Part shown: piece by piece, positions 1-57,259 of the stretch
Numbering within the stretch: position 1 is the first letter of the stretch
How the letters are laid out: each line of letters starts with the position of its first letter
Assembly: GCA_035497355.1 (NCBI GenBank)
Contig: DATJDP010000103.1
Location: forward strand, 1 to 57,259
From: Flavipsychrobacter sp.
Lineage (GTDB): Bacteria; Bacteroidota; Bacteroidia; Chitinophagales; Chitinophagaceae
Direction: 5' to 3'
DNA: 57,259 bases
Notes under the pieces: generated by a model
The model's input: the letters and a program-made list of their open reading frames with translations, nothing else
The model's database searches: none
What the model was told of the DNA's origin: nothing
Made by a program: the position numbers and the translations under genes

Positions 1-1669
1 CAAACCTTGGCACTGCTACTTTTGGTATCTGCGTATGGGATAGCGATTCTGTATGGGTTTTAATTTTTATTTCTTTATCGCGAACGCGGTAGATGTAATA
101 CTCATCTTGAAAATGGCGCTTCTTCGCTTCCCAGTTTTGAAGCAAATGAAGGCTTTTTGGGTCGAGATCTAAAGCCACTTTGTTGTACACTTCCTCCAGT
201 TCTTTTATTAACCGGTCGTGGTCATCAAGCTTTTCGAGCATTTTAGACTTTGGAAAAGCTTTATCGGACAAAGTGTCTATTGTCTTTCTGATTCCAAACA
301 GCTTTTGCGCAACTTCAGCCTGCTGCCTCGACCATTTATCGTAGTTGCGGTTGCTTTCGGTGATCTCGCTGAGATAGCGTGTACGATTTGGCGGAATGAT
401 ATATATCTTCTCGCTCATCTCATTAGTGATCACGAAATCAGACTTCAAAGACTCATCAGCCGTCTTTTTCACTACGATGTCCATAAGCGCCTTGTACATG
501 GTATTTGTACCTGGGTCATTGAATTGAGAAGCGATAGTGCCGTAAACCGGCATTTCATCCGGCTTTTTGTCAAAGAGTTTATGATTGCGCTGATATTGCT
601 TTTTCACATCGCGGAGTGCATCCATGGCACCACGCTTGTCAAATTTGTTGATGACCACTATATCGGCAAAATCCAGCATGTCTATCTTTTCAAGTTGTGT
701 GGCAGCACCATATTCCGGCGTCATCACATACATACTAAGATCGCTGTAATCGGTAATTTGTGTATCGCTCTGGCCAATACCTGAGGTTTCGAGAATGATA
801 AGATCATATTTAGCGGTTTTGAGCACATTTACTGCATCAAGGATATATTTAGATACGGCAAGATTGCTCTGACGAGTTGCCATAGAGCGCATGTAGACCC
901 GGTCATTGCGTATTGCATTCATCCTTATTCTGTCGCCGAGTAAGGCACCGCCGGTTTTCTTTTTTGAAGGATCCACCGAAATGATGCCGATGTATTTATC
1001 AGGAAAATCGACCAGGAAACGACGAACAATTTCATCTACCAGCGAACTCTTTCCGGCACCCCCGGTACCTGTGATACCTAAAACGGGTACATGTGCTTTT
1101 TCTGCATCAACAGCTATCTTTTTTAGTACCGCTTGTGTCTCCGGTAGCTCACGATAGTTTTCTGCTGCAGAAATAAGCCTGGCAATGGATTTTGCGTCTT
1201 TCTCCAACAGATGTCCAGCCTCACCGTTCAGTTGATTGCCGGTTGGGAAATCGGACTTTTGAATGAGGTCATCGATCATTCCCTGCAGCCCCATTGCGCG
1301 ACCGTCATCTGGTGAATATATTTTGGTAATGCCGTAATCCTGCAGTTCCTGTATTTCCTCCGGCAAAATCACTCCACCACCACCAGCAAATATTTTTATA
1401 TGTCCGCAGCCCCTTTCCTTTAAAAGATCGCGCATGTATTTTAAATACTCTACGTGTCCGCCCTGGTAAGAAGTCATGGCAATGGCGTTTGCGTCTTCCT
1501 GTATAGCACAGTCCACCACCTCCTGCACACTACGGTCGTGACCGAGGTGGATCACTTCCACCCCACTTGCCTGCATCACCCGGCGCATAATATTTATGGA
1601 AGCATCATGACCGTCAAACAGGGAGGCGGCGGTAACGATACGCACTTTATTTTTTGGAGTATATGACAT
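1..1669 (-). CDS. icmF: Fused isobutyryl-CoA mutase (IcmF), N-terminal ~556 aa (B12-binding domain + MeaB-like G-protein domain); the rest of the gene lies beyond the window start
   Basis: Own minus-strand translation from ATG (complement of 1667-1669): MSYTPKNKVRIVTAASLFDGHDASINIMRR... (B12-binding DxHxxG-type region). It carries the P-loop GITGTGGAGKSS and the G4 motif NKFD, and the frame stays open to position 1. It is absent from the ORF track because there is no in-window stop. Plus-strand ORFs 218-784, 906-1157 and 1454-1666 are its antisense shadows. Confidence 0.8.
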   Translation of the reverse strand, partial: MSYTPKNKVRIVTAASLFDGHDASINIMRRVMQASGVEVIHLGHDRSVQEVVDCAIQEDANAIAMTSYQGGHVEYLKYMRDLLKERGCGHIKIFAGGGGVILPEEIQELQDYGITKIYSPDDGRAMGLQGMIDDLIQKSDFPTGNQLNGEAGHLLEKDAKSIARLISAAENYRELPETQAVLKKIAVDAEKAHVPVLGITGTGGAGKSSLVDEIVRRFLVDFPDKYIGIISVDPSKKKTGGALLGDRIRMNAIRNDRVYMRSMATRQSNLAVSKYILDAVNVLKTAKYDLIILETSGIGQSDTQITDYSDLSMYVMTPEYGAATQLEKIDMLDFADIVVINKFDKRGAMDALRDVKKQYQRNHKLFDKKPDEMPVYGTIASQFNDPGTNTMYKALMDIVVKKTADESLKSDFVITNEMSEKIYIIPPNRTRYLSEITESNRNYDKWSRQQAEVAQKLFGIRKTIDTLSDKAFPKSKMLEKLDDHDRLIKELEEVYNKVALDLDPKSLHLLQNWEAKKRHFQDEYYIYRVRDKEIKIKTHTESLSHTQIPKVAVPRF

Positions 1670-1793
1670 TACTGGTAAATTCAAAAAGTTAAACCAAGAG
1701 CCCAAAAGCATGCAAAATCGTTGCTTTTCGGCTACATCAATCGGAGTGCAAAGTTACGAAATGAAAAGCGAGTAAGATAATAGGCAGTAGCGG

Positions 1794-2405
1794 TCAAAAC
1801 CGGACAGAAAACCCGAGCTGGACTACGCTCAATCCGTCGTATCCTGCTTCACCATACAGGCCGAAGATATTATCAAGGTAGTACCGTGCGCCTGCCCTCA
1901 ATACAGGATAAATATGGGCCTTATGTTCGGGAGATCTGTAAGGCGCAATATTGCCATAGGTGTATTTCTGATAATCTACAGAAAGTCCTGCACCTGCATA
2001 TATGTCCAGCTTTGGATTTGTTATGAGGTTGGCAAAGTGATAGTTTCCCGAGAGGGAAAGAGCGAGTGTATTAATATCGTCGTAATAGATAATACCGGGC
2101 CGGCCAAAGTAGGAATAATGAAAGGTGCCGTAAGCAAAGGATGTAACCAACCCAAAGTTCTTAAACGCGCTAAACTCCAGCTTTGCATAGAACGGCCCAA
2201 ATCCTGTTGTTTTTATATGTGTATAGCCGGCAGGCTCGTTATAACTACTTCGGTACAGATTAGGGAAACCAATGCCGAAGGATATGATTTTGGTATTATT
2301 GCCAAAGCCGGAAGACACAATTTTATGGCCGGCCTCGCTTTGCTCCTGCGCATATCCGGATACAATGAAACCAATAAAAAGCATCAAAGTAAGAAAGGGT
2401 CGCAT
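1794..2405 (-). CDS. Small outer-membrane beta-barrel protein
   Basis: 203-aa ORF with signal peptide MRPFLTLMLFIGFIVSGYAQE, Gly/aromatic-rich alternating strands, and a C-terminus ...LGFSVRF ending in Phe as in beta-barrel OMPs. Confidence 0.6.
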   Translation of the reverse strand: MRPFLTLMLFIGFIVSGYAQEQSEAGHKIVSSGFGNNTKIISFGIGFPNLYRSSYNEPAGYTHIKTTGFGPFYAKLEFSAFKNFGLVTSFAYGTFHYSYFGRPGIIYYDDINTLALSLSGNYHFANLITNPKLDIYAGAGLSVDYQKYTYGNIAPYRSPEHKAHIYPVLRAGARYYLDNIFGLYGEAGYDGLSVVQLGFSVRF

Positions 2406-2508
2406 TATTTGTTTTAAAGTTTAAAAATAAGCTTGTTTCACCAATGCCTGACTAAAAGTTGACAATAAAACGATAAAAAGAGAAAATTATTCTATAAAAA
2501 GATGGCAT

Positions 2509-2535
2509 AAAAAAAGCAGCCCGAAAGCTGCTTTT
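2509..2535 (-). terminator. Rho-independent terminator downstream of the 2556-3323 OMP gene
   Basis: GC stem agcagc/gctgct around loop ccgaaa. On the minus strand it is followed by a run of T (plus-strand aaaaaaa at 2509-2515). Confidence 0.6.
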
Positions 2536-2555
2536 ATAATTAAATAAGATCAAAG

Positions 2556-3323
2556 TTATTCATCAACATCAGATGAGCTATTGCTCTTTGGTGCATCTTC
2601 GTCATCGTTTGTGTCCATATGACGACGATCCATACCTGGCTCTGCATGACCTCTCATACGGCGACCGCCGAGGTTAGCAGAGATACCGATGTTGAACTGA
2701 TGGCCGAAAGTAATAGCAAAAGCTGATTCTTTTGTTTCTCCAACTGCCAGATAAGATGCGCTGCCCGGATCGTTGTTTTTGTCCCATGTTCTTTGGGCAT
2801 AGCCTAAACCACCGAACGAAAAATTCAGCGCTAAACAATGAGTTATATTCACACCAACTGCAGGAAACCACGCAGCACCAAATCCCTTATACGCATTCTC
2901 CTGATCAGAAAGACCAGTGCTTTCAAAGGTTTCTTTGCCTGTTAGATAAGACACATTCAATTGATCGAAAAGGAAGATTCTTTTACTAACCGGCATAGTC
3001 ATTCTCGCAAAGAGACCCACGCCGATTTCACGCACTCTCTGCTCACCAGTAGCAGGACCCATTTCCATACTGTTTTTCGCGCCACTGATGTCTAGATTTA
3101 CACCCAGGGTCAGCATTTTATTAATTTGATAGCCTACACCAGGAGAAACATTCCACATGTTTTGTTTGTAAATAACATCGCTGGTACCGGGCAATCCATC
3201 ATCATTTGTAGTCTTATTTGTGCTAAACCCGGCGTCTCCATAAATCAATATGCTGCCAGGCTTCTGTGCTTGTGCTGTAGCCACTGCTCCAACAGCAAGA
3301 ATAGCAAGAATGAATTTCTTCAT
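2556..3323 (-). CDS. Outer-membrane beta-barrel protein with an unusual acidic C-terminal tail
   Basis: 255-aa ORF with signal peptide MKKFILAILAVGAVATAQAQ and a porin-like Gly/aromatic strand pattern. The C-terminal ~45 aa are charged (…DTNDDEDAPKSNSSSDVDE). Confidence 0.6.
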   Translation of the reverse strand: MKKFILAILAVGAVATAQAQKPGSILIYGDAGFSTNKTTNDDGLPGTSDVIYKQNMWNVSPGVGYQINKMLTLGVNLDISGAKNSMEMGPATGEQRVREIGVGLFARMTMPVSKRIFLFDQLNVSYLTGKETFESTGLSDQENAYKGFGAAWFPAVGVNITHCLALNFSFGGLGYAQRTWDKNNDPGSASYLAVGETKESAFAITFGHQFNIGISANLGGRRMRGHAEPGMDRRHMDTNDDEDAPKSNSSSDVDE

Positions 3324-3648
3324 AAAAGTTAGTTGTGTTTGATTTATCCAACAAATGTAATTGACGATATTTATTAAAGCAATAGTTACGAAAAAAATAC
3401 AGTTGGCAGCGGTTAGTTGGCAATTGGCAGTTGGCCAATTATTTTTTGAATTTTATTTATTATCCAGTTTAGATTTCATGGCCATGATCCAAAATCCATA
3501 ATATGAGCGTCCCTATGGCAATGAAATCGCCGCCAGGGGCTTACTTTGATTCCGCCTTCGCATTTGCCGCATTCTGCTCCTTCCTCATCCACTCTGCACT
3601 CTCCTCTCTGCGCTCTGTCTTTCTGCTCACTGTCCTCTGCATTCTGCC

Positions 3649-4161
3649 CTATTTAAACCAGCTGCTATACATTACATAGTTATTTGCTATTCGTTCTACT
3701 TCTCCCTTCAGCAGCTCCTGGCTAATGTCCTTTACCTTTTTTGCAGGGATACCAGCGAATATGGTACCCGGAGGGATCTCCGTATCTTCCAGCACTACCG
3801 CCCCGGCGGCAATAATGCTATTGCTTCCTATCCTTACCCTATCCATTACTATTGCGCCCATGCCTATTAGCACATTATCTTCTACCGTGCAGCCATGAAC
3901 AATAGCATGATGGCCAATAGATACGTTATTGCCAATAATAGTCTGCGATTTCTGATAAGTGCAGTGGATACAGGCACCGTCCTGTATATTGACACGATGC
4001 CCCATCCTGATGGCATTTACATCGCCGCGCACTACCGCATTAAACCAGATGGAACACTCCTTGCCCATTACCACATCGCCAACAATGGTGGCATTTGGCG
4101 CTATAAAGCAGTCTTCTGGTATCTGCGGGGAAACACCCTTTACTGGCAGGATCACTGGCAT
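3649..4161 (-). CDS. Gamma-class carbonic anhydrase-like / hexapeptide-repeat (left-handed beta-helix) protein
   Basis: 170 aa. It shows the typical YrdA/PaaY-like N-terminus (…IPEDCFIAPNATIVGDVVMGKECSIWFNAVVRGDVNAIRMG…) and repeated [LIV]G hexapeptides. Confidence 0.75.
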   Translation of the reverse strand: MPVILPVKGVSPQIPEDCFIAPNATIVGDVVMGKECSIWFNAVVRGDVNAIRMGHRVNIQDGACIHCTYQKSQTIIGNNVSIGHHAIVHGCTVEDNVLIGMGAIVMDRVRIGSNSIIAAGAVVLEDTEIPPGTIFAGIPAKKVKDISQELLKGEVERIANNYVMYSSWFK

Positions 4162-4210
4162 AGTTCAAAAATCAAAGAATGAATGAATAATTAAAGAAAA
4201 CAGCAAAGTT

Positions 4211-4927
4211 CTATCTAAACAAATTGTACTTCAAAATACAATAGATAGCCCGAAAACCGTCTTTCCAGCCAATCTTTTTGCCTTCTTCGTAGGTGCGGCC
4301 ATAATAAGAAATGCCTACTTCATAGACCCTCACCTTCGGTACTCTCGCGATCTTTGCCGTAATCTCGGGCTCGAAGCCGAAACGGTTTTCCTCCAGCTTA
4401 ATGCTTTGTATCACCTCCCTACGAAACAATTTGTAGCATGTTTCCATATCGGTCAGATTAAGATTGGTAAGCATATTGGAGAGGGTAGTAAGCCAGCGAT
4501 TGCCTATGGAATGCCAGAAGAAAAGTATGCGGTGCGGGTTGCCGCCTATGAACCTGGAGCCATAAACCACATCGGCAAAGCCGTCAAGTATTGGCTGCAG
4601 CAAAACATTGTATTCGTTCGGGTCATACTCAAGGTCAGCATCCTGTATGATCACAAAATCGCCGGTCGCCTTCTCTATCCCTGTGTGCAAAGCAGCTCCT
4701 TTGCCACGATTCACTTCATGTTTGTAGTAGGTAATAGCAAACTCAGGGTTCGTTTGCTTGTAATTTATAATAGCTTCTTCCGTATTATCCCTGGAGCAGT
4801 CATTCACAATGATCACCTCTTTCCGTATATCATTAATAAGATTTACGGCTTTCACCTTATTAAGAATGTGGTGGATGGTTGCACCTTCATTGTAAGCAGG
4901 AATAACAATAGAGAGAGTCTGGCTCAT
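4211..4927 (-). CDS. Family 2 glycosyltransferase (polyprenyl-phosphate sugar synthase-like)
   Basis: [15 protein letters not shown]… start and a DAD-type motif ([10 protein letters not shown]). The ATG is the complement of 4925-4927. The 42-aa N-terminal extension in the ORF track (to 5053) runs through intergenic repeats and is rejected. Confidence 0.8.
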
Positions 4928-4970
4928 GAAAAAATTCAAAAGTAATGAGTACAGCGGAAGTAGCAAGTAG

Positions 4971-5146
4971 AAAGTAGAAAGACAAAAGTAGAAAGTTAGC
5001 GAGTAGGCGGTAACGAGAATTAGCAAATCAGCAAATTGCCTTCTCGTTCTCAACTCCTTAACTTCTCAACTCTTGCTGAAAAAGTAGAAAGACAAAAGTA
5101 GAAAGCTAGCGAGTAAGAGGTAACGAGAATTAGCAAATTGCCTTCC
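4971..5146. repeat. Two ~58-bp direct repeats (aaagtagaaagacaaaagtagaaagNtagcgagtaNgNggtaacgagaattagcaaat) in the divergent GT2/thyA intergenic region
   Basis: Copies read at 4971-5028 and 5081-5138. Each is followed by ttgcc-ttc… sequence. Confidence 0.85.
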
Positions 5147-5240
5147 CCTTCTCTCCTTCCCTTCCTACCAAAGTTCGATCATCCGAAAGAGCCTGGAAGG
5201 TTAAGTTTTGTTTTTTGAACTTTGTCAGTGACCTTGTCAG

Positions 5241-5279
5241 TAATTTTGAACTTCGCCGCTGGCAATACCAGTAATTTTG
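5241..5279 (+). promoter_or_regulatory. Two candidate Bacteroidetes -7 boxes (TAATTTTG, fits TAnnTTTG) upstream of thyA
   Basis: taattttg at 5241-5248 and 5272-5279, both inside a short duplicated cagtaattttgaa motif. The ATG of thyA is at 5289. No clear -33 TTG was identified. Confidence 0.3.
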
Positions 5280-5288
5280 AATTTAGCT

Positions 5289-6119
5289 ATGCAACAATAC
5301 TTAACGCTTCTAAGACATATACTTGATAATGGTGTTGAAAAATCTGACCGTACGGGCACAGGGACGGTCAGCGTGTTTGGATACCAGATGCGCTTTGATC
5401 TGCAACATGGCTTTCCGATGGTAACGACTAAGAAGCTCCACCTGAAATCGATTATCCACGAATTGCTCTGGTTTCTGAAAGGAGATACGAATATTAAATA
5501 CCTTAAAGATAATGGCGTTGGTATATGGGATGAGTGGGCAGACGAAAACGGAAACCTTGGCCCGGTATATGGACACCAGTGGCGTAGCTGGACAGGCGCT
5601 GATGGGAAAACCTACGACCAGATCAAAGACGTGCTGCATCAGATCAAAACAAATCCTGATAGTCGGCGCATGATCGTAAATGCATGGAATGTAGCCGACC
5701 TTCCTAAGATGGCCCTCAGCCCCTGTCATGCACTGTTTCAGTTTTATGTAAGCCCCCTCCCAGCCTCCCCCGAAGGAGGAGGAGCACCCAAAGCACGGCT
5801 TTCATGTCAGCTATACCAACGGAGTGCCGACGCTTTTCTCGGTGTACCTTTCAATATTGCTTCTTATGCTTTGCTAACGATGATGATGGCGCAGGTTTGT
5901 GGTCTGGAGCCGGGAGACTTCATTCACACATTTGGGGACGTACATTTATATAGTAACCACATAGAGCAGACGAAGCTCCAGCTTACCCGTGAGCCGTTTC
6001 CGCCGCCAACTATGAAGCTTAATCCGGAAGTAAAAGACCTGTTTGATTTCAGATTTGAAGATTTTACATTGGAAAACTATCAAAGCCACCCACATATCAA
6101 AGCGCCGGTGGCGGTCTGA
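5289..6119 (+). CDS. thyA: Thymidylate synthase ThyA, carrying an extra ~11-aa loop insertion
   Basis: [15 protein letters not shown]…, DRTGTGT, catalytic …[12 protein letters not shown]…, …[26 protein letters not shown]…, C-terminus [10 protein letters not shown]. It is collinear with E. coli ThyA except for [15 protein letters not shown], which replaces the short ADGK loop. Confidence 0.95.
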
Positions 6120-6128
6120 ATAATTGTC

Positions 6129-6401
6129 ATGCGCAAGTACAGCAGTAACGAAGAGGCTATTATCGCAAATGCAAGACGCATCTTGACTAACCAGATCACA
6201 TTACCATTTGGTGCTATGAGAATGTATAGATTACAATCGGATCTCAAAGAACCTTTCCCAGTTGACTTGACCGTTTTTAAGACGTTTCTGAATACCATTA
6301 GCAGCTATCCTATTGGTACGGAACGGTTGCTTTGGAATATTGATGCATTAAAACAACAGGAGCGCGATATTGACAGAGCAATTATGGACTATAGGATTTA
6401 A
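6129..6401 (+). CDS. Hypothetical 90-aa protein between thyA and folA
   Basis: The ORF starts 10 nt after the thyA stop and fills the thyA-folA gap. No recognisable motif. Confidence 0.35.
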   Translation: MRKYSSNEEAIIANARRILTNQITLPFGAMRMYRLQSDLKEPFPVDLTVFKTFLNTISSYPIGTERLLWNIDALKQQERDIDRAIMDYRI

Positions 6402-6447
6402 TTTTTGACAAGTGCTTCGAAATAATCCAATTAATAAAAAATACGTA

Positions 6448-6951
6448 ATGATCTTATCCGCTATAGTTGCCATTTCAGAAAACAATGCCATTGGTAAGGA
6501 CAATCAATTGCCCTGGCACCTGCCTGACGACTTGAAGTTTTTTAAGAAAACCACGATGGGGAAACCGGTACTGATGGGCAGGAAAACATTTGAATCGCTC
6601 GGTAAGCCCTTGCGGGGCAGGTTGAACATCGTCGTTTCGCACCAGCAGGATTTACACTTACCGGAAGGCGTATTATTATACAACAATCTGGATGAAGCAC
6701 TGAAAAGACTGGAGCAGGAGCCTGTTGACGAAGCTTTTGTTATAGGTGGAGGAAAGATATTTGAAGAGACAATAAATGACCTGGATCGCCTGTATGTAAC
6801 AAGAGTAAAGACGGTCATTGAAGGTGCTACAGCCTTCTTTCCCGAAGTAGACCATACTCACTGGAAGCTGGTATGGGAAGAACCACATGATGCAGATGAA
6901 AGACATCGCTACTCCTTTACCTTTCAGAAACTAGAAAGAATTGACTTGTGA
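6448..6951 (+). CDS. folA: Dihydrofolate reductase
   Basis: MILSAIVAISENNAIGKDNQLPWHLPDDLKFFKKTTMGKPVLMGRKTFESLG… is the classic DHFR N-terminus, with VIGGGKIFEE downstream. ATG at 6448 is preferred over the GTG at 6412 in the ORF track. Confidence 0.9.
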   Translation: MILSAIVAISENNAIGKDNQLPWHLPDDLKFFKKTTMGKPVLMGRKTFESLGKPLRGRLNIVVSHQQDLHLPEGVLLYNNLDEALKRLEQEPVDEAFVIGGGKIFEETINDLDRLYVTRVKTVIEGATAFFPEVDHTHWKLVWEEPHDADERHRYSFTFQKLERIDL

Positions 6952-7532
6952 GTAAAAGCCATCGGTTAAAACAATACCTTAAGTATCGCCACAGGGCAAA
7001 ATCGCGCCACGGGGTTCACTCACCTTTTGTATATGACCTTGTGGAAGAGTTGCTGCGCCAAAAAAGATCGCCTGCGGGGTTGATCCTTATCACGTCGAAG
7101 CATAAAAAACTTGTCAATAAGATACTGCACTACTTGCAGTGCAAGCATATTTTATGGCTTACTAATACGAATGGAGCGGCAGATACGTTTGTTTCAATAG
7201 AAAGGGAAGCCGGCAATCAGATCAATCTGCAAACAAAACGTTTCGATTTTCAGAAAAGCGACGCTTACCCTCCACCCGATATTTACCTTTTGGATGTCGC
7301 TGATCCTGTGGACTGGCTAAACGCCTGGGAAAGATACAAGCCTCTTTTGCGGCCAGATGATATAATACTGATTACGGCCATCCACTATTCCAGGGCACAT
7401 ACAAAAACATGGGAGGCAATTGCAGCAAATACAGCGGTACGGCTAAGCGTTGATCTGTTCAAGGTTGGATTGCTTTTTTTCAAAGACGAATTCAAAGAGA
7501 AGCAGCATTTTGTGTTGAAGCATGCCAAATGA
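6948..7532 (+). CDS. Hypothetical protein (possibly methyltransferase-fold)
   Basis: 194-aa ORF whose GTG start overlaps the folA stop by 4 nt (operon-like). It has an N-terminal …HGVHSPFVYDL… motif. Function is not assignable from sequence alone. Confidence 0.5.
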   Translation: MSKSHRLKQYLKYRHRAKSRHGVHSPFVYDLVEELLRQKRSPAGLILITSKHKKLVNKILHYLQCKHILWLTNTNGAADTFVSIEREAGNQINLQTKRFDFQKSDAYPPPDIYLLDVADPVDWLNAWERYKPLLRPDDIILITAIHYSRAHTKTWEAIAANTAVRLSVDLFKVGLLFFKDEFKEKQHFVLKHAK

Positions 7533-7640
7533 GGAGCAATACCTTAAGTGTGCCATCGGTGTCGGGGCCAAATAGGGAAGTATCAAACATAAAAAGGCGC
7601 ATTTCGTTAGGTTATTTTAGAAATTAATTGCCAAAACAAA

Positions 7641-7669
7641 GAGGCCATACCCGCTCTGGATATGGCCTC
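7641..7669. terminator. Bidirectional hairpin terminator between convergent genes
   Basis: gaggccata-cccgctctgga-tatggcctc is a perfect 9-bp stem lying between the stop at 7532 (+) and the stop at 7692 (-). Confidence 0.55.
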
Positions 7670-7691
7670 CATTAAGTCGTTTAAATAACGT

Positions 7692-7868
7692 TTACTCTCC
7701 CAGTCTGTCGTCAGTGCCCTGCTGCTGACCAAGGAAGTTATCCACCATTCCTTGCATCATCGGCGGCAATTGCGACTGGATATAGTTCTTAATTACTTCA
7801 ATTGATTTTTCAGCCTGGTCCTGAGTAAGTCCGGCCTTGGCTACTAATTCGTTTATCAGTTCCTGCAT
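7692..7868 (-). CDS. Small hypothetical protein (58 aa), not in the ORF track
   Basis: Own translation: MQELINELVAKAGLTQDQAEKSIEVIKNYIQSQLPPMMQGMVDNFLGQQQGTDDRLGE. It is helical, sits just downstream of clpX on the same strand, and is followed by the hairpin at 7641-7669. Confidence 0.4.
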   Translation of the reverse strand: MQELINELVAKAGLTQDQAEKSIEVIKNYIQSQLPPMMQGMVDNFLGQQQGTDDRLGE

Positions 7869-7922
7869 ATCAGTTTGAAATTTGTGATTTGGAATTTGAA
7901 ATCAGGGTTTTGGACTTCTTTT

Positions 7923-9176
7923 TTATGCTGCTTTCAGATAATCCAACTTTGAATGCTCCAGCATCTGCCTTGCATAATCTGCCGTAAGGTGGAATACCTG
8001 CTCCTTCTTCTCCTGTGATGGGATATCGAACATCGCATCTGTCAACACCATTTCACAGATAGCACGAAGGCCCCGACCGCCCAATTTGTATTCTACCGCT
8101 TTATTCACCATATAGTCCAGCGCTCCCTCTTCCACTTCCAGTTTTACGCCTTCATATTCGAACAGCTTACTATACTGCTTTATCAGAGCATTTTTAGGTT
8201 CGGTAAGAATACGCTTCAGCGCCGGCTTATCCAATGGATTTAAGTAGGTAACGATCGGCAACCGTCCGAGTAACTCCGGTATTAAACCGAAAGTACGGAG
8301 ATCCTGTGCGTTTACATACTGCAGCAGGTTCGCGCGATCCAGTTCTTTGCTCGATTTGATGGCATTATAGCCGATGGCTGAAGTCTGCACCCGGCGGGCG
8401 ATCATCTTATCAATACCCTCAAATGCACCACCGCAGATGAATAGAATGTTCTGCGTGTTTACCTTCACCATTTTTTGTTCCGGATGTTTCCGTCCGCCCT
8501 GTGGTGGCACCAGCACTTCAGAGCCTTCCAATAGCTTCAGCATAGCCTGCTGCACCCCTTCTCCGCTTACATCGCGGGTAATGGAAGGATTGTCGCTCTT
8601 ACGGCCGATCTTGTCTATTTCGTCAATGTAAACGATGCCACGTTCAGCAGCCGCAATATCAAAATTGCATGCCTGCAGCAGCCGCGACAAAATGCTCTCT
8701 ACATCCTCACCAACATAGCCGGCTTCTGTAAATACCGTCGCGTCAACGATAGCAAACGGAACCTGCAATAGTCGCGCAATGGTCTTGGCAAGCAGTGTTT
8801 TCCCGGTTCCCGTTTCTCCTACCATAATGATGTTCGATTTTTCGATCTCTACATCATCCATCGAAGGCATGGTAAGTCTTTTATAATGGTTATAGATAGC
8901 TACAGATAATATCTTTTTAGCATCAATTTGCCCGATCACGTACTGATCAAGAAAGGCCATTATTTCTTTTGGCTTATAGATCTTATGCTGCTGAAGACTA
9001 AGCTTCATATCCTTTTCCTTTCCCTTCTGCGTGTCGCCGAGTGCCTCCTGCAACAAATAATGCGCATTCTCAATGCACTGATCGCAAATGTTCCCTTTCA
9101 TTCCCGTAAAGAGTATATTTACCTCACTTTCAACACGATCACAAAAAGAACATTTCCTTTCGGTAGTTTTCGCCAT
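7923..9176 (-). CDS. clpX: ATP-dependent Clp protease ATP-binding subunit ClpX
   Basis: N-terminal C4 zinc finger (CSFCDR…CDQC), Walker A GETGTGKT, Walker B VYIDEIDK, and a ClpX-typical length of 417 aa. Confidence 0.95.
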
Positions 9177-9201
9177 TTGTATGTTTAATACGTTTAAACG
9201 G

Positions 9202-9209
9202 CAAAGGTA
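9202..9209 (-). promoter_or_regulatory. Candidate -7 box (TACCTTTG on the minus strand) for clpX
   Basis: Plus-strand caaaggta equals minus-strand tacctttg, which matches TAnnTTTG about 25 nt upstream of the clpX ATG. Confidence 0.3.
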
Positions 9210-9211
9210 AG

Positions 9212-9368
9212 TAATTAGCTAATTAGCCGATTAGCCAATTAGCTAATGTATCTACACAGGGCGTAAGTGAAAATGATTAGTCGAATAGCTAAATGCGTGT
9301 ATATAGTGAGTAACTGAAAATGAGGGGCATTAACTAATTGGCCAATTATCACATTGGCTAATTGAATT
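9212..9368. repeat. Two patches of AATTAGCN octamer-type repeats in inverted orientation (clpX-priA divergent spacer)
   Basis: 9212-9248 reads taattagctaattagccgattagccaattagctaatg. 9331-9368 reads ttaactaattggccaattatcacattggctaattgaattaa, which is the reverse-complement word family. Confidence 0.8.
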
Positions 9369-9379
9369 AACTTGCGTGC

Positions 9380-11863
9380 ATGCTTTTTGCATCGTCGGAT
9401 TCTTCTTCTTCATTTCACTTTGCTGATGTTATTCTGCCTTTAAATCTACCCCAGGTGCTCACTTACGGCGTGCCTCATAATCTACAGGGGAGTCTTAAAG
9501 CAGGCATGCGGGTGGAGGTATCTCTGGGCCGGAATAAACAGTATGCGGGGGTGGTAGAGCGACTGCACAACGAAAAGCCGGAAGCATACCAGGTAAAGCC
9601 GGTTAAAAGTATAGTGGATGATGAACCTGTCGTAAATGAGAAGCAATTACAATTCTGGAGGTGGATAGCACATTACTATATGGCCGCTCCCGGAGAAATA
9701 ATGCAGGCGGCACTCCCGGCGCACCTGAAGCTGATGGGCGAAACAAAATTGATATGGAATGGCGGGTCACCAGACGCCGGTAATATTAACTGGAGTGATG
9801 ACGCCTTCATTGCAGCAGAAGCTTTAGAATTAAAGCAAGAGCTTTCTATCAGCGAGCTCCGGGCTATTGTGGGCCAACGGGCTTTAAAGAATGTGCTGAA
9901 TGAATTGCTGGAGAAGGAAGCAGTGCTCATCAATGACTCACTGGAGCCGTTGTACAAGCGGAAAAGAGAACGCGTGATCCGGCTTGCAACCGAATATAAA
10001 AATGAAGAGCGGCTAAGTTCTCTTTTCGATGAACTTGCCAAAGCTCCCAGGCAACTGGAGCTTCTGATGTCCTATGTAGAACTTTCATTAAAAAATAAAT
10101 TCGTTCGTCAGCACGATCTGCTGGAGCGCTCCGGAGCCAGCGCTGCGCAGATAAAAGCACTCAGCGATAAAGGCATTTTCATCGTCGAAGAGAAAGATGT
10201 GGACCGCCTGATGTACGAAGGCATAGAAGAGGCGAAAGAAATCGTTTTTACTCCTGCACAAGAGAAAGCTTTCGAAGAAGTGGAGACCGGCCTCGCGGAA
10301 AAAAATGTGGTTTTACTGGAAGGGGTCACGGGAAGCGGGAAAACGATCCTCTATATCCAAAAAATAAAGCAATGCCTTGCCGAGGGCAAACAGGCCGTGC
10401 TGCTGCTCCCTGAGATAGGCCTTACAACCCAATTGGTGAGGAGATTGTACGCATATTTCGGCGAAGAGCTTGGTGTGTATCATTCCCGTTTTAGTAATAA
10501 TGAACGGGTGGAGATATGGGAAAAAGTAAAGAAAGAGCAATATAAGATCGTTGTCGGGCCCCGTTCTGCTCTTTGGCTGCCTTATCATGATCTTGGTTTA
10601 ATTATAGTAGACGAAGAGCACGACGGTTCTTATAAGCAAAAAGATCCGGCACCCCGGTTTCATGCACGGGATGCTGCCGTCTATCTTGCTTCTCTCCACG
10701 GTGCCAAAGTGATACTTGGCTCCGCAACGCCTTCCGTAGAGAGCCTTTACAATGCACAACAAGGGAAGTACGGCTATGTGCTGCTAAATGAACGGTATCT
10801 GGGTGTAAATCTGCCAACGATACAGATCATCAATGCCAAGTCAATAGATACACTGAGACCGCAGGGCATCAAACTAATCTCTCCGGAGCTGCTGCAGGCA
10901 ATGACTGAAGCCTTGCAGCAACAGAAGCAGATCATCCTGTTCCAAAACAGGAGAGGGTATGCTCCATTCCAGCTCTGCACGGTTTGTGGCTGGGTACCTC
11001 ATTGCAAAAACTGCGCGGTGTCGCTCACATATCACAAAAGCTCAGATAAGCTTCATTGTCATTATTGCGGGCTTAAAGCGGCAGTTATTCATACGTGCCC
11101 CTCCTGCGGCAGCAATCGATTGCAGAGTAAGACCTTCGGAACAGAAAGAATTGAAGAAGAGGTACAGCAGATCTTTCCCGAGGCGCGGGTAGCGCGGATG
11201 GATGTTGACAGCATGCGGGGCAAACAAAGCATGAGCGATCTTCTTGATAAACTTGAGAAGCACCAGATAGATATACTGGTAGGCACGCAGATGGTGGTAA
11301 AGGGCCTAGATTTTGCCAGGGTCGCACTGGTAGGTATTCTCAGTGCCGATAGTCTTTTCAGTTATCCTGACTTCAGGGTAAATGAGCGGGCATTTCAACT
11401 GATGGAACAGGTGAGTGGAAGGGCCGGAAGAACGGATGGCGCCGGCAAGGTGATCGTTCAGGCTTACAACTTACAACATCCGGTGTTGCAGTGGGTGAAT
11501 GAACACAATGTTCGTGCTTTCTACGACCACGAAATAAAATACCGCGAGTTCTTTGCCTATCCCCCATTTACCAGGCTGGTAAAGATCATTTTCAAACATA
11601 AAGATGAGCCGAAGGCTATCAGTGCCGCCGCTCAGCTGGCGCAGGCATTACAAAGTATTGAAGGCATTACTATACAAGGGCCCGTCCCGGCATTGGTGAG
11701 CAGGGTACGGAATCTGTTTATCCATGAAGTATGGGTGAAATGCCCCCGGGATGCAAGAGTATTGGAACAGGTAAAAGCCCTGATACGGGAGCAAAAGCAT
11801 ACAATCACTGCACAAAGGGGTTATAGTTCTCTACAGGTGCTCTTTGATGTTGACCCTGTATAA
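9380..11863 (+). CDS. priA: Primosomal protein N' (replication restart helicase PriA)
   Basis: 827 aa with Walker A GVTGSGKT, DEEH box (IVDEEHD) and a Cys-rich zinc-binding insertion (CTVCGW…CKNC…CHYCG…CPSCGS). Confidence 0.95.
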   Translation: MLFASSDSSSSFHFADVILPLNLPQVLTYGVPHNLQGSLKAGMRVEVSLGRNKQYAGVVERLHNEKPEAYQVKPVKSIVDDEPVVNEKQLQFWRWIAHYYMAAPGEIMQAALPAHLKLMGETKLIWNGGSPDAGNINWSDDAFIAAEALELKQELSISELRAIVGQRALKNVLNELLEKEAVLINDSLEPLYKRKRERVIRLATEYKNEERLSSLFDELAKAPRQLELLMSYVELSLKNKFVRQHDLLERSGASAAQIKALSDKGIFIVEEKDVDRLMYEGIEEAKEIVFTPAQEKAFEEVETGLAEKNVVLLEGVTGSGKTILYIQKIKQCLAEGKQAVLLLPEIGLTTQLVRRLYAYFGEELGVYHSRFSNNERVEIWEKVKKEQYKIVVGPRSALWLPYHDLGLIIVDEEHDGSYKQKDPAPRFHARDAAVYLASLHGAKVILGSATPSVESLYNAQQGKYGYVLLNERYLGVNLPTIQIINAKSIDTLRPQGIKLISPELLQAMTEALQQQKQIILFQNRRGYAPFQLCTVCGWVPHCKNCAVSLTYHKSSDKLHCHYCGLKAAVIHTCPSCGSNRLQSKTFGTERIEEEVQQIFPEARVARMDVDSMRGKQSMSDLLDKLEKHQIDILVGTQMVVKGLDFARVALVGILSADSLFSYPDFRVNERAFQLMEQVSGRAGRTDGAGKVIVQAYNLQHPVLQWVNEHNVRAFYDHEIKYREFFAYPPFTRLVKIIFKHKDEPKAISAAAQLAQALQSIEGITIQGPVPALVSRVRNLFIHEVWVKCPRDARVLEQVKALIREQKHTITAQRGYSSLQVLFDVDPV

Positions 11864-11997
11864 TAGGGATACATATAGAAACTCAGTCTCTTTTATCATC
11901 TCCGGTTAATTAACGAAACGCGGGTAGTTAACAGCAGTAAATCTGGTTATGGTTTGGTATTTGCTGAGATTAGGCAAAGATTTGTATTTTGATCATT

Positions 11998-13698
11998 ATG
12001 CGACTGAAGAACGTTTTATTATTAGCGCTTTTACTATGCTCCTCACTGCTGCACGCACAAACTGAAAACATCTCGCTCTATCCGCAGGACTATTTTCGTA
12101 ATCCCTTAGATATTCCGATTTTTCTTGCAGGGAATTTCGGAGAATGCCGTCCGGGGCATTTTCACAGCGGCATTGATATCAAAACAAAGGGCGTGGAAAA
12201 CCAACCTGTACATGCCGCGGCAGATGGTTACATTTCAAGAATCAAGATGGAGAAAGGCGGCTTTGGTCATGCACTCTATATTACTCACCCAAACGGCTTT
12301 ACTACGCTATACGCTCACTTAAATAATTTCATTCCTTCCATTCAAAAGTTTCTCCGGCAAACCCAATATCAAAAAGAAAGCTGGGCGGTGGATATTTCCG
12401 TACCCGCCGACCAGTTTCCGGTTAAAAAGGGACAACAAATCGCCTGGAGTGGAAATACCGGTGCTTCCACAGCTCCGCATCTTCACTTCGAAATCAGGGA
12501 TTCGCGGACCGAACATCCGCTCAATCCTTTGTTATTCGGGCTTCCCGTTACCGATACCCGTTCTCCGCTCCCCACCCAGCTTTCATTGTACGATATGAAC
12601 CAGAGCATTTACGGACAGCAGGCGCAGATCATTTCTTTAAAGCAGTCAGAGAACATCTTCACAACAGGGAAGGATATTATCACCGTTAATACCGACAAGC
12701 TTGGCATCGGACTTAATGTCAATGACTTCATGAATGGCAGTCATAACACCTTAAATTTTTACGAAGCCCAGTGGTACCTCGATGATCAATTGCAGGGTAG
12801 CATCAGGCTGGACGACATTGGCTACGAAGAAACACGCTATTTGCATGCCTATGTCGATTACAAACTGAAGCAGGAAAACGGCAACTGGTATCAGTTGTTA
12901 TTTGAATTGCCGGGCAACAGACTGGATCATATCTACCCTTCTCTCAATGCTCAACGGGGTGTCATGACGCTCAGTGATGCACAGGCGCACAAAGTACGGA
13001 TAGAACTGCACGATGCCCTGGGAAATGCCACCACTATTGCATTTAATGTAAAGTCAGGAGGCGCAACAGCAGCACCGGCTTGCGACAACAGGTTTACGGT
13101 AAATCAGCCCAACAGCTTTGAAGATCCAAATGTGAAGTTCCGGCTAAGCGATAAGGACCTTTATGACAACATCTGTTTTCAATTCAGCAGTAAACCTGAT
13201 GAAAAAAGTTTTTCTGAGCGCTACCAGATCCACTACTCCTATGTTCCGGCACACACCTATTTCGATCTTAGCATCAAGCCAAACAAACCGGTACCATTTA
13301 ATCTTCGCGACAAAATAGTTTTGATGTACAGCGATGGAAAGTCTGAGGACGGCAAAGCGGCAAATTTTTTCAATGGCTGGTACAAGGCGTCCGTAAGGAA
13401 CTTTGGTGAGTACCGGCTAGTAGCGGACACGATCGCACCTGTTATCAAATCGCTGCAGAAAGAAAATGAAAACCTTTCAAGGGCACGTCAGATGAGGTTT
13501 TCAGTAAAAGAAGCGGCAACATCGGTAAAAAAATTCCGGGCAGAACTCGACGGTAAATGGTTGCTCTTCGAGCCGCGCGGCACTACTTTCTTTTATGATT
13601 TTGATGAACGCTGTCCTAAAGGCAAACATAGTTTGGTAATAACTGCTGCAGACGAGAATGATAACACCACTACCTTTGTCTACCATTTCACACGATAA
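11998..13698 (+). CDS. M23 family metallopeptidase (LytM-type) with a long C-terminal extension
   Basis: Signal peptide MRLKNVLLLALLLCSSLLHAQ, plus the M23 motifs HFHSGIDIK and APHLHFEIR. Confidence 0.85.
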   Translation: MRLKNVLLLALLLCSSLLHAQTENISLYPQDYFRNPLDIPIFLAGNFGECRPGHFHSGIDIKTKGVENQPVHAAADGYISRIKMEKGGFGHALYITHPNGFTTLYAHLNNFIPSIQKFLRQTQYQKESWAVDISVPADQFPVKKGQQIAWSGNTGASTAPHLHFEIRDSRTEHPLNPLLFGLPVTDTRSPLPTQLSLYDMNQSIYGQQAQIISLKQSENIFTTGKDIITVNTDKLGIGLNVNDFMNGSHNTLNFYEAQWYLDDQLQGSIRLDDIGYEETRYLHAYVDYKLKQENGNWYQLLFELPGNRLDHIYPSLNAQRGVMTLSDAQAHKVRIELHDALGNATTIAFNVKSGGATAAPACDNRFTVNQPNSFEDPNVKFRLSDKDLYDNICFQFSSKPDEKSFSERYQIHYSYVPAHTYFDLSIKPNKPVPFNLRDKIVLMYSDGKSEDGKAANFFNGWYKASVRNFGEYRLVADTIAPVIKSLQKENENLSRARQMRFSVKEAATSVKKFRAELDGKWLLFEPRGTTFFYDFDERCPKGKHSLVITAADENDNTTTFVYHFTR

Positions 13699-13699
13699 C

Positions 13700-14161
13700 A
13701 TGACACTGAAACCAGGAGATAAGGCACCGGAGTTTACGGTAAACGACCAGAACGGGAACCCCGTTTCGTTGAAAGACTTCAGCGGAAAAAAACTGGCGCT
13801 TTACTTCTATCCCAAAGACAATACCCCGACTTGTACCGAACAGGCCTGCAATCTTCGCGACAATATCGCTCTCCTGAAAAAGAAGGGAATTGCCGTGATA
13901 GGCGTAAGTGTCGATAGCGAGAAGAAACACCAGAACTTTAAGAACAAGTTTTCGCTTCCTTTTCCGCTCCTCTCAGATACAGATCATGAACTTGTGGATG
14001 CATACGGCGTGTGGGGAGAAAAGACGTTGTTTGGCAAAAAGTACATGGGCACACACCGGGTCACGTTTCTGATCAATGAGAAAGGTAGCATTGATGATAT
14101 CATTGATAAAGTAACTGCTAAGGATCATGCACAGCAGATACTGGATGCATGGCGCATGTAA
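13700..14161 (+). CDS. bcp: Thioredoxin-dependent thiol peroxidase (Bcp/PrxQ peroxiredoxin)
   Basis: MTLKPGDKAPEFTV…LYFYPKDNTPTCTEQAC contains the peroxidatic and resolving Cys in the Bcp arrangement. ATG at 13700. Confidence 0.85.
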   Translation: MTLKPGDKAPEFTVNDQNGNPVSLKDFSGKKLALYFYPKDNTPTCTEQACNLRDNIALLKKKGIAVIGVSVDSEKKHQNFKNKFSLPFPLLSDTDHELVDAYGVWGEKTLFGKKYMGTHRVTFLINEKGSIDDIIDKVTAKDHAQQILDAWRM

Positions 14162-14198
14162 TTCCGTTATATTTTAGCCCTCAACATAATTTGAGTTC

Positions 14199-15140
14199 AT
14201 GCGCAAGGTCATTTCGCTGATCCGTAATTACTTCAAAGAGCATTTTAGTTTCAGGTACTTTCTGCCCGTTGCTCTGTTTACAGCATTGCTGATCTACCTC
14301 AACTACCACTACCATTTCGAAGAGCGGTACATCACCAATGAATATGATCCCGCGAAACGGCTTATCCGTTACTTTCTGATGTATTTCCTTGCGCTCGGAG
14401 GCGCTTATTTTCTCTATATCCTCAATCCGAAAGACCGAAAACTGTTGTTTTCCGGTAAGCTATGGCTGATGATCTTGTTCACGGTCTTTATCTTTTCCTT
14501 CCGCTGGTGGTTCTACCAATACCAACACCCTGTTTATGCACACGTTTCCCCTTTATACCAGAACATCGTTATCAAGTACATTATTAATTTGTCGGGCTTT
14601 ATCTGGCTGTTTATTCCATGTGCTGTTTACTGGCTTATCGTCGACAGGAAGGACATGCCTATCTATGGATTTCATGCAAAAGGTGTTGTACTGAAACCCT
14701 ATTTTATCCTGCTGCTGCTCATGGTGCCTTTGGTTGCTGCTGCCGCCACACAAAGAGATTTCCTGGAGATGTACCCGAGGCTGCTGCACACCGGCCTGCC
14801 TCGCTCCGGCTTTAAGAACTATGTCCTTGATTTCATTTATGAGATCTGCTATGCACTCGACTTTGTAAACACTGAGTTTTTCTTTCGTGGGTTTCTCATT
14901 CTTGCATTTGCGCGCTTTGCCGGACCGAAAGTGATCTTACCGATGTGTGTTTTCTATGTTACCATTCACTTTGAAAAGCCCCTTGGTGAAACGATCAGTT
15001 CTTTTTTCGGCGGCTGGATCCTCGGCATTCTTGCCTATGAGACGAAAAGCATCTACGGCGGTGTCATTGTTCACCTCGGCATTGCATTGCTGATGGAGCT
15101 CGTGGCATTGGCGGCGCATTTGTTTTATGGTATGGTGTAG
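14199..15140 (+). CDS. CPBP (CAAX) family intramembrane glutamic endopeptidase
   Basis: Polytopic 313-aa protein with the EFFFRGF motif (EExxxR-type motif 1) and a late His-containing helix (GGVIVHLGIAL). Confidence 0.7.
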   Translation: MRKVISLIRNYFKEHFSFRYFLPVALFTALLIYLNYHYHFEERYITNEYDPAKRLIRYFLMYFLALGGAYFLYILNPKDRKLLFSGKLWLMILFTVFIFSFRWWFYQYQHPVYAHVSPLYQNIVIKYIINLSGFIWLFIPCAVYWLIVDRKDMPIYGFHAKGVVLKPYFILLLLMVPLVAAAATQRDFLEMYPRLLHTGLPRSGFKNYVLDFIYEICYALDFVNTEFFFRGFLILAFARFAGPKVILPMCVFYVTIHFEKPLGETISSFFGGWILGILAYETKSIYGGVIVHLGIALLMELVALAAHLFYGMV

Positions 15141-15335
15141 GCCTGGCTTCTGCGGCGCTGGCTGTGGCGATGGCTCGTGGCGATGGCTTACAAACCTCCC
15201 CCGCTCAGGCACAAAGCCTACGCTCGCCCCTCCAAAGGGGGATAGGCCACTGCTACAAGCCAGAGCCGATTTGATAATTTGGTGATTTGATGAGGAGAGG
15301 CCAGCGCTACCAGCCAGAGCACTTCCGCCAGCGCC
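15141..15335. repeat. Repeat mosaic: (GGCNNN)n tract, a GC hairpin word, gatttga words and a second hexamer tract
   Basis: ggcttctgcggcgctggctgtggcgatggctcgtggcgatggc directly follows the CPBP stop. Further elements are cccctccaaaggggg, gatttgataatttggtgatttgatga and ccagcgctaccagccagagc…. Confidence 0.8.
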
Positions 15336-15336
15336 G

Positions 15337-16468
15337 CTATCTACTGCCTATCAGAAAATCTTCAAAATTTCCCGGGTGAATCGTCTGAAAATTGCTGTTT
15401 TCATAAGCCTGCAGAAATTGGGTTGGCTTCCTGGTCTTTGCTGTAGGATTCCACTTAAATTCATAAGCGCTTATTGCGCCATCTTCCTCTTCAATAAAAT
15501 CAATTTCCCTTTGCTCTTTAGTAGCCAAAACCAATAATTAACCCATCTACCTGAGTAGTTCAAGTGCTTTATTCTTTCCGAAATGATAAAATTTCCCATA
15601 GAGCACCAGCGTCGCTTCTGCTTTCAACAAAGTTGAAGTTGGCTATAAGGGCGTTCCGGATACCATTATCATAAAAATAGAATTTTTTGCTGCTCTTCAG
15701 TTCATTTCTCAGGTTGCGGCTGAAGGAACTTAGCCTAAAAATGACAAATGCTTGTTCAAGGAGAATTATGTATTTTTCAACTGTTTTCGAGTCGAGACCA
15801 CAGATCTGGCCCAACTCGTTATAGGATACCTGAGCACCAAGCTGAAACGCTAAGGCCTGTAACAATTTCAGCACCTTGTCAGGCTTTTGTATTTGTTCCC
15901 ACATAAGGATATCCTTATACAGGTAACTATCCGACAGTTGCTTGAGTATTTCCTTTTCTTCACCTTCATTTGTTATCACATCCGGATAGTAGCCGAAGAC
16001 CATCCGGTGTTTTAATAAACGTTTTTCTTCCAGCAAGCCATGATGATCTACCATCTCTGTGAAAGAAACCGGAAACATACGATATTCCCATTTTCTGCCC
16101 GTCAAGGGTTCGTTTACTTTGTTCGCCAGATCAAAGGAGGAGCTGCAGGTAGCGATAAGTTACACTTCCGGTAAGGTATCGGTTATCAACTTTAGCCGCA
16201 GACCTATATTTTCAATTCTCTGCGCTTCATCAATGATCACTACTTTCTTATTTCCGATAATAGAACGTAGCCTTGTAGCCGAAACTTCGGAAAATAGCTG
16301 CTGAACATCCAGTTCGTCGCCGTTCAGCCAAAGCATATCGCCATTATGGTCAAAAATTTTTCGTAGTAAGGTCGTTTTGCCTACCTGTCGCGCACCGGCC
16401 AAAATAATGGCCTTCTTCCTAAACAGCTTGTCTGTTATGATGTTCTCCAACTTTCGCTGAATCATATT
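15337..16468 (-). pseudogene. AAA+ ATPase with DUF4143-type C-terminal domain, inactivated by one in-frame stop and one frameshift
   Basis: Three consecutive ORFs (16160-16504, 15569-16105, 15337-15534) together give one collinear protein with Walker A GARQVGKTT and Walker B VVIIDEAQ. The TAA (complement of 16160-16162) is in frame with the next ORF and sits where the protein continues …[29 protein letters not shown]. The third piece is in a different frame. Confidence 0.8.
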
Positions 16469-16524
16469 CCTCAGAAGTAGCAACTTTTTCGGATTGCAAT
16501 CCAAAAAGGTGGTAATTGGTGATT

Positions 16525-17115
16525 GTCTGAATCAGGATTTACATGATTTGAGGATTAACAATAATGATGAATTGTGAATTATGATTTATGAACGGCGGGG
16601 CGCGAGCAAATGATGAACCACAGAATGCGAGTGTCCGATATTCTTTGTCATCCCGCCTGCCTATAGCCCCACCCAACCTCCCCGAAGGGGGCGCCCAGCG
16701 CGATAACGGTCTGAATCAGGATTTACATGATTTGAGGATTAACAATAATGATGAATTGTGAATTATGATTTATGAATGGCGGGCGCGAGCAAATGATGAG
16801 CCACAGAATGGAGTGTCCGATATTCTTTGTCATCCCGCCTGCATATAAGCCCCACCAACCTCCCCGAAGGGGAGGAGCGCATGGCGATATCCAATGGGAT
16901 CACAAATAAACATGAAGTAGCCCTTCTCTGTCCGGCACTACAGTAGTACTAAAGCGCAGTAGAGAGACATGACGAACATAGGAAGTCTTTATGTTCGCCG
17001 GCTTTTTTGGTTACTTTTTTAGCCGGAAAAAAGTAACAGAAAGACTCTGAACCAGAATTTATAGGATTTATGGATTGACAGAATAAGACTTTCGCACAAA
17101 GGCCAGAGCTTCTGC
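16525..17115 (+). repeat. Long repeat element, copy 1: 184-bp tandemly duplicated 5' module (16525-16708, 16709-~16892) plus a 3' terminator-bearing module
   Basis: gtctgaatcaggatttacatgatttgaggattaacaataatgatgaattgtgaattatga… occurs twice head-to-tail. The 3' part (…gatatccaatgggatcacaaataaacatgaagtagccc…cgcacaaaggccagagcttctgcc) recurs at 25957-26262 and 27446-27812. Confidence 0.9.
16972..17008 (+). terminator. Intrinsic terminator inside repeat copy 1
   Basis: acgaacata-ggaagtctt-tatgttcgcc followed by ggcttttttgg. A second 11-bp-stem hairpin follows immediately (gttactttttt-agccgg-aaaaaagtaac). Confidence 0.6.
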
Positions 17116-17588
17116 CAGTGCCATCGCCACCAGCCACAAGCCATAGCCATTAGCCATAGCCATTGCCACCAGCCATAGCCATAGCCATTAGCCATAGCCA
17201 AATCCCACGGAGCGACTAGAGCCAATAGCCAGTGCCAATAGCCAGCGCCAGTGCCACCAGCCATCGCCATCGCCACCAGCCACCAGCCATAGCCATTAGC
17301 CATAGCTATAGCCAAATCCCACGGAGCGACTAGAGCCAACGCCGCAGGCCAGTGCCATCGCCATCGCTATCGCCACCAGCCATAGCCGTTAGCCATAGCT
17401 ATAGCCAAATCCCACGAGCGACTAGAGCCAACGCCGCAGGCCAGAGCCAGAGCCAGCGCCAGTGCCACCAGCCACCAGCCATAGCCGTTAGCCATAGCTA
17501 TAGCCAAATCCCACGGAGCGACTAGAGCCAACGCCGCAGGCCAGAGCCAATAGCCAGCGCCAGTGCCACCAGCCACCGGCCATCGCCC
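17101..17588. repeat. Largest (NNNGCC)n hexamer-phase tract (~490 bp) with a conserved core recurring 4 times
   Basis: Reads as agtgcc atcgcc accagcc … atagcc attagcc …. The core aaatcccacg(g)agcgactagagcc lies at 17200, 17314, 17407 and 17506 (spacing 114, 93, 99 bp). The last three copies extend to …gccaacgccgcaggcc. Confidence 0.9.
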
Positions 17589-18230
17589 CTACCGCAACAA
17601 CCCATAAATAGCTGCTCCGCTAACGATACAGGTAATGACTGAAATGAGCTTGCGTTTTCTATTCTCATTATGAACCTGTTTCTGCAATTGTTGATTATCC
17701 TTCAGCAAATTCTGTTGTTGATCCAAACACCGGGAAGAAGTAAGCTGCAGCTCATTAATGTATTGCTCAGCCTCGTCCACCATACTATCTTTTGTCAATG
17801 CCTGCTGTTCCAATCCGGATGTCAGTTCACCATAAAGACTATCGGTATAGTGATGGTTATCCGCCAGGAGTATAACGGCTGTCCGGAGGCTGTCGCAGTT
17901 CGTCAATAATGCGGAAGTGTCTTTATATCCTCTCCCATTTTCTGCTAACCGACGGGTGCGTTGCTCTATGGCTTTTTGTTTTCCCTTTTCTCTCGCCAAT
18001 TGCTGTTTCGTAGCAGCTACCTCTTTGTCGATATTAATCTGTTGTTGCCGGAAAGCTTTTCTGGCGCTGTCCCACTGTTCTGCTTTTTGTTGCAAGCTGT
18101 TCTGTGCTGTTATACGCTGTTTTTCCAGCACCGTATCATAACGTTTTACCGGGATGAATATGGAGCGCAGAGCATAGCCCGAAATAAAGCCAAGACATAC
18201 GCAGGCAATAGCAATCATTTTAGTGTTCAT
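17589..18230 (-). CDS. Coiled-coil protein anchored by N- and C-terminal TM helices (spanin-like architecture)
   Basis: From MNTKMIAIACVCLGFISGYAL (TM) through a Q/K/E-rich helical middle to C-terminal LISVITCIVSGAAIYGLL (TM). The start is placed at the ATG complementary to 18228-18230 to avoid overlap with the upstream ORF. Confidence 0.5.
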   Translation of the reverse strand: MNTKMIAIACVCLGFISGYALRSIFIPVKRYDTVLEKQRITAQNSLQQKAEQWDSARKAFRQQQINIDKEVAATKQQLAREKGKQKAIEQRTRRLAENGRGYKDTSALLTNCDSLRTAVILLADNHHYTDSLYGELTSGLEQQALTKDSMVDEAEQYINELQLTSSRCLDQQQNLLKDNQQLQKQVHNENRKRKLISVITCIVSGAAIYGLLR

Positions 18231-18256
18231 AGGTTTTTTGTTTTTTATTGTTTTTA

Positions 18257-18457
18257 TCAATTGCTTTTCTTTTCCAGCGAATAACCGAAGCATCCGGCGG
18301 CCACCATGGAACTAAAACCATAGAAGATGTATTCCGGCATCGGCTTTTCGAAGAATTGCATGGCCAGCCACCCCGTTATTAAAGCGAGGACCAGCAATGC
18401 TATTACAATCTCCCGGAGGCTGTAGCTTCCGTCTTTATCTTTAAATAGTTGTCTCAT
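18257..18457 (-). CDS. Small two-TM membrane protein (holin-like)
   Basis: 66 aa with hydrophobic segments IVIALLVLALITGWLAMQFF and IFYGFSSMVAAGCFGY and a charged C-terminus. It lies between the putative wall hydrolase and the coiled-coil TM protein. Confidence 0.45.
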   Translation of the reverse strand: MRQLFKDKDGSYSLREIVIALLVLALITGWLAMQFFEKPMPEYIFYGFSSMVAAGCFGYSLEKKSN

Positions 18458-18461
18458 TTTG

Positions 18462-18522
18462 ATTTGATAATTTGATGATTTGATGATTGGCCTTAGCTAT
18501 GGCTAATGGCTATGGCTAATGG
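18462..18522. repeat. gatttga word repeat followed by a short (GGCNNN)n tract
   Basis: gatttgataatttgatgatttgatgattgg then ccttagctatggctaatggctatggctaatggc. Confidence 0.8.
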
Positions 18523-18582
18523 CTTGTTTCTGTGTTTTCTTTTTGCAAACTGCCAACTGGAAACTCTCTTTTCTGCCATCTG

Positions 18583-19155
18583 CTACCTGCCTTCCTCCAG
18601 CAGTGTGTAGGTAAACTGGTTCCCATATGCTTTACGATGCCGCTCACAAAGCCTCATGAACAGTGCAAAGTCTTCCGCGGATTGAAACACCTGACATCCC
18701 GCAGAATAGCGGTCTACGAAAGTTGTTTTACCTCTTTGCATCGCTCGGTGAATGTTAATACCGAAATATCCCGTTTCCGTTTTTCGCTCGTCAGGGTCCA
18801 GCATGCTGTTCCGGTTGTCATCGCGATACACCGTCACAGGACCTCGCTGTACCAGAGCAAGATATTTTCGGCGATGCATCCCCAGTTGATAAGCGTTCTG
18901 GTATTGACCTGCATGGAGAATAGCTGCGCCTTTTGTGTTCATAGGCTTTGTTAGCCATACTGTACCGGGATCAGTAGTTGCAGAAAAGGACAAGCACTGT
19001 TCATTGTCTTTATCATCGTTATACCATAGATGGATTGTATCGTCGAATGCATTGGCGGTCCGGCTTGCTGACCGTACGCCTATTATATTTAGCTCAAAAG
19101 GACGGGTATAAATCTTATACTTTTTCTCTGTCAGGGTTTGTTTCAGGTTGTTCAT
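18583..19155 (-). CDS. Putative peptidoglycan hydrolase (phage-endolysin-like; YkuD-like H…SxGC signature)
   Basis: 190 aa with no signal peptide. Contains …FELNIIGVRS…, …GINIHRA……RYSAGCQVF, which resembles the His/Cys catalytic arrangement of L,D-transpeptidase-fold enzymes. The family assignment is from memory of the motif pattern only. Confidence 0.4.
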   Translation of the reverse strand: MNNLKQTLTEKKYKIYTRPFELNIIGVRSASRTANAFDDTIHLWYNDDKDNEQCLSFSATTDPGTVWLTKPMNTKGAAILHAGQYQNAYQLGMHRRKYLALVQRGPVTVYRDDNRNSMLDPDERKTETGYFGINIHRAMQRGKTTFVDRYSAGCQVFQSAEDFALFMRLCERHRKAYGNQFTYTLLEEGR

Positions 19156-19159
19156 GATT

Positions 19160-19392
19160 GGTTTCTTTGTTTTTCTTTTTTGCCACTAAGACATTAAGGC
19201 GGTAAGTTCTTTTTGCTTTTGCGTTTTGGTTTTGCCAACTGCTTCTTCTTTTTTTTGGCGTTTCTACGTTTTTCGATTTTGCCACCAAGACACTAAGGCG
19301 GTAAGTTTTTTTTGCGTTTTTGGCTTTGCAAACTGCAAACTGCCAACTCTCTTTTCTGCCTTCTGCCAACTGCAAACTGCCAACTCTCTTTT
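19160..19392. repeat. Two ~60-bp direct repeats plus CTGCCAA heptamer words
   Basis: ttttgccacNaagacaNtaaggcggtaagtt…ttgc occurs at ~19178-19235 and ~19272-19335, followed by ctgcaaactgccaactctcttttctgcc repeated. Confidence 0.8.
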
Positions 19393-19788
19393 CTACCTTC
19401 TGCTAACTGCCAACTGCCAACTCTCTTTCAGCATCTCCATGATAGCTGCGGGTGTGTAGGTTCCCACTAAGGGCCGGGCACCCGGCAGCGGAAGTGCTGC
19501 CGGATGTACGCCCATCACCTTGGCTTTCGGGTGCTGCTCCGATAGAGTGGCCAGCAGACAAAAGAGCGATTCGCATTGCTTGTCCGAAGGTGCGCCCTTG
19601 GCTGCAATGAGCGCAATGGTAAGTGTACCCGCTTCCGGAGAAAGCGTCTTCCCACGGGTTATCTTGCCACCAGGTCGAATGGTGCAATAGATGTCTTTTT
19701 CTTTTCTTACCGCCGCTACTGTCCTGAATTCGGCGATCAGGATATAGCGGATATTATAGGTTGTCGTTTTTATTGTTTTCATGATCAT
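19393..19788 (-). CDS. Amidase_2/PGRP-like domain protein, apparently degenerate
   Basis: 131 aa. The segment YCTIRPGGKITRGK…TLTIALIAAKG…SDKQCESLFCLLATLSEQHPKAKVMGVH is collinear with the T7-lysozyme-type pattern Y-FII-RDG-V-GR…IGV-L-G…T-Q-SL-L…. The expected zinc-ligand His and Cys are not evident. The C-terminal tail runs into repeats. Confidence 0.35.
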   Translation of the reverse strand: MIMKTIKTTTYNIRYILIAEFRTVAAVRKEKDIYCTIRPGGKITRGKTLSPEAGTLTIALIAAKGAPSDKQCESLFCLLATLSEQHPKAKVMGVHPAALPLPGARPLVGTYTPAAIMEMLKESWQLAVSRR

Positions 19789-20044
19789 AGGGTTTTAGGG
19801 GCTGGTCGTTTTTATTTTTCGTTTTTTGTGCAGCGATCCGCTCGGCAATCAGCTTAAATAACAGCCATACGGCTCCGCCGATCATTGCCCTCATCAGGTA
19901 GTCGGCAAGTGTTTCTGCCTGCGTTTGCAGCATCAGCACAGAGGCTGTGAGCAACATACCGTGATTGGATCTTTTTGGTTTTTGCTGCTCTTGCCTGCAC
20001 TCGTCATTCGCAGCGTTAATCGGATTTGTAGTATTCGTTTTCAT
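19754..20044 (-). CDS. Small membrane protein (one or two TM segments), upstream partner of the amidase-like gene
   Basis: 96 aa with hydrophobic stretches GMLLTASVLML and MIGGAVWLLFKLIA. It overlaps the next ORF by 35 nt. Confidence 0.35.
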   Translation of the reverse strand: MKTNTTNPINAANDECRQEQQKPKRSNHGMLLTASVLMLQTQAETLADYLMRAMIGGAVWLLFKLIAERIAAQKTKNKNDQPLKPYDHENNKNDNL

Positions 20045-20089
20045 AAGGTTTTTTTAAGTTTAAGTGTTAGTTTTCAAACGATGCATCTT

Positions 20090-20526
20090 TGGGCGAAAGG
20101 GCTTATTGTTTCTTCACTTTTCTTTTTTGCTTCAAATGGCGAAACACTCATTGTCTCTTCATTTTCTTTTTCTTTCAAACGGCGAAGCCCTCATGAGCTA
20201 CCAATAAAAAAATCAATACTATCAGCGAGTAAAAGAAAACGAAGCAAAAGAAAAGACATGACAAATCGAATCGCTCCGCGCGATTTGTCGGGCTATACGC
20301 TGTTAACGCAACTCGCTAATCGACTCCATGGCGCTGTTTGGTATGTTCAACCGGAGGCCTTGATTGTCTCATTCCCTACATCATCACAGCGGCACTTTTC
20401 AGCGTAGTCAAAGAATACAAAGAGGCGCCATCATGGGTTCGGTAGTATAGCTATATTAGGCAGTACCCAAGCGGCTTTCATCCAACAAAAGCGTCATTGG
20501 CAACCTTTAGGTGAAGCAATCTGTGG
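20090..20526 (+). repeat. Third copy of the 'double-hairpin' repeat family also seen at 54640-54845 and 55322-55565
   Basis: gacaaatcgaatcgctccgcgcgatttgtcgggctatacgctgtt at 20260-20304 and gtcattggcaacctttaggtgaagcaatctgtgg at 20493-20526. The ggcgaaNcactcatt words at ~20130-20200 match 55460-55480. Confidence 0.8.
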
Positions 20527-20559
20527 CATTGAGAGCGTTTCCTTGTCTTTTCGTTTCGA

Positions 20560-20960
20560 CGTTTTTTCATTCTGCCCTCTGCCACCTCTGCTTTCTTCCT
20601 ACTTTCCTTCCGGCTGTACATTCAGCATTTTTCCCTTTGCCCTCTGCCCTCTGCCAACTGCCAACTGCCAACTCCCTTTTCTGCCCTCTGCCAACTGTTC
20701 TCTGTCTTCTGTCTGGGCGAACACGCAGGTTCGCCCCTACGTGTTTGCAAACTGCAAACTGCCAACTCTCACTTTATGCCCTCTGCCAACTGTTCTCTGT
20801 CTTCTGACTGGGCGAACACGCAGGTTCGCCCCTACGTGTTTGCCAACTGCAAACTGCCAACTCCCTTTTCTGCCTTCTGCCAACTGCAAACTGCCAACTC
20901 TCTTTTCTGCCAACTGCCAACTCTGCCTTCTGCCTTGTGCAGTTCTCCCGTCCGGGTCAA
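20560..20960. repeat. CTGCCAA heptamer-word region containing two ~80-bp direct repeats, each with a GC hairpin gggcgaac-acgcag-gttcgccc
   Basis: Hairpins lie at 20715-20736 and 20810-20831. The surrounding …ccaactgttctctgtcttctg…cctacgtgtttgc-aactgcaaactgccaact is duplicated with a ~95-bp period. Confidence 0.85.
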
Positions 20961-21004
20961 TGACCGGCAGACTTGCTGCCAGCCATTGCCGTAACAGGAA
21001 GAGT

Positions 21005-21625
21005 TTAGCTTACAAGTTGTTTTGTAGGATTGCTCCACTCACTCACCATTCCCTGAGAACCAAATGCACGCACGCGGAACCAGTATTCCTCTTTGCGCAA
21101 CAGGCCATTGACCACGGTTCTGGATGCGCTGATGATCGGCGATTTCACCCAGTTGTCCTCTGTCATCGGGTCCTTACAGTATTCCACTTCGTAGGATTTT
21201 GCATTGCTCACTTTTTTCCAGCGCAGGATCACCGCCTCGCCATAAATGCTTTCCGTGCGCAGATCCGTCGGCGTATTCAAAAAATCGTAGCGCATAGGGC
21301 CGCGACGTTTCATCGGCAGGCCGGCAAGCAAAATGATGTCTTCGTTGCCGCGACTGATGTTCCATACATAGTTGGCAAGCACCGTTAGATTTTCCTCAAG
21401 CGTACGCCTCTTGGAATTTCGTGTGGCAGTGGCTGCCTTTCCGCCCAGCAGTGTTGCTGCCTGCGCTGCTTTCAGATCATCAATAGAAGATTGAAAATCG
21501 ACAAGTGCCAATGTCGGTGTGGTGAAGATGGTGGCGTTGTCCGTCATTCTGGTAAAGACGTCTTCCGCAAAAGTGAGTAGCTGATCGGGATTCATAGTGT
21601 ACAGTTTCAAAGCGATCTGTGTCAT
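21005..21625 (-). CDS. Fibronectin type III domain protein with an N-terminal helical domain
   Basis: 206 aa. The C-terminal ~90 aa read …PTDLRTESIYGEAVILRWKKVSNAKSYEVEYCKD…WFRVRAFGSQGMVSEWSNP…, the classic FN3 pattern (W…Y-V…Y-FRV-A…G-S-WS). Confidence 0.65.
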   Translation of the reverse strand: MTQIALKLYTMNPDQLLTFAEDVFTRMTDNATIFTTPTLALVDFQSSIDDLKAAQAATLLGGKAATATRNSKRRTLEENLTVLANYVWNISRGNEDIILLAGLPMKRRGPMRYDFLNTPTDLRTESIYGEAVILRWKKVSNAKSYEVEYCKDPMTEDNWVKSPIISASRTVVNGLLRKEEYWFRVRAFGSQGMVSEWSNPTKQLVS

Positions 21626-21896
21626 AGTTTTTATTGTTTTTTGTGTTTAAGAGATTTTATTTCGATTATTAAAAAAGGTAAAGACGTTTGCGGACGATTA
21701 TGATAATAGGATCCGCTGATAGCGACAAGCGCTAAGGAGGTTCATACTTTTCTTTCGTCAGCAGCCACCGCGGTGTGCCGGAGTAGAAGCGGCGTTTAAA
21801 GGGGTTGGCTATCAGTGCTGCATGGCGCTTATTCTTCCCTCTCCGGCAATGTTGCATCCATTGCCTCTTTTCAGGCCTTCTTAGCCTCCAAAAAGC

Positions 21897-22358
21897 AAAC
21901 GAGTTGTCGTTCGTAGCAAACGAGTTATCGTTCGTGACACACGAGTACTCGTTCATAGCAGACGAGTTATCTCTTATAACGAACGAGTTATTGTTCCTGG
22001 CAGACGAGTTATCGTTCGTAGCAGACGAGTTATCGTTAATGACAGACGAGTTATCATTTGTGACAAACGAGTTATCGTTCACTACACATGAGTTATCGTT
22101 TACTACACATGAGTTATCGTTGATGACACATGAGTTATCGTTGATGATGCACGAGTTATTGTTTGTAGTAAACGAGTTGTCGTTGATGACACACGAGTTA
22201 TCGCTCGTAGCAAACGAGTTGTCGTTGATGACGCACGAGTTATCATTCGTGACAGACGAGTTATTGGTCGCAACAGACGAATTATCGTTCATCACACATG
22301 AGTTATCGTTCGTGACAAACGAGTTATCGTTGATCACAGACGAGCATTCGTTTAGGTT
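21897..22358. repeat. Tandem array of 22 units of exactly 21 bp; each unit holds the palindrome AACGA-gtta-TCGTT
   Basis: Units were read individually (aaacgagttgtcgttcgtagc, aaacgagttatcgttcgtgac, …, agacgagcattcgtttaggtt). There are no indels, so phase is kept throughout. Both strands stay open (NDNSxVx on minus, NELSxVT on plus). Confidence 0.95.
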
Positions 22359-22439
22359 TTTTAGGGGCTGGCTGATTATTTGGCGACGTTGTAGCATTTT
22401 CTATCGTTCTATTGATTTCGAATGCAAATATGGGGGTGT

Positions 22440-23036
22440 CGCCTACCCCTGGGTATCGAAAAAGGCAACTTAAGGTAACTAAAGGCAAAAGATGACCACT
22501 TAAGGCAAAAGATGACCACTTAAGGCAACTAAAGACAACTTAGGGACACTTAAGGGAACTAAAGGCAACTTAGGGACACTTAAGGGAACTAAAGGCAACT
22601 TAAGGAGAAGTGGAGGAGTGTGGAAGTGGAGAAGTGAAGGAGTTGATTTGGTGATTTGGTGATTTCGGTGGTGAAGACGTGAAGAAGTGAAGAAGTTGAG
22701 AAGTTGATTCGTACAATGCGCCAGTGCCAGTGCCAGTGCCAAAGCCAAGGCCAGAGCCAAAGCCACAGTCACGGCCATCGCCATCGCCAGCGCCATCGCC
22801 AGAGCCATCGCCAGAGCCATTGCACGCACCCCCTCATGAGGGCTTCGCCGTTGCACCCCGCAAAGAAAGAACAGCTGATGTTAACCACAGATTGCTTCTC
22901 CTAAAGGATCGCAATGACGGCTTTTTTGTTCTTGTCCCGCGCCACAGCCAGCGCCACAGCCACCAGCCATCGCCATCGCCATCGCCATCGCCATCGCCAC
23001 AGCCACCAGCCATCGCCCCCGCCATTAGCCAGCGCC
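22440..23036. repeat. Repeat mosaic: 22-bp and 30-bp direct repeats, gaagtg/gatttg words, and two (NNNGCC)n tracts (22720-22822, 22941-23036)
   Basis: cttaaggcaaaagatgaccact occurs twice and aaaggcaacttagggacacttaagggaact occurs twice. The junction gaagttgattcgtacaatgcgccag plus tract is repeated at 24348-24385. Confidence 0.85.
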
Positions 23037-24164
23037 AAAAAACCGGTTTTCGAGCCAGTAGCGGTACAACGGATCAAGAAAGCTTAGCTTACCATTCATA
23101 TCATCAAGAACATCATTTTGAATCAGCGACTCTTTCAATCTGACCACATTCGCAGAGGTTCCAAGACGGTAAGCTCTTAATGTCTTCTGTGCCGATAATT
23201 GCTCTTCTCCGTTAATGATCGCACGTAACAACTCTAGTTGCCGGCTGTTTAAACCTTCTGTAGTATTGGCAAAAAGCAGGCTCAGCTGATCAATAACCGA
23301 TTCATAGGCAATATTGACTATTTCTCCCGTGCAGTGATGAGTGGTGCGGAACCAGGCCTGTTGCGACAACTGCTGTACATAGTAAGGGTGGTTATCAACC
23401 AGCGTACAGATCAATGCCGCTATATCCCCCGGTATTTCCTTTCCTGTGTCTGCAAATCTTTTGACAATAAAAGAAATCCACTCCACAGAAGCTATTTTCT
23501 GAAGGAAGAATAAATCGCCAAATTTGTAAAATGGCATAGACGGATTAGTAAATATATCAGTAAGCATATGTCGCTTGCTGCCATACAAACAGTACGCTAC
23601 ATGCCGGTGTTGCTGCCAGTGCGAGCGGAGCTTCCGTTGGAAGGCCGCTGCGTCGTCAAACAGCCCTATGTTTTGAAACTCATCAATGCATAGGATCAGT
23701 CGCAGCTTTTTTTCCTCCGCGATTTTTTCTGCCAGATTCAATATCTCGTCGGGCTGCTGTTTTAGTTCCTGCCATCCTATGCTAAAAGACAGCTCCGCCT
23801 GATCGTCGGGCGCAAAAGAAATCCTGGGAACGAGATTAGATAGAAATTTTTTGGCACTTGCAGCAAATTCTTCCCAGGTAGAAGCGGTAGCTTTCAATAT
23901 CTGATTGGCAAGCGATTGGTAAAACTCAACTTCATTTCGAATATTGAATATATCCAGGTGAATGATCCTCATATCGCGATGCTCTGCGGTTATAATTGCT
24001 CCTGCGGTTCGCACGAGCGAGGACTTACCCCATCTTCTAGGTGAAATGATGATAGTATTTGTGAGTGCTTCAAAATTATTTTTTAGTTGACTGATCTCCT
24101 TCACCCTGTTGGTAAAATCAATCGAATCGGGCACTTTACCATACGAAAAAGGAACTGGTTTCAT
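23025..24164 (-). CDS. AAA ATPase (archaeal-ATPase/DUF234-like 'ATP-binding protein')
   Basis: 379 aa with Walker A SPRRWGKSSL and Walker B LILCIDEFQ, followed by a helical C-terminal domain. The stop codon lies inside a hexamer tract. Confidence 0.7.
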   Translation of the reverse strand: MKPVPFSYGKVPDSIDFTNRVKEISQLKNNFEALTNTIIISPRRWGKSSLVRTAGAIITAEHRDMRIIHLDIFNIRNEVEFYQSLANQILKATASTWEEFAASAKKFLSNLVPRISFAPDDQAELSFSIGWQELKQQPDEILNLAEKIAEEKKLRLILCIDEFQNIGLFDDAAAFQRKLRSHWQQHRHVAYCLYGSKRHMLTDIFTNPSMPFYKFGDLFFLQKIASVEWISFIVKRFADTGKEIPGDIAALICTLVDNHPYYVQQLSQQAWFRTTHHCTGEIVNIAYESVIDQLSLLFANTTEGLNSRQLELLRAIINGEEQLSAQKTLRAYRLGTSANVVRLKESLIQNDVLDDMNGKLSFLDPLYRYWLENRFFGAG

Positions 24165-24244
24165 ATATTATAAATGGAGTAAAGTTAATGAAGAGCCAAC
24201 AACTTACAAAGTAGTAAGTTACGAAATGGTAAGTTACGAAATGG

Positions 24245-24473
24245 TTAGCTAGTGAGATGATTTGATGATTTCGGTGGTGACGAAGTGGAGGAGTGGTGGA
24301 GTGGAGGAGTTGAGAAGTTGATTTGATGATTTGGTGATTTCAGAGTGAAGAAGTGAAGAAGTTGATTCGTACAATGCGCCAGAACCATTGCCATTGCCAG
24401 AGCCATTGCCAAAGCCATTGCCATTGCCATTGCCAAAGCCAAAGCCAAAGCCAAAGCCAAAGCCAAAGCCAGC
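24245..24473. repeat. gatttga / gaagtg word repeats followed by an (NNNGCC)n tract (24378-24473)
   Basis: …gaagttgattcgtacaatgcgccagaaccattgccattgccagagccattgccaaagcc… ends in six aaagcc units. Confidence 0.85.
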
Positions 24474-24563
24474 CACTTTCTATTAAAATATCTACCATGT
24501 TAATAGCCGTGGTATTCTCAGGAATATTTTTTTCTTTTTTTTCTACAATAACGGTTTCACCCA

Positions 24564-24571
24564 TATCTTTG
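24564..24571 (+). promoter_or_regulatory. Candidate -7 box TATCTTTG upstream of the XRE/ImmA gene
   Basis: Exact TAnnTTTG match 22 nt upstream of the ATG at 24593. No convincing -33 TTG was seen. Confidence 0.3.
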
Positions 24572-24592
24572 CTGCTGAACAATGGACTGATT

Positions 24593-25624
24593 ATGAGTGA
24601 AGTAAACGGGAATATGATTTTATTGGCAAGGGAAAGCAGAGGATGGACTCAGGCGCAATTAGCCGGAAAAATGGATACCACCCAGAGCAACATTACCAAG
24701 ATGGAACATGCCGAACATGGCACCAATGAGGAATGGACAGCTAAAATAGCGGAAGCCACAGGATACCCCCTGTCTTTTTTCTATCAGAAGGGAGGCATTA
24801 TTCCTGAAAACCTGAATTACCGCAGAAGGGAGAAAGTAGCACAGTCTATATTGTCCCCCCTCAATGCACAGATGACCATTTACCGGCTACAGATAGAAAC
24901 TATAACAGCCGCCCTTAATATACCTGCTATACAATTGCCCGTTCTTGAAGTGACCGAAGAAGCCACGCCACAGGCAATCGCACAAAAGCTGCTTCAGAAA
25001 TGGCATGTTCCCAAAGGGTCCGTAGCAAATCTTACTGATATCATTGAAGGACACGGAATTGTGGTGAACATGTTTGATTTCGGGACAGCACGGGTGGACA
25101 GCCGTTGCCTGATCTCGGAAAACGGTATCCCTATCATTTTTATGAACAGCAGCCTCCTCGGCGACCGTCAGCGGTTCTCGCTTGCCTATCAGTTAGGACA
25201 TCTGATCATGCATACGAGCTCCAACATCTCCTGGGATCGCGACACTGGCCATGAGGCGAACTTGTTCGCGGCAGAACTGCTCATGCCGGAAAAAGATATC
25301 CGTGCGGACTTTGAACAGGGTATCTCCCTGCCGCTTCTGGGTAATCTTAAAAAGAAATGGAAAGTCTCGATGATCGCGCTGCTCTATCGTGCCGATGACC
25401 TGGGCTATGTGACGCCCCAGCAGAAAAAAGCCCTGGTACAACAGTTCAACGACAGGCAGATACGGAGAAGAGAACCAGTAGAACTGGATGTGCCACTGGA
25501 ACAACCACGCTTGCTGCGCCAATGGCTTTCACAGTTGAAATCAGAAAGGAGGATGAACACCTCAGAGCTTGCAGCCATGCTGCATCTGCAGGCCAATGAA
25601 TTTGTAGCGCTATATAATTATTAA
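24593..25624 (+). CDS. XRE-family HTH fused to an ImmA/IrrE-like (COG2856-type) domain with a degenerate HEXXH site
   Basis: MSEVNGNMILLARESRGWTQAQLAGKMDTTQSNITKMEHAE is a Cro/C1-type HTH. Downstream, …RFSLAYQLGHLIMH… stands where ImmA proteins have …AHELGH…, and …EANLFAAELLMPEKDI is the family signature. The ORF-track start at 24353 is repeat-derived. Confidence 0.75.
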   Translation: MSEVNGNMILLARESRGWTQAQLAGKMDTTQSNITKMEHAEHGTNEEWTAKIAEATGYPLSFFYQKGGIIPENLNYRRREKVAQSILSPLNAQMTIYRLQIETITAALNIPAIQLPVLEVTEEATPQAIAQKLLQKWHVPKGSVANLTDIIEGHGIVVNMFDFGTARVDSRCLISENGIPIIFMNSSLLGDRQRFSLAYQLGHLIMHTSSNISWDRDTGHEANLFAAELLMPEKDIRADFEQGISLPLLGNLKKKWKVSMIALLYRADDLGYVTPQQKKALVQQFNDRQIRRREPVELDVPLEQPRLLRQWLSQLKSERRMNTSELAAMLHLQANEFVALYNY

Positions 25625-25669
25625 TAAAGAACCGAAAAACAGAGAGTTAAGAACGGAAACAAGACTTTT

Positions 25670-25894
25670 ATGCAGAGCAAAAGAGAAAATGGGGGGAAGC
25701 CTGTAGTGCGCGCATACACCTATAAGGAACTGATGGATATATACAATGTAAGCCGGAAAACACTGATGTCGTGGCTGGAACCTGTCAGAGAAAAGATTGG
25801 AAAGAAAAGAGGTCGCTGCCTTAGCCCCGGGCAGGTAGAAATAATCTTTGAGGAGCTTGGCTATCCGAAAAATATTGGGGACGATGTGATTTGA
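25670..25894 (+). CDS. Small DNA-binding protein, DUF4248-like
   Basis: 74 aa. The pattern …VRAYTYKELMDIYNVSRKTLMSWLEP…LSPGQVEIIFEELGYP matches what I recall for Bacteroidetes DUF4248. Confidence 0.5.
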   Translation: MQSKRENGGKPVVRAYTYKELMDIYNVSRKTLMSWLEPVREKIGKKRGRCLSPGQVEIIFEELGYPKNIGDDVI

Positions 25895-26285
25895 TGAAGA
25901 AGTGAAGGAGTGGAGGAGTTAAGAAGTGAAGGAGCTAATTTGATGATTTGATAATTGTCTGAATCAGGATTTAAGGATTAACAAGATAGGCCCCACCCAA
26001 CCTCCCCTTCGGGGAGGAGCGCCCAGCGATATCCAATGGGATCACAAATAAACCTGAAGTAGCCCTCCTCTGTCCGGCACTACAGTAGTACTAAAGCGCA
26101 GTAGAGAGACATGGCGAACATAGGAAGTCATTATGTTCGCCGGCTTTTTTGGTTACTTTTTTAGCCGGAAAAAAGTAACAGAAAGACTCTGAACCAGAAT
26201 TTATAGGATTTAGGATTGACAGAATAAGACTTTCGCACAAAGGCCAGAGCTTCTGCCATCGCCATCGCTACCAGCCATCGCCACT
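25895..26285 (+). repeat. Word repeats plus long repeat element copy 2 (short form, 25957-26262) plus a hexamer tract
   Basis: gtctgaatcaggatttaaggattaac…ccccacccaacctccccttcggggaggagcgcccagcgatatccaatggg… is near-identical to 16860-17115 and 27545-27812. Confidence 0.9.
26113..26150 (+). terminator. Intrinsic terminator inside repeat copy 2
   Basis: ggcgaacata-ggaagtcat-tatgttcgcc followed by ggctttttt. Confidence 0.6.
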
Positions 26286-26729
26286 ACTCCGGTCATTAAA
26301 CGCATCAAGTTTACTAGCGATAAAATAGGCGACCGGAAATATTCTTATCTGTATTCCATGTTCCGAAGTATAAGTTTGCAAATGTTTGAAACCTTCCTTA
26401 TACCAGCGGCTTTTGAAGCCGAGCACTTCTTCCTCCGTGGGCATAATGTCAACGATAAGCCCCTGATACTTATAACGGCATGTGATCTTTGCTTCAGTAT
26501 CTAATGCAAACCCCAGAACCCTTAGCCTTTCCTGCAGTTTTGTGTAAGCGCTATAGGTGGCTATCTCGACGAGCACATCAATATCATCGGTCGGTCTCGT
26601 ATCCGTTTGCTCAGGGTGATCGGCATATAAAGACACGGTTGCTCCACCGACAAATGCAATATCATCCTTCAGTTCAACTAAGGCACTAGCTACACCTTTG
26701 ATTCTTATAAGGTTAATATGATGGCTCAT
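26268..26729 (-). CDS. Nucleotidyltransferase-fold protein (AbiEii/MNT-like), with its C-terminus replaced by repeat sequence
   Basis: …FVGGATVSLYA…RPTDDIDVLVE is a GG…DxD nucleotidyltransferase signature. The last residues SSGDGW are encoded by the hexamer tract, which suggests 3' truncation. Confidence 0.55.
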   Translation of the reverse strand: MSHHINLIRIKGVASALVELKDDIAFVGGATVSLYADHPEQTDTRPTDDIDVLVEIATYSAYTKLQERLRVLGFALDTEAKITCRYKYQGLIVDIMPTEEEVLGFKSRWYKEGFKHLQTYTSEHGIQIRIFPVAYFIASKLDAFNDRSSGDGW

Positions 26730-27234
26730 AAATTTCCTGTTTCAGTTTTTCTATTGCTAATTCTTTCTCCCTTACTTTTCCCATTCTTATGACATCAATC
26801 AAGGCGAGGTACAAATAAAGCTTGCTGTCCATTTTGGCCGCATTTACAGCACCAGGATACAATGGCTGTACACTTAGGCCTCTATAACCACTCTCTACGT
26901 CCGGCCAAACATATATCTCACTGTCGACTATTTTTTCCTTGAAATATTCATGGCTATGACCCGTGGGCATCCCTTTCGCCATGCCGCCCGGTGTCTGAGG
27001 AAAAATATACGGGAGTCCATAAATAAGAAATTCTGTAAAGGACTGTAATCTGATTTTTTTGTGATCCGCATCAAACAGTCCGGAGATTGCATTTCTCTGA
27101 AGAGAATTAGATATCTCTGCGGTGCTTAAATAAAGTTCGGCAGCCAACTCCTTATTCATCCATGACTTTCTGTTTGCACTAATGATTTTTAACAGTACAA
27201 CGACATCCTGGGGGCGCATGTTGGAATTTACCAT
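26713..27234 (-). CDS. Winged-helix DNA-binding protein, upstream partner of the nucleotidyltransferase
   Basis: 173 aa. The N-terminus …DVVVLLKIISANRKSWMNKELAAELYLSTAEISNSLQRNAISGL is MarR/wHTH-like. It overlaps the downstream gene by 17 nt. Confidence 0.5.
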   Translation of the reverse strand: MVNSNMRPQDVVVLLKIISANRKSWMNKELAAELYLSTAEISNSLQRNAISGLFDADHKKIRLQSFTEFLIYGLPYIFPQTPGGMAKGMPTGHSHEYFKEKIVDSEIYVWPDVESGYRGLSVQPLYPGAVNAAKMDSKLYLYLALIDVIRMGKVREKELAIEKLKQEIYEPSY

Positions 27235-27299
27235 GAGGCAAATATAAAAAATTACATGGTTTATGATTTATAAATCGTAAATCACTTAATGTGATTCTA

Positions 27300-27920
27300 C
27301 ACTAATGGTGTAGCTATCAGAACAACCACAGCAAGTGCCATAGCCATAGCTTTTTTGCCATCGCCATCGCCACGAGCCATCGCCAATGCCGCAGGCCAGT
27401 GCCAATAGCCAGCGCCACAGCTAACCACGGAGGCACGGAGATCATCAATAATGATGAATTGTGAATTATGAATGGCGGGCGGAAGCAAATGATGAACCAC
27501 AGAATGCGAGCGTCGGATATTCTTTGTCATTCCGCCTGCATATAAGCCCCACCCAACCTCCCCTTCGGGGAGGAGCGCCCAGCGATATCCAATGGGATCA
27601 CAAATAAACATGAAGTAGCCCTCCTCTGTCCAGCACTACAGTAGTACTAAAGCGCAGTAGAGAGACATGGCGAACATAGGAAGTCTTTATGTTCGCCGGC
27701 TTTTTTGGTTACTTTTTTAGCCGGAAAAAAGTAACAGAAAGACTCTGAACCAGAATTTATAGGATTTATGATTGACAGAATAAGACTTTCGCACAAAGGC
27801 CAGAGCTTCTGCCAGTGCCATCGCTATAGCCATCGCCATCGCCACCAGCCACTGCCTTCTGCCAGTGCCATGGCCACCAGCCACCAGCCACTGCCATCGC
27901 CAGAGCCGCAAGCCAGCGCC
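27300..27920 (+). repeat. Hexamer tract (27331-27420), long repeat element copy 3 (27446-27812) and a second hexamer tract (27799-27920)
   Basis: caataatgatgaattgtgaattatgaatggcggg…tataagccccacccaacctccccttcggggaggagcgcccagcgatatcc… was read against copies 1 and 2. Confidence 0.9.
27669..27705 (+). terminator. Intrinsic terminator inside repeat copy 3
   Basis: ggcgaacata-ggaagtctt-tatgttcgcc followed by ggctttttt. Confidence 0.6.
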
Positions 27921-27935
27921 CTCAGCTACACTGCT

Positions 27936-28601
27936 TCACTGCTTCACTATTCTCGCTGGCACACCTACTGCCGTGCAGTCAGGAGGCAGCGATTGGGTTA
28001 CTACTGCGCCTGCGCCTATTTTTGTTCGCGCGCCAATAGTCACGTTGTTCAATATCTTCGCTCCGGTTCCTACAAATACGCCTTCTTCCAGCGTTACATT
28101 GCCGGAAATATTAACACCCGGCATCACCGAACAGTAATCACCGATCTGCACGTCATGGCCTACTGTACAGCCCAGGTTTAGCAATACGTGTCTGCCTATC
28201 TTTATGTCTACCGTAAGCAGGTTGCCCGCAGTAATGATGCTCCCCTCTCCTATATTAGCCCGCAGCTCTTTTTCAATCTCAACGGATGGGTGAATGATCA
28301 CCGGATAGGTCAGAAATGGATTGGTAAGCGAGTCGGCCACCTGCTTTTTTATTGTGGGGTCTCCGATAGCGATTACTACGTTATTACTGTCGGTAACTCT
28401 ATTAGGCTCTGGAAGGCTATTGAGAAAGGCACCATTCTCCAATACGGAATAATAACCACAGCGCGTCTGCTTAGGCAGGTTATCATCTATAAAGCCGCAA
28501 AGCGTCCAACACTTCTCGATGCTGTCAATTTTTTCAAGCAATTGGAAGACCTCTCTGCCAAGCCCCCCTGCTCCGTAAACGACTATGGGTCCGGTATACA
28601 T
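27936..28601 (-). CDS. NeuD/PglD-family sugar N-acetyltransferase (Rossmann-like N-domain + LbH)
   Basis: 221 aa with N-terminus VVYGAGGLGREV and C-terminal hexapeptide repeats …IGDYCSVMPGVNISGNVTLEEGVFVGTGAKI…. Confidence 0.75.
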   Translation of the reverse strand: MYTGPIVVYGAGGLGREVFQLLEKIDSIEKCWTLCGFIDDNLPKQTRCGYYSVLENGAFLNSLPEPNRVTDSNNVVIAIGDPTIKKQVADSLTNPFLTYPVIIHPSVEIEKELRANIGEGSIITAGNLLTVDIKIGRHVLLNLGCTVGHDVQIGDYCSVMPGVNISGNVTLEEGVFVGTGAKILNNVTIGARTKIGAGAVVTQSLPPDCTAVGVPARIVKQ

Positions 28602-28830
28602 GTTTTTTGAATTATGAATGTTGAATTATGAATGTTGAACGGGCCAAGAAAATTATGAATGGTGAATTATAAATTATAAATGGATTGAAATAAAGGTAAA
28701 TTGTGGAAGGGTCTTAATCAATAGTGAATGATGAACTATGAAAGGGTCAGAATAAGATGAATCTTAAATATAAATGACAAATGAGGTAAAGCACTAATGA
28801 ATTGTGAGTTATAAATTGCCGATTGCAAAT
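28602..28830. repeat. A+T-rich gaattatgaat word repeats
   Basis: gaattatgaatgttgaattatgaatgttgaac…aattatgaatggtgaattataaattataaatgg…gtgaatgatgaactatgaaa…. Confidence 0.8.
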
Positions 28831-28923
28831 TATGAAATCAAAGTAGCATTACGAAAGGGAAGACATTTGTTTTTAACGGAAAGAGTGAAAATCAGGGAAG
28901 GTGATATATCGGAACATTTAGAA

Positions 28924-28950
28924 ACAAAAAAAGCAGCCGGTTGGCTGCTT
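28924..28950 (-). terminator. Rho-independent terminator after the 28975-29571 acetyltransferase (end of the long minus-strand operon)
   Basis: The minus strand reads aagcagcc-aacc-ggctgctt followed by ttttttt. Confidence 0.65.
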
Positions 28951-28974
28951 ATAATCTTGTTATTCATGTATTTC

Positions 28975-29571
28975 TTATCCTTTTATTATCCTGCCCGGAT
29001 TCCCTACAACGGTTGAGCCGTCCGGTACGTCTCTGATCACCACTGCACCTGCGCCTATTTTGCACCAACTACCGATGCTAATACCCGGGATGACCACTGC
29101 ACCCGCCCCTATATGAGTTCCTTCTCCTACTGAAACATTTCCACAAAGCGTAGCGTTGGGAGAGATATGAACAAAATCTGCAACTAGGCAATCATGCTCT
29201 ACAACTGCACCCGTATTAATAATAACATGTTTTCCGATTTTTGAATCAGCGTTGATAACGGCATTGGCCATCACCACAGTACCAGGGCCAACAGATGATG
29301 ATTCTGCAAGAACTGCTCTGGGGTGGACGGCGGTAAGAAAATTACAGCTCGTTTCAATCCTTCCTGCAATCATCTTTCTTGTATTGTTATCCCCGATACT
29401 TATGACAACACTTTTATCTTTCTTGTCATCCAGTTGAGGGGGAGACACCGTATAGCCACAGAACAGTCCCTTAGGCGCATCATCCCAAATAGCATCTGGT
29501 TTAAGTCCATTTGCTTTGAAAATATCCAATATCACTTTGCCATGGCCACTGGCGCCGTAAAGTATGAGCAT
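28975..29571 (-). CDS. NeuD/PglD-family sugar N-acetyltransferase (second paralog)
   Basis: 198 aa. MLILYGASGHGKVILD… N-domain followed by LbH repeats …IGKHVIINTGAVVEHDCLVADFVHISPNATLCGNVSVGEGTHIGAGAVV…. Confidence 0.8.
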   Translation of the reverse strand: MLILYGASGHGKVILDIFKANGLKPDAIWDDAPKGLFCGYTVSPPQLDDKKDKSVVISIGDNNTRKMIAGRIETSCNFLTAVHPRAVLAESSSVGPGTVVMANAVINADSKIGKHVIINTGAVVEHDCLVADFVHISPNATLCGNVSVGEGTHIGAGAVVIPGISIGSWCKIGAGAVVIRDVPDGSTVVGNPGRIIKG

Positions 29572-29611
29572 CTATGGTAGTAAATAAAAGAAAATTGCCA
29601 AAGGCAAATCA

Positions 29612-29971
29612 TCAGCGATCAAGCAGAAAATTTTCTATCTGGCTAAATGATTTCAGTTTGTAAATTGGAATATCGGAAGTATTATGCCGTATGTGTTTCT
29701 GTGTTTTGGCTACTGCTTGTAGCATTTTCAGAACAGCATAGTCAGCGTTCGCTACAACTATTACCTTCTTTGTTTCCTTAGCCACAAGCAGTTTATCTAT
29801 ATAAAACTGATCCGCAAACGAACGACTAATGTAAGTCACCTGCGTAAAGTCCAACTCTATTTTATCACCGGAACTTTCTTTGATAGCCTGCATCAGTATG
29901 CCTGATGCTTCACGAGTATGTATCGTAGCACCAAACAATTGAAAGATCGATATAGAAGCAGAACCAGCCAT
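29612..29971 (-). CDS. STAS-like small protein (DUF4325-type)
   Basis: 119 aa. The core …TREASGILMQAIKESSGDKIELDFTQVTYISRSFADQFYIDKL… matches the DUF4325/anti-sigma-antagonist-like LDF-GV-ISSSF pattern. Confidence 0.65.
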   Translation of the reverse strand: MAGSASISIFQLFGATIHTREASGILMQAIKESSGDKIELDFTQVTYISRSFADQFYIDKLLVAKETKKVIVVANADYAVLKMLQAVAKTQKHIRHNTSDIPIYKLKSFSQIENFLLDR

Positions 29972-30004
29972 TTCAGGATAGTGAAGTTACGACAATAATA
30001 CTGA

Positions 30005-30922
30005 CTAAATGTCCGTATAATTATAAAAATTAAAATCTCCGGGTGTCAGTGTAGGTAAACGGATTGCGATATATGTACCCTGAAAAAAAGCACTGGACGA
30101 AATATCTGCTATTTGCTGTGATTCAACGGTCTGTAGAAACGTTACACCTCCGGTCCAGATAAAAATCTGCCCTTTCAGGCCATTCACCAACATGTTACGG
30201 GTTGAGGATACTCCAAACCCTCTTGCCTCAGGTCTGTCCTTTGTCGAGCCACCTGTTACAGCCAATAACAGTGCTTCTGCTTCAGTCTTCGTTGCAAAAT
30301 CGGGATGATTGCTGAAAGACCCAAATATCCCTTGGCCGCCATCACAAATACAAAGGTCGAGATAACTACTTTTCGGATAATATTGTGCAAAGACGTAGCC
30401 GTTCGAAGCCCCGGAATGGTCATTAATATTGTTGGTCAACTCGTCAAGAAAGTAGGATAGTGGCATGCGCTGGTTTTCAGAAAACCGTAGCTGGTTTTTA
30501 AGAACTTCAGAAACGGCACTCAGAATATGTTCCCTCGCCAATGATACAGATGTATCTGTACCGGTTTTAAAGCTAATAATCGGTATATATGTTTTATACG
30601 AATACCTCTCTAACGAGTTTTCCTTAAGCGGTTTCCCTTCGTTAACAGAAAAGGTTGTCGGAAAGTGAATTGCTTTCAAATAGGTATGAATGTCCGGATT
30701 ACTTTCGTGATTCAGCGTGAATGTTTTTCCTAACGATTGCAGCCTTATTATTTCACAAACCAATCCTCCGAGGAAGAAAGGATTTAACATCTTCGCCTCA
30801 CTGAAATCCAAGTTAATCCTATCGTCCTTTACTGCATTTATCACCGCAATGATTGTAATTAACTTCGACAGGCTGTCGCCGAAGTCCTCATGAGTCCTGA
30901 TTGGTATTGTAACAGTTTGCAC
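30005..30922 (-). CDS. GHKL (HATPase_c) ATPase/kinase of the SpoIIAB/RsbW type with an N-terminal STAS-like segment
   Basis: 305 aa with N-box DELTNNINDHSG, G1 box ICDGGQGIFG and G2-like EARGFGVSSTRNM. The N-terminal …RINLDFSEAKMLNPFFLGGL… resembles the LDF core of the neighbouring small protein. Confidence 0.65.
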   Translation of the reverse strand: MQTVTIPIRTHEDFGDSLSKLITIIAVINAVKDDRINLDFSEAKMLNPFFLGGLVCEIIRLQSLGKTFTLNHESNPDIHTYLKAIHFPTTFSVNEGKPLKENSLERYSYKTYIPIISFKTGTDTSVSLAREHILSAVSEVLKNQLRFSENQRMPLSYFLDELTNNINDHSGASNGYVFAQYYPKSSYLDLCICDGGQGIFGSFSNHPDFATKTEAEALLLAVTGGSTKDRPEARGFGVSSTRNMLVNGLKGQIFIWTGGVTFLQTVESQQIADISSSAFFQGTYIAIRLPTLTPGDFNFYNYTDI

Positions 30923-30942
30923 TAGCGATTGTTAGCTTGTTT

Positions 30943-31542
30943 TCAGCCTGTAAATTTTTCCATTGTTACCGAGGTGGGGGAATTGATGCCTTCTGACTTA
31001 AATACCTTCGCCACCGTCAGCAAAATGATTTTTACGTCCAGGGCAAAGCTTAAATGCTTCACATACCAAACGTCATATTCAAACTTTTGATTCCAGCTAA
31101 TCGCATTACGGCCGTTCACCTGCGCCCACCCTGTAATACCGGGGCGCACAGCATGTCGCTTCTTTTGTTCTTTATTATACAAAGGGAGATATTCTACCAG
31201 CAATGGTCTCGGACCTACGAGACTCATATCTCCCTTGACGACGTTTAGCAATTGTGGAATTTCATCTAGTGACGTTTTCCGTACAAACCTGCCAATTGCG
31301 GTGAGTCGCTCTGAATCCGGCAGCAAATTGCCGGTAGCATCTCTCTTATCGTTCATCGTTTTAAACTTGATGACTTTGAAAATGCACTCGTTTTGGCCAG
31401 GGCGAGGTTGGAGAAAGAAGGCTCCGCCTCTATTCGCTATGAATAATAACAATGTAACAATTAAAAAAAAGGGAGACAGCACTATAAACCCTGCCAGGGC
31501 AAAGATGAAGTCAAGGGGCCGTTTAAAGTAGTTCTGGTACAC
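30943..31542 (-). CDS. Small monotopic phosphoglycosyl transferase (PglC/WbaP-C-terminal type 'sugar transferase'), initiating enzyme
   Basis: 199 aa: [23 protein letters not shown]…, …KFKTM…, …[22 protein letters not shown]…, …[13 protein letters not shown]…. Confidence 0.9.
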
Positions 31543-31629
31543 GGTACTATAGAGTAGGCTATCAAGTAAGTATGAATAGACTAGTCACGCAAAGACGGGG
31601 TTAACAAATTCTCAAGGGATTTAATGCTA

Positions 31630-32751
31630 TCAAGATGCACTTGCTGTTTTTGGGGAAACTGCAAACAGTTCTATTAGGTGCTTCGCTATGCGCTTCGCCG
31701 TTTTGCCATCCCAAAGTTCAGGAATGCCACCTTCTTTCCAGTTACCGGAAAGTAGCTTTTGAAAAGCTGGTGGTACTGCGGCAGGATCGGTTCCTACCAA
31801 CTCGTTAGTGCCGATGCTGCAAGTTTCTGGTCTTTCTGTATTATCACGAAGCGTTATACAAGGCACATTCATTACAGTAGTTTCTTCTGTAATACCGCCC
31901 GAGTCAGTTACCACTGCCTTAGCATGCTTGACGAGATAATTAAACTCGAGATATCCCAGAGGATCGATCATATGAAGATTTGGCGCGTCAATCCCGATAC
32001 TCTGCAGCATTTTTGCAGTCCTTGGATGAACGGGAAAAACAAGTGGCAAACCTTTAGAAGAGCTAATAATTGCATCCATTAAGGCTTTTAGTTTCTGCTC
32101 TGCATCTACATTGGCCGGTCTGTGCAAGGTCATAACAATATATTCCTTTTCTTTCAGACCTATTTCGTTCCATATTGGCGGCTGCTGGAAACGCGGCATC
32201 TGTTTGAGTAAAGTATCAATCATCGTGTTGCCGACAAAGAAGATCCTGTTATCTGCAACACCGCTTTTTCGAAGATTTTCATTAGCCGTTTCTGAAGTGG
32301 TGAAAAAATAATCAGTTATTGAATCGGTCACCATACGATTGATTTCCTCCGGCATGGTAAGATCGCCACTACGAATACCCGCTTCCACATGTGCTACTTT
32401 AATATTATCCAGCTTTTTTGCAGTGATAGAACAAGCCATCGTGGAAGTAACATCGCCAACTACTAGTACCAAATCTGGCCGTTGCTCCATGAGCACTTTT
32501 TCATAACGGACCATGATGGCGGCTGTTTGTTCCGCCTGAGTGCCTCCGCCGGCCTCCAGATTAATATCAGGTTCGGGAATTCCTAACTGCTGGAAAAAGT
32601 CGCCAGACATCTTTTTATCATAGTGCTGACCGGTATGGATAAGGCGGCAGTTCAGATCAAATCCTTCGTTTTGTTGGTGTTGAATGGCCTCTATGATAGG
32701 GGCAATTTTCATGAAGTTTGGACGCGCTCCTGCGATGATGTCTATAAGCAT
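31630..32751 (-). CDS. wecB: UDP-N-acetylglucosamine 2-epimerase (non-hydrolysing, WecB-like)
   Basis: MLIDIIAGARPNFMKIAPIIEAI… and …VTDSGGITEETTVMNVPCITLRDNTERPET…. The start is set at the ATG complementary to 32749-32751. The 45-aa extension in the ORF track covers repeat words. Confidence 0.85.
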   Translation of the reverse strand: MLIDIIAGARPNFMKIAPIIEAIQHQQNEGFDLNCRLIHTGQHYDKKMSGDFFQQLGIPEPDINLEAGGGTQAEQTAAIMVRYEKVLMEQRPDLVLVVGDVTSTMACSITAKKLDNIKVAHVEAGIRSGDLTMPEEINRMVTDSITDYFFTTSETANENLRKSGVADNRIFFVGNTMIDTLLKQMPRFQQPPIWNEIGLKEKEYIVMTLHRPANVDAEQKLKALMDAIISSSKGLPLVFPVHPRTAKMLQSIGIDAPNLHMIDPLGYLEFNYLVKHAKAVVTDSGGITEETTVMNVPCITLRDNTERPETCSIGTNELVGTDPAAVPPAFQKLLSGNWKEGGIPELWDGKTAKRIAKHLIELFAVSPKTASAS

Positions 32752-32836
32752 GGTGTCAATTTGGTAATTTGATAATGGGGTGAATGTGGCAAATGTGATG
32801 AATGTGGTAAATGTGAATAGGTCGAGTATGTGACGA
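32752..32836. repeat. Word repeats (gtgaatgtgg/aaatgtgat; gtgacgact x2) in an intra-operon spacer
   Basis: ggtaatttgataatggggtgaatgtggcaaatgtgatgaatgtggtaaatgtgaat…gtatgtgacgactaatgtgacgact. Confidence 0.75.
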
Positions 32837-34078
32837 CTAATGTGACGACTTAAGTTGAAGGATTCGTTGAATATACTTTTCAGCAAGTACTTCCCTATCG
32901 AAGTTAACCTTCGCGTAGCGATATCCGTTCTCGCCTTCCGTTTGCAGCCTCATCGGATCTTTTAGATATTGGCGGATTACGGTGTTATAAGCGGCAATAT
33001 TTTCCGGCTCTACATAACTTCCAGCCTGGGCTGTCTCGACAAGTTCACGCGATACACCGTCAATAGCCATCAATATCGGCTTTTTGCAGGACATATAGTC
33101 AAATGTCTTATTGGAATATACCGTCTTAAAGGTATCCACCCGCTTCAATACAGAAGCACCCATTTCAGAAGCAAGAATATATTTAAAGACTTCCTTTTTG
33201 GGAACGGCGTCAATGAAACGCACATTTTTTATAGCCATTTCCTTTGCTTTCTGCTTCAATTTTTCCTTCTCCATTCCCTGCCCGATCAGCAGAAACTGGA
33301 CATTGGTATCTTCCAATGCTTTCCCTGCCTCTAATACCTGCTCCAAGTGGTTCGCTACGCCGTGAGCGCCTACGTAAGTGATCACAAATTTCCCATCCAG
33401 CTCCTGTTGTATTCGAAATGTCTCCCGGTCAAAGCTGTTCAGCAATTCTTCCGACAGCGTAAAGTCTGAAGCGTTGGGAATCATAATCAACTTTCCCGCT
33501 GATACATTCTTCTTCTCTAAAAGTGTCTTATAGAAAGCAGGTGTCAGTACATTGATCAATGCTGCCTTACGATATATGAAGGCTTCAAACCAGTACGCAA
33601 GCTTTATAATTGTTTTATTGGTGAGCACACCTGTATCAATGGCGGATTCCGGCCAGAGGTCCGTGATTTCAAACACAAAAGGCATTCTTCTGAAACGGGA
33701 TACGAGATAGCCGCTGAGGCCGACAAAAAGGGGTGGAGAGGTGACGACTACTACGTCAAACTTGCCTTTTGCCTTAAATAGCCCTGCCCAAAGCGAAGAG
33801 AACATAAAGGAGAAGTAACCCCAAAGCCTGCCGAGAAAGTTCTTATTATAAGCCTCAGAAACATGGCAACGAATAACATTTATGTTTCCCTGTTTTTTCT
33901 TTACAAAGTAGCGCCCTTTATATTCCTGTCTTTTTTCCTTTCCATTGGCATGCATCATCCCCGCCAGGACCGTTACTGTGTGACCTTTATCCGTCCACAT
34001 CTTCGTCATTTCGTTCCAGCGCGAACCACCTGCATCGTCCTCTTCCAGAAAATATTGATGGAGTAATAGTATGTTCAT
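32837..34078 (-). CDS. GT4 glycosyltransferase, WbuB-like (6-deoxy-L-HexNAc transferase type)
   Basis: 413 aa. The N-terminus MNILLLHQYFLEEDDAGGSRWNEM… is typical of the WbuB/CapL family, followed by a GT-B C-terminal domain. Confidence 0.75.
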   Translation of the reverse strand: MNILLLHQYFLEEDDAGGSRWNEMTKMWTDKGHTVTVLAGMMHANGKEKRQEYKGRYFVKKKQGNINVIRCHVSEAYNKNFLGRLWGYFSFMFSSLWAGLFKAKGKFDVVVVTSPPLFVGLSGYLVSRFRRMPFVFEITDLWPESAIDTGVLTNKTIIKLAYWFEAFIYRKAALINVLTPAFYKTLLEKKNVSAGKLIMIPNASDFTLSEELLNSFDRETFRIQQELDGKFVITYVGAHGVANHLEQVLEAGKALEDTNVQFLLIGQGMEKEKLKQKAKEMAIKNVRFIDAVPKKEVFKYILASEMGASVLKRVDTFKTVYSNKTFDYMSCKKPILMAIDGVSRELVETAQAGSYVEPENIAAYNTVIRQYLKDPMRLQTEGENGYRYAKVNFDREVLAEKYIQRILQLKSSH

Positions 34079-35971
34079 TTATTGCTTTATTTTGAGGATA
34101 GTCACCAACCGATTTGTACTAGTACTAAAGGAAATTTGCTTTGCTGCTTCCTTTGTACCGTATAGCGAGGATGTCCACCCGCCAGTCTCCAGTGGCTCGA
34201 CAATATTTCCTACGGCATCAAAGACTTCCAGCTTTAAGTCAGAACAGTGTACCATTGGGAAATGCCACAGTTGTTCAACAGTGGAGTCTTTAGGCAAGTG
34301 TTCAAAGTTGTCAACGATCGTCCAACCTGCCCATTGCTTCGACTTCGTAACGCTCCTATGGTGAACGATGTCTTTTTTATGATGCCTGAACATGTTCATT
34401 GCTCCCTTGAAATCGATTGTACGGTCAGTTTCTACCAGCAGCGCATATAGTTTTTTCGGCCAGTAATACCAGATAAATCTGCCTCCCTTTTTCATCTGGT
34501 CCTGGCCATTAATCATTACTGTATTATGAGAAGCCGTTCCCATAAAATACCGTAGGGTATCGTCGTCTGTATTATACTTGTAGCTCCCGGCATCGAAGAG
34601 AATATTTTCGCCTTTGTACCAAATGTCAACATGAAGATTATCGGCCTGAGATGGTCTGTCCTTGTAGCTTCCGCACCGAATGAATGTGAGCATTTCATTT
34701 TCCCGCATAATATAGTATCCACCTTCGTCAAATGAATAACAATTAGCGGAAAGGTGGAGTGAACTCTTACCGGGAATGTCTGCTGTACCATACCAGCCGC
34801 TATCCTCCTGATTGTCTAACAAAGCGTCCACCGAAAGTACTGATGCCAATGCCTGCAATTGCGGTCGATAATCCCTATAGTGGCAGTCATTTAGTTTAAA
34901 AAATAAGGCTCCGTCATTAGCGCCATAATTAGGCAACCATCCAGAAGCGTTATCCATACATACACGTAAAAACTTAAGCGATTTTGCAGCACGGTCATAT
35001 ACTACCGAAGCAAAGGGATCATTATTTAGTTCAGACAAACGGACAGCCCATGTTAGTAATTGAACTACGACTCGGTGATAGTTCATAGAGAACTGAAGGA
35101 AGGTACCGTCTTCATAGATCTGATAAGCAATTTCTTGCTCAAACCATTGCTTTCCCGCAATGCTCCATTTCTGAAAATCCGCTATACCGGGGAAAAGCAA
35201 ATTTGAAAGATACAAGGCCAGCGTCTCTGTGATCGCGTGGTTGTTTCTTACGGCAATGCGAGAGAAATTAATATTATTATATACGTGGTGTATTTGCCAG
35301 TAAATAGACTGTAGTATGGTGCTAAACTTAGCTTCCGTTAATTGTTCTGACTCACGGTAATAAAATAGGGCGAAAGTCCAGTTGAGTACTCTAAGGGAGA
35401 TCTCCTGGCTGCAGCGCCAGTTGGGTCCGCAGTTAATGGGGTTGTGCTCAATCCATGAGAGTATTTCCGACATCACGAGCTCAGCGCAGTCCTGGCCGAA
35501 ATGGTAATCGTACCGTATAATGTCATAGAGGAAAGAAAATCGGGATTTCTCCCAAACGTATTTTATATCACCGGCTTCTTTGGAATAATCAGCAATCTCC
35601 GTCCAGTGCTGATGTGCATTGTATTGGTAATTTGTATCGGGATTGGTGACCCAATCGTAGTTACTACCAAGATCAGCCCAGTTGCTGTTGAATAGAAGAA
35701 GTTTCCCGGCTTTGAAGTTTTTGAATCGTTCCTTTAGCTGTTCTGATGGGATGCGCGGTATTTGAACGGTTGATTTATCTTGAAAGAAAAATTTAGCGCT
35801 ACTGCTCTTCCATTGTGCCAGCCCTGGTAATGCTTTGGCAGATGGGTTGACAGGGAATTTTGCTTTTAACAGCCCTGAACGACGAGCCAATTCATGCTTC
35901 CCCCGAAAACTGACATATCGCCAACCCATATTGCTGATTAGATTGACAGCGTTCTTTAGCTTTTGAAGCAT
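34079..35971 (-). CDS. Heparinase II/III-family protein (polysaccharide-locus-associated)
   Basis: 630 aa. It shows the family-typical helical N-half (…NWRCSQEISLRVLNW…NNHAITETLALY…) and a beta-rich C-half (…HNTVMINGQDQ…). It abuts the WbuB-like gene with no spacer. Confidence 0.65.
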   Translation of the reverse strand: MLQKLKNAVNLISNMGWRYVSFRGKHELARRSGLLKAKFPVNPSAKALPGLAQWKSSSAKFFFQDKSTVQIPRIPSEQLKERFKNFKAGKLLLFNSNWADLGSNYDWVTNPDTNYQYNAHQHWTEIADYSKEAGDIKYVWEKSRFSFLYDIIRYDYHFGQDCAELVMSEILSWIEHNPINCGPNWRCSQEISLRVLNWTFALFYYRESEQLTEAKFSTILQSIYWQIHHVYNNINFSRIAVRNNHAITETLALYLSNLLFPGIADFQKWSIAGKQWFEQEIAYQIYEDGTFLQFSMNYHRVVVQLLTWAVRLSELNNDPFASVVYDRAAKSLKFLRVCMDNASGWLPNYGANDGALFFKLNDCHYRDYRPQLQALASVLSVDALLDNQEDSGWYGTADIPGKSSLHLSANCYSFDEGGYYIMRENEMLTFIRCGSYKDRPSQADNLHVDIWYKGENILFDAGSYKYNTDDDTLRYFMGTASHNTVMINGQDQMKKGGRFIWYYWPKKLYALLVETDRTIDFKGAMNMFRHHKKDIVHHRSVTKSKQWAGWTIVDNFEHLPKDSTVEQLWHFPMVHCSDLKLEVFDAVGNIVEPLETGGWTSSLYGTKEAAKQISFSTSTNRLVTILKIKQ

Positions 35972-36051
35972 GGATTGTCTTTTCTTTCGTACATCTTATT
36001 ATTGGTCTTTTCGTTCACTTTTTGTTCTTTGCCGGTGTGACGAGCTGGTCA

Positions 36052-38232
36052 TCAAGCGGACTGCAAATGCTCAACACCTGTTGCTGTTGTCGGGCTGACA
36101 CTCTGATTCTGTGACAAAACTTCATTTACCTTTACCCATCTCCTTTCTTTCAGGCTTTTAACAGCAGCAAGGCTGGCCTGTGTTGTATTAAGGATTTCTT
36201 CGAAAGGAATCAGAGCCTCGCCTCCTTTCTGTATGCGTTCCACCAATAAGCGAAACTGGGCTTTATGTCCTTTGTCCAGTTTAGTTTTCAGCTTGGAAAA
36301 TCCTTTAAAGCCAAACCCTTCAGTGATTCGAAAGTTATCCATGACGAGCGTACGCTCCTGGGAATAGACTTCTATCCGTTCTTTTGAGTAGGCTTTGGAT
36401 CCGTTAGAAAAATAATTAATAACCCCGGTGCTTCCGTTTTCGTACTCGAGTAAGATGGACGCGTTGTCTGTGTTTTCTTGCGGATTCAGACCCATGGCGT
36501 TCATACATACAGATTTTATTTTACTGCCGGTTAGATATGTTATAAGGTCCATAAAATGACAGGCCTCGCCAATAATCCGTCCGCCGCCTACCTTCAGATC
36601 ATGCACCCATACATTGGCGGGTATATGCCCTGCATTCATCGTGGCAATGACATTCATGGGGGCTGCACCGAGCAATTGCTTCATTTTGATGGCATGCGGC
36701 GAGAAGCGACGGTTGAAGCCAACGGTGATTGTTGTCTTGCCGTTATAGTGGCTTACAACTTCATTAAGCTGCTCCGCGTTGATAGCTAAAGGCTTTTCAA
36801 CAAATACATGTTTCCCAGCTTCCAGGCATTCCACTACAATCTTTGCATGCTGATCGTGACGGGTAGTGATCATCACTAACTCTATGACATCGTCCTGTAA
36901 AATACTTTTATAATCTGTCGTGCTTTTCGCGATACTATGCTTTTGTGCCAGAGCTGTACCAGTTACCCCTCCCTTGCTTGCTATAGAAATCAGAGGCGCA
37001 TTCACCTCCTTAAGGGCGGGGAGCATCGTCATTTTTGTAAAGTTCCCCGCACCAATAATACCGATGCCGCCTTTACACTGCTCAAAAGTTCCCTCGGTAA
37101 CTATGACTGTGTTCCCTGGTCTGCTGTCTTTCGGATATTCCAGAATGGAGGCTATCGACCCTTTATTACTGATATTATCATATATTTGGTGATAATCCTC
37201 CAGCGCTACGCGTTCTGTGATAAGCGACTGCACCTCCAGCCTTCCGGCGCTGATCGCGTGTAGTACCGCTTCAAAATTCCTCTTTTCTGTCCAGCGCACG
37301 AATGGCAACGGATAATCTATGCCTTTTTGCTCATAGTCATCGTCATATCTGCCAGGGCCATAGGAACATGAAACCTGAAAACTCAACTCCTTTTCATAAA
37401 AATCGGCGCGGCTAATATTTAGTCCAATCACACCTACTAATACAATCCGTCCCCGCTTACGGCTCATGTGGGCCGCATCTCCAATAATACTATCTGCTTT
37501 CGCCGAAGCCGTAACTATCACACCGTCCGCCCCAATTCCTTCAGTGAGTTGATGTACAAATTTTACGGTATCTGTTCCTTCTGCAGGGTTAATGGCAATA
37601 ATTCCCTTTGCCTTTGCTATCGCTACCTTTTGCCCATCGAGGTCTATACCTACAACCCGACATCCGTTGGCCATTAGGAGTTCTGCGGTGATCAATCCAA
37701 TCAAGCCAAGTCCAAAAACAACTATGGTTTCACCCAGAGTTGGATTACATAAACGAATGCCCTGCAAGCCTATGGAACCTATTACCGTAAAAGCTGCCTC
37801 TTCATCCGACACATTATCCGGTACCGCAGCAACCAGATTCTTAGGCACACATACAAACTCAGCATGATTTCCATTAGAAGCCACACGGTCCCCGATTTTA
37901 AATTCAGTGACACCTTCGCCAACTGCAATCACGCGCCCCACGTTACAATAACCTAAGGGCAATGGCTGTTCTAGCTTGTTAAACACAGCTTCCAGTGTCG
38001 GCATCAGTCCATCGGTTTTGATCTTGTCTAACACTTGCTTCACCTTGTCAGGTTGCTGACGGGCTTTTTGGATTAGGTTCGATTTCCCAAATTCCACCAG
38101 CATGCGCTCTGTACCAAGTGATACGAGACTCCGGGTAGTTTGTATTAAAACGCAGCCTCTGCTAACCTGAGGGGCTGGAATTTTTTCTAATATGGTGGCT
38201 CCTGTTTTAAAGGATTGGATGATTTGTTTCAT
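36052..38232 (-). CDS. Bifunctional oxidoreductase: zinc-type alcohol dehydrogenase (MDR) domain fused to a Gfo/Idh/MocA domain
   Basis: 726 aa. The N-half has a GroES-like fold and a Rossmann site (VVFGLGLIGLI). The C-half has GIIGAGNFTKM…, EKPLA and the Gfo/Idh/MocA pattern. Confidence 0.75.
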   Translation of the reverse strand: MKQIIQSFKTGATILEKIPAPQVSRGCVLIQTTRSLVSLGTERMLVEFGKSNLIQKARQQPDKVKQVLDKIKTDGLMPTLEAVFNKLEQPLPLGYCNVGRVIAVGEGVTEFKIGDRVASNGNHAEFVCVPKNLVAAVPDNVSDEEAAFTVIGSIGLQGIRLCNPTLGETIVVFGLGLIGLITAELLMANGCRVVGIDLDGQKVAIAKAKGIIAINPAEGTDTVKFVHQLTEGIGADGVIVTASAKADSIIGDAAHMSRKRGRIVLVGVIGLNISRADFYEKELSFQVSCSYGPGRYDDDYEQKGIDYPLPFVRWTEKRNFEAVLHAISAGRLEVQSLITERVALEDYHQIYDNISNKGSIASILEYPKDSRPGNTVIVTEGTFEQCKGGIGIIGAGNFTKMTMLPALKEVNAPLISIASKGGVTGTALAQKHSIAKSTTDYKSILQDDVIELVMITTRHDQHAKIVVECLEAGKHVFVEKPLAINAEQLNEVVSHYNGKTTITVGFNRRFSPHAIKMKQLLGAAPMNVIATMNAGHIPANVWVHDLKVGGGRIIGEACHFMDLITYLTGSKIKSVCMNAMGLNPQENTDNASILLEYENGSTGVINYFSNGSKAYSKERIEVYSQERTLVMDNFRITEGFGFKGFSKLKTKLDKGHKAQFRLLVERIQKGGEALIPFEEILNTTQASLAAVKSLKERRWVKVNEVLSQNQSVSPTTATGVEHLQSA

Positions 38233-38292
38233 AAAAAAGAACTATTTGAAAAGCGACAGCTACTTCTTGACCTGCGCCACTGAAAGAGAAGA

Positions 38293-39057
38293 CTATTGAA
38301 GGAGCGCCTGCTTTTCTAGTTTGTTCGGATAATTTATCAATACTGCACGGTATTTGCCTTTAAAAACGAAAAGACTTCCCGCCGCCACACCGATAATCTT
38401 ATAACGTTGAATTACCTGTCGAATATGATCAAGGTTTCCAGCCCCTCCCATAACAGTCATTGGTACGTCGGTCATTTCTCTAACCATATCAATCAAATGG
38501 AAATCGAATCCTTCCATCTTACCATCCCTATCAATAGCGTTAATAACTATTTCACCAACTCCCATACTGTTCAGCGTAGTGATAAACTCTTTTAATTTAA
38601 GCCCGGTAGCCTTCTTTCCGTTATGAATAAATACTTCATACGAACCGAGGAGACCTTTCTTTTTGACGTCTAAAACTACCACAACACTCTGTACTCCCAC
38701 CGCTTTGCCAATGTCACCAACAATTTCAATGTTTTGAACAGCAGCAGAACTTAAGGCAACCTTTTCAGCGCCCAGGTTGATGATTCTCTTAGCCTGTTCC
38801 ACCGTTTTTACCCCTCCTCCATAGCAAAATGGCATGCGACACTCAACAGCCAGGTTTTTGATTAACTCAAAGTCCGGTTCTCTTCCTTGAACAGACGCGT
38901 CAATATCAAGGACAATCAATTCATCGACTTCTTTCTCATTAAAAATTTTAACGGCATTAATAGGATCACCAACATATTTCGGGTCCTTAAAGGCCGTTGT
39001 TTTTACCAATCCTCTTTTGTGAACTAAAAGGCAGGGAGTAACTCTTGATCGAAGCAT
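38293..39057 (-). CDS. HisF-like cyclase subunit (WbuZ-type) of a sugar amidotransferase system
   Basis: 254 aa. …RVTPCLLV…GLVKT…F…YVGDPINAVKIFNEKEVDELIVLDI… is HisF-like, and it is clustered with HisH-like and WbuX-like genes. Confidence 0.8.
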   Translation of the reverse strand: MLRSRVTPCLLVHKRGLVKTTAFKDPKYVGDPINAVKIFNEKEVDELIVLDIDASVQGREPDFELIKNLAVECRMPFCYGGGVKTVEQAKRIINLGAEKVALSSAAVQNIEIVGDIGKAVGVQSVVVVLDVKKKGLLGSYEVFIHNGKKATGLKLKEFITTLNSMGVGEIVINAIDRDGKMEGFDFHLIDMVREMTDVPMTVMGGAGNLDHIRQVIQRYKIIGVAAGSLFVFKGKYRAVLINYPNKLEKQALLQ

Positions 39058-39674
39058 CAGAAGGTTGCAAAGTTTTGTAATAAGGTAACGCCGTTATGAT
39101 GGCTTTTTTCGGGATGAAACTGGACACCAAAAACGTTTTTATTACTCACCGCGGAGGCAAAGGTTTGTCCGTAGGTGGTGGTTGCCAATACGTCTTCAGA
39201 ATTGTGACAGTGAAAATAATAGCTGTGGAGAAAATAGAAGCCTTGCTCGGCATCAATACCTTGAAATAATTTATTAGCCTTCGATACTGAGACAGAGTTC
39301 CACCCCAGGTGAGGAACTTTGGGTTTGAACTTAAGGCTTGAGGGATTTATCCTCCTCACTTCTCCCTTAATCCATCCGAGTCCCGGCAAATCTCCTTCCT
39401 CGCTCCGCTCGGCCAATATCTGCATTCCAACACAAATCCCAACAACCGGTACTTTGTTGTTTAATACTTCATGGTCCAATATTGACCTGAACCCTGAACT
39501 ATCGAGCCTGGATATTGTTTCATCAAAAGCTCCTACTCCTGGAAGGATAATTTTTTCAGCACCTTCTACATCGTCCTCATTATTGGCAATTTTATATGGA
39601 ATTCTAAGGCGGTCATAAATATTGCAGATGGCACTTATGTTGCCAGAGCCGTAGTTAATAATTGTAACCATCAT
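39057..39674 (-). CDS. HisH-like glutamine amidotransferase subunit (WbuY-type)
   Basis: 205 aa: MVTIINYGSGNISAI…, catalytic GICVGMQ, and …FGVQFHPEKS. Confidence 0.85.
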   Translation of the reverse strand: MMVTIINYGSGNISAICNIYDRLRIPYKIANNEDDVEGAEKIILPGVGAFDETISRLDSSGFRSILDHEVLNNKVPVVGICVGMQILAERSEEGDLPGLGWIKGEVRRINPSSLKFKPKVPHLGWNSVSVSKANKLFQGIDAEQGFYFLHSYYFHCHNSEDVLATTTYGQTFASAVSNKNVFGVQFHPEKSHHNGVTLLQNFATF

Positions 39675-40804
39675 CTTTTAATTGATCTTTCAACACCCAA
39701 CATCTTAAGAGCCTTTGCTCCCGCTTTAAATAAAGATTCCTGATTCTTATAATCCCAATAAAACTTCTTTGGCATATTAAAATAGCCTCTCAACTCGCCC
39801 GAAGTGATACCAAGCTTTGTTGCAATGTAGTTGAATTCGTCATCAATCGTAGCAGGGTCAAAAGCTGGCTTCTTAAGTAGCTCAAGCGCTTCTTCGCGTG
39901 TCATCTGACCGGTCAGTATTAGACTAGAATATTGAACACGACGTGTGTCAAACCCAAACCGTTCTGGCAGCCAGTACCCCTCATAAAACTTAGTAAAACG
40001 CGATTCAAAGTGCTTTTGCGGATAAGGTTTCCAACCATAAGTGTCCGCCAGTAGCTTTAACGCATCGGACTTGATATAGGGTCGGTAGTTCAAAGGCTTT
40101 ACAACCTGTACGCCCTTCAAATAGCGAAGATAGAACTTGTGCCGAAAGATTGGACTAAACGGATAAGTATCCATTTTAACGGTTCCAAATTGATTTATAA
40201 TGTCACGGATTTGTGCCATATCCGTTCCATAGTAGAGCCATTCCATTGGATTCCGCACGCACTCTGTAGAAATATTACCACCGTTCAGGATGTACTTAAT
40301 CTTATACTTATCCGCAAAGTTGTACAAGGTTGCAATAAAGGCGTGATCCTGTGGTATATCCAAATGTGGAACTCCGGATTTGAAAAAAGCAAGCTGGAAA
40401 TCGCGCATTTCCTCCCAGTTAATCACCTCGGTGAACAGATCAAGCCCTAGTTTGTCAATCATAACTTGAATATTGTTCACAGCCAACTCCGAATTCCAAC
40501 CTCCGTCTACGTGAAAAACAAGCGGACGTAAACCGAATTCTTTAACTGCCAGATGCAGCATATAAGAACTGTCTACACCGCCACTCATGCCGAGCAGGCA
40601 ATCGAAATCGCGTCCTTCGCCGTCCTTTTTAATTTTAGCGACTATAGCTTGTAATTGTTCTTTGCCTCTCTCACCGGTATGCCAGTTCGGCTTTACATTA
40701 GTATAAAAATCGTTGCAATGGTCACAAACGCCCCTTTTATCAAAACTGATACGGGCGTCGCTATTATCCATGACGCAGTTCGAACACATGTGATATTCTG
40801 GCAT
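39671..40804 (-). CDS. N-acetyl sugar amidotransferase (WbuX-type, PP-loop ATP pyrophosphatase)
   Basis: 377 aa with an N-terminal Cys cluster (CSNCVM…CDHC), a PP-loop GMSGGVDSS, and 4-nt overlap with the HisH-like gene. Confidence 0.8.
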   Translation of the reverse strand: MPEYHMCSNCVMDNSDARISFDKRGVCDHCNDFYTNVKPNWHTGERGKEQLQAIVAKIKKDGEGRDFDCLLGMSGGVDSSYMLHLAVKEFGLRPLVFHVDGGWNSELAVNNIQVMIDKLGLDLFTEVINWEEMRDFQLAFFKSGVPHLDIPQDHAFIATLYNFADKYKIKYILNGGNISTECVRNPMEWLYYGTDMAQIRDIINQFGTVKMDTYPFSPIFRHKFYLRYLKGVQVVKPLNYRPYIKSDALKLLADTYGWKPYPQKHFESRFTKFYEGYWLPERFGFDTRRVQYSSLILTGQMTREEALELLKKPAFDPATIDDEFNYIATKLGITSGELRGYFNMPKKFYWDYKNQESLFKAGAKALKMLGVERSIKR

Positions 40805-40817
40805 TTTGTATTTTATT

Positions 40818-41990
40818 TTATGAGATTGCTTGAATTGCTATTTGAGAATATGAAAACCTCTTAGGTCCTTCTCTTTGTGCTATCTCCAACATTTTGATAT
40901 AGCTTTCTGGATCATCTAATATCACCTTAATGATGTTTATAATTTCATTTACGTTCCTTCCGTCGTCAAGAAATTGGCAATTGCCATTGAGACTTATATG
41001 GGTGATACCTCGCCATTTTTGAAAAACACATGGCAAACCCATCCCAACAGCCTCTTCCCAAAGAACTGAATGGGTACCGGGGAAAATGCCCAAGTCCGCA
41101 GCGAAAAAATATTTATGGATCTCTTCTGACGGTAGCCATTCGATATAAATTATATCGCGATGTAACGAAGCCTTTTCAATTGTTTCCTTTAGATCTTCTA
41201 CAGGCTTACCGAATACGATCAGTTTAATATGCCTATTATTACTTTCATCACAAACATCTTTAAACGCCTCCAACAAATAGTGAATATTCTTTCTATTGTC
41301 AATCTTTCCTCCTGTAATAATGACAAATGTGTCTTCACTAATTTTAAGTTCTGTTCTAAGCCTATTTCGTATCATTGTTCTATCGTTCCAATTAAAAAGA
41401 CTGTCGTCTGCACCAAATGGAAGCAGTGCTATTTTTTCAGGATTTATACCATATACTTCGTGTAAAAAATCACTTCTAATAGGTAACGTGCCGAAAAATT
41501 TCTCTGCTCTATTCTCTATAAGTTTTGCACAAAAACGATAAACGACCCTATGCAAAATATTTTTAGATACCCAGCCCCTACCACTGTTAATGAAATCGGT
41601 ATGAGAATCTACATATAATTTAGTATTGACGTTTGCTTTCAGATATTGTGCGACAGATACTATACTTATAAACTGGCAATCATGAAGAAAAATGATATCT
41701 GGAGAAAAATCTTTTATTCCTTTTATTAGCTTTCGATACAATCGAAGCTTTTTCATAATGACATGAGGTAACCAAGATTGATAAGGAATTCTCGTTATCG
41801 GTATTCCTTCCCTTGTCATATATGTGCCAGGCGCAATATACCCTAACTTATTACGTTCAACATAGGTCTCAGTAGATGCTATTATTTTGACATCATGTCC
41901 CTGGCGCAAATGCATTTTAGGGAGTATATTCTCTTGATATCCGAAGTCATCTATGTAAAATGCTGCCAGGCAACAGTGCAAAATCTTCAT
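40818..41990 (-). CDS. GT4/GT1-type (GT-B) glycosyltransferase
   Basis: MKILHCCLAAFYIDDFGYQEN… and C-terminal …FPGTHSVLWEEAVGMGLP… (E-x7-E-like). The ATG is the complement of 41988-41990 and forms an ATGA overlap with the upstream gene. Confidence 0.7.
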   Translation of the reverse strand: MKILHCCLAAFYIDDFGYQENILPKMHLRQGHDVKIIASTETYVERNKLGYIAPGTYMTREGIPITRIPYQSWLPHVIMKKLRLYRKLIKGIKDFSPDIIFLHDCQFISIVSVAQYLKANVNTKLYVDSHTDFINSGRGWVSKNILHRVVYRFCAKLIENRAEKFFGTLPIRSDFLHEVYGINPEKIALLPFGADDSLFNWNDRTMIRNRLRTELKISEDTFVIITGGKIDNRKNIHYLLEAFKDVCDESNNRHIKLIVFGKPVEDLKETIEKASLHRDIIYIEWLPSEEIHKYFFAADLGIFPGTHSVLWEEAVGMGLPCVFQKWRGITHISLNGNCQFLDDGRNVNEIINIIKVILDDPESYIKMLEIAQREGPKRFSYSQIAIQAIS

Positions 41991-42595
41991 TTTTTTATTT
42001 GCTCTAAAAACATTTGAGGCGATTTGAAAAATTTCGCCATTGCGCTTAGTTTTTCGTCCGAGTAGTTCCACCACTCGGATCTTAGCAATTCTTCAACGAC
42101 CATTTCACTGAATCTCATCCGAATTAGCTTTGCAGGATTACCCGCGACAATGCCATATGGTGGAACGTCTTTTGTTACAACACTTCCCATTCCAATTACG
42201 GCTCCTGTCCCGATGGTGATTCCTTGCTTTATCAGTACGCTATGCCCTATCCAAACATCATGTCCGACGATCGTCTTCTTTGCATCAACCCGCTTATGTG
42301 TTGAAAATTTCGCTTTAACACTGTCCCTACCTTCATAAAAAACGGGAGACATTCCGACCCAATCCATTGGATGCATTCCACCACCGATGATAACTTGATT
42401 CGAAACGGAGCAAAATGAACCAACCTCACAGTTAATGATTTGACAGTCGTATCCGCAAAAAGAGTGTTTGTCAAATTTTGAATTCACAATAAGGCTCCCC
42501 GATTCAATTTTCGACGTAGGGTGTATTTCACTTTGAAAGACGGAACTGCCTCTTAGCTTTTTAAAAAGCTTACTCCAATAATATTTCAAATTCAT
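41987..42595 (-). CDS. Hexapeptide-repeat O-acetyltransferase (CatB/Vat-related)
   Basis: 202 aa: …GGGMHPMDWVGMSPVFY…, …VGHDVWIGHSVLIKQGITIGTGAVIGMGSVVTKDVPPYGIVAGNPAKLIR. Confidence 0.75.
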   Translation of the reverse strand: MNLKYYWSKLFKKLRGSSVFQSEIHPTSKIESGSLIVNSKFDKHSFCGYDCQIINCEVGSFCSVSNQVIIGGGMHPMDWVGMSPVFYEGRDSVKAKFSTHKRVDAKKTIVGHDVWIGHSVLIKQGITIGTGAVIGMGSVVTKDVPPYGIVAGNPAKLIRMRFSEMVVEELLRSEWWNYSDEKLSAMAKFFKSPQMFLEQIKK

Positions 42596-42603
42596 AATCG
42601 CCT

Positions 42604-43590
42604 TCAGTTAGAAATAAATTGCGCTATTTTCATAGGGTCTTTATTGAACTTTTCTATGCAAAATTTCCTCACGGCATCTATTTGTGTATCATTTTGGCCC
42701 ATTAAATTAACGGAAGACAATGTTAAATTCTGCAAGCTGCCGGTAATGGGTAAAAGGTTTATTGTCTCCAAATCCGTCTTTACAACTTTAAAATTATTGA
42801 TTCGAGTCATCAAGTTTAACCAAACATCATCTGCAGAACTGCAAATCTGCATAAAGGTCTCTTTATCTAAGGTTTCTCGAGGAAAGATCTGAGGCTGGAA
42901 AAGGGTTCCTCCTCCACTCCCAAAAAATGCAAGGTAGTTTGGTTCTCCTGCAGATGTGTAAAAAGACCACTCGTTGTAGGGACTCAACTCATCATCTGTA
43001 ATTTTTATTTTTCTTACATAATTAGCGACAATACATTTTGGATAATTTTCCGCAAAAAGAAGGAGTTTCTCAATCATATTCGTACGATAAAAAATGTCGT
43101 CATCAACTGTTATTAATTTTGCATCAGGATATTCCTTTAACGCATAAAAATATTTTTTGTGCGAACGCAAATTCCCTTTTCGTAGTTCTATTTCAAGTCC
43201 TCTCTTCTGTAACGAGAGTAGTCTATTGGGAAGAACTTCAATCGAAGAAAACTGATCTTTCGACAACCACAATTTAATTTTATCCGGCTTTCTAGTCTGT
43301 CTCAATAACACTTCAATAACCAGCCAAACTTTGTTTATACGGTCTGGAAAAGATGTAAGTGATACTATTGTTTCGGGATTTTTTTTTGAAGGGATTAGCC
43401 GATATTCTTTATTATTTTTAGTTACCCAAAAAAATATTGGGAGAGCTTTATTCGCAAAAAAGCGTATGAGTGCTCTTAACGAAGATTGTACCGAAGAATT
43501 TCCAGTACACAAGGAATACATATTATTGAATAAATTTACCATTGCGAAATTCTGTTGATTAACATTATTCAAGATGTATATATCTAACAC
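42604..43590 (-). CDS. Putative GT-A glycosyltransferase (TSxPxR … DDD type)
   Basis: 328 aa: …IVSLTSFPDRINKVWLVIEVLLRQ… and …LITVDDDIFY…. The true start may be the internal Met (complement of ~43542), which would avoid the overlap with wzy. Confidence 0.5.
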   Translation of the reverse strand: MLDIYILNNVNQQNFAMVNLFNNMYSLCTGNSSVQSSLRALIRFFANKALPIFFWVTKNNKEYRLIPSKKNPETIVSLTSFPDRINKVWLVIEVLLRQTRKPDKIKLWLSKDQFSSIEVLPNRLLSLQKRGLEIELRKGNLRSHKKYFYALKEYPDAKLITVDDDIFYRTNMIEKLLLFAENYPKCIVANYVRKIKITDDELSPYNEWSFYTSAGEPNYLAFFGSGGGTLFQPQIFPRETLDKETFMQICSSADDVWLNLMTRINNFKVVKTDLETINLLPITGSLQNLTLSSVNLMGQNDTQIDAVRKFCIEKFNKDPMKIAQFISN

Positions 43591-44860
43591 GAGTAAAATA
43601 CCAGATGCTCACGACGAACGTAAAAGAATAAAAATATTGGTATAGAAAGGTGTTATTAGCAAATAAGTAAAGTAACACACTCATGGTAAGGACAAAAACC
43701 ACCTTTGACATTAGGTCGTTGTGCTTTAACGCAAATGCACGTGCATATCCCGAAAAATATGCAATTATAAACAGGATAAACGGCACTCCAAGGAACGACA
43801 CGTCGTTGGCAAACCATAGATAAGCACTATGCCACTTGGCCATCTCATCAATTCCGCAATTTACCTGTAGCCAATGGATGTATGTTCTATCCCAAAGGTG
43901 TATACCCACATTATCAGCAATACTTATAAGGGCAGGATTATTGCCAAGCATAAACGTGGAAGAAAAGGGAGCGTTCTTCATTGCCAACCCCAGGTGATAA
44001 TAGCCTTGCGCCAAATATGATACAGAATACATATAGGTTATGGTTAAATCGTCTGGAATGAATCCTAGAACGTAGTGATTATAAAGTACTGAGGCGTTAC
44101 CTTGATCAAAATTCTGAAGATTAAGATTAACTGTTCCCGACCTCCCTTGTTTCAAACTACCAAAAAACAGTATACTAAAGGCAAAAACAACGATAATTCC
44201 AACCATACTTCTAAAACTAATCTTTATTGATTTTCGTTGTGAAATAATGCATAAAACCAGAGTAGTAATTAATGATATAATTCCGAATGCAGTAGCCCGA
44301 CCCAACCAATAAAAAACTTCTATCGAAACAAAAAATATCAATAGTATTCTTAAAAATGGTTTAAGGCTTTTCCATGAAATGAATCCAAATATGAAAAATA
44401 GCTGATTAAATATTGAAATGAATGTGAACAAAATCCAGCTGACAGTAAATGAACGAGAATCATACACACTAAGGTTATAAGCTAGCTGAGGGTCAAAGAA
44501 ACCAAGAGACAAATAAGAAATCATACCCTTAATATCATAGAAAGGAAATCTTGTTAGATAAGCATATTTAATTAAAAAAGTAAGTGAATAAAAAATAAAC
44601 AAAAAACTTGTAATCTTTGCATTGGGGATTTTAAAAGGAACATTTAGCTTAATGTTTCGACGTGACCCTGCACCGCTGCCTAATCTGTATCCCGCATAAA
44701 TAAAGGCCATATTTAAAAGCAGATATAAAACGGTGACATTAGGGTCGCTTCTGCTCCAGTCATAGGGTGCAGTAATAAAAATCACTATAGTAAACAAGTT
44801 AAACCCCAGAACAAAATAAATGGGACTAACAAGGCTTTTACGATATCCTTGTACTTTCAT
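43565..44860 (-). CDS. wzy: O-antigen/capsule repeat-unit polymerase (Wzy-like), polytopic
   Basis: 431 aa with more than 10 hydrophobic segments, very A+T-rich and without soluble domains. Its position between GT genes in a Wzx/Wzc locus fits Wzy. Confidence 0.6.
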   Translation of the reverse strand: MKVQGYRKSLVSPIYFVLGFNLFTIVIFITAPYDWSRSDPNVTVLYLLLNMAFIYAGYRLGSGAGSRRNIKLNVPFKIPNAKITSFLFIFYSLTFLIKYAYLTRFPFYDIKGMISYLSLGFFDPQLAYNLSVYDSRSFTVSWILFTFISIFNQLFFIFGFISWKSLKPFLRILLIFFVSIEVFYWLGRATAFGIISLITTLVLCIISQRKSIKISFRSMVGIIVVFAFSILFFGSLKQGRSGTVNLNLQNFDQGNASVLYNHYVLGFIPDDLTITYMYSVSYLAQGYYHLGLAMKNAPFSSTFMLGNNPALISIADNVGIHLWDRTYIHWLQVNCGIDEMAKWHSAYLWFANDVSFLGVPFILFIIAYFSGYARAFALKHNDLMSKVVFVLTMSVLLYLFANNTFLYQYFYSFTFVVSIWYFTRVRYIHLE

Positions 44861-44893
44861 AGTTTTGTAACCAGCTGAAAAAAATTGCAGTCT

Positions 44894-46033
44894 CTAAGAT
44901 ACCCTTTGAGTTAGTTCCGTTACAATTCGATCAATGCCGAATTTAGAAATTATTTCTTCCCGATCGCGAAAGTCGGCGCTAGGCCCATCTTCAATGGCCT
45001 TTTTCATAGCTTTTGCAATCATATCTGAATCATGATTGCATTGGATAATTGAAGCAATACCGCTGAAAAGTTTTCGAGAAGGGCTATTATTTCCGGTTTC
45101 AGATATAATTAGTCGATTAATTGTTAAATAGTTTACCATCTTACTGGATAGGAATACATCGTCCTCTAATTCCGAATCAATATCTAGTAAGGCCGTAGCC
45201 CTTTCGTAATAAGGAATCAAATCCCGCGTAAATGGATGCAGCATAATCTTTCTTCTTTCAAAATCACTAAAATCTTTAAATAAACTGTTGTCTAAAGATG
45301 TACCAACAAATTCTAATGTTGAATTCGGATATTGCTTGAGTAACTTACGGAAAGCTTGTAAAAGGTACTTTGGATTTCTAACTCCGTATATCCCGCCAGT
45401 GTATAGAAAAGTATAACTTTCAAACGAATACGGAGTCTTTAATTCGATTAATCGTCCGCCATTGGGATTAAAAACAACTCCTTTATATACGAGTTTCTCG
45501 CTGTCAAATGTTGTTAATTGATACATCAACATTTCTTCATTTGCAGCAAAATAATATTGAGCTTTAGACAGCTTTTTCGAAACTATTCTTTTTACCGATC
45601 TATAATATGCATCATTTTTCGACCATCCTATAGGTGCCGGAATTGCATCAACAGAATATACCGCCCATTTGGGTCCATATCTTCGTAGCTTCTCTCCTAA
45701 AAACAATGCAGTATAATGATGGAAGGATACAAAACTGAAAATTAGATCATATTTCTTTATATCGCATTTCCCCAACCTATATAAAACCTTTCTTTCCCAA
45801 ATCCTATCGGTTGGGCAGACACCAAAAATTGATATAAAGAGTTTAAATAACCTTGGATGTAAATTCAATTTTGGTACAATAGTAATTTTATTGGCTGTTC
45901 TTAAATTGGAGGAGTGAAAATCAGATGTTATTAAATCCACAGAATGTATTTTTGACAATCCTTCAATAAGCTTCTCAAAGACAATTCCTGGTGCTGTCCT
46001 CCCTACATTTGGTGAGATAATTAACATGTTCAT
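44894..46033 (-). CDS. Putative GT-B glycosyltransferase
   Basis: 379 aa. MNMLIISPNVGRTAPGIVFEKL… N-domain and a C-domain …LEFVG…YYERATALLDIDSE…. Assignment rests on architecture and context. Confidence 0.5.
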   Translation of the reverse strand: MNMLIISPNVGRTAPGIVFEKLIEGLSKIHSVDLITSDFHSSNLRTANKITIVPKLNLHPRLFKLFISIFGVCPTDRIWERKVLYRLGKCDIKKYDLIFSFVSFHHYTALFLGEKLRRYGPKWAVYSVDAIPAPIGWSKNDAYYRSVKRIVSKKLSKAQYYFAANEEMLMYQLTTFDSEKLVYKGVVFNPNGGRLIELKTPYSFESYTFLYTGGIYGVRNPKYLLQAFRKLLKQYPNSTLEFVGTSLDNSLFKDFSDFERRKIMLHPFTRDLIPYYERATALLDIDSELEDDVFLSSKMVNYLTINRLIISETGNNSPSRKLFSGIASIIQCNHDSDMIAKAMKKAIEDGPSADFRDREEIISKFGIDRIVTELTQRVS

Positions 46034-46039
46034 TGGTAA

Positions 46040-46903
46040 CTAACAATATAACTGATCATATAAAAAGGCGTGGGAGGTCATCCACTCTTTCAGGTCGTTT
46101 AACATCACGGAGTAGCTAGGAACGTTAAAATCGAATTTGGTTGACTTTAGAAGTGATTTATCGACAGCTTTACCCGGTACCGACTCAACGATAACAAGAT
46201 TTCTTTCCCAAACTTTTTTAAACTGCGTAATTAGGTCATACTTACATATTTTTTCTCCATTAGTTACATGCAATAAGCCTGTTAGATCATTTTCTATTGC
46301 AGACTGAATTGCACTTGCAAGCTGTAATGTGGTAATGCCACTCCAGAAAGCTTCTGTAAATCCTTGAACCTTACCTTCCTTTAGCATAAACCAATGAAAT
46401 AGTCCTTCTCCCTCAGATTTGATCTCCGGTCCTATTATCGAAGTTCGAAGCGTCAGGTGGGATTCTGACACAATTTCGCCCAACCCCTTACTTTTACCAT
46501 ACAAATCCTCAGCATCTTGCGGATCATCTTCGCAATAATTTCCTTTTTTTCCAGAAAATACACAATCCGTGCTTATGTGAATAAGCCGAGCATGTACCTC
46601 ATCGGCTAAACGTTTCAATAGGTGCGGAAAATAGGCATTGAGAAGAATGGCGTTATCCGGATATTTCTGAGAACCTTTAACTAGTACCCCAATGCAATTC
46701 ACAATGAAATCTGGTTTCTGAGTCCTTACTAAATTTATTACCGCCTCTGTGTTACTTACATCTATTATTATTGCACTTTCGCTGACCTTTTTGCGGTAGA
46801 CGATGGGAGTGATCTCATAAAGCTTGAGCTCGTTCAAAAAAGAATAGACAACATGTCCGGCCATCCCTGACGCACCAAATAACAATATTTTTTTTTTCTT
46901 CAT
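46040..46903 (-). CDS. SDR-family sugar-nucleotide reductase (RmlD/WbvR-like 4-reductase)
   Basis: 287 aa: KILLFGASGMAGHVV (GxxGxxG) and YGKSK (YxxxK). It sits beside the FnlA-like and 2-epimerase genes. Confidence 0.7.
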   Translation of the reverse strand: MKKKKILLFGASGMAGHVVYSFLNELKLYEITPIVYRKKVSESAIIIDVSNTEAVINLVRTQKPDFIVNCIGVLVKGSQKYPDNAILLNAYFPHLLKRLADEVHARLIHISTDCVFSGKKGNYCEDDPQDAEDLYGKSKGLGEIVSESHLTLRTSIIGPEIKSEGEGLFHWFMLKEGKVQGFTEAFWSGITTLQLASAIQSAIENDLTGLLHVTNGEKICKYDLITQFKKVWERNLVIVESVPGKAVDKSLLKSTKFDFNVPSYSVMLNDLKEWMTSHAFLYDQLYC

Positions 46904-46909
46904 TTACAA

Positions 46910-48025
46910 TTATTTATGCCAAACGGTCCTATTAATGTAATCGGTATAGGACAAAATAATTCGTACTACCTTTTTAGAGACGTTCTCGGTACTATAGTCT
47001 CCCACAATATTAAGATTCCCCTTATCTTGAGAGGTAACTACATCTATAGAGTTGAGAACATGATCTGGATCTAGTCCAGACATAATAAGTGTCCCCTCAT
47101 CCATACCCTCAGGTCTTTCATGAGCCTGCCTAATAGTTATAGCGGGGAAGCCAAGTATAGAAGATTCTTCTGTAATTGTTCCGCTGTCCGATATCACGCA
47201 AAAGGCATTTTGTTCAAGCTTAACGTAGTCAATAAAGCCGAAGGGCTTTAGAAACTCAAGATTCGGATTGGTATTTATAAAGCCTATTTCGTCAAGTTTT
47301 TTCCGTGTTCTGGGATGGGTGGATACAATTACCTTTCTTCGATATTTATTAACAATAGCGTTCAAAGATTCCAATAGGTTCCTGAAATTTTCTTCTGAGT
47401 TCACGTTCTCTTCCCGATGAGTGCTCACTATAAAATACGATCCTGGCTGCAGGTTTTCTCTTTCCAGTACGTCACAATGTTCGATGTCATATGCATGAAA
47501 ACGTAAAACCTCCTTCATAGGAGAACCTGTTTTAATGATTGTTTCAGGTCGCAATCCCTCCGCTATAAGATAACGGCGCGCATGTTCCGAGAGTGGCATA
47601 TTAATATCGCTAAGATGATCCACAATCTTCCTGTTGATTTCTTCTGGCACACGCTGGTCAAAGCATCTATTACCAGCCTCCATATGAAAAATAGGAATTT
47701 GTCTTCTTTTCCCTGCAATAACTGAAAGGCAACTGTTAGTATCTCCATAAATAAGCAAAGCGTCAGGCTTCTCTCTCTCTAACAGTTCGTCAGTTTTACT
47801 AATTACGTTTGCAATTGTCGATGCCGCATTGGTTCCGGCAGCTTCAAGGAAAAAATCAGGCTTACGAATCTTGAGCTGATTAAAAAAAATCTCATTCAAT
47901 TCATAATCAAAATTCTGTCCAGTGTGTGCCACCACATGATGAGTAAATAAGTCCAACTCAGCCATTACTCTGCTCAACTTGATAATCTCAGGTCTCGTTC
48001 CTACAATGGTCATTACTTTAAGCAT
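46910..48025 (-). CDS. UDP-2-acetamido-2,6-dideoxy-hexose 2-epimerase (FnlC/CapG/WbvD-like; WecB superfamily)
   Basis: 371 aa: MLKVMTIVGTRPEIIKLSRV…, …DSGTITEESSILGFPAITIRQAHERPEG…. Confidence 0.75.
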   Translation of the reverse strand: MLKVMTIVGTRPEIIKLSRVMAELDLFTHHVVAHTGQNFDYELNEIFFNQLKIRKPDFFLEAAGTNAASTIANVISKTDELLEREKPDALLIYGDTNSCLSVIAGKRRQIPIFHMEAGNRCFDQRVPEEINRKIVDHLSDINMPLSEHARRYLIAEGLRPETIIKTGSPMKEVLRFHAYDIEHCDVLERENLQPGSYFIVSTHREENVNSEENFRNLLESLNAIVNKYRRKVIVSTHPRTRKKLDEIGFINTNPNLEFLKPFGFIDYVKLEQNAFCVISDSGTITEESSILGFPAITIRQAHERPEGMDEGTLIMSGLDPDHVLNSIDVVTSQDKGNLNIVGDYSTENVSKKVVRIILSYTDYINRTVWHK

Positions 48026-49109
48026 ATGCCTTAATCTCCTTTTTCTTATTTATTTTTTTTTCCATAACCGACTTTATCCTCTTCCTAGCAGGAAGTTCAA
48101 TAAGGTAATACGACAATAAAGAGGTTCCAAATAACATTAGCAAATAAAAATAAAAGACAACGGAAGGGTGCGTGTGCGGAATATACTTACTAAAATAGCG
48201 CACAACAAGAAATATCGGGTATTGTAAGATATATACCCCGTAGCTTATTTCACCCAGCAAAATGCAAAATTTATGGGAAAACAATGTTGTAATCCGGCCT
48301 GTATTCATAGATAACAGGAGGATCAAAGGAACAAAAATATAAGCCATTAGCCCGTTATGAAAATTCAGCTTAACCTTAAAGTGCTCTGTTAAAATGATCG
48401 TCAGAGGAATTAGGATCATCAAAAAGACAATTGAAAGGTCGAAATTCTTATTTTTCCTATATCTGAGAAAAAACAAGCCTGTTAAATTTCCAATCATAAA
48501 CTCACTCAAATGCATAGCAGGAAAGTAGTGTAAAAAGCTATGACTAAAAGAAGGATATCCTTTATAAAAAGGCGAATAAAATAAGCTATTAAATACAACT
48601 TGAGAAATCAACCAAAACGCCAAAACGCATATCGAAATGCTTTTCAAATTTTTTGTCGAATAACCCAAGTTAAACAAAAAAGGAAACAAAACGTAAAAGA
48701 ACATTTCCACGGAAAGAGACCAACCAGGGCCATTTAAACTTGTTGCATATTGAGGAAACCAACCCTGAATTAAGCTACTGCTTAACGCAAATTCTATGAT
48801 GTCAAATTCCCCTAGCTTCACTATAATAAGTAAAGCAGTAATCAAAAGCGCTAAAAAATATACAGGATATATTCGAGCAAACCTATTCACATAGTACTCC
48901 TTAATATTAATTTTTACCCTCTTCGCGCTATACGCAATAACCATGACGAAGCCTGAGAGTATAAAAAAATAGCTAACTCCGATATTAGCGTGCGAAAATA
49001 ACGTTGAAAAAATTGAAAAATTAAATGGTGGCGATGCCATACCGTAATGGAAAACTACGATGGAAATGGCTGCTAAAAAACGCGTAAACGTTAATTGATT
49101 TAGTTGCAT
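48018..49109 (-). CDS. Acyltransferase family 3 membrane O-acyltransferase (OafA-like)
   Basis: 363 aa. MQLNQLTFTRFLAAISIVVFH… is the characteristic start, followed by about 10 TM segments. Confidence 0.75.
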   Translation of the reverse strand: MQLNQLTFTRFLAAISIVVFHYGMASPPFNFSIFSTLFSHANIGVSYFFILSGFVMVIAYSAKRVKINIKEYYVNRFARIYPVYFLALLITALLIIVKLGEFDIIEFALSSSLIQGWFPQYATSLNGPGWSLSVEMFFYVLFPFLFNLGYSTKNLKSISICVLAFWLISQVVFNSLFYSPFYKGYPSFSHSFLHYFPAMHLSEFMIGNLTGLFFLRYRKNKNFDLSIVFLMILIPLTIILTEHFKVKLNFHNGLMAYIFVPLILLLSMNTGRITTLFSHKFCILLGEISYGVYILQYPIFLVVRYFSKYIPHTHPSVVFYFYLLMLFGTSLLSYYLIELPARKRIKSVMEKKINKKKEIKAYA

Positions 49110-49121
49110 TCTAAATTTTTA

Positions 49122-50144
49122 TTAAAGCGCCATAACATCTTCTCTAATAATATTAAGCTTTAGAAGCAACTCTTTCATTTCATCTACATTAAGTCTATAA
49201 GTATTATGAGAATGGTAGTCGTCAAACCCAGAAATTTTTGCTTCTCCCTCTATAAAATATTTATCATAATTCAGATCACGACCGTCGCAGGGGATTCTAT
49301 AATGTTTTCCCAAGTCTATGGACCTTGCCATTTCTTCGCGTGTTACGAGTGACTCATACAGCTTTTCTCCGTGTCTGGTTCCAATAAGGTTGACATCTTC
49401 TTTTTTCCCATACAAAATATGAATTGCCTTTGACAAAACATCCAATGTCACCGCAGGCGCTTTTTGAACAAATAGATCTCCATTCTTTCCATGCTCAAAC
49501 GCATAAAGCACCAAGTCCACAGCGTCATCTAATGTCATCATAAAACGAGTCATTGAAGGATCGGTAATTGCAATTTTCTTACCTGCCTTTAGTTGATCGA
49601 TCCAAAGGGGAATCACCGAACCCCGACTTGCCATTACATTGCCATATCGAGTGCAACATATCGTCGTATTACTGTCGCTATTAAGGGAACGTGCTTTCGC
49701 AATCGCTACTTTCTCAGCCATTGCTTTGCTAATTCCCATGGCATTGATAGGATAGCAAGCTTTATCAGTACTTAAAATAATCACGTTTTTCACTTTGTGT
49801 TGAATAGCCGATGCAATTACATTTTCCGTTCCAAACACATTTGTTCTAACCGCTTCTATAGGAAAAAACTCACACGAAGGCACTTGTTTCAATGCTGCTG
49901 CATGGAAAACATAATCTACTCCGCTCATTGCGCCATCCACACTCGTCCGGTCTCGAACATCGCCTATATAAAATTTCACCTTGTGAGATTTAAGCATATG
50001 CCTCATTTCATCTTGCTTTTTCTCGTCGCGGCTAAATACCCTTATCTCCTTAATATCGGTGAGAAGAAATCGATTTAATACCGCATTACCAAAAGATCCG
50101 GTACCGCCGGTAACTAATAAAACTTTATTATCGAACATAATCAT
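49122..50144 (-). CDS. UDP-N-acetylglucosamine 4,6-dehydratase/5-epimerase (FnlA/CapE/WbvB-like)
   Basis: MIMFDNKVLLVTGGTGSFGNAVLNRFLLTDIKEIRVFSRDEKKQDEMR…KFYIGDVRD is the hallmark of this subfamily. The ORF-track start at 50210 overlaps wzx and is rejected. Confidence 0.85.
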   Translation of the reverse strand: MIMFDNKVLLVTGGTGSFGNAVLNRFLLTDIKEIRVFSRDEKKQDEMRHMLKSHKVKFYIGDVRDRTSVDGAMSGVDYVFHAAALKQVPSCEFFPIEAVRTNVFGTENVIASAIQHKVKNVIILSTDKACYPINAMGISKAMAEKVAIAKARSLNSDSNTTICCTRYGNVMASRGSVIPLWIDQLKAGKKIAITDPSMTRFMMTLDDAVDLVLYAFEHGKNGDLFVQKAPAVTLDVLSKAIHILYGKKEDVNLIGTRHGEKLYESLVTREEMARSIDLGKHYRIPCDGRDLNYDKYFIEGEAKISGFDDYHSHNTYRLNVDEMKELLLKLNIIREDVMAL

Positions 50145-50154
50145 TTTTAGATTC

Positions 50155-51705
50155 TTATTTGTAAATAGCGGCTCTTCCGCGGGCAAGGAGTGACTTAATG
50201 TAATTTGCAATATTCGCGCGTTCAGATTTACTTAAACCCAAAATCCATATTGTACATGAAAGAAATATGCTCGTTGTAATGAACATCGTAATAATCTGGA
50301 TAATTTGATTTTGACCCCACCCAGGTACTAAAAAGGAAAATGCCAAAATAATTACCGTAACTAATAATATCCTGCCTATAACTTGGCCTAAAAATAAGCC
50401 TACAGGGAAAAAAACAAGTTTTTTCAAAATCATTAGTCGCGCTAACAATGAGAGAAGTGATAGTGTTATTGAAACGATAAAGGTAAATTCTGGGCCATAC
50501 CCGCTCCTCAGCAAAATGTATGACAAAGGTAAATTCAAAAGCAATATTATACTTACTATTAGCTGATACCTTCGGACTTTGCCGGTCGCTTGCGCCACTA
50601 TTTGCAGCGGCCCAGATAGACAAGCGATTAAAATGTCTATTAACACCAATTGTGTAAATAATGTAGTGTACTTAGGAACAGTTTTTAGCCATAATCTAAG
50701 GATGATATCTGTTTTAAACAGAATAGGAATTATGAAGAACAACAAAAGAAAATACGAAAACTTAGCCGATGTGCAAATTAACAAGTTTAGTCTCTCGTCC
50801 TGACGTGCATATAATTTAGTTATGGCAGGATTTAATGCTATTTGGAAATTTGTAACGAATTGATTGATAGCGCCCATCACTTGAAATGCAATACCCCGAG
50901 CGGCATTCACAATAGGTCCAAAGAAAACATTAAGAAGAATATTTACGCCCTGATTGTAACCGATTCCAGCAAAAACACCAAATAAATTCCAACCCGCAAA
51001 AGCCATCATCTCAATAAAAAGCTGCCTGTCCCAAAAAAAGTAATATTTCGACTCCTTAAAATGACGTGCGCAATAAAAACCGTAAATAATTCGTACCACT
51101 AAGGAAACAGCAAATATAAAAGCTGAATAAAGGATCATCTTATCGCCGCCGAGGTAGTAAAGAGTGTAAGTTGCGGCTAATTTTAGACCCACTTCAAGTA
51201 TTCCAATTTTTGCAAAAACCCCCATCCGTTCGTGCGCTATAATTGCTGCATTGTATGGAACGCTCAAAATTGTTACGATAGAGGTGAAAATTGAAAGTTG
51301 AAAAATCCAATTAGCAGCCTCCATTCTGACCGTTGGAATAATTAATTTTTTGTTCAGAAACCAAACACCGATTGTTTCCGAGAGTAACAATATAACCAAG
51401 GCTATGATGATATGGGACGTCACGCTTAGACTGAATACTCTCTTTAACTTTAGCGTGTTTTTTTCAGCAATTTCAATAGTTAGAAATCGCTGTGTTGATG
51501 CGGTCATTGCGCTGTTTAAGAAACTAAACATAATAACGATTCCGCCGACAACGTTATATATACCAAAATCTTCAGCCCCAAGCAGATTGAGCACGAGACG
51601 AGAGGTGTATAGGGAGATCGTCATCGTGAACAACATCCGGAAATATAATGTTACAGTATTCTTGGCTATCCGCTTATTACCTGACAACTGAAAATGCTTT
51701 ATCAA
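50155..51705 (-). CDS. wzx: Wzx-type flippase (MOP/polysaccharide biosynthesis protein family)
   Basis: 516 aa with 12 or more TM segments and N-terminus …IAKNTVTLYFRMLFTMTISLYTSRLVLNLLGAEDFGIYNVVGG…. The annotated start is a TTG. Confidence 0.8.
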   Translation of the reverse strand: MIKHFQLSGNKRIAKNTVTLYFRMLFTMTISLYTSRLVLNLLGAEDFGIYNVVGGIVIMFSFLNSAMTASTQRFLTIEIAEKNTLKLKRVFSLSVTSHIIIALVILLLSETIGVWFLNKKLIIPTVRMEAANWIFQLSIFTSIVTILSVPYNAAIIAHERMGVFAKIGILEVGLKLAATYTLYYLGGDKMILYSAFIFAVSLVVRIIYGFYCARHFKESKYYFFWDRQLFIEMMAFAGWNLFGVFAGIGYNQGVNILLNVFFGPIVNAARGIAFQVMGAINQFVTNFQIALNPAITKLYARQDERLNLLICTSAKFSYFLLLFFIIPILFKTDIILRLWLKTVPKYTTLFTQLVLIDILIACLSGPLQIVAQATGKVRRYQLIVSIILLLNLPLSYILLRSGYGPEFTFIVSITLSLLSLLARLMILKKLVFFPVGLFLGQVIGRILLVTVIILAFSFLVPGWGQNQIIQIITMFITTSIFLSCTIWILGLSKSERANIANYIKSLLARGRAAIYK

Positions 51706-52091
51706 TTACAAACTTACGTCGTACGTAAATTCAGTATATCTACTTACCTTCAAACTGAAGTTATCTGTGTTCTCAAAAATGAATCAGTGCCACGTCCGTT
51801 TGCCCCTGATTAAGGACTTGAAGTGTTTAGACGTGTAATTGGGGGACTACCTGTTTCGCCTCAATACTATTGCTGATTAAGTCAATTTTCAAAACGTCCC
51901 TAGTTCAATCCAGTCATATAAACCAACTATGACTGAAAAATTATCACTTGCTAGAACTTTACCCAACTGCATGCTTTATGGGTTTGTAAGGCGAAGTTGC
52001 CCCGATGTATTTTGGTCTTGATATTGGATTTGCCATTGCCATAACCTGGTTCGGCACTTATGATAACAAGAAAACTAAGTAGCTACAAACG

Positions 52092-54500
52092 CTAGAATTT
52101 GCTCCTCATTCGCTGTAATAGCCCTTTCTTTACATTAACTTTTTTGTCACCATTTTCAAAATATCCATTGCCATAAGCTCCGTAACCATAGCCTCCATAA
52201 CCGTAGCCATAGCCATAGCCATAACCGTAACCATACCCCTTCCCAGCCTTTACATCATTAATAACGAGACTAAGTTTTGGAAATTTACGGTTTCGGTATA
52301 ACTCCTCAATCTGCTTGATTTGCTGCTTGAAAGTGTACCCCTGCCGAACAATGAAGAGTGCCATATCGGCATGAACAGAAAGCAATTGTGCATCGGTGAC
52401 AAGGCCCACAGGGGCGGTATCTATAACTATATAATCAAAATGTTCTTTCAGCAGACTAAACAACTCTGTAACGCGGGGCAGCATGAGCAATTCCGCAGGA
52501 TTAGGTGGAACCGGACCGGCAGGAACAACCCAAAGGCTGTCCTGAACACCGGAAGGCTTAATAATATCAGCAGGCTCCGCCTGGCCAATGGCAAAGGTGG
52601 AAAACCCAATGGCATTATCCAGCTTCAATGCAGCAGAAATCTTCGGTTTACGTAAGTCCAGCTCCATTAAGACCACCTTTTTACCGGATACGGCTAAGGT
52701 AGCTGCGAGATTAGTCGCAATAAAAGATTTACCCTCCCCACTCATGGAAGAAGTGAGCATAATGATCTTCTCCTCCTTATTGGTCAGCATGAACTGCAGA
52801 TTGGTACGCAATGCTCTAAACTGCTCCGCTATCACTGAACGGCTGCCTTCCTTGACTACCACAGCCTCCTGCTCGGCACTATGGGCAATCTCACCTACGA
52901 TGGCTGCCCCAGTACGGTCAGTTACGTCAGTCTTATTAACCATCCGTGTATTAAGCATGTTCTTCAGGTAAAGTACCCCCCCAGGAATAATAAGCCCGAT
53001 AAGGAAGGCAGACAAATAGATCAGTTGATGTTTAGGCTTGAACGGAAGCTGGTCTGTTTTTGCAGGGTCAACGACGCGCGCATTGGCAATGGTAGCGGAT
53101 TTGCTTACCGCAGTTTCCTCCCTTTTCTTTAATAGAAATAGATATAGTTCCTGCTTGATAGACTGCTGGCGGGATTTTTCCAGGTAGATACGCTCCTTAG
53201 CTGGTACGGAGCGAAGCTGAGTAGCCAAAGTACCCGTCTGCTGCTCCAGCTTGTTGATGCTTGCCTCAATACCCTTTTTAAGGGAGGCCAATCCGCTACG
53301 CATGTCTGCACGCACGCTTGCCAATCGTTGATCCAGGTTTTTGACTAATGGGTTGTTCTCCGTGGAGCTCATGAGGAGCTTTTCGCGCTCGAGCTGTAAC
53401 TCATTATAATTATTGACCGTGGCTGCAAAACTCGGATCCTGTACGATCATGGAAGATGGCACAACCCGCTTGTCGTTTTCACTAAGGTATTTTTGAAGGG
53501 ATTCCAATACGCTGAGCTGTACCTGCTGAGCCGAGAGCTGTTTCACATAGTCTGAAGTATTCGAGATGAGCGCCTGACTTTGTGCGCTCAGGTCAGTAAG
53601 GCCGGTCTGCTCTTTGAAGCTTTCAATATCTTTTTCGATGCCGGTCAGTTCATCTCCTACCAGTACAAGCCGGTCATCAATAAAGCGCATAGTGCTGTCC
53701 GCAATACGGTTCTTATCATCCACATTGCTCTGCATATACTCTCTGATCAGCTTATTGAGTACTGCCTCCCCTTTAGCTGGAACAGGGGTTTCCATAGTGA
53801 GATCTATGGTACTTACCTGTTTGTTAGGAATGGCTACTGAAAGAGCAGCCATATAGGAGGCTACAGAAGCGTCCAGGTTATTAACTACAATCGTATACTC
53901 CTCATTTGGGTCCGAATTAGTTGCAAATGTTCGGGTAAAAAGTGCATTTCCAATAGGCAGACGGAGGGTATCACCCCAGTTGCCTTTCCAGGAATGTTGT
54001 TCATCTTTTAGTTCAAAGCTCTTTTGGTCTACTGCTTTGAACGTATAGGTATGTTTCCCTTTTAGAGAGTCCTCGAACAAAGGGACAAAAAATAACTGGA
54101 AGGCCTTATCGTTGTAACGTTCTATGGTTTTGACCCTCCCTTGGGTATAATAATGGACATTGAGCTGCAGGTCACGCACCACCTTTTCCATCAATGTGCG
54201 GGATTTGAAAATCTCTACCTCGTTATCTACGTTCGACTTGCCGCCCAACCCTAGATCCTTCAATAAACCGGCATCCGGCATGCCGCCGCCTTTTTTATCG
54301 TCCTGAACGAGAACGGTGGCGTGGGTCTTGTACTGAGCGGTGCTGTAGCGGAGGTAGAAGAAGGCAATGAGCATAGCGGCAATGACGGCGCCTGCAAACC
54401 AGTACCAGTTCTGGCTGATAATGGCGATGATCCGCTGGATATTTATGCTACTTTCTTCTTCGGGCTGCTGCTCGGCAGTATGGTTAAAGTTTTCCTGCAT
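52092..54500 (-). CDS. wzc: Wzc-like polysaccharide co-polymerase / BY-kinase (chain-length determinant + tyrosine autokinase)
   Basis: 802 aa with an N-terminal TM and Wzz domain, a long coiled-coil periplasmic region and a second TM. Walker A is SSMSGEGKSF, and DTAP-type Walker boxes are present. The C-terminal Tyr cluster reads GKGYGYGYGYGYGYGGYGYGAYGNGYF. Confidence 0.9.
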   Translation of the reverse strand: MQENFNHTAEQQPEEESSINIQRIIAIISQNWYWFAGAVIAAMLIAFFYLRYSTAQYKTHATVLVQDDKKGGGMPDAGLLKDLGLGGKSNVDNEVEIFKSRTLMEKVVRDLQLNVHYYTQGRVKTIERYNDKAFQLFFVPLFEDSLKGKHTYTFKAVDQKSFELKDEQHSWKGNWGDTLRLPIGNALFTRTFATNSDPNEEYTIVVNNLDASVASYMAALSVAIPNKQVSTIDLTMETPVPAKGEAVLNKLIREYMQSNVDDKNRIADSTMRFIDDRLVLVGDELTGIEKDIESFKEQTGLTDLSAQSQALISNTSDYVKQLSAQQVQLSVLESLQKYLSENDKRVVPSSMIVQDPSFAATVNNYNELQLEREKLLMSSTENNPLVKNLDQRLASVRADMRSGLASLKKGIEASINKLEQQTGTLATQLRSVPAKERIYLEKSRQQSIKQELYLFLLKKREETAVSKSATIANARVVDPAKTDQLPFKPKHQLIYLSAFLIGLIIPGGVLYLKNMLNTRMVNKTDVTDRTGAAIVGEIAHSAEQEAVVVKEGSRSVIAEQFRALRTNLQFMLTNKEEKIIMLTSSMSGEGKSFIATNLAATLAVSGKKVVLMELDLRKPKISAALKLDNAIGFSTFAIGQAEPADIIKPSGVQDSLWVVPAGPVPPNPAELLMLPRVTELFSLLKEHFDYIVIDTAPVGLVTDAQLLSVHADMALFIVRQGYTFKQQIKQIEELYRNRKFPKLSLVINDVKAGKGYGYGYGYGYGYGYGGYGYGAYGNGYFENGDKKVNVKKGLLQRMRSKF

Positions 54501-54594
54501 TGTTACTGTTTTCTCTCCGTAAGGGGCCGTTTATTGCCGCCTTTCAGCGGATATACGGGTATTGAATTATTTAATGTTTGGTTGATTGGGTTTG

Positions 54595-54602
54595 CAAATG
54601 TA
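54595..54602 (-). promoter_or_regulatory. Candidate -7 box (TACATTTG on the minus strand) ~95 nt upstream of wzc
   Basis: Plus-strand caaatgta equals minus-strand tacatttg, which fits TAnnTTTG. It lies at the edge of the repeat field. Confidence 0.25.
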
Positions 54603-55660
54603 GGGGTTTTGGCAATGGCGATGGCTGTTGGCGATGGCTTTAGCGGCGCTGGCTAGTGGCACTGGCAATGGCTGGTGGCGATGGCGCGGGATAAGAACAA
54701 AAGCAAGCCGTCATTGCGAACCTTTAGGTGAAGCAATCTGTGGTTAACGTCAGCTGTTCTTTCTTTGAAGGTGCCAAGAAAGAACCAAAGAAACACCTTG
54801 ACAAATCGAATCGCTCCGCGCAATTTGTCGGGCTATACGCTGTTGGCGTAGCTCTCTGTTCAGCACCATAGCACTTTTTGTATGTTCACCTGGAGGGCCT
54901 TGATCATGCTCCGCGTCAGCGTCAGCCGGGGAACCTTATCGACATAATCAAGAAATACAAATAGGCGCCACTATATTTTCAGCATTAGAGAATGCTTCTA
55001 TACACAAGATCACTAGTTCATTACAGCACGCACTACGGACCGTTCTATTTTTTCCGCCAGGCGGAAATAGGAAATCATGTTATTCCTTAAAATCATTTAA
55101 TCGTGGTTCAGACTATTAGCGATGGCTAGTGGCGCTGGCTGTAGCGGTATAGGCCATGGCTAGTGGCCGCGTGGGTGTTATCCTGTTAATCTTTAAATCT
55201 TATAAATCCTGGTTCAGACTATTAGCGATGGCGATGGCTTGTGGCACTGGCCTTCATGTTAATCCTTAAATCTTGTAAATCCTGGTTTCAGACAATTGGC
55301 GATGGCTAACGGCGATGGCTGTAGCGGCGCTGGCTAGTGGCACTGGCAATGGCTGGTGGCGATGGCGCGGGATAAGAACAAAAGCAAGCCGTCATTGCGA
55401 ACCTTTAGGCGAAGCAATCTGTGGCTAACATCATCTCTTCTTTCTTTGCGGGTGCAACGGCGAAGCACTCATTATTCGTTCTTTCTTTGAAGGTGCAAAG
55501 AAAGAACCAAAGAAACACCTTGACAAATTGAATCGCTCCGCGCAATTTGTCGGGCTATACGCTGTTCACGTCATCGTGTGGTTGCGTATGTTTTATCCTG
55601 TTAATCTTTAAATCAAGTGAATCGTTGTTCAGACGATCGGCGATGGCTGGTGATGGCAGA
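54603..55660. repeat. 1.05-kb gene-free repeat field: (GGCNNN)n tracts, two copies of a 205-245-bp double-hairpin repeat, and four reverse-oriented 35-bp gttaatcc…cctgNttcagac modules
   Basis: Units were read at 54603-54688 (tract), 54640-54845 and 55322-55565 (long direct repeat), and 55078-55170, 55176-55252, 55255-55370, 55583-55660 (module + tract). Confidence 0.9.
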
Positions 55661-55665
55661 GCCTA

Positions 55666-56139
55666 TTAATTACATAGCCCCTTCTTCTTGCAATAGTCAT
55701 AAATAAGCTTGAAATACACTCTAAGTATATCGTGGGCGCTCAGTAATTCATTCAACTTTTCTGCCAGCTCATAGTCAGAAACATCATAGTCGTGAGCTAT
55801 CTCATTGCGCAATACCCTTAGGCGATTCCAGACGGCATAGTCATTAATGATATCTAACTGTTCAAGACGATGAAAAATATCAATAAAAGTTTTGTTACTG
55901 AAATCTTCCCCTACAGACGCTAAAACGGCCTTAAACAATTTATTGCCTAAGGCGTCCTGCAATTTGGAAAAGCGAAAAATATACTGGTCCAGGTAGCTTA
56001 CTGTTTCCTCCTTAAGATCAGCAACAGATTCGGATGTGAAAGGTAATAAGGGGTTTATTTGCCGAAAAGCAAAATCAAGCCTTTTTGAATGCTTTTGACA
56101 TTCCCTGATAACAGATTGTAATATATCTTCCTTCTCCAT
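55666..56139 (-). CDS. HEPN-domain toxin (HepT-like)
   Basis: 157 aa. It has the Rx4H motif in …RVLRNEIAHDY… and sits directly downstream of the MNT gene (7-nt gap). Confidence 0.7.
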   Translation of the reverse strand: MEKEDILQSVIRECQKHSKRLDFAFRQINPLLPFTSESVADLKEETVSYLDQYIFRFSKLQDALGNKLFKAVLASVGEDFSNKTFIDIFHRLEQLDIINDYAVWNRLRVLRNEIAHDYDVSDYELAEKLNELLSAHDILRVYFKLIYDYCKKKGLCN

Positions 56140-56146
56140 ATCCCTT

Positions 56147-56440
56147 TTATAGTAATATACCCTGCTTTAGTGCCAGTTCGTCGATAAGGCGCTTTTGTCC
56201 CGAATACTGAACGACAATATCGACTTTTTGCTCACCAATCATCTCAAAAAGCATTGTCAGCATTTGAATTTTTCTATTAAACAGGCCATCTTGCTGTTCC
56301 GGCTGAATGTAAAGATCTATGTCACCACCTCGCTTGTGGTCGTACACGCGGGAGCCAAAAAGAAAAACTTTGGAGGCTTTACCAAAACATGTTTCAGTCG
56401 CTTTCCTGATGCTGTCTATTTCCTCTACGGTAAGGCGCAT
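56147..56440 (-). CDS. Minimal nucleotidyltransferase antitoxin (MntA-like)
   Basis: MRLTVEEIDSIRKATETCFG…VFLFGSRVYDHKRGGDIDLYI carries the GSx9-10DxD motif. The ATG is the complement of 56438-56440. The ORF-track extension to 56554 is hexamer-tract sequence. Confidence 0.75.
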   Translation of the reverse strand: MRLTVEEIDSIRKATETCFGKASKVFLFGSRVYDHKRGGDIDLYIQPEQQDGLFNRKIQMLTMLFEMIGEQKVDIVVQYSGQKRLIDELALKQGILL

Positions 56441-56461
56441 ACTGCAATTTCGATTTTTTTC

Positions 56462-56815
56462 TGGCGTTGGCGCTGGCCGTGTGGCACTGGTGATGGCGAT
56501 GGCTTTGGCTATTGGCACTGGCCCGGGGCTCTGGCTTGTACAGATTACTGCCATTCATAATTCACAATTGATCATTCATTTCCACCTGCCATTCATAATT
56601 CATAATTAACAATTCATCATTATTAATGATCCTCAAATCTTGTAAATCCTGATTCAGACTATTAGCGATGGCAATGGCTGGTGGTGATGGGCGCTGGCCG
56701 GGTGGCACTGGCACTGGCTGGTGGCGATGGCTTGTGGCCTATTTGATGATTTGGTAATTTTCCAACTGCCTACTGCCTACTATTAACTGCCTACTGCCAA
56801 CTGCCTACTGCCAAC
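56462..56815. repeat. Repeat mosaic: (GGCNNN)n tract, reverse copy of the long element's 5' module (56555-56660), a second tract and CTGCCNA heptamer words
   Basis: cattcataattcacaattgatcattc…attaatgatcctcaaatcttgtaaatcctgattcagac is the reverse complement of the 16709-16790 module. It is followed by tattagcgatggcaatggctggtgg… and ccaactgcctactgcc…. Confidence 0.9.
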
Positions 56816-56817
56816 TA

Positions 56818-57259
56818 TCAGCTGCCAACTGTCTCTTCCACTTTATAATAGCTTTTATACCATTCAATAAACCGGCGGACGCCTTCTTTGACTGGTGTGG
56901 AGGGGCGGAAATGGGTGATGGCTTCGAGCGAGGAGACGTCTGCAAAGGTGGCAGGTACGTCGCCGGGCTGCATAGACATAAGGTTCTTTTTTACTTCAAT
57001 GCCTAAGGCCGCCTCCAATGCATTGATATATTCCATCAACTGCACCGGTGCGCTATTACCGATATTCAATATACGATAAGGGGCTGAAGAGGTGGCAGGA
57101 TCGGGTTGTGCACTGTCCCACTCAGTATTGGGCTGAGGAGGATGCGGTAATAATCTGAATATGTTTTCTACAATATCTGATACATAAGTAAAGTCGCGCA
57201 CCATATTGCCTTCATTGTACACGTCTATCGGCTCGCCAGCAAGAGTGGCCTTGGCAAAC
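56818..57259 (-). CDS. NAD-dependent epimerase (UDP-glucuronate 4-epimerase-like), C-terminal part; the 5' end lies beyond the window
   Basis: The frame is open to the window end: …LAGEPIDVYNEGNMVRDFTYVSDIVENI…PYRILNIGNSAPVQLMEYI…. This is typical of the CapI/WbnF/LpsL family. Confidence 0.75.
   Translation of the reverse strand, partial: FAKATLAGEPIDVYNEGNMVRDFTYVSDIVENIFRLLPHPPQPNTEWDSAQPDPATSSAPYRILNIGNSAPVQLMEYINALEAALGIEVKKNLMSMQPGDVPATFADVSSLEAITHFRPSTPVKEGVRRFIEWYKSYYKVEETVGS

What the first reader, a model, noticed from the sequence alone, without database searches (positions are those of the whole stretch)
15141..27935. Cassette-like architecture: every accessory gene or gene pair is bracketed by the same modular repeat (35-bp module + (GGCNNN)n tract ± long element)
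**Layout between 15.1 and 27.9 kb**, where R is a block from one repeat family: CPBP | R | decayed ATPase | R | lysis-like genes | R | FN3 | 21-bp array + R | AAA ATPase | R | XRE-ImmA + DUF4248 | R | NTase + wHTH | R | acetyltransferase.

**Right of the polysaccharide locus** the pattern returns: wzc | R | HEPN + MNT | R | epimerase.

**Precision of the junctions.**
- Tract edges coincide with gene ends to within a few nt (stops at 15140, 17589, 23025, 27936, 55666).
- In two cases the tract supplies the C-terminal codons: 26268 NTase (…SSGDGW) and the 23025 ATPase.

The cargo (TA pairs, ATPases, regulators, wall hydrolases) is what chromosomal cassette arrays typically carry. Neither an integrase nor a transposase is present in the window. 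This looks like an uncharacterised cassette-delimiting or insertion-scar repeat system rather than random intergenic REPs.
Basis: partly seen in the sequence, partly recalled or inferred. Interest (0 to 1): 0.7.

Follow-up and report, generated by a model that had tools for sequence, protein, structure and literature searches.

The report
Mosaic intergenic repeats, not gene cassettes
The spacers between accessory genes in this Bacteroidota contig are filled with fast-changing mosaics of short non-coding repeats, one piece of which recurs in at least five bacterial phyla; they resemble known intergenic repeat mosaics rather than an integron-like gene-cassette system.

Summary
The repeats are real and far above chance, but they are not one repeat at every junction. 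The 35-bp module has 11 copies in only 5 of 12 accessory-zone spacers. (GCCANN)n tracts occur in most spacers, and other spacers hold only 7-10-nt arrays. In this contig, modules and tracts are confined to the two accessory zones (9/12 spacers against 0/9 elsewhere, p=0.001).

Integron-like features fail. No recombinase domain was found in the window. The module forms no single-strand hairpin. Orientation relative to genes is not constant.

Between strains the gene order is kept. Every indel lies in a repeat block, as unit-number changes or gain or loss of sub-elements. The NTase is truncated at a GDG microhomology with the tract. Two synteny breaks do fall in repeat blocks.

The module is one arm of a palindromic MITE-like element found in Bacteroidota, Poribacteria, Chloroflexota, Pseudomonadota and Clostridia. 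No transposase partner was found.

Best reading: a lineage-specific BIME/NIME-like mosaic of dispersed repeats and simple-sequence arrays. It accumulates in a variable defence and polysaccharide island, and recombination there is a by-product. A genome-wide census could not be run.

The parts
16522..16561 (+). GGATT-phased module, A type (GTCTGAATCAGGATTTACATGATTTGAGGATTAAC). A second identical copy lies at 16707-16745.
   Evidence: E 4e-10 and 2e-9 against a profile of 86 copies from other genomes
17046..17087 (+). Module, B type (TCTGAACCAGAATTTATAGGATTTATGGATTGAC). It forms the right end of the long element. Further B copies lie at 26188-26227 and 27744-27782.
25954..25983 (+). Short A-type module after the DUF4248-like gene. 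Homology between strains ends at 25987, just after it.
55072..55296 (-). Three reverse-oriented modules (55072-55115 degenerate, 55179-55221, 55254-55296), each followed by an (NNTGGC)n tract. They form tandem tract-plus-module units of 75-106 nt. A further degenerate copy lies at about 55594-55640.
   Evidence: (D11, D19)
56628..56661 (-). Reverse-oriented module between MNT and the epimerase. It is flanked by an AATTATG array and a tract.
17102..17587 (+). Longest (GCCANN)n tract. Units are 6 or 7 nt, with a higher-order unit of about 100 nt containing AAATCCCACGGAGCGACTAGAGCC. It ends 1 nt before the stop of gene 17589-18293. Strain L124 lacks 325 nt of it.
   Evidence: (D16)
22720..23036 (+). 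Two tracts (22720-22818 and 22941-23036) separated by element E5 (22825-22945). The 198-nt E5-plus-tract segment and a further 48 nt of tract are absent in strain L124. The right-hand tract encodes the last codons of ATPase 23025-24164.
24378..24470 (+). Tract in the divergent spacer between ATPase_2 and XRE-M78. Strain L134 differs by two hexamer units and by changes at the variable NN positions, with the GCCA core kept.
26243..26282 (+). Short tract fused to the 3' end of the truncated AbiEii NTase. The junction lies in the native GDG codons.
27357..27920 (+). Spacer between the wHTH gene and the acetyltransferase. Order: tract 27357-27416, E1 27447-27541, E2 27542-27742, B module, tract 27799-27920, then an AGTGAAGC 8-mer array that supplies the stop codon of gene 27936-28601.
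15154..15187 (+). Tract in the opposite (NNTGGC) orientation, directly after the CPBP stop. Further opposite-orientation tracts lie at 18489-18523, 54611-54685, 55326-55366, 56483-56535 and 56704-56738.
25986..26270 (+). Long element (E2 plus B module plus linker). Other copies lie at 16844-17128 and 27542-27826, 78-98% identical over the full 285 nt (the E2 core alone 94-98%). Each copy carries a 10-13-bp hairpin followed by a T run, an intrinsic terminator on the + strand (16973-16997, 26112-26142, 27668-27698).
   Evidence: (D2)
16560..16889 (+). Two tandem E1 units (16560-16708 and 16744-16889): an AATTATG array followed by a GGCGGG...CCCGCC hairpin. A third copy lies at 27447-27584 and a fragment at 56585-56624 (-).
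20233..20304 (+). Element E3 (hairpin GACAAATCG..CGATTTGTC). Further copies lie at 54756-54849 and 55478-55566. E5 copies lie at 54682-54767 and 55363-55472 in reverse orientation.
   Evidence: (D18)
18544..20940 (+). CTGCCAA-type heptamer arrays with 37- and 95-nt higher-order units (18544-18589, 19325-19428, 20633-20940; also 56762-831). Strains differ by single 7-nt units and by 25-81-nt blocks.
   Evidence: (D3, D10)
22461..22707 (+). 10-mer (AAGGCAACTT) and 8-mer (GAAGTGGA, TGATTTGG) arrays. The same 8-mers recur at 15268-15293, 18460-18488, 24256-24362 and 25895-25956. Unit number differs between strains.
   Evidence: (D4, D8, D13)
21894..22344 (.). 21-bp array of 21 units, open on both strands. 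It is called as a 221-aa ORF but has no family match. No unit-number change was seen between the window and L124.
   Evidence: (D1)

Best explanation
The 'R' blocks are a lineage-specific mosaic of non-coding repeats that turns over quickly. They are comparable to the interspersed mosaic elements of E. coli (BIMEs) and of Neisseria (NIMEs), not to a cassette recombination system.

**Components**
1. Solo arms of a palindromic MITE-like element. Its arm, TTGTCTGAATCAGGATTTACAGGATT.., carries RRATT motifs every 8-9 nt and is found in many phyla.
2. Degenerate simple-sequence arrays. These are (GCCANN)n tracts with 6- or 7-nt units, plus CTGCCAA, TGATTTGA, GAAGTGGA, AATTATG and 10-mer arrays.
3. 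A few longer dispersed elements (E1, E2, E3, E5). One of them, E2, carries an intrinsic terminator.

**Shown**
- Arrays grow and shrink by whole units.
- Sub-elements are gained and lost.
- Blocks are copied locally.
- Blocks run right up to gene ends, and occasionally into them.

**Inferred**
- The arrays change by replication slippage and unequal recombination.
- The blocks pile up between separately acquired, separately transcribed accessory genes next to a variable polysaccharide locus, because long spacers there tolerate them.
- Their dispersed homology and microhomology make these spacers preferred break and rejoin points. This gives a cassette-like look without any dedicated recombinase.
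For: **Mosaic make-up.** The same small vocabulary recombines in different orders. Three alleles of one spacer exist in the population: arrays-A-tract, arrays-A-E2-B-tract, and arrays-E1-E2.

**Slippage-type dynamics.** Against two strains about 97.5% identical to the window (ungapped columns), every indel of at least 6 nt but those of one site, the thyA-folA spacer (an extra small gene in L121), lies in a repeat block. The indels are single 7-, 8- and 10-nt units, 48 and 325 nt of tract, and a 198-nt E5-plus-tract segment. Gene order is unchanged.

**Local copying.** Long-element copies at 25986 and 27542 are 98% identical. Blocks 54616-54774 and 55297-55455 are 93% identical.

**Gene ends eroded, not precisely cut.**
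- NTase: the full-length relative reads ..DRGNGDGRTSKDF.. (237 aa); the window copy reads ..DRSSGDGW* (153 aa).
- Acetyltransferase: ..IVKQ* against ..IVKANGK*.
- HEPN..GLCN* against ..GLFSGAE*.

**Lineage-specific load.** Relatives with 76-78% identical CPBP: the one scanned (L122) shows no tandem repeat in 21 kb; in both (L122, L147) the next gene starts 2-3 nt after CPBP.

**Short arrays are general in this genome.** They also fill spacers between core genes.

**The module is a generic intergenic element elsewhere.** 79 of 120 genome loci carry the extended form. 85 of 88 copies are intergenic. 17 inverted pairs form 47-188-nt palindromic units.

**Assemblies break in these blocks.** This is consistent with high copy number.

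**Precedent.** Intergenic heptamer arrays are described in Beggiatoaceae, cyanobacteria and Bacteroidetes (PMC4679880).
Against: - Modules, tracts and E1-E5 occur only in the two accessory zones of this contig (Fisher p=0.0011). Passive accumulation predicts this only loosely.
- The GCCA core of the tract is kept while the next 2-3 nt vary. Simple slippage would be expected to homogenise units, so selection or a special generating process is possible.
- All three long-element copies keep a strong terminator, which hints at function.
- The genome-wide distribution could not be examined.
Confidence: 0.6

Rival explanations
1. Homology-driven cassette exchange (a weak form of the reader's idea). 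The repeat blocks act as portable homology, so that gene blocks lying between them are swapped by general recombination after DNA uptake. This would resemble the minimal mobile elements and NIMEs of Neisseria. The blocks would then be kept because they make the island modular.
For: - Both synteny breaks seen between strains lie in repeat blocks. One is at w25987, directly after a module: NTase+wHTH are replaced there by a 65-aa gene plus a 372-aa HEPN gene and a different polysaccharide locus. In the other, the lysis-like genes sit next to thioredoxin, TerC and M1 peptidase instead of ATPase and CPBP.
- The repeats are restricted to accessory zones.
- The same vocabulary is used in both zones flanking the polysaccharide locus.
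Against: - In this island every spacer is a repeat block, so any break must fall in one.
- The replaced segment at 25987 is a whole locus, not a single cassette.
- Two strains share gene order across seven junctions while the repeats vary.
- Orientation and make-up of the blocks differ from junction to junction.
- No empty site or single-cassette polymorphism was found.
Confidence: 0.2
2. Selected regulatory or insulating elements. The blocks would provide terminators, small RNA genes or arrays of protein-binding sites (TGGC or GGATT every 6-9 nt) that isolate neighbouring, foreign transcription units or tune their expression through changes in unit number.
For: - A strong + strand intrinsic terminator is conserved in all three long-element copies. 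One lies directly behind the + strand pair XRE-M78 and DUF4248.
- The GCCA core is conserved while neighbouring bases vary.
- One tract lies in a divergent promoter spacer and differs by two units between strains.
- In other genomes many modules end 3-35 nt from a start codon.
- Heptamer arrays upstream of start codons have been proposed as regulator binding sites (PMC4679880).
Against: - No Rfam family matches.
- The long element's folding energy is unremarkable (z -1.4 and -2.0).
- Two of the three terminator copies face away from any upstream + strand gene.
- Positions relative to genes are inconsistent.
- Close relatives do without any of it.
- No expression data are available.
Confidence: 0.12
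3. A true site-specific cassette system of the integron type, with the recombinase encoded outside this contig.
For: - Direct repeats of the module (A and B) flank the long element.
- The cargo is typical of cassette arrays: toxin-antitoxin pairs, ATPases and regulators.
Against: - The module does not fold as single-stranded DNA (z -0.45 to +0.31).
- It has no inverted-repeat structure in the window.
- It is present at only 5 of 12 junctions.
- Genes are not co-oriented.
- A and B flank non-coding DNA, not genes.
- No recombinase domain was found in 57 kb.
Confidence: 0.04
4. Assembly artefact: a chimeric or collapsed metagenome contig in repeat-rich DNA.
For: Most independent contigs end inside these repeats.
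Against: Independent JGI, Logan and ENA assemblies reproduce the junctions. L124 spans 8.1 kb across seven blocks. L121, L133-L146 agree with the window at the gene-repeat borders.
Confidence: 0.02

Closest known systems
Bacterial interspersed mosaic elements (BIMEs: REP/PU plus other motifs) of enterobacteria, and REPINs
   Same: They are extragenic and often sit at 3' ends of genes. They are built from a small set of short motifs combined in variable order, are present in many copies, are polymorphic between strains, and can carry terminator-like hairpins.
   Different: The units here are not palindromic REPs. Much of each block is degenerate tandem 6-10-mer array. No RAYT gene is seen in the window. 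Membership is not claimed.
Neisseria intergenic mosaic elements (NIMEs: RS units flanked by dRS3) and minimal mobile elements. This comparison rests on my own knowledge, not on a paper read here.
   Same: Both are arrays of 50-150-nt repeat units bounded by a short conserved repeat. They lie between variable genes and are associated with rearrangement and gene-block replacement by homologous recombination.
   Different: The sequences are unrelated. No phage integration or uptake-sequence link is shown here. The tract component has no Neisseria counterpart.
Short tandemly repeated heptamers and long simple sequence repeats of cyanobacteria, Beggiatoaceae and some Bacteroidetes (STRR; TAACTGA arrays, PMC4679880)
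   Same: Both are intergenic tandem arrays of 6-10-nt units, often several kinds mixed in one spacer. They are lineage-sporadic, variable in unit number, of unknown function, and sometimes directly next to start or stop codons.
   Different: The unit sequences differ. The tract here has a fixed 4-nt core with variable remainder and 6/7-nt alternation. The arrays are interleaved with dispersed elements.
MITEs
   Same: In other genomes the module occurs as two inverted arms enclosing 0-140 nt (47-188 nt in all). These units are non-coding and intergenic, and also occur on viral contigs.
   Different: No target-site duplication and no autonomous partner were found. In the window only solo arms in direct orientation occur. 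MITE families are reported to be mostly genus-specific (bioRxiv 10.1101/2024.01.18.576219), whereas this arm spans at least five phyla.
Integron gene-cassette arrays (attC sites)
   Same: Short repeats separate small accessory genes, and the cargo includes toxin-antitoxin pairs.
   Different: There is no IntI, no attC-type hairpin, no co-orientation of genes and no constant repeat at each junction. The repeats flank non-coding DNA as often as genes.

Membership tests
Integron cassette array | IntI-type tyrosine recombinase with attI next to the array | tested here: not met
   Pfam scans of the sizeable ORFs of the 57-kb contig found no integrase, recombinase or transposase domain. The rest of the genome was not available.
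Integron cassette array | attC: an imperfect inverted repeat that folds into a bulged hairpin as single-stranded DNA | tested here: not met
   A and B modules were folded on both strands as DNA. Energies were -1.2 to -3.3 kcal/mol, with z-scores -0.45 to +0.31 against shuffles.
Integron cassette array | Co-oriented ORFs, each followed by one recombination site | tested here: not met
   Genes lie on both strands. The module is present in 5 of 12 spacers. Module orientation is + at 16-28 kb and - at 55-57 kb, although the flanking genes are mostly on the - strand in both zones.
Integron cassette array | Cassettes gained or lost as units between strains, with the repeat as the boundary | tested here: inconclusive
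   Gene order is the same in L121 and L124. One replacement starts right after a module at 25987, but it involves a whole locus. A second break lies in a block for which no DNA was available.
REP / BIME / REPIN | Short palindromic unit, 20-40 nt | tested here: not met
   The module has no internal dyad beyond CTGA-N-TCAG. Palindromic pairs are seen only in other genomes.
REP / BIME / REPIN | Extragenic, with mosaic combination with other motifs | tested here: met
   All 11 module copies and all tracts are extragenic or at most overlap the last codons of a gene. The order of motifs is variable.
REP / BIME / REPIN | Cognate RAYT (TnpA-REP) gene in the genome | not testable with these tools
   None in the window. 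The other contigs of the genome could not be retrieved.
MITE | Terminal inverted repeats enclosing a short non-coding core | tested here: not met
   No inverted partner in either accessory zone: the six copies at 16.5-27.8 kb are all +, the five at 55.1-56.7 kb all -. The feature is met in 17 loci from other genomes.
MITE | Target-site duplication and a related autonomous element with the same ends | tested here: not met
   Flanks of 17 paired elements show no duplication. No shared neighbouring protein family was found. Distant inverted pairs enclose ordinary genes.
Simple-sequence arrays (STRR / LSSR) | Tandem arrays of short (about 5-11 nt) units in intergenic DNA | tested here: met
   Tandem Repeats Finder reports 111 rows. 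Arrays with periods of 6, 7, 8 and 10 nt cover 10-79% of most spacers.
Simple-sequence arrays (STRR / LSSR) | Unit-number polymorphism between strains | tested here: met
   Differences of 7, 8, 10, 12 and 48 nt, equal to whole units, occur between the window and L124, L134, L133 and L136.
Known RNA families (Rfam 15) | Match at the gathering score | tested here: not met
   No hit in the window. Only a tRNA hit in 12 related loci.

The most novel reading that the evidence does not exclude
The GGATT-phased arm is the recognition end of a still unidentified, trans-acting mobilisation system. Its host range covers at least five phyla: Bacteroidota, Poribacteria, Chloroflexota, Pseudomonadota and Clostridia, with an interrupted copy in a cyanobacterium and copies on viral contigs. 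In this lineage, its solo arms together with the TGGC-core tracts would be maintained as break and rejoin points. Blocks of a defence and polysaccharide island would be exchanged at these points without an integrase, making an integrase-free functional analogue of a cassette array.
Probability: 0.18. Interest if true: 0.65.

Novelty: new member of a known kind. Interest (0 to 1): 0.36.

Why it matters
The finding does not point to a new gene-capture system. Accessory genes separated by look-alike repeats can be produced by ordinary repeat proliferation in a variable island.

Two points are worth keeping.
- **Annotation.** This lineage carries an unusually heavy, recent load of intergenic simple-sequence and dispersed repeats that its relatives lack. 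The repeats remodel gene 3' ends, fragment assemblies and create spurious ORFs, which matters when annotating such MAGs.
- **Cross-phylum module.** The 35-bp module belongs to an apparently undescribed palindromic element whose arm is nearly identical across distant phyla. MITE and REP families are usually genus-specific, so this is unusual. It could serve as a handle on horizontal exchange among Bacteroidota, sponge symbionts and large sulfur bacteria.

Tried and rejected
**Census attempts that failed**
- Genome-wide census in the source genome. It did reveal the cross-phylum distribution, but gave no per-genome counts.
- Lineage-specific metagenome scan with the E2/B-to-tract junction: 0 hits, although JGI contig L124 contains the pattern. 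The collection evidently lacks this lineage.
- Generic (GCCANN)7 metagenome scan. It returned mostly homogeneous hexamer microsatellites or coding Gly-Ser, Gly-Asp and Gly-Tyr repeats, with no GGATT module nearby. It was uninformative for this family.
- Census through spurious ORFs that overlap E1 and E2: no or only two protein hits, and no DNA.

**Searches for a name or partner**
- Rfam at gathering and E-value thresholds: nothing.
- Literature search for the module sequence: nothing.
- Search for a transposase partner, by clustering ORFs next to 79 module loci and by inspecting distant inverted pairs: none found.

**Readings rejected**
- Coding potential of the tracts. The 7-nt units shift the frame, and only short spurious ORFs result.
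- Sigma-54-like or Bacteroidetes -7/-33 promoter readings of the arrays. These were checked by eye and did not fit.
- attC-like folding.

Full report
**1. What is in the sequence**

The window is a complete 57,259-bp public contig from a Bacteroidota organism.
- Its left 15 kb holds core genes: thyA, folA, clpX, priA, an M23 peptidase, bcp and a CPBP protease.
- 28-52 kb is a polysaccharide locus ending in wzc.
The exceptions are that the 'wHTH' protein has no family match and the DUF4248 match is weak.
- No integrase or transposase domain was found in any sizeable ORF scanned.

**2. The repeats are real but are not a single module**

The exact 35-mer occurs only twice, even with 3 mismatches allowed. 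Its 16-nt core occurs 9 times against 0.25 expected. A profile built from 86 copies in other genomes finds 11 copies, all in five spacers: 16.5-17.1, 25.9-26.2, 27.7, 55.1-55.6 and 56.6 kb.

(GCCANN)n tracts with 6- or 7-nt spacing number 18 against 0 in 100 dinucleotide shuffles.

The blocks draw on a limited vocabulary that is combined in different orders:
- module types A and B;
- tracts, in places with a 100-nt higher-order unit;
- 8-mers TGATTTGA and GAAGTGGA, 7-mers CTGCCAA and AATTATG, and a 10-mer;
- longer elements E1, E2, E3 and E5.

It has three copies, 78-98% identical over the full 285 nt (the E2 core alone 94-98%), each with a 10-13-bp hairpin and T run that reads as an intrinsic terminator on the + strand.

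Spacers 19156-19392, 20045-21004 and 21626-21731 have neither module nor true tract. The hexamers at 52178-52235 are coding sequence, the Wzc GYGYGY tail.

**3. Distribution within the contig**

Of spacers of at least 100 bp, 9 of 12 in the two accessory zones carry a module or tract. None of 9 does in the core and polysaccharide parts (Fisher p=0.0011). E1-E5 are likewise confined to the two zones.

Other short tandem arrays also fill spacers between core genes: 3400-3650, 4958-5170, 7874-7914 and 9212-9247. A high load of simple repeats is therefore a property of the genome, while these particular families cluster in the island.

**4. Tests of the cassette idea**

- The module does not fold as single-stranded DNA (z about 0), so it is not attC-like.
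- The six module copies at 16.5-27.8 kb are all on + and the five at 55.1-56.7 kb all on -, although the flanking genes are mostly on the - strand in both zones. Tracts lie after stops, before starts, or in divergent spacers.
- Modules A and B flank non-coding DNA, not genes.

**5. Strain comparisons**

Near-identical strains are available from independent assemblies.
- L121 is collinear with window 4474-16559.
- L124 is collinear, in reverse, with 14677-23216, across seven blocks.
- Both are about 97.5% identical to the window (ungapped columns) and have the same gene order.
- Every indel of at least 6 nt but those of one site, the thyA-folA spacer, lies in a repeat block. These are single 7-, 8- and 10-nt units, 25-81-nt array blocks, 48 and 325 nt of tract, and a 198-nt E5-plus-tract segment.
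- L134 differs in the 24.4-kb tract by two hexamers and by changes at the variable positions only.

After the DUF4248-like gene, the population holds at least three alleles of the spacer: arrays-A-tract, arrays-A-E2-B-tract (the window), and arrays-E1-E2. Homology ends at 25987, or at 25943 in the third allele. In the first allele the following genes are a 65-aa ORF, a 372-aa HEPN protein and a different polysaccharide locus.

In another contig, the lysis-like genes sit next to thioredoxin, TerC and M1 peptidase instead of ATPase and CPBP (no DNA was available).

So the two synteny breaks seen do lie in repeat blocks. But every spacer of the island is such a block, and no single-cassette gain or loss was found.

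**6. Why tracts touch gene ends**

- The full-length relative of the NTase (237 aa) reads ..KDRGNGDGRTSKDF... The window copy (153 aa) reads ..NDRSSGDGW*. The break is inside native GDG codons that resemble tract units, which indicates a microhomology-mediated deletion.
- The acetyltransferase ends ..IVKQ* here and ..IVKANGK* in a relative. Here its stop codon comes from an 8-mer array.
- HEPN ends ..GLCN* here against ..GLFSGAE* in a relative.

The blocks therefore expand or recombine up to the limit that protein function allows. That explains the apparent precision of the junctions without a specific cutting site.

**7. Lineage specificity**

Relatives whose CPBP is 76-78% identical keep M23-bcp-CPBP but start the next gene 2-3 nt later; the one scanned (L122) has no tandem repeat at all in 21 kb. 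Most metagenome contigs of the window's own species stop within about 100-180 nt of a gene end, inside these repeats. This is consistent with high copy number.

**8. The module elsewhere**

Of 120 loci returned for the 16-mer, 79 extend as (T)TGTCTGAATCAGGATTTACAGGATT.., with RRATT every 8-9 nt.

- **Taxa** (record titles): many Bacteroidota (Pontibacter, Mucilaginibacter, Chitinophagaceae, Saprospirales, Bacteroidales), Poribacteria, Dehalococcoidia and Caldilineaceae, Thiotrichales and Methylococcaceae, a Burkholderiales MAG and a Clostridia MAG. A Dolichospermum copy is interrupted by an insert.
- **Position:** 85 of 88 copies are intergenic, often within 35 nt of a gene end.
- **Paired form:** 17 inverted pairs form 47-188-nt palindromic, MITE-like units with no visible target duplication.
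- **Other forms:** tandem arrays exist in L038 and L032.
- **Partner:** no common neighbouring protein family or enclosed transposase was found.
- **Viruses:** 17 viral contigs carry it.
- **Prior description:** neither Rfam nor the paper library knows it.
- **Context:** a survey of MITEs reports them to be mostly genus-specific, so this spread is unusual.

**9. Interpretation**

The best fit is a BIME/NIME-like mosaic of dispersed repeats and simple-sequence arrays. It changes by slippage, unequal recombination and local copying. It accumulates in the long spacers of a variable defence and polysaccharide island, and makes those spacers preferred recombination points as a by-product (confidence 0.6).

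The rivals are:
- repeats maintained as portable homology for block exchange (0.2);
- selected terminator, insulator or regulatory arrays (0.12);
- a true site-specific system with a distant recombinase (0.04);
- assembly artefact (0.02).

Known parallels are intergenic heptamer arrays in Beggiatoaceae, cyanobacteria and Bacteroidetes (PMC4679880) and REPINs (PMC3116915). Comparisons with BIMEs, NIMEs and cyanobacterial small dispersed repeats rest on my own knowledge.

**10. Limits**

The decisive genome-wide census and a multi-strain pangenome could not be run. The source genome's other contigs were not retrievable, and both metagenome scans were uninformative.

Noticed in passing
L001-L120 (e.g. 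L085:120-206, L051:5609-5656, L016:719-804); window copies listed under parts: The 35-bp module is one arm of a palindromic, MITE-like element. Its arm (TTGTCTGAATCAGGATTTACAGGATT.., RRATT every 8-9 nt) is nearly identical in Bacteroidota, Poribacteria, Chloroflexota, Thiotrichales and Methylococcaceae, a Burkholderiales MAG and a Clostridia MAG. It also occurs on 17 IMG/VR contigs. No transposase partner, Rfam family or paper was found.
   Followed up: partly
L005, L010 (pos. 1-76), L118: In three genomes the arm is interrupted at the same place, after GGATTTACAG or GGATTTAC, by a different 22-26-nt hairpin-like insert. This is nested insertion of very small elements, reminiscent of cyanobacterial small dispersed repeats.
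   Followed up: no
L038:1-450 and L032:3490-3920: Head-to-tail arrays of the module: a 52/104-nt period in a Cytophagales MAG and a 114-165-nt period in Chitinophagaceae bacterium LWZ2-11.
   Followed up: no
window 6120-6447 versus L121:1642-2250: The 99%-identical strain has an extra 154-aa 23S_rRNA_IVP (four-helix-bundle) gene between thyA and folA. The gene is flanked by inverted 8-mer arrays (GTTGGAGA.. / ..TCTCCAAC). The window keeps only a shorter, degraded version. This is a gene-level polymorphism bounded by simple arrays, between core genes.
   Followed up: partly
window 52178-52235: The Wzc C-terminal tyrosine cluster (GYGYGYGYGYGYGGYGYGAYGNGY) is encoded by (TATGGC/TATGGT)n, the same unit type as the non-coding tracts. 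The NTase break point also lies in native GGC-GAT-GGC-like codons.
   Followed up: partly
window 15337-16504: The AAA_14/DUF4143 ATPase is split into three ORFs here, but is called as one ORF of 311 aa in L121 and 376 aa in L124. It is a recent pseudogene.
   Followed up: partly
window 21894-22344: An array of 21 units of 21 bp, open on both strands (NDNSFVT.. and NELSFVT..) and called as a 221-aa protein with no family match. Unlike the other arrays, it shows no unit-number difference between the window and L124.
   Followed up: no
window 22825-22945, 54682-54767, 55363-55472, 20487-20526: Element E5 contains ..CGTCATTGCGAACCTTTAGGTGAAGCAATC... From memory, this resembles a hairpin repeat (CATTGCGA..GAAGCAATC) that is common in many Bacteroidota and cyanobacterial genomes. 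This was not checked.
   Followed up: no
L122 and L147 (whole loci): Relatives with 76-78% identical CPBP have tightly packed genes; the one scanned with Tandem Repeats Finder (L122, 21 kb) shows no tandem repeat at all. The window has 111 Tandem Repeats Finder rows in 57 kb. This points to a lineage-specific burst of simple repeats; a mismatch-repair defect would be worth checking.
   Followed up: partly
window 17589-20044: The 190-aa protein matches phage families (phrog_3000; the endolysin family phrog_33083) and sits beside small membrane proteins. This is a phage-derived lysis module without other phage genes. In another strain it lies next to thioredoxin, TerC and M1 peptidase genes.
   Followed up: partly
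L204, L172, L154, L225, L265 (metagenome contigs): Heterogeneous (GCCATC/ATA/AGA)n runs of 100-300 nt lie inside open frames of 100-300 codons that end just before terminator-like sequences. These are possibly small Gly-Tyr/Asp/Ser-repeat proteins, unrelated to the window's lineage.
   Followed up: no
window 24353-24590 and 56441-56554: Tract sequence extends the longest-ORF calls of XRE-M78 (HCHCQSHCQSQSQ..) and MNT at their 5' ends. Other assemblies call shorter products for both (351-375 aa against 423 for XRE-M78, 97 aa against 135 for MNT), so the true starts are probably further in (for XRE-M78 the ATG near 24590). Such repeats inflate ORF predictions.
   Followed up: partly

Follow-up and report, generated by a model that had tools for sequence, protein, structure and literature searches.

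The gene pair and its position in a polysaccharide operon

The DNA analyzed (57,259 nt, hereafter the window) contains a polysaccharide locus, a run of minus-strand genes extending from position 54500 to 28975 that includes Wzz/BY-kinase, GT4, UDP-GlcNAc 2-epimerase, and HisH/HisF-like genes. Within this run lie two neighboring minus-strand genes, here called K and S. The K gene (positions 30005–30922, 305 aa, GTG start codon) encodes a putative Ser/Thr kinase with a STAS-GHKL architecture, assigned to the CapK/VapK family, and the S gene (positions 29612–29971, 119 aa) encodes a DUF4325/STAS-like protein, the putative substrate or partner of K. Both ORFs of the original prediction were confirmed on the minus strand at these lengths, and the motifs quoted for them (DELTNNINDHSG, ICDGGQGIFG, EARGFGVSS, RINLDFSEAKMLNPFF, and KIELDFTQVTYISRSFADQF) were all found. 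The pair is flanked upstream by a full-length gene for a PglC-like initiating sugar-phosphate transferase (Bac_transf, minus strand, positions 30943–31542; PF02397, E-value 2.9e−61, covering profile positions 1–179 of 179), and downstream by a full-length gene for a NeuD/PglD-type sugar N-acetyltransferase (minus strand, positions 28975–29571; TIGR03570, E-value 4.8e−68). The intergenic gaps, which had been predicted correctly, measured 20 nt between the transferase gene and K, 33 nt between K and S, and 40 nt between S and the acetyltransferase gene. A small hairpin followed by a T-run, which is a weak terminator-like site recognized by pattern match only, lies inside the 40-nt gap 3′ of S (minus strand, positions 29595–29607), and a terminator-like hairpin with an 8-bp stem (five G-C pairs) followed by a T-run lies at the end of the operon (minus strand, positions 28931–28950). 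Read-through from the capsule operon is the probable source of K and S transcripts.

The pair had been thought to sit where PglC-PglD loci usually carry the aminotransferase and dehydratase genes. This proved to be wrong, because the two flanking genes are directly adjacent in related loci: the Bac_transf gene ended within 150 nt of the acetyltransferase gene in 32 of 50 such loci, mostly at distances of −25 to +26 nt. Since nothing ordinarily separates PglC-like from PglD-like genes, the pair is not a substitute for missing aminotransferase and dehydratase genes. Furthermore, neither K nor S was present in any of 80 related PglC/PglD-type loci. These results show that the pair is an insertion between two genes that are normally contiguous. 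No target-site duplications or terminal repeats were detected at the borders of the cassette, and there was no clear shift in GC content at these borders. A 19-nt imperfect repeat (positions 29648 and 30938) was considered as an insertion scar and judged to have arisen by chance, because one of its copies falls within the conserved sequence at the 3′ end of S.

Domain structure and conserved residues of K and S

K consists of an N-terminal STAS-like domain (approximately aa 1–100; minus strand, positions 30623–30922) fused to a SpoIIAB-like GHKL (Bergerat-fold) ATP-binding domain (approximately aa 120–305; minus strand, positions 30008–30565). When the single K sequence was compared with Pfam, the best match was HATPase_c_2 (13.4 bits, E-value 0.08), which is under the gathering threshold, whereas two relatives of K (P0079 and P0199) do reach PF02518. 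Across Pfam and NCBIfam, neither the K nor the S sequence by itself produced a match above threshold. Despite the sub-threshold score, the GHKL domain is established by its fold and motifs. The AF2 model of K (pLDDT 88.8, pTM 0.89) matched GHKL domains in a Foldseek search, including that of SpoIIAB (1th8_A; probability 1.00, TM-score 0.72 of target), and the Bergerat-fold residues E161, N165, D194, G196, G235, and G237 were invariant in 25–33 homologues, as were H169 and S170. These residues fall within the N-box (E161–S170; positions 30413–30442), the G1 box (D194–G198; positions 30329–30343), and the G2 box (E232–G237; positions 30212–30229), all encoded on the minus strand. The N-terminal domain has a β-α-β-α-β-α secondary structure in the AF2 model, and the K family profile matched the STAS protein TM1442 over aa 27–97 (E-value 9e−4). 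The description of K as a GHKL protein carrying its own N-terminal STAS-like module therefore held in fold, invariant motifs, and profile match; in the profile search for GHKL models, the assignment stood for the structural matches, the motifs, and the relatives, but not for the single sequence.

In the STAS domain of K, Pro48 occupies the position of the phospho-Ser in anti-sigma antagonists, and by analogy K is probably a SpoIIAB-like GHKL Ser/Thr kinase whose STAS domain would be non-phosphorylatable. An hhalign comparison aligned aa 3–289 of K with aa 14–288 of VapK over 262 columns (probability 95.7%, E-value 9.7e−9), which shows at the level of sequence that the two proteins are homologous. 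In this alignment, Met45 of K takes the position of VapK F54 and CapK W68; the corresponding column contains M, I, or H in near relatives, and F or W only in distant members. K also matched phrog_3364 over its full length (E-value 1.2e−34). The PADLOC DrmA model PDLC02567 matched aa 110–291 of K (E-value 1.3e−11) through the N-terminal part of the model only, and this match shows a shared domain, not membership of a defense system. One K homologue (P0041) is named “anti-sigma regulatory factor” in its source.

S is composed of a STAS core (aa 1–94), a disordered linker (aa 95–108), and a conserved C-terminal tail with a helix (P102-x-Y104 ... L112-E-N-F-L-L). Its AF2 model (pLDDT 84) gave best structural matches in Foldseek that were nearly all STAS domains, namely, those of SLC26, RsbS, SpoIIAA, and TM1442, in support of the free STAS/DUF4325 partner that had been proposed. 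The DUF4325 assignment was borne out in part: the single S sequence scored 19.5 bits (E-value 8e−4) against DUF4325 (PF14213), below the gathering threshold of 23 bits, whereas more distant S partners passed it (41.6 bits in L054, 59.2 bits in L058, and 30.2 bits in L055). Because these distant partners pass the threshold and a phage homologue is annotated as DUF4325, membership holds at the level of the family, not from the single S sequence. The ISRSFADQ motif was invariant in 26 S homologues, and the C-terminal tail was conserved across the Bacteroidota homologues. Position 49 of S was Ser or Thr in all 50 homologues compared, including archaeal and phage proteins, within a [ST]-R-[SGA] motif (codons S49-R50-S51 at positions 29819–29827, minus strand). 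In the AF2 model, helix α2 begins at residue 50, placing S/T49 at the helix N-cap. The residue aligned with the canonical phospho-Ser of SpoIIAA, TM1442, and VapS (S48) is the invariant Arg50, with a register that is ambiguous by one residue. The search for a phospho-acceptor in the STAS loop thus yielded a hydroxyl residue conserved throughout, which in this alignment falls one residue before the canonical position; judging from this conservation pattern, S/T49 is the best candidate for the phospho-acceptor of S.

Conservation and mobility of the pair

In approximately 50 loci of bacterial, archaeal, phage, and plasmid origin, an S homologue was found directly 3′ of K on the same strand, and the K-then-S order occurred in essentially all loci that have room for S. 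The adjacency of the two genes, as the original prediction expected, is therefore strongly conserved. Gene products gp43/gp42 of Bacteroides phage BF1-TP2 and ORFB/ORFC of the “inserted fragment IFa” of the archaeal prophage psiM100 are K/S pairs, Streptococcus prophages carry the pair just 3′ of the lysin gene, and a further pair is found on a Halobaculum plasmid. Most close relatives are in Bacteroidota, and the closest homologues, with 60% identity, occur in unrelated contexts. The nearest homologues point to Bacteroidota, probably Chitinophagaceae, as the taxon of the window. K has 83 close homologues, and a profile search placed its homologues in 5,927 clusters at 50% identity; this figure is a profile search count, the K-then-S pairing having been checked in the approximately 50 loci only.

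The two proteins are also joined covalently in some loci. Single-polypeptide fusions have the architecture STAS-GHKL-DUF4325 (L054) or GHKL-DUF4325 (L058), and a 414-aa Nostoc plasmid protein that was matched by K and is annotated as DUF4325 domain-containing is probably a further fusion. The pairwise identities of K and those of S were correlated (r = 0.84), and none of 2,000 permutations reached this value. Pairing is obligate, and K and S have diverged together. Meanwhile, there was no conserved third gene: among 137 flanking proteins, 169 Pfam families were represented, each in no more than three proteins. The K and S genes were tightly coupled or overlapping (e.g., L003 and L010). In 6 of approximately 46 genome loci, K carried in-frame stops or a 5′ deletion with S intact, and the reverse (S broken, K intact) was never seen among these loci; given the gene lengths, the asymmetry is not significant (binomial p of approximately 0.14).

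The neighbors in related loci included integrases, type I and type IIG restriction-modification (R-M) genes, Dcm+Vsr, Ssp-like genes, Fic, and Panacea. Recognizable defense genes stood beside the pair in a minority of loci only, and several K/S loci lay among housekeeping genes. P0214 joins the K module to DEAD/ResIII helicases in a fusion. PADLOC v2, whose library is older than CapKS and VapKSC, had no model for the pair itself, and S gave no match in it. A pattern scan of IMG/VR with the K profile also gave no match, probably because of the limits of the pattern method, since phages in GenBank carry the pair. Of 54 other K/S loci, only 2 had homologues of the glycan genes of the window in their flanks. 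One other pair (L008) is found on the margin of a glycan locus, beside a Bac_transf gene, and the arrangement of K and S within the operon seen here recurred in four metagenome samples. The pair is mobile. Between the two readings initially offered, the one that fits these data is a self-contained cassette riding along in a locus that is variable and expressed, with its unrelated contexts, its occurrence in phages, prophages, and plasmids and sometimes beside R-M or Ssp genes, and its absence from the 80 related loci; gating of glycan assembly as the function of the family was left unsupported by the 2 of 54 loci, although the pair may have been co-opted locally.

Interpretation and comparison with known kinase-STAS systems

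CapK/CapS and VapK/VapS/VapC are kinase-STAS switches that respond to stress or phage (Chambers et al., EMBO J 2026, PMC13373217). CapKS are regulators of CBASS/Bub/Thoeris operons, in which CapK phosphorylates the STAS protein encoded downstream; CapK acts on a repressor and VapK on an antitoxin, and sigma factors are not targets (PMC13373217). The activating cue of both kinases is ssDNA, and this activation needs an aromatic residue in the STAS domain of the kinase, CapK W68 or VapK F54 (PMC13373217). In the literature searched, this paper was the only functionally relevant one, and no characterized effector-less two-gene form was found. The earlier remark that no characterized function was known for the pairing is hence true of the effector-less two-gene form, but not of its relatives CapK/CapS and VapK/VapS/VapC.

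We consider the pair to be an effector-less variant of this known switch. The best overall explanation, to which we assign a probability of roughly 60%, is that a mobile CapK/VapK-family kinase-STAS cassette was inserted here and has a role in conflict or stress, not in glycan control. That it is such a mobile, inserted cassette and not a glycan regulator is very probable, whereas the conflict or stress role, whether anti-phage or addiction-type, is a tentative assignment with a little less than an even chance. The folds of K and S, the catalytic motifs, the obligate pairing, the fusions, the co-divergence, the mobility, the insertion, and the homology to VapK are shown by the data; the kinase activity, acceptor site, signal, output, and biological role of the pair we infer by analogy. 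As in CapK/CapS and VapK/VapS, K would bind its cognate S. A stress or infection cue would activate K, which would phosphorylate the conserved Ser/Thr located where helix α2 starts in the STAS domain of S, and this phosphorylation would alter the partners that S engages with its STAS face and conserved C-terminal tail. Because S has no DNA-binding domain and no toxin gene is linked to the pair, either K would itself be the output, or the output would be a target in the host or phage that is not linked to the pair. The replacement of the aromatic residue by Met45 suggests that the activating signal of K may differ from the ssDNA of CapK and VapK.

A sub-variant of this explanation needs no further target. 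K could be the effector of an addiction module, a kinase toxin that phosphorylates essential host or phage proteins or burns ATP, and S a pseudo-substrate antitoxin that sequesters it, comparable to the unphosphorylated SpoIIAA that locks SpoIIAB-ADP. Two genes that suffice by themselves and travel together without a conserved third gene, their tight coupling or overlap, their presence in prophage accessory regions and plasmids, and the six loci in which only K is broken are all consistent with such a module. However, the bias toward K decay is not significant, covalent K-S fusions are unusual for toxin-antitoxin pairs that rely on differential stability, and the conservation of the C-terminal tail of S points to an additional binding partner, so that we regard the addiction module as rather unlikely. 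It is also doubtful, and somewhat more so, that free-standing K and S make up, with these two genes alone, a new type of sensor-effector system for immunity or addiction, with thousands of protein clusters as its members. In such a system, the GHKL kinase would be the effector or the S tail would hold a core host factor, the signal sensed by this clade would not be ssDNA, given the Met in place of the aromatic contact residue, and insertion into the capsule operon would couple expression to the production of a phage receptor.

The location of the pair invites the idea that it was recruited to control polysaccharide initiation or N-acetylation, for instance with S bound to either flanking enzyme, the transferase (PglC-like) or the acetyltransferase (PglD-like), until phosphorylation frees S. 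The pair is co-directional with the operon and separated from its neighbors by only 20 to 40 nt, the four metagenome samples share the arrangement, the L008 pair adjoins a Bac_transf gene, and the small hairpin 3′ of S could modulate acetyltransferase expression. Nevertheless, K and S were absent from all 80 related loci, in which the flanking genes usually abut (32/50), homologues of the glycan genes accompanied the pair in just two other loci, phages, archaea, and housekeeping neighborhoods also harbor the pair, and neither S nor K has a locus-specific feature, their closest homologues residing in unrelated contexts. On the counts of 0/80 and 2/54, a glycan-specific function was rejected, and glycan gating is very unlikely. 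Still less probable, and indeed the most improbable explanation considered, is a classical anti-sigma/anti-anti-sigma partner switch in which K sequesters a sigma factor encoded elsewhere and S relieves it. SpoIIAB is the closest GHKL fold by size-normalized score, the best Pfam match, HATPase_c_2, represents the SpoIIAB/RsbW family, and the source name of P0041 points in the same direction. In agreement with what had been predicted, the scanned ORFs of the window (most, but not all, of those of at least 150 aa) included neither a sigma factor nor a PP2C phosphatase, and neither was a recurrent neighbor in related K/S loci. Archaea and their viruses, which lack sigma factors, also carry the pair, K has its own STAS domain, and the targets of CapK and VapK are a repressor and an antitoxin (PMC13373217). 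The sigma-factor partner switch was rejected on the archaeal and viral occurrence of the pair and the lack of a linked sigma factor or PP2C gene among the ORFs scanned.

The preferred reading, a mobile kinase-STAS cassette, can be placed among known systems. CapK/CapS and VapK/VapS/VapC, described in 2026, showed that different outputs can be wired to a kinase-STAS pair of the anti-sigma-like kind. K/S represents a third configuration, much larger and free of any linked output (approximately 5,900 clusters at 50% identity in the profile search, with the pairing checked in approximately 50 loci), whose carriers include phages, prophages, plasmids, and archaeal viruses. The binding target of S would reveal how far the sensor module has been reused and whether the kinase can be an effector. 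For annotation, the lesson is that a regulatory-looking pair in a capsule operon need not control that operon.

Several annotated groups belong to the same broad family as K/S, namely, Pfam DUF4325, the NCBI “ATP-binding protein” plus “DUF4325 domain-containing protein” pairs, exactly the annotation given to gp43/gp42 of phage BF1-TP2, PHROG 3364, and the PIN.4 group described as “coupled to DUF4325” (PMC5499597). The labels DUF4325, PHROG 3364, and PIN.4 are annotations only, without a known function. SpoIIAB/SpoIIAA and RsbW/RsbV resemble K/S in combining a small GHKL serine-kinase fold (1th8_A, TM-score 0.72) with a single-domain STAS partner, and the chemistry, phosphorylation of a Ser at the N-terminus of helix α2, is probably shared. 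However, spoIIAA precedes spoIIAB, the reverse of the K-then-S order, K is twice as long as these kinases and carries a fused STAS domain, neither a linked sigma factor nor a linked PP2C phosphatase was seen among the ORFs scanned, and the K/S family is mobile and found in phages and archaea.

The CapK/CapS system is closer, with a GHKL kinase that contains a STAS domain and a downstream STAS protein, and the catalytic N218 of CapK corresponds to N165 of K. Unlike CapK, K lacks an N-terminal HTH, and unlike CapS, S has no wHTH DNA-binding domain and only a tail of approximately 25 aa after the STAS core; therefore, S cannot be a CapS-type repressor. No immune operon lies 3′ of the pair, where the acetyltransferase gene is found instead.

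VapKSC differs in having VapC: no VapC/PIN gene was present here or in the approximately 50 related loci, PIN was absent among the 25 neighbor families listed, and the gap between S and the acetyltransferase gene is only 40 nt. The hydroxyl residue of S lies one position earlier than VapS S48, at whose position S has an invariant Arg, Met45 of K replaces VapK F54, the putative ssDNA contact, and the tails of S and VapS share no sequence relationship, with S as a whole showing only weak sequence likeness to VapS (E-value 0.004 over 42 columns). In other respects, the two systems agree: both have a STAS-GHKL kinase of nearly equal length (K, 305 aa; VapK, 302 aa), the kinase gene first and the STAS gene second, a STAS protein (S, 119 aa; VapS, 116 aa) comprising a STAS core plus a small C-terminal segment that ends in a helix, a conserved Ser/Thr at the N-terminus of helix α2 (in a register that is ambiguous by one residue), and a patchy distribution with some loci beside defense genes. 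K/S extends a known kind of system and introduces no new principle.

Folds of K and S and their pairing

K (30005–30922, minus strand; a 305-aa ORF with a GTG start) and S (29612–29971, minus strand; 119 aa) were found where the original prediction placed them, with the gaps of 20, 33, and 40 nt between genes that it described and all the motifs that it quoted. In single-sequence library searches, K matched HATPase_c_2 weakly (E-value, 0.08) and S matched DUF4325 at an E-value of 8e−4 (19.5 bits; cut-off, 23); deeper evidence than these matches settles the folds of both proteins.

K combines STAS and GHKL domains, and its ATP-binding and catalytic motifs are intact. Its invariant Bergerat-fold residues are E161 and N165 in the N-box, D194-x-G196 in G1, and G235-x-G237 in G2, and 83 close homologues, each of approximately 305 aa, were found. 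The AF2 model was confident (pLDDT, 88.8; pTM, 0.89), and its PDB matches were mostly GHKL domains (GyrB/ParE), including SpoIIAB (1th8_A; probability, 1.00; TM, 0.72 of the target). The N-terminal 100 residues adopt a STAS fold, and the family profile matched the anti-sigma antagonist TM1442 (E-value, 9e−4). Because the near-invariant Pro48 of K aligns with the phospho-Ser of TM1442, this STAS domain is not phosphorylatable at the canonical site. K also carries the ATP-lid motif G-x-S-T-K-D-R-P-E-x-R-G-F-G and matched PHROG 3364, which has no assigned function, over its full length. It further matched a single PADLOC DrmA model (PDLC02567), in its N-terminal part, and this fits the rare fusions in which the K module is joined to a DEAD/ResIII helicase. 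In one such protein (P0214, 1266 aa), the STAS-GHKL module lies at the C-terminus of the helicase, and in PDLC02567 (“DrmA,” 1750 positions) the module matches positions 101–272; together, these point to recurrent coupling of K-type modules to helicases of DISARM-like systems.

The model of S (pLDDT, 84) has a beta-alpha-beta-alpha-beta-alpha order followed by a disordered stretch (residues 95–108) and a terminal helix (109–117), and nearly all its best structural matches were STAS domains. The motif ISRSFADQ was invariant in 26 close homologues; across 50 homologues, archaeal and phage members included, it became [ST]49-R50-[SGA]51, in which position 49 bears the sole universal hydroxyl. Helix alpha2 begins at residue 50 in the model, with residue 49 as its N-cap. 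On this modeled geometry, residue 49 is the structural counterpart of the phosphorylation site in SpoIIAA, CapS, and VapS, whereas in a linear alignment VapS S48 and the TM1442 Ser land on R50. The tail of S carries the motif P-[IV]-[YF]-x-[YF] ... L-E-x-[FY]-L-L.

S is an obligate STAS partner of K that has diverged along with it and in some cases is fused to it. Among approximately 50 non-redundant loci, K is followed immediately, in the same orientation, by an S homologue; the loci breaking this rule were one contig end, two covalent GHKL-DUF4325 fusions (L054, in which an N-terminal STAS domain is also present, and L058), and two distant relatives, one with a Pfam-positive DUF4325 partner. 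A 414-aa Nostoc plasmid protein annotated as “DUF4325 domain-containing,” the first part of which was matched by K, is probably a third such fusion. Pairwise identities among K proteins tracked those among S proteins (r = 0.84), a correlation reached in none of 2000 permutations. An exhaustive search with the K profile recovered 5,927 clusters at 50% identity (E-value up to 1e−3), 361 of them at E-values up to 1e−30, and nearly all members were 290–310 aa long. Most family members retrieved were from Bacteroidota, and the closest genomic relatives were Chitinophagaceae MAGs (58–59% identity).

Insertion into the polysaccharide operon

The pair is flanked by a full-length Bac_transf gene directly upstream of K (PF02397; E-value, 2.9e−61) and a NeuD/PglD-type acetyltransferase gene directly downstream of S (TIGR03570; E-value, 4.8e−68). 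The surrounding minus-strand run, from approximately 54.5 kb down to 28,975, is a polysaccharide locus; it encodes Wzz/BY-kinase, GT4 glycosyltransferases, HisH/HisF-like and heparinase-like proteins, and a UDP-GlcNAc 2-epimerase, and is closed by a terminator-like hairpin (28950–28931). The original prediction put the pair at the usual position of aminotransferase and dehydratase genes; related loci contradicted this. For comparison, 80 metagenomic loci that encode an acetyltransferase relative (49–59% identity) were retrieved, 50 of which had enough upstream sequence for the gap to be measured. In 32 of the 50, no more than 150 nt separated the end of Bac_transf from the start of the acetyltransferase gene, the gaps being mostly −25 to +26 nt, and neither K nor S occurred in any of the 80. 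Therefore, the two glycan genes are normally adjacent, and the 1.37 kb that hold K and S were inserted between them. Four related metagenome samples showed the same arrangement with the insertion; no target-site duplication was found at the insertion and no clear compositional break at the segment.

Start codons of the epimerase ORF and Bac_transf are uncertain, as the calls differ from those in a near-identical metagenome contig (L059). The epimerase ORF (31630–32886, minus strand) was called mechanically from a TTG as 418 aa, sharing 50 nt with the upstream GT4 gene, and is 373 aa in that contig (2570–3691); Bac_transf was called as 199 aa here and 137 aa there. The operon center (41000–52000) has a clearly lower GC content (0.34–0.40 versus approximately 0.44), a pattern typical of serotype-specific cores that are exchanged horizontally, and several ORFs in this low-GC part had no Pfam match (43565–44860, 50155–51705, and 39671–40804). 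Beyond the terminator lies a second PglD_N+Hexapep acetyltransferase paralogue (27936–28601, minus strand), to which promoter-like sites at approximately 28640–28700 belong. Adjoining its 3′ end, a patch of 0.53–0.56 GC contains GCCATC/GCCATA hexamer-based tandem repeats (periods 6, 13, and 32; 27357–27411 and 27817–27915), from which odd “AMAMALA” and “HRHRH” ORFs arise. The region just past the operon end (15500–27300) consists mainly of ORFs without matches, together with a DUF4143 fragment (15569–16105), a STAND-like ATPase (ATPase_2/nSTAND1; 23025–24164), and an HTH_XRE-Peptidase_M78 (ImmA/IrrE-like) protein (24353–25624); it looks like a variable island, possibly of defense or mobile character.

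Genomic contexts and possible role

The K/S cassette is mobile, being carried by a phage, prophages, and plasmids. In Bacteroides phage BF1-TP2 the pair is annotated as “ATP-binding protein” and “DUF4325 domain-containing protein”; in Streptococcus prophages it lies directly 3′ of the lysin gene; a haloarchaeal plasmid also carries it; and in a Francisella prophage, a 293-aa hypothetical protein and, after it, a DUF4325 protein of 112 aa are encoded between repressor and integrase (PMC7924643). In the Methanothermobacter prophage psiM100 the pair lies within the annotated “inserted fragment IFa,” by which psiM100 differs from psiM2. This fragment (L011, 3562–6354) comprises K-like ORFB (252 aa), S-like ORFC (107 aa), and ORFD (492 aa; no Pfam match), and homologues MTH315/MTH316 are annotated in a chromosome of the host genus. 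Flanking genes showed no relation between loci: 169 Pfam families occurred among 137 nearest neighbors, each in at most three, and PIN was absent from the 25 families listed. Contexts included an Ssp-like phosphorothioation cluster, a type I R-M system accompanied by KilA-N and AAA/S8 genes, type IIG R-M and Dcm+Vsr, Fic and Panacea genes, integrases, and, for some pairs, plain housekeeping surroundings.

A conflict or stress role, whether anti-phage, addiction, or prophage-encoded exclusion, is considered the most likely. By homology to CapK/VapK and SpoIIAB, K would bind S and phosphorylate S/T49, or possibly S51, upon activation by an intracellular cue. This cue may be a nucleic acid; K lacks the aromatic contact residue, which makes this step uncertain. 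Phosphorylation would alter the binding partners of S. No effector is linked, and the output would therefore be K itself or an unlinked target that S would contact through its STAS face and conserved tail.

A variant in which K is a kinase-toxin and S its STAS-antitoxin has some support, in that K was disrupted with S intact in six loci and the converse was never seen; however, this bias is not significant given the gene lengths (p of approximately 0.14). In these MAG loci (L015, L018, L019, L035, L036, and L037; K at approximately 5100–6900 of each), K is interrupted by in-frame stop codons or lacks its 5′ half, and the downstream S is intact in 6/6. A sigma-factor partner switch is unlikely because the pair occurs in archaea and archaeal viruses and neither a sigma factor nor PP2C was found among the window ORFs scanned (most of those of at least 150 aa). 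The data do not support gating of glycan assembly, as originally proposed, as a function of the family: only 2 of 54 other K/S loci are flanked by homologues of the glycan genes in this window. The pair may have been co-opted locally for this purpose at the present locus.

Comparison with CapK/CapS and VapK/VapS

CapK is an ssDNA-activated HTH-STAS-GHKL protein that modifies CapS (STAS-wHTH) by phosphorylation of a conserved Ser in helix alpha2, thereby de-repressing the adjacent immune operon, and VapK (STAS-GHKL) phosphorylates VapS, releasing the PIN toxin VapC; VapKSC gave approximately 2 logs of protection against one phage (Chambers et al., EMBO J 2026; PMC13373217). Using VapK and VapS sequences drawn from the supplementary AF3 model of that study, the K family profile matched VapK over 262 columns (aa 3–289 versus 14–288; probability, 95.7%; E-value, 9.7e−9). 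S matched VapS only weakly (E-value, 0.004; first 42 columns); VapS, at 116 aa with a STAS core and a short C-terminal helix (PMC13373217), resembles it in layout and size. In contrast to these systems, no VapC lies beside K/S here, S lacks the wHTH of CapS, and the ATP-lid motif of K and the tail motif of S are specific to the K/S clade. VapK F54 and CapK W68, which are required for ssDNA activation, correspond to Met45 in K, in a column occupied by M/I/H in close relatives and by F/W in distant ones. The pairing is already labeled in databases as ATP-binding protein plus DUF4325, and this kind of mechanism is already published for CapKS and VapKSC; within the literature searched, no description was found of the two-gene form without an effector, which is very abundant, or of its insertion inside an operon of a capsule locus.
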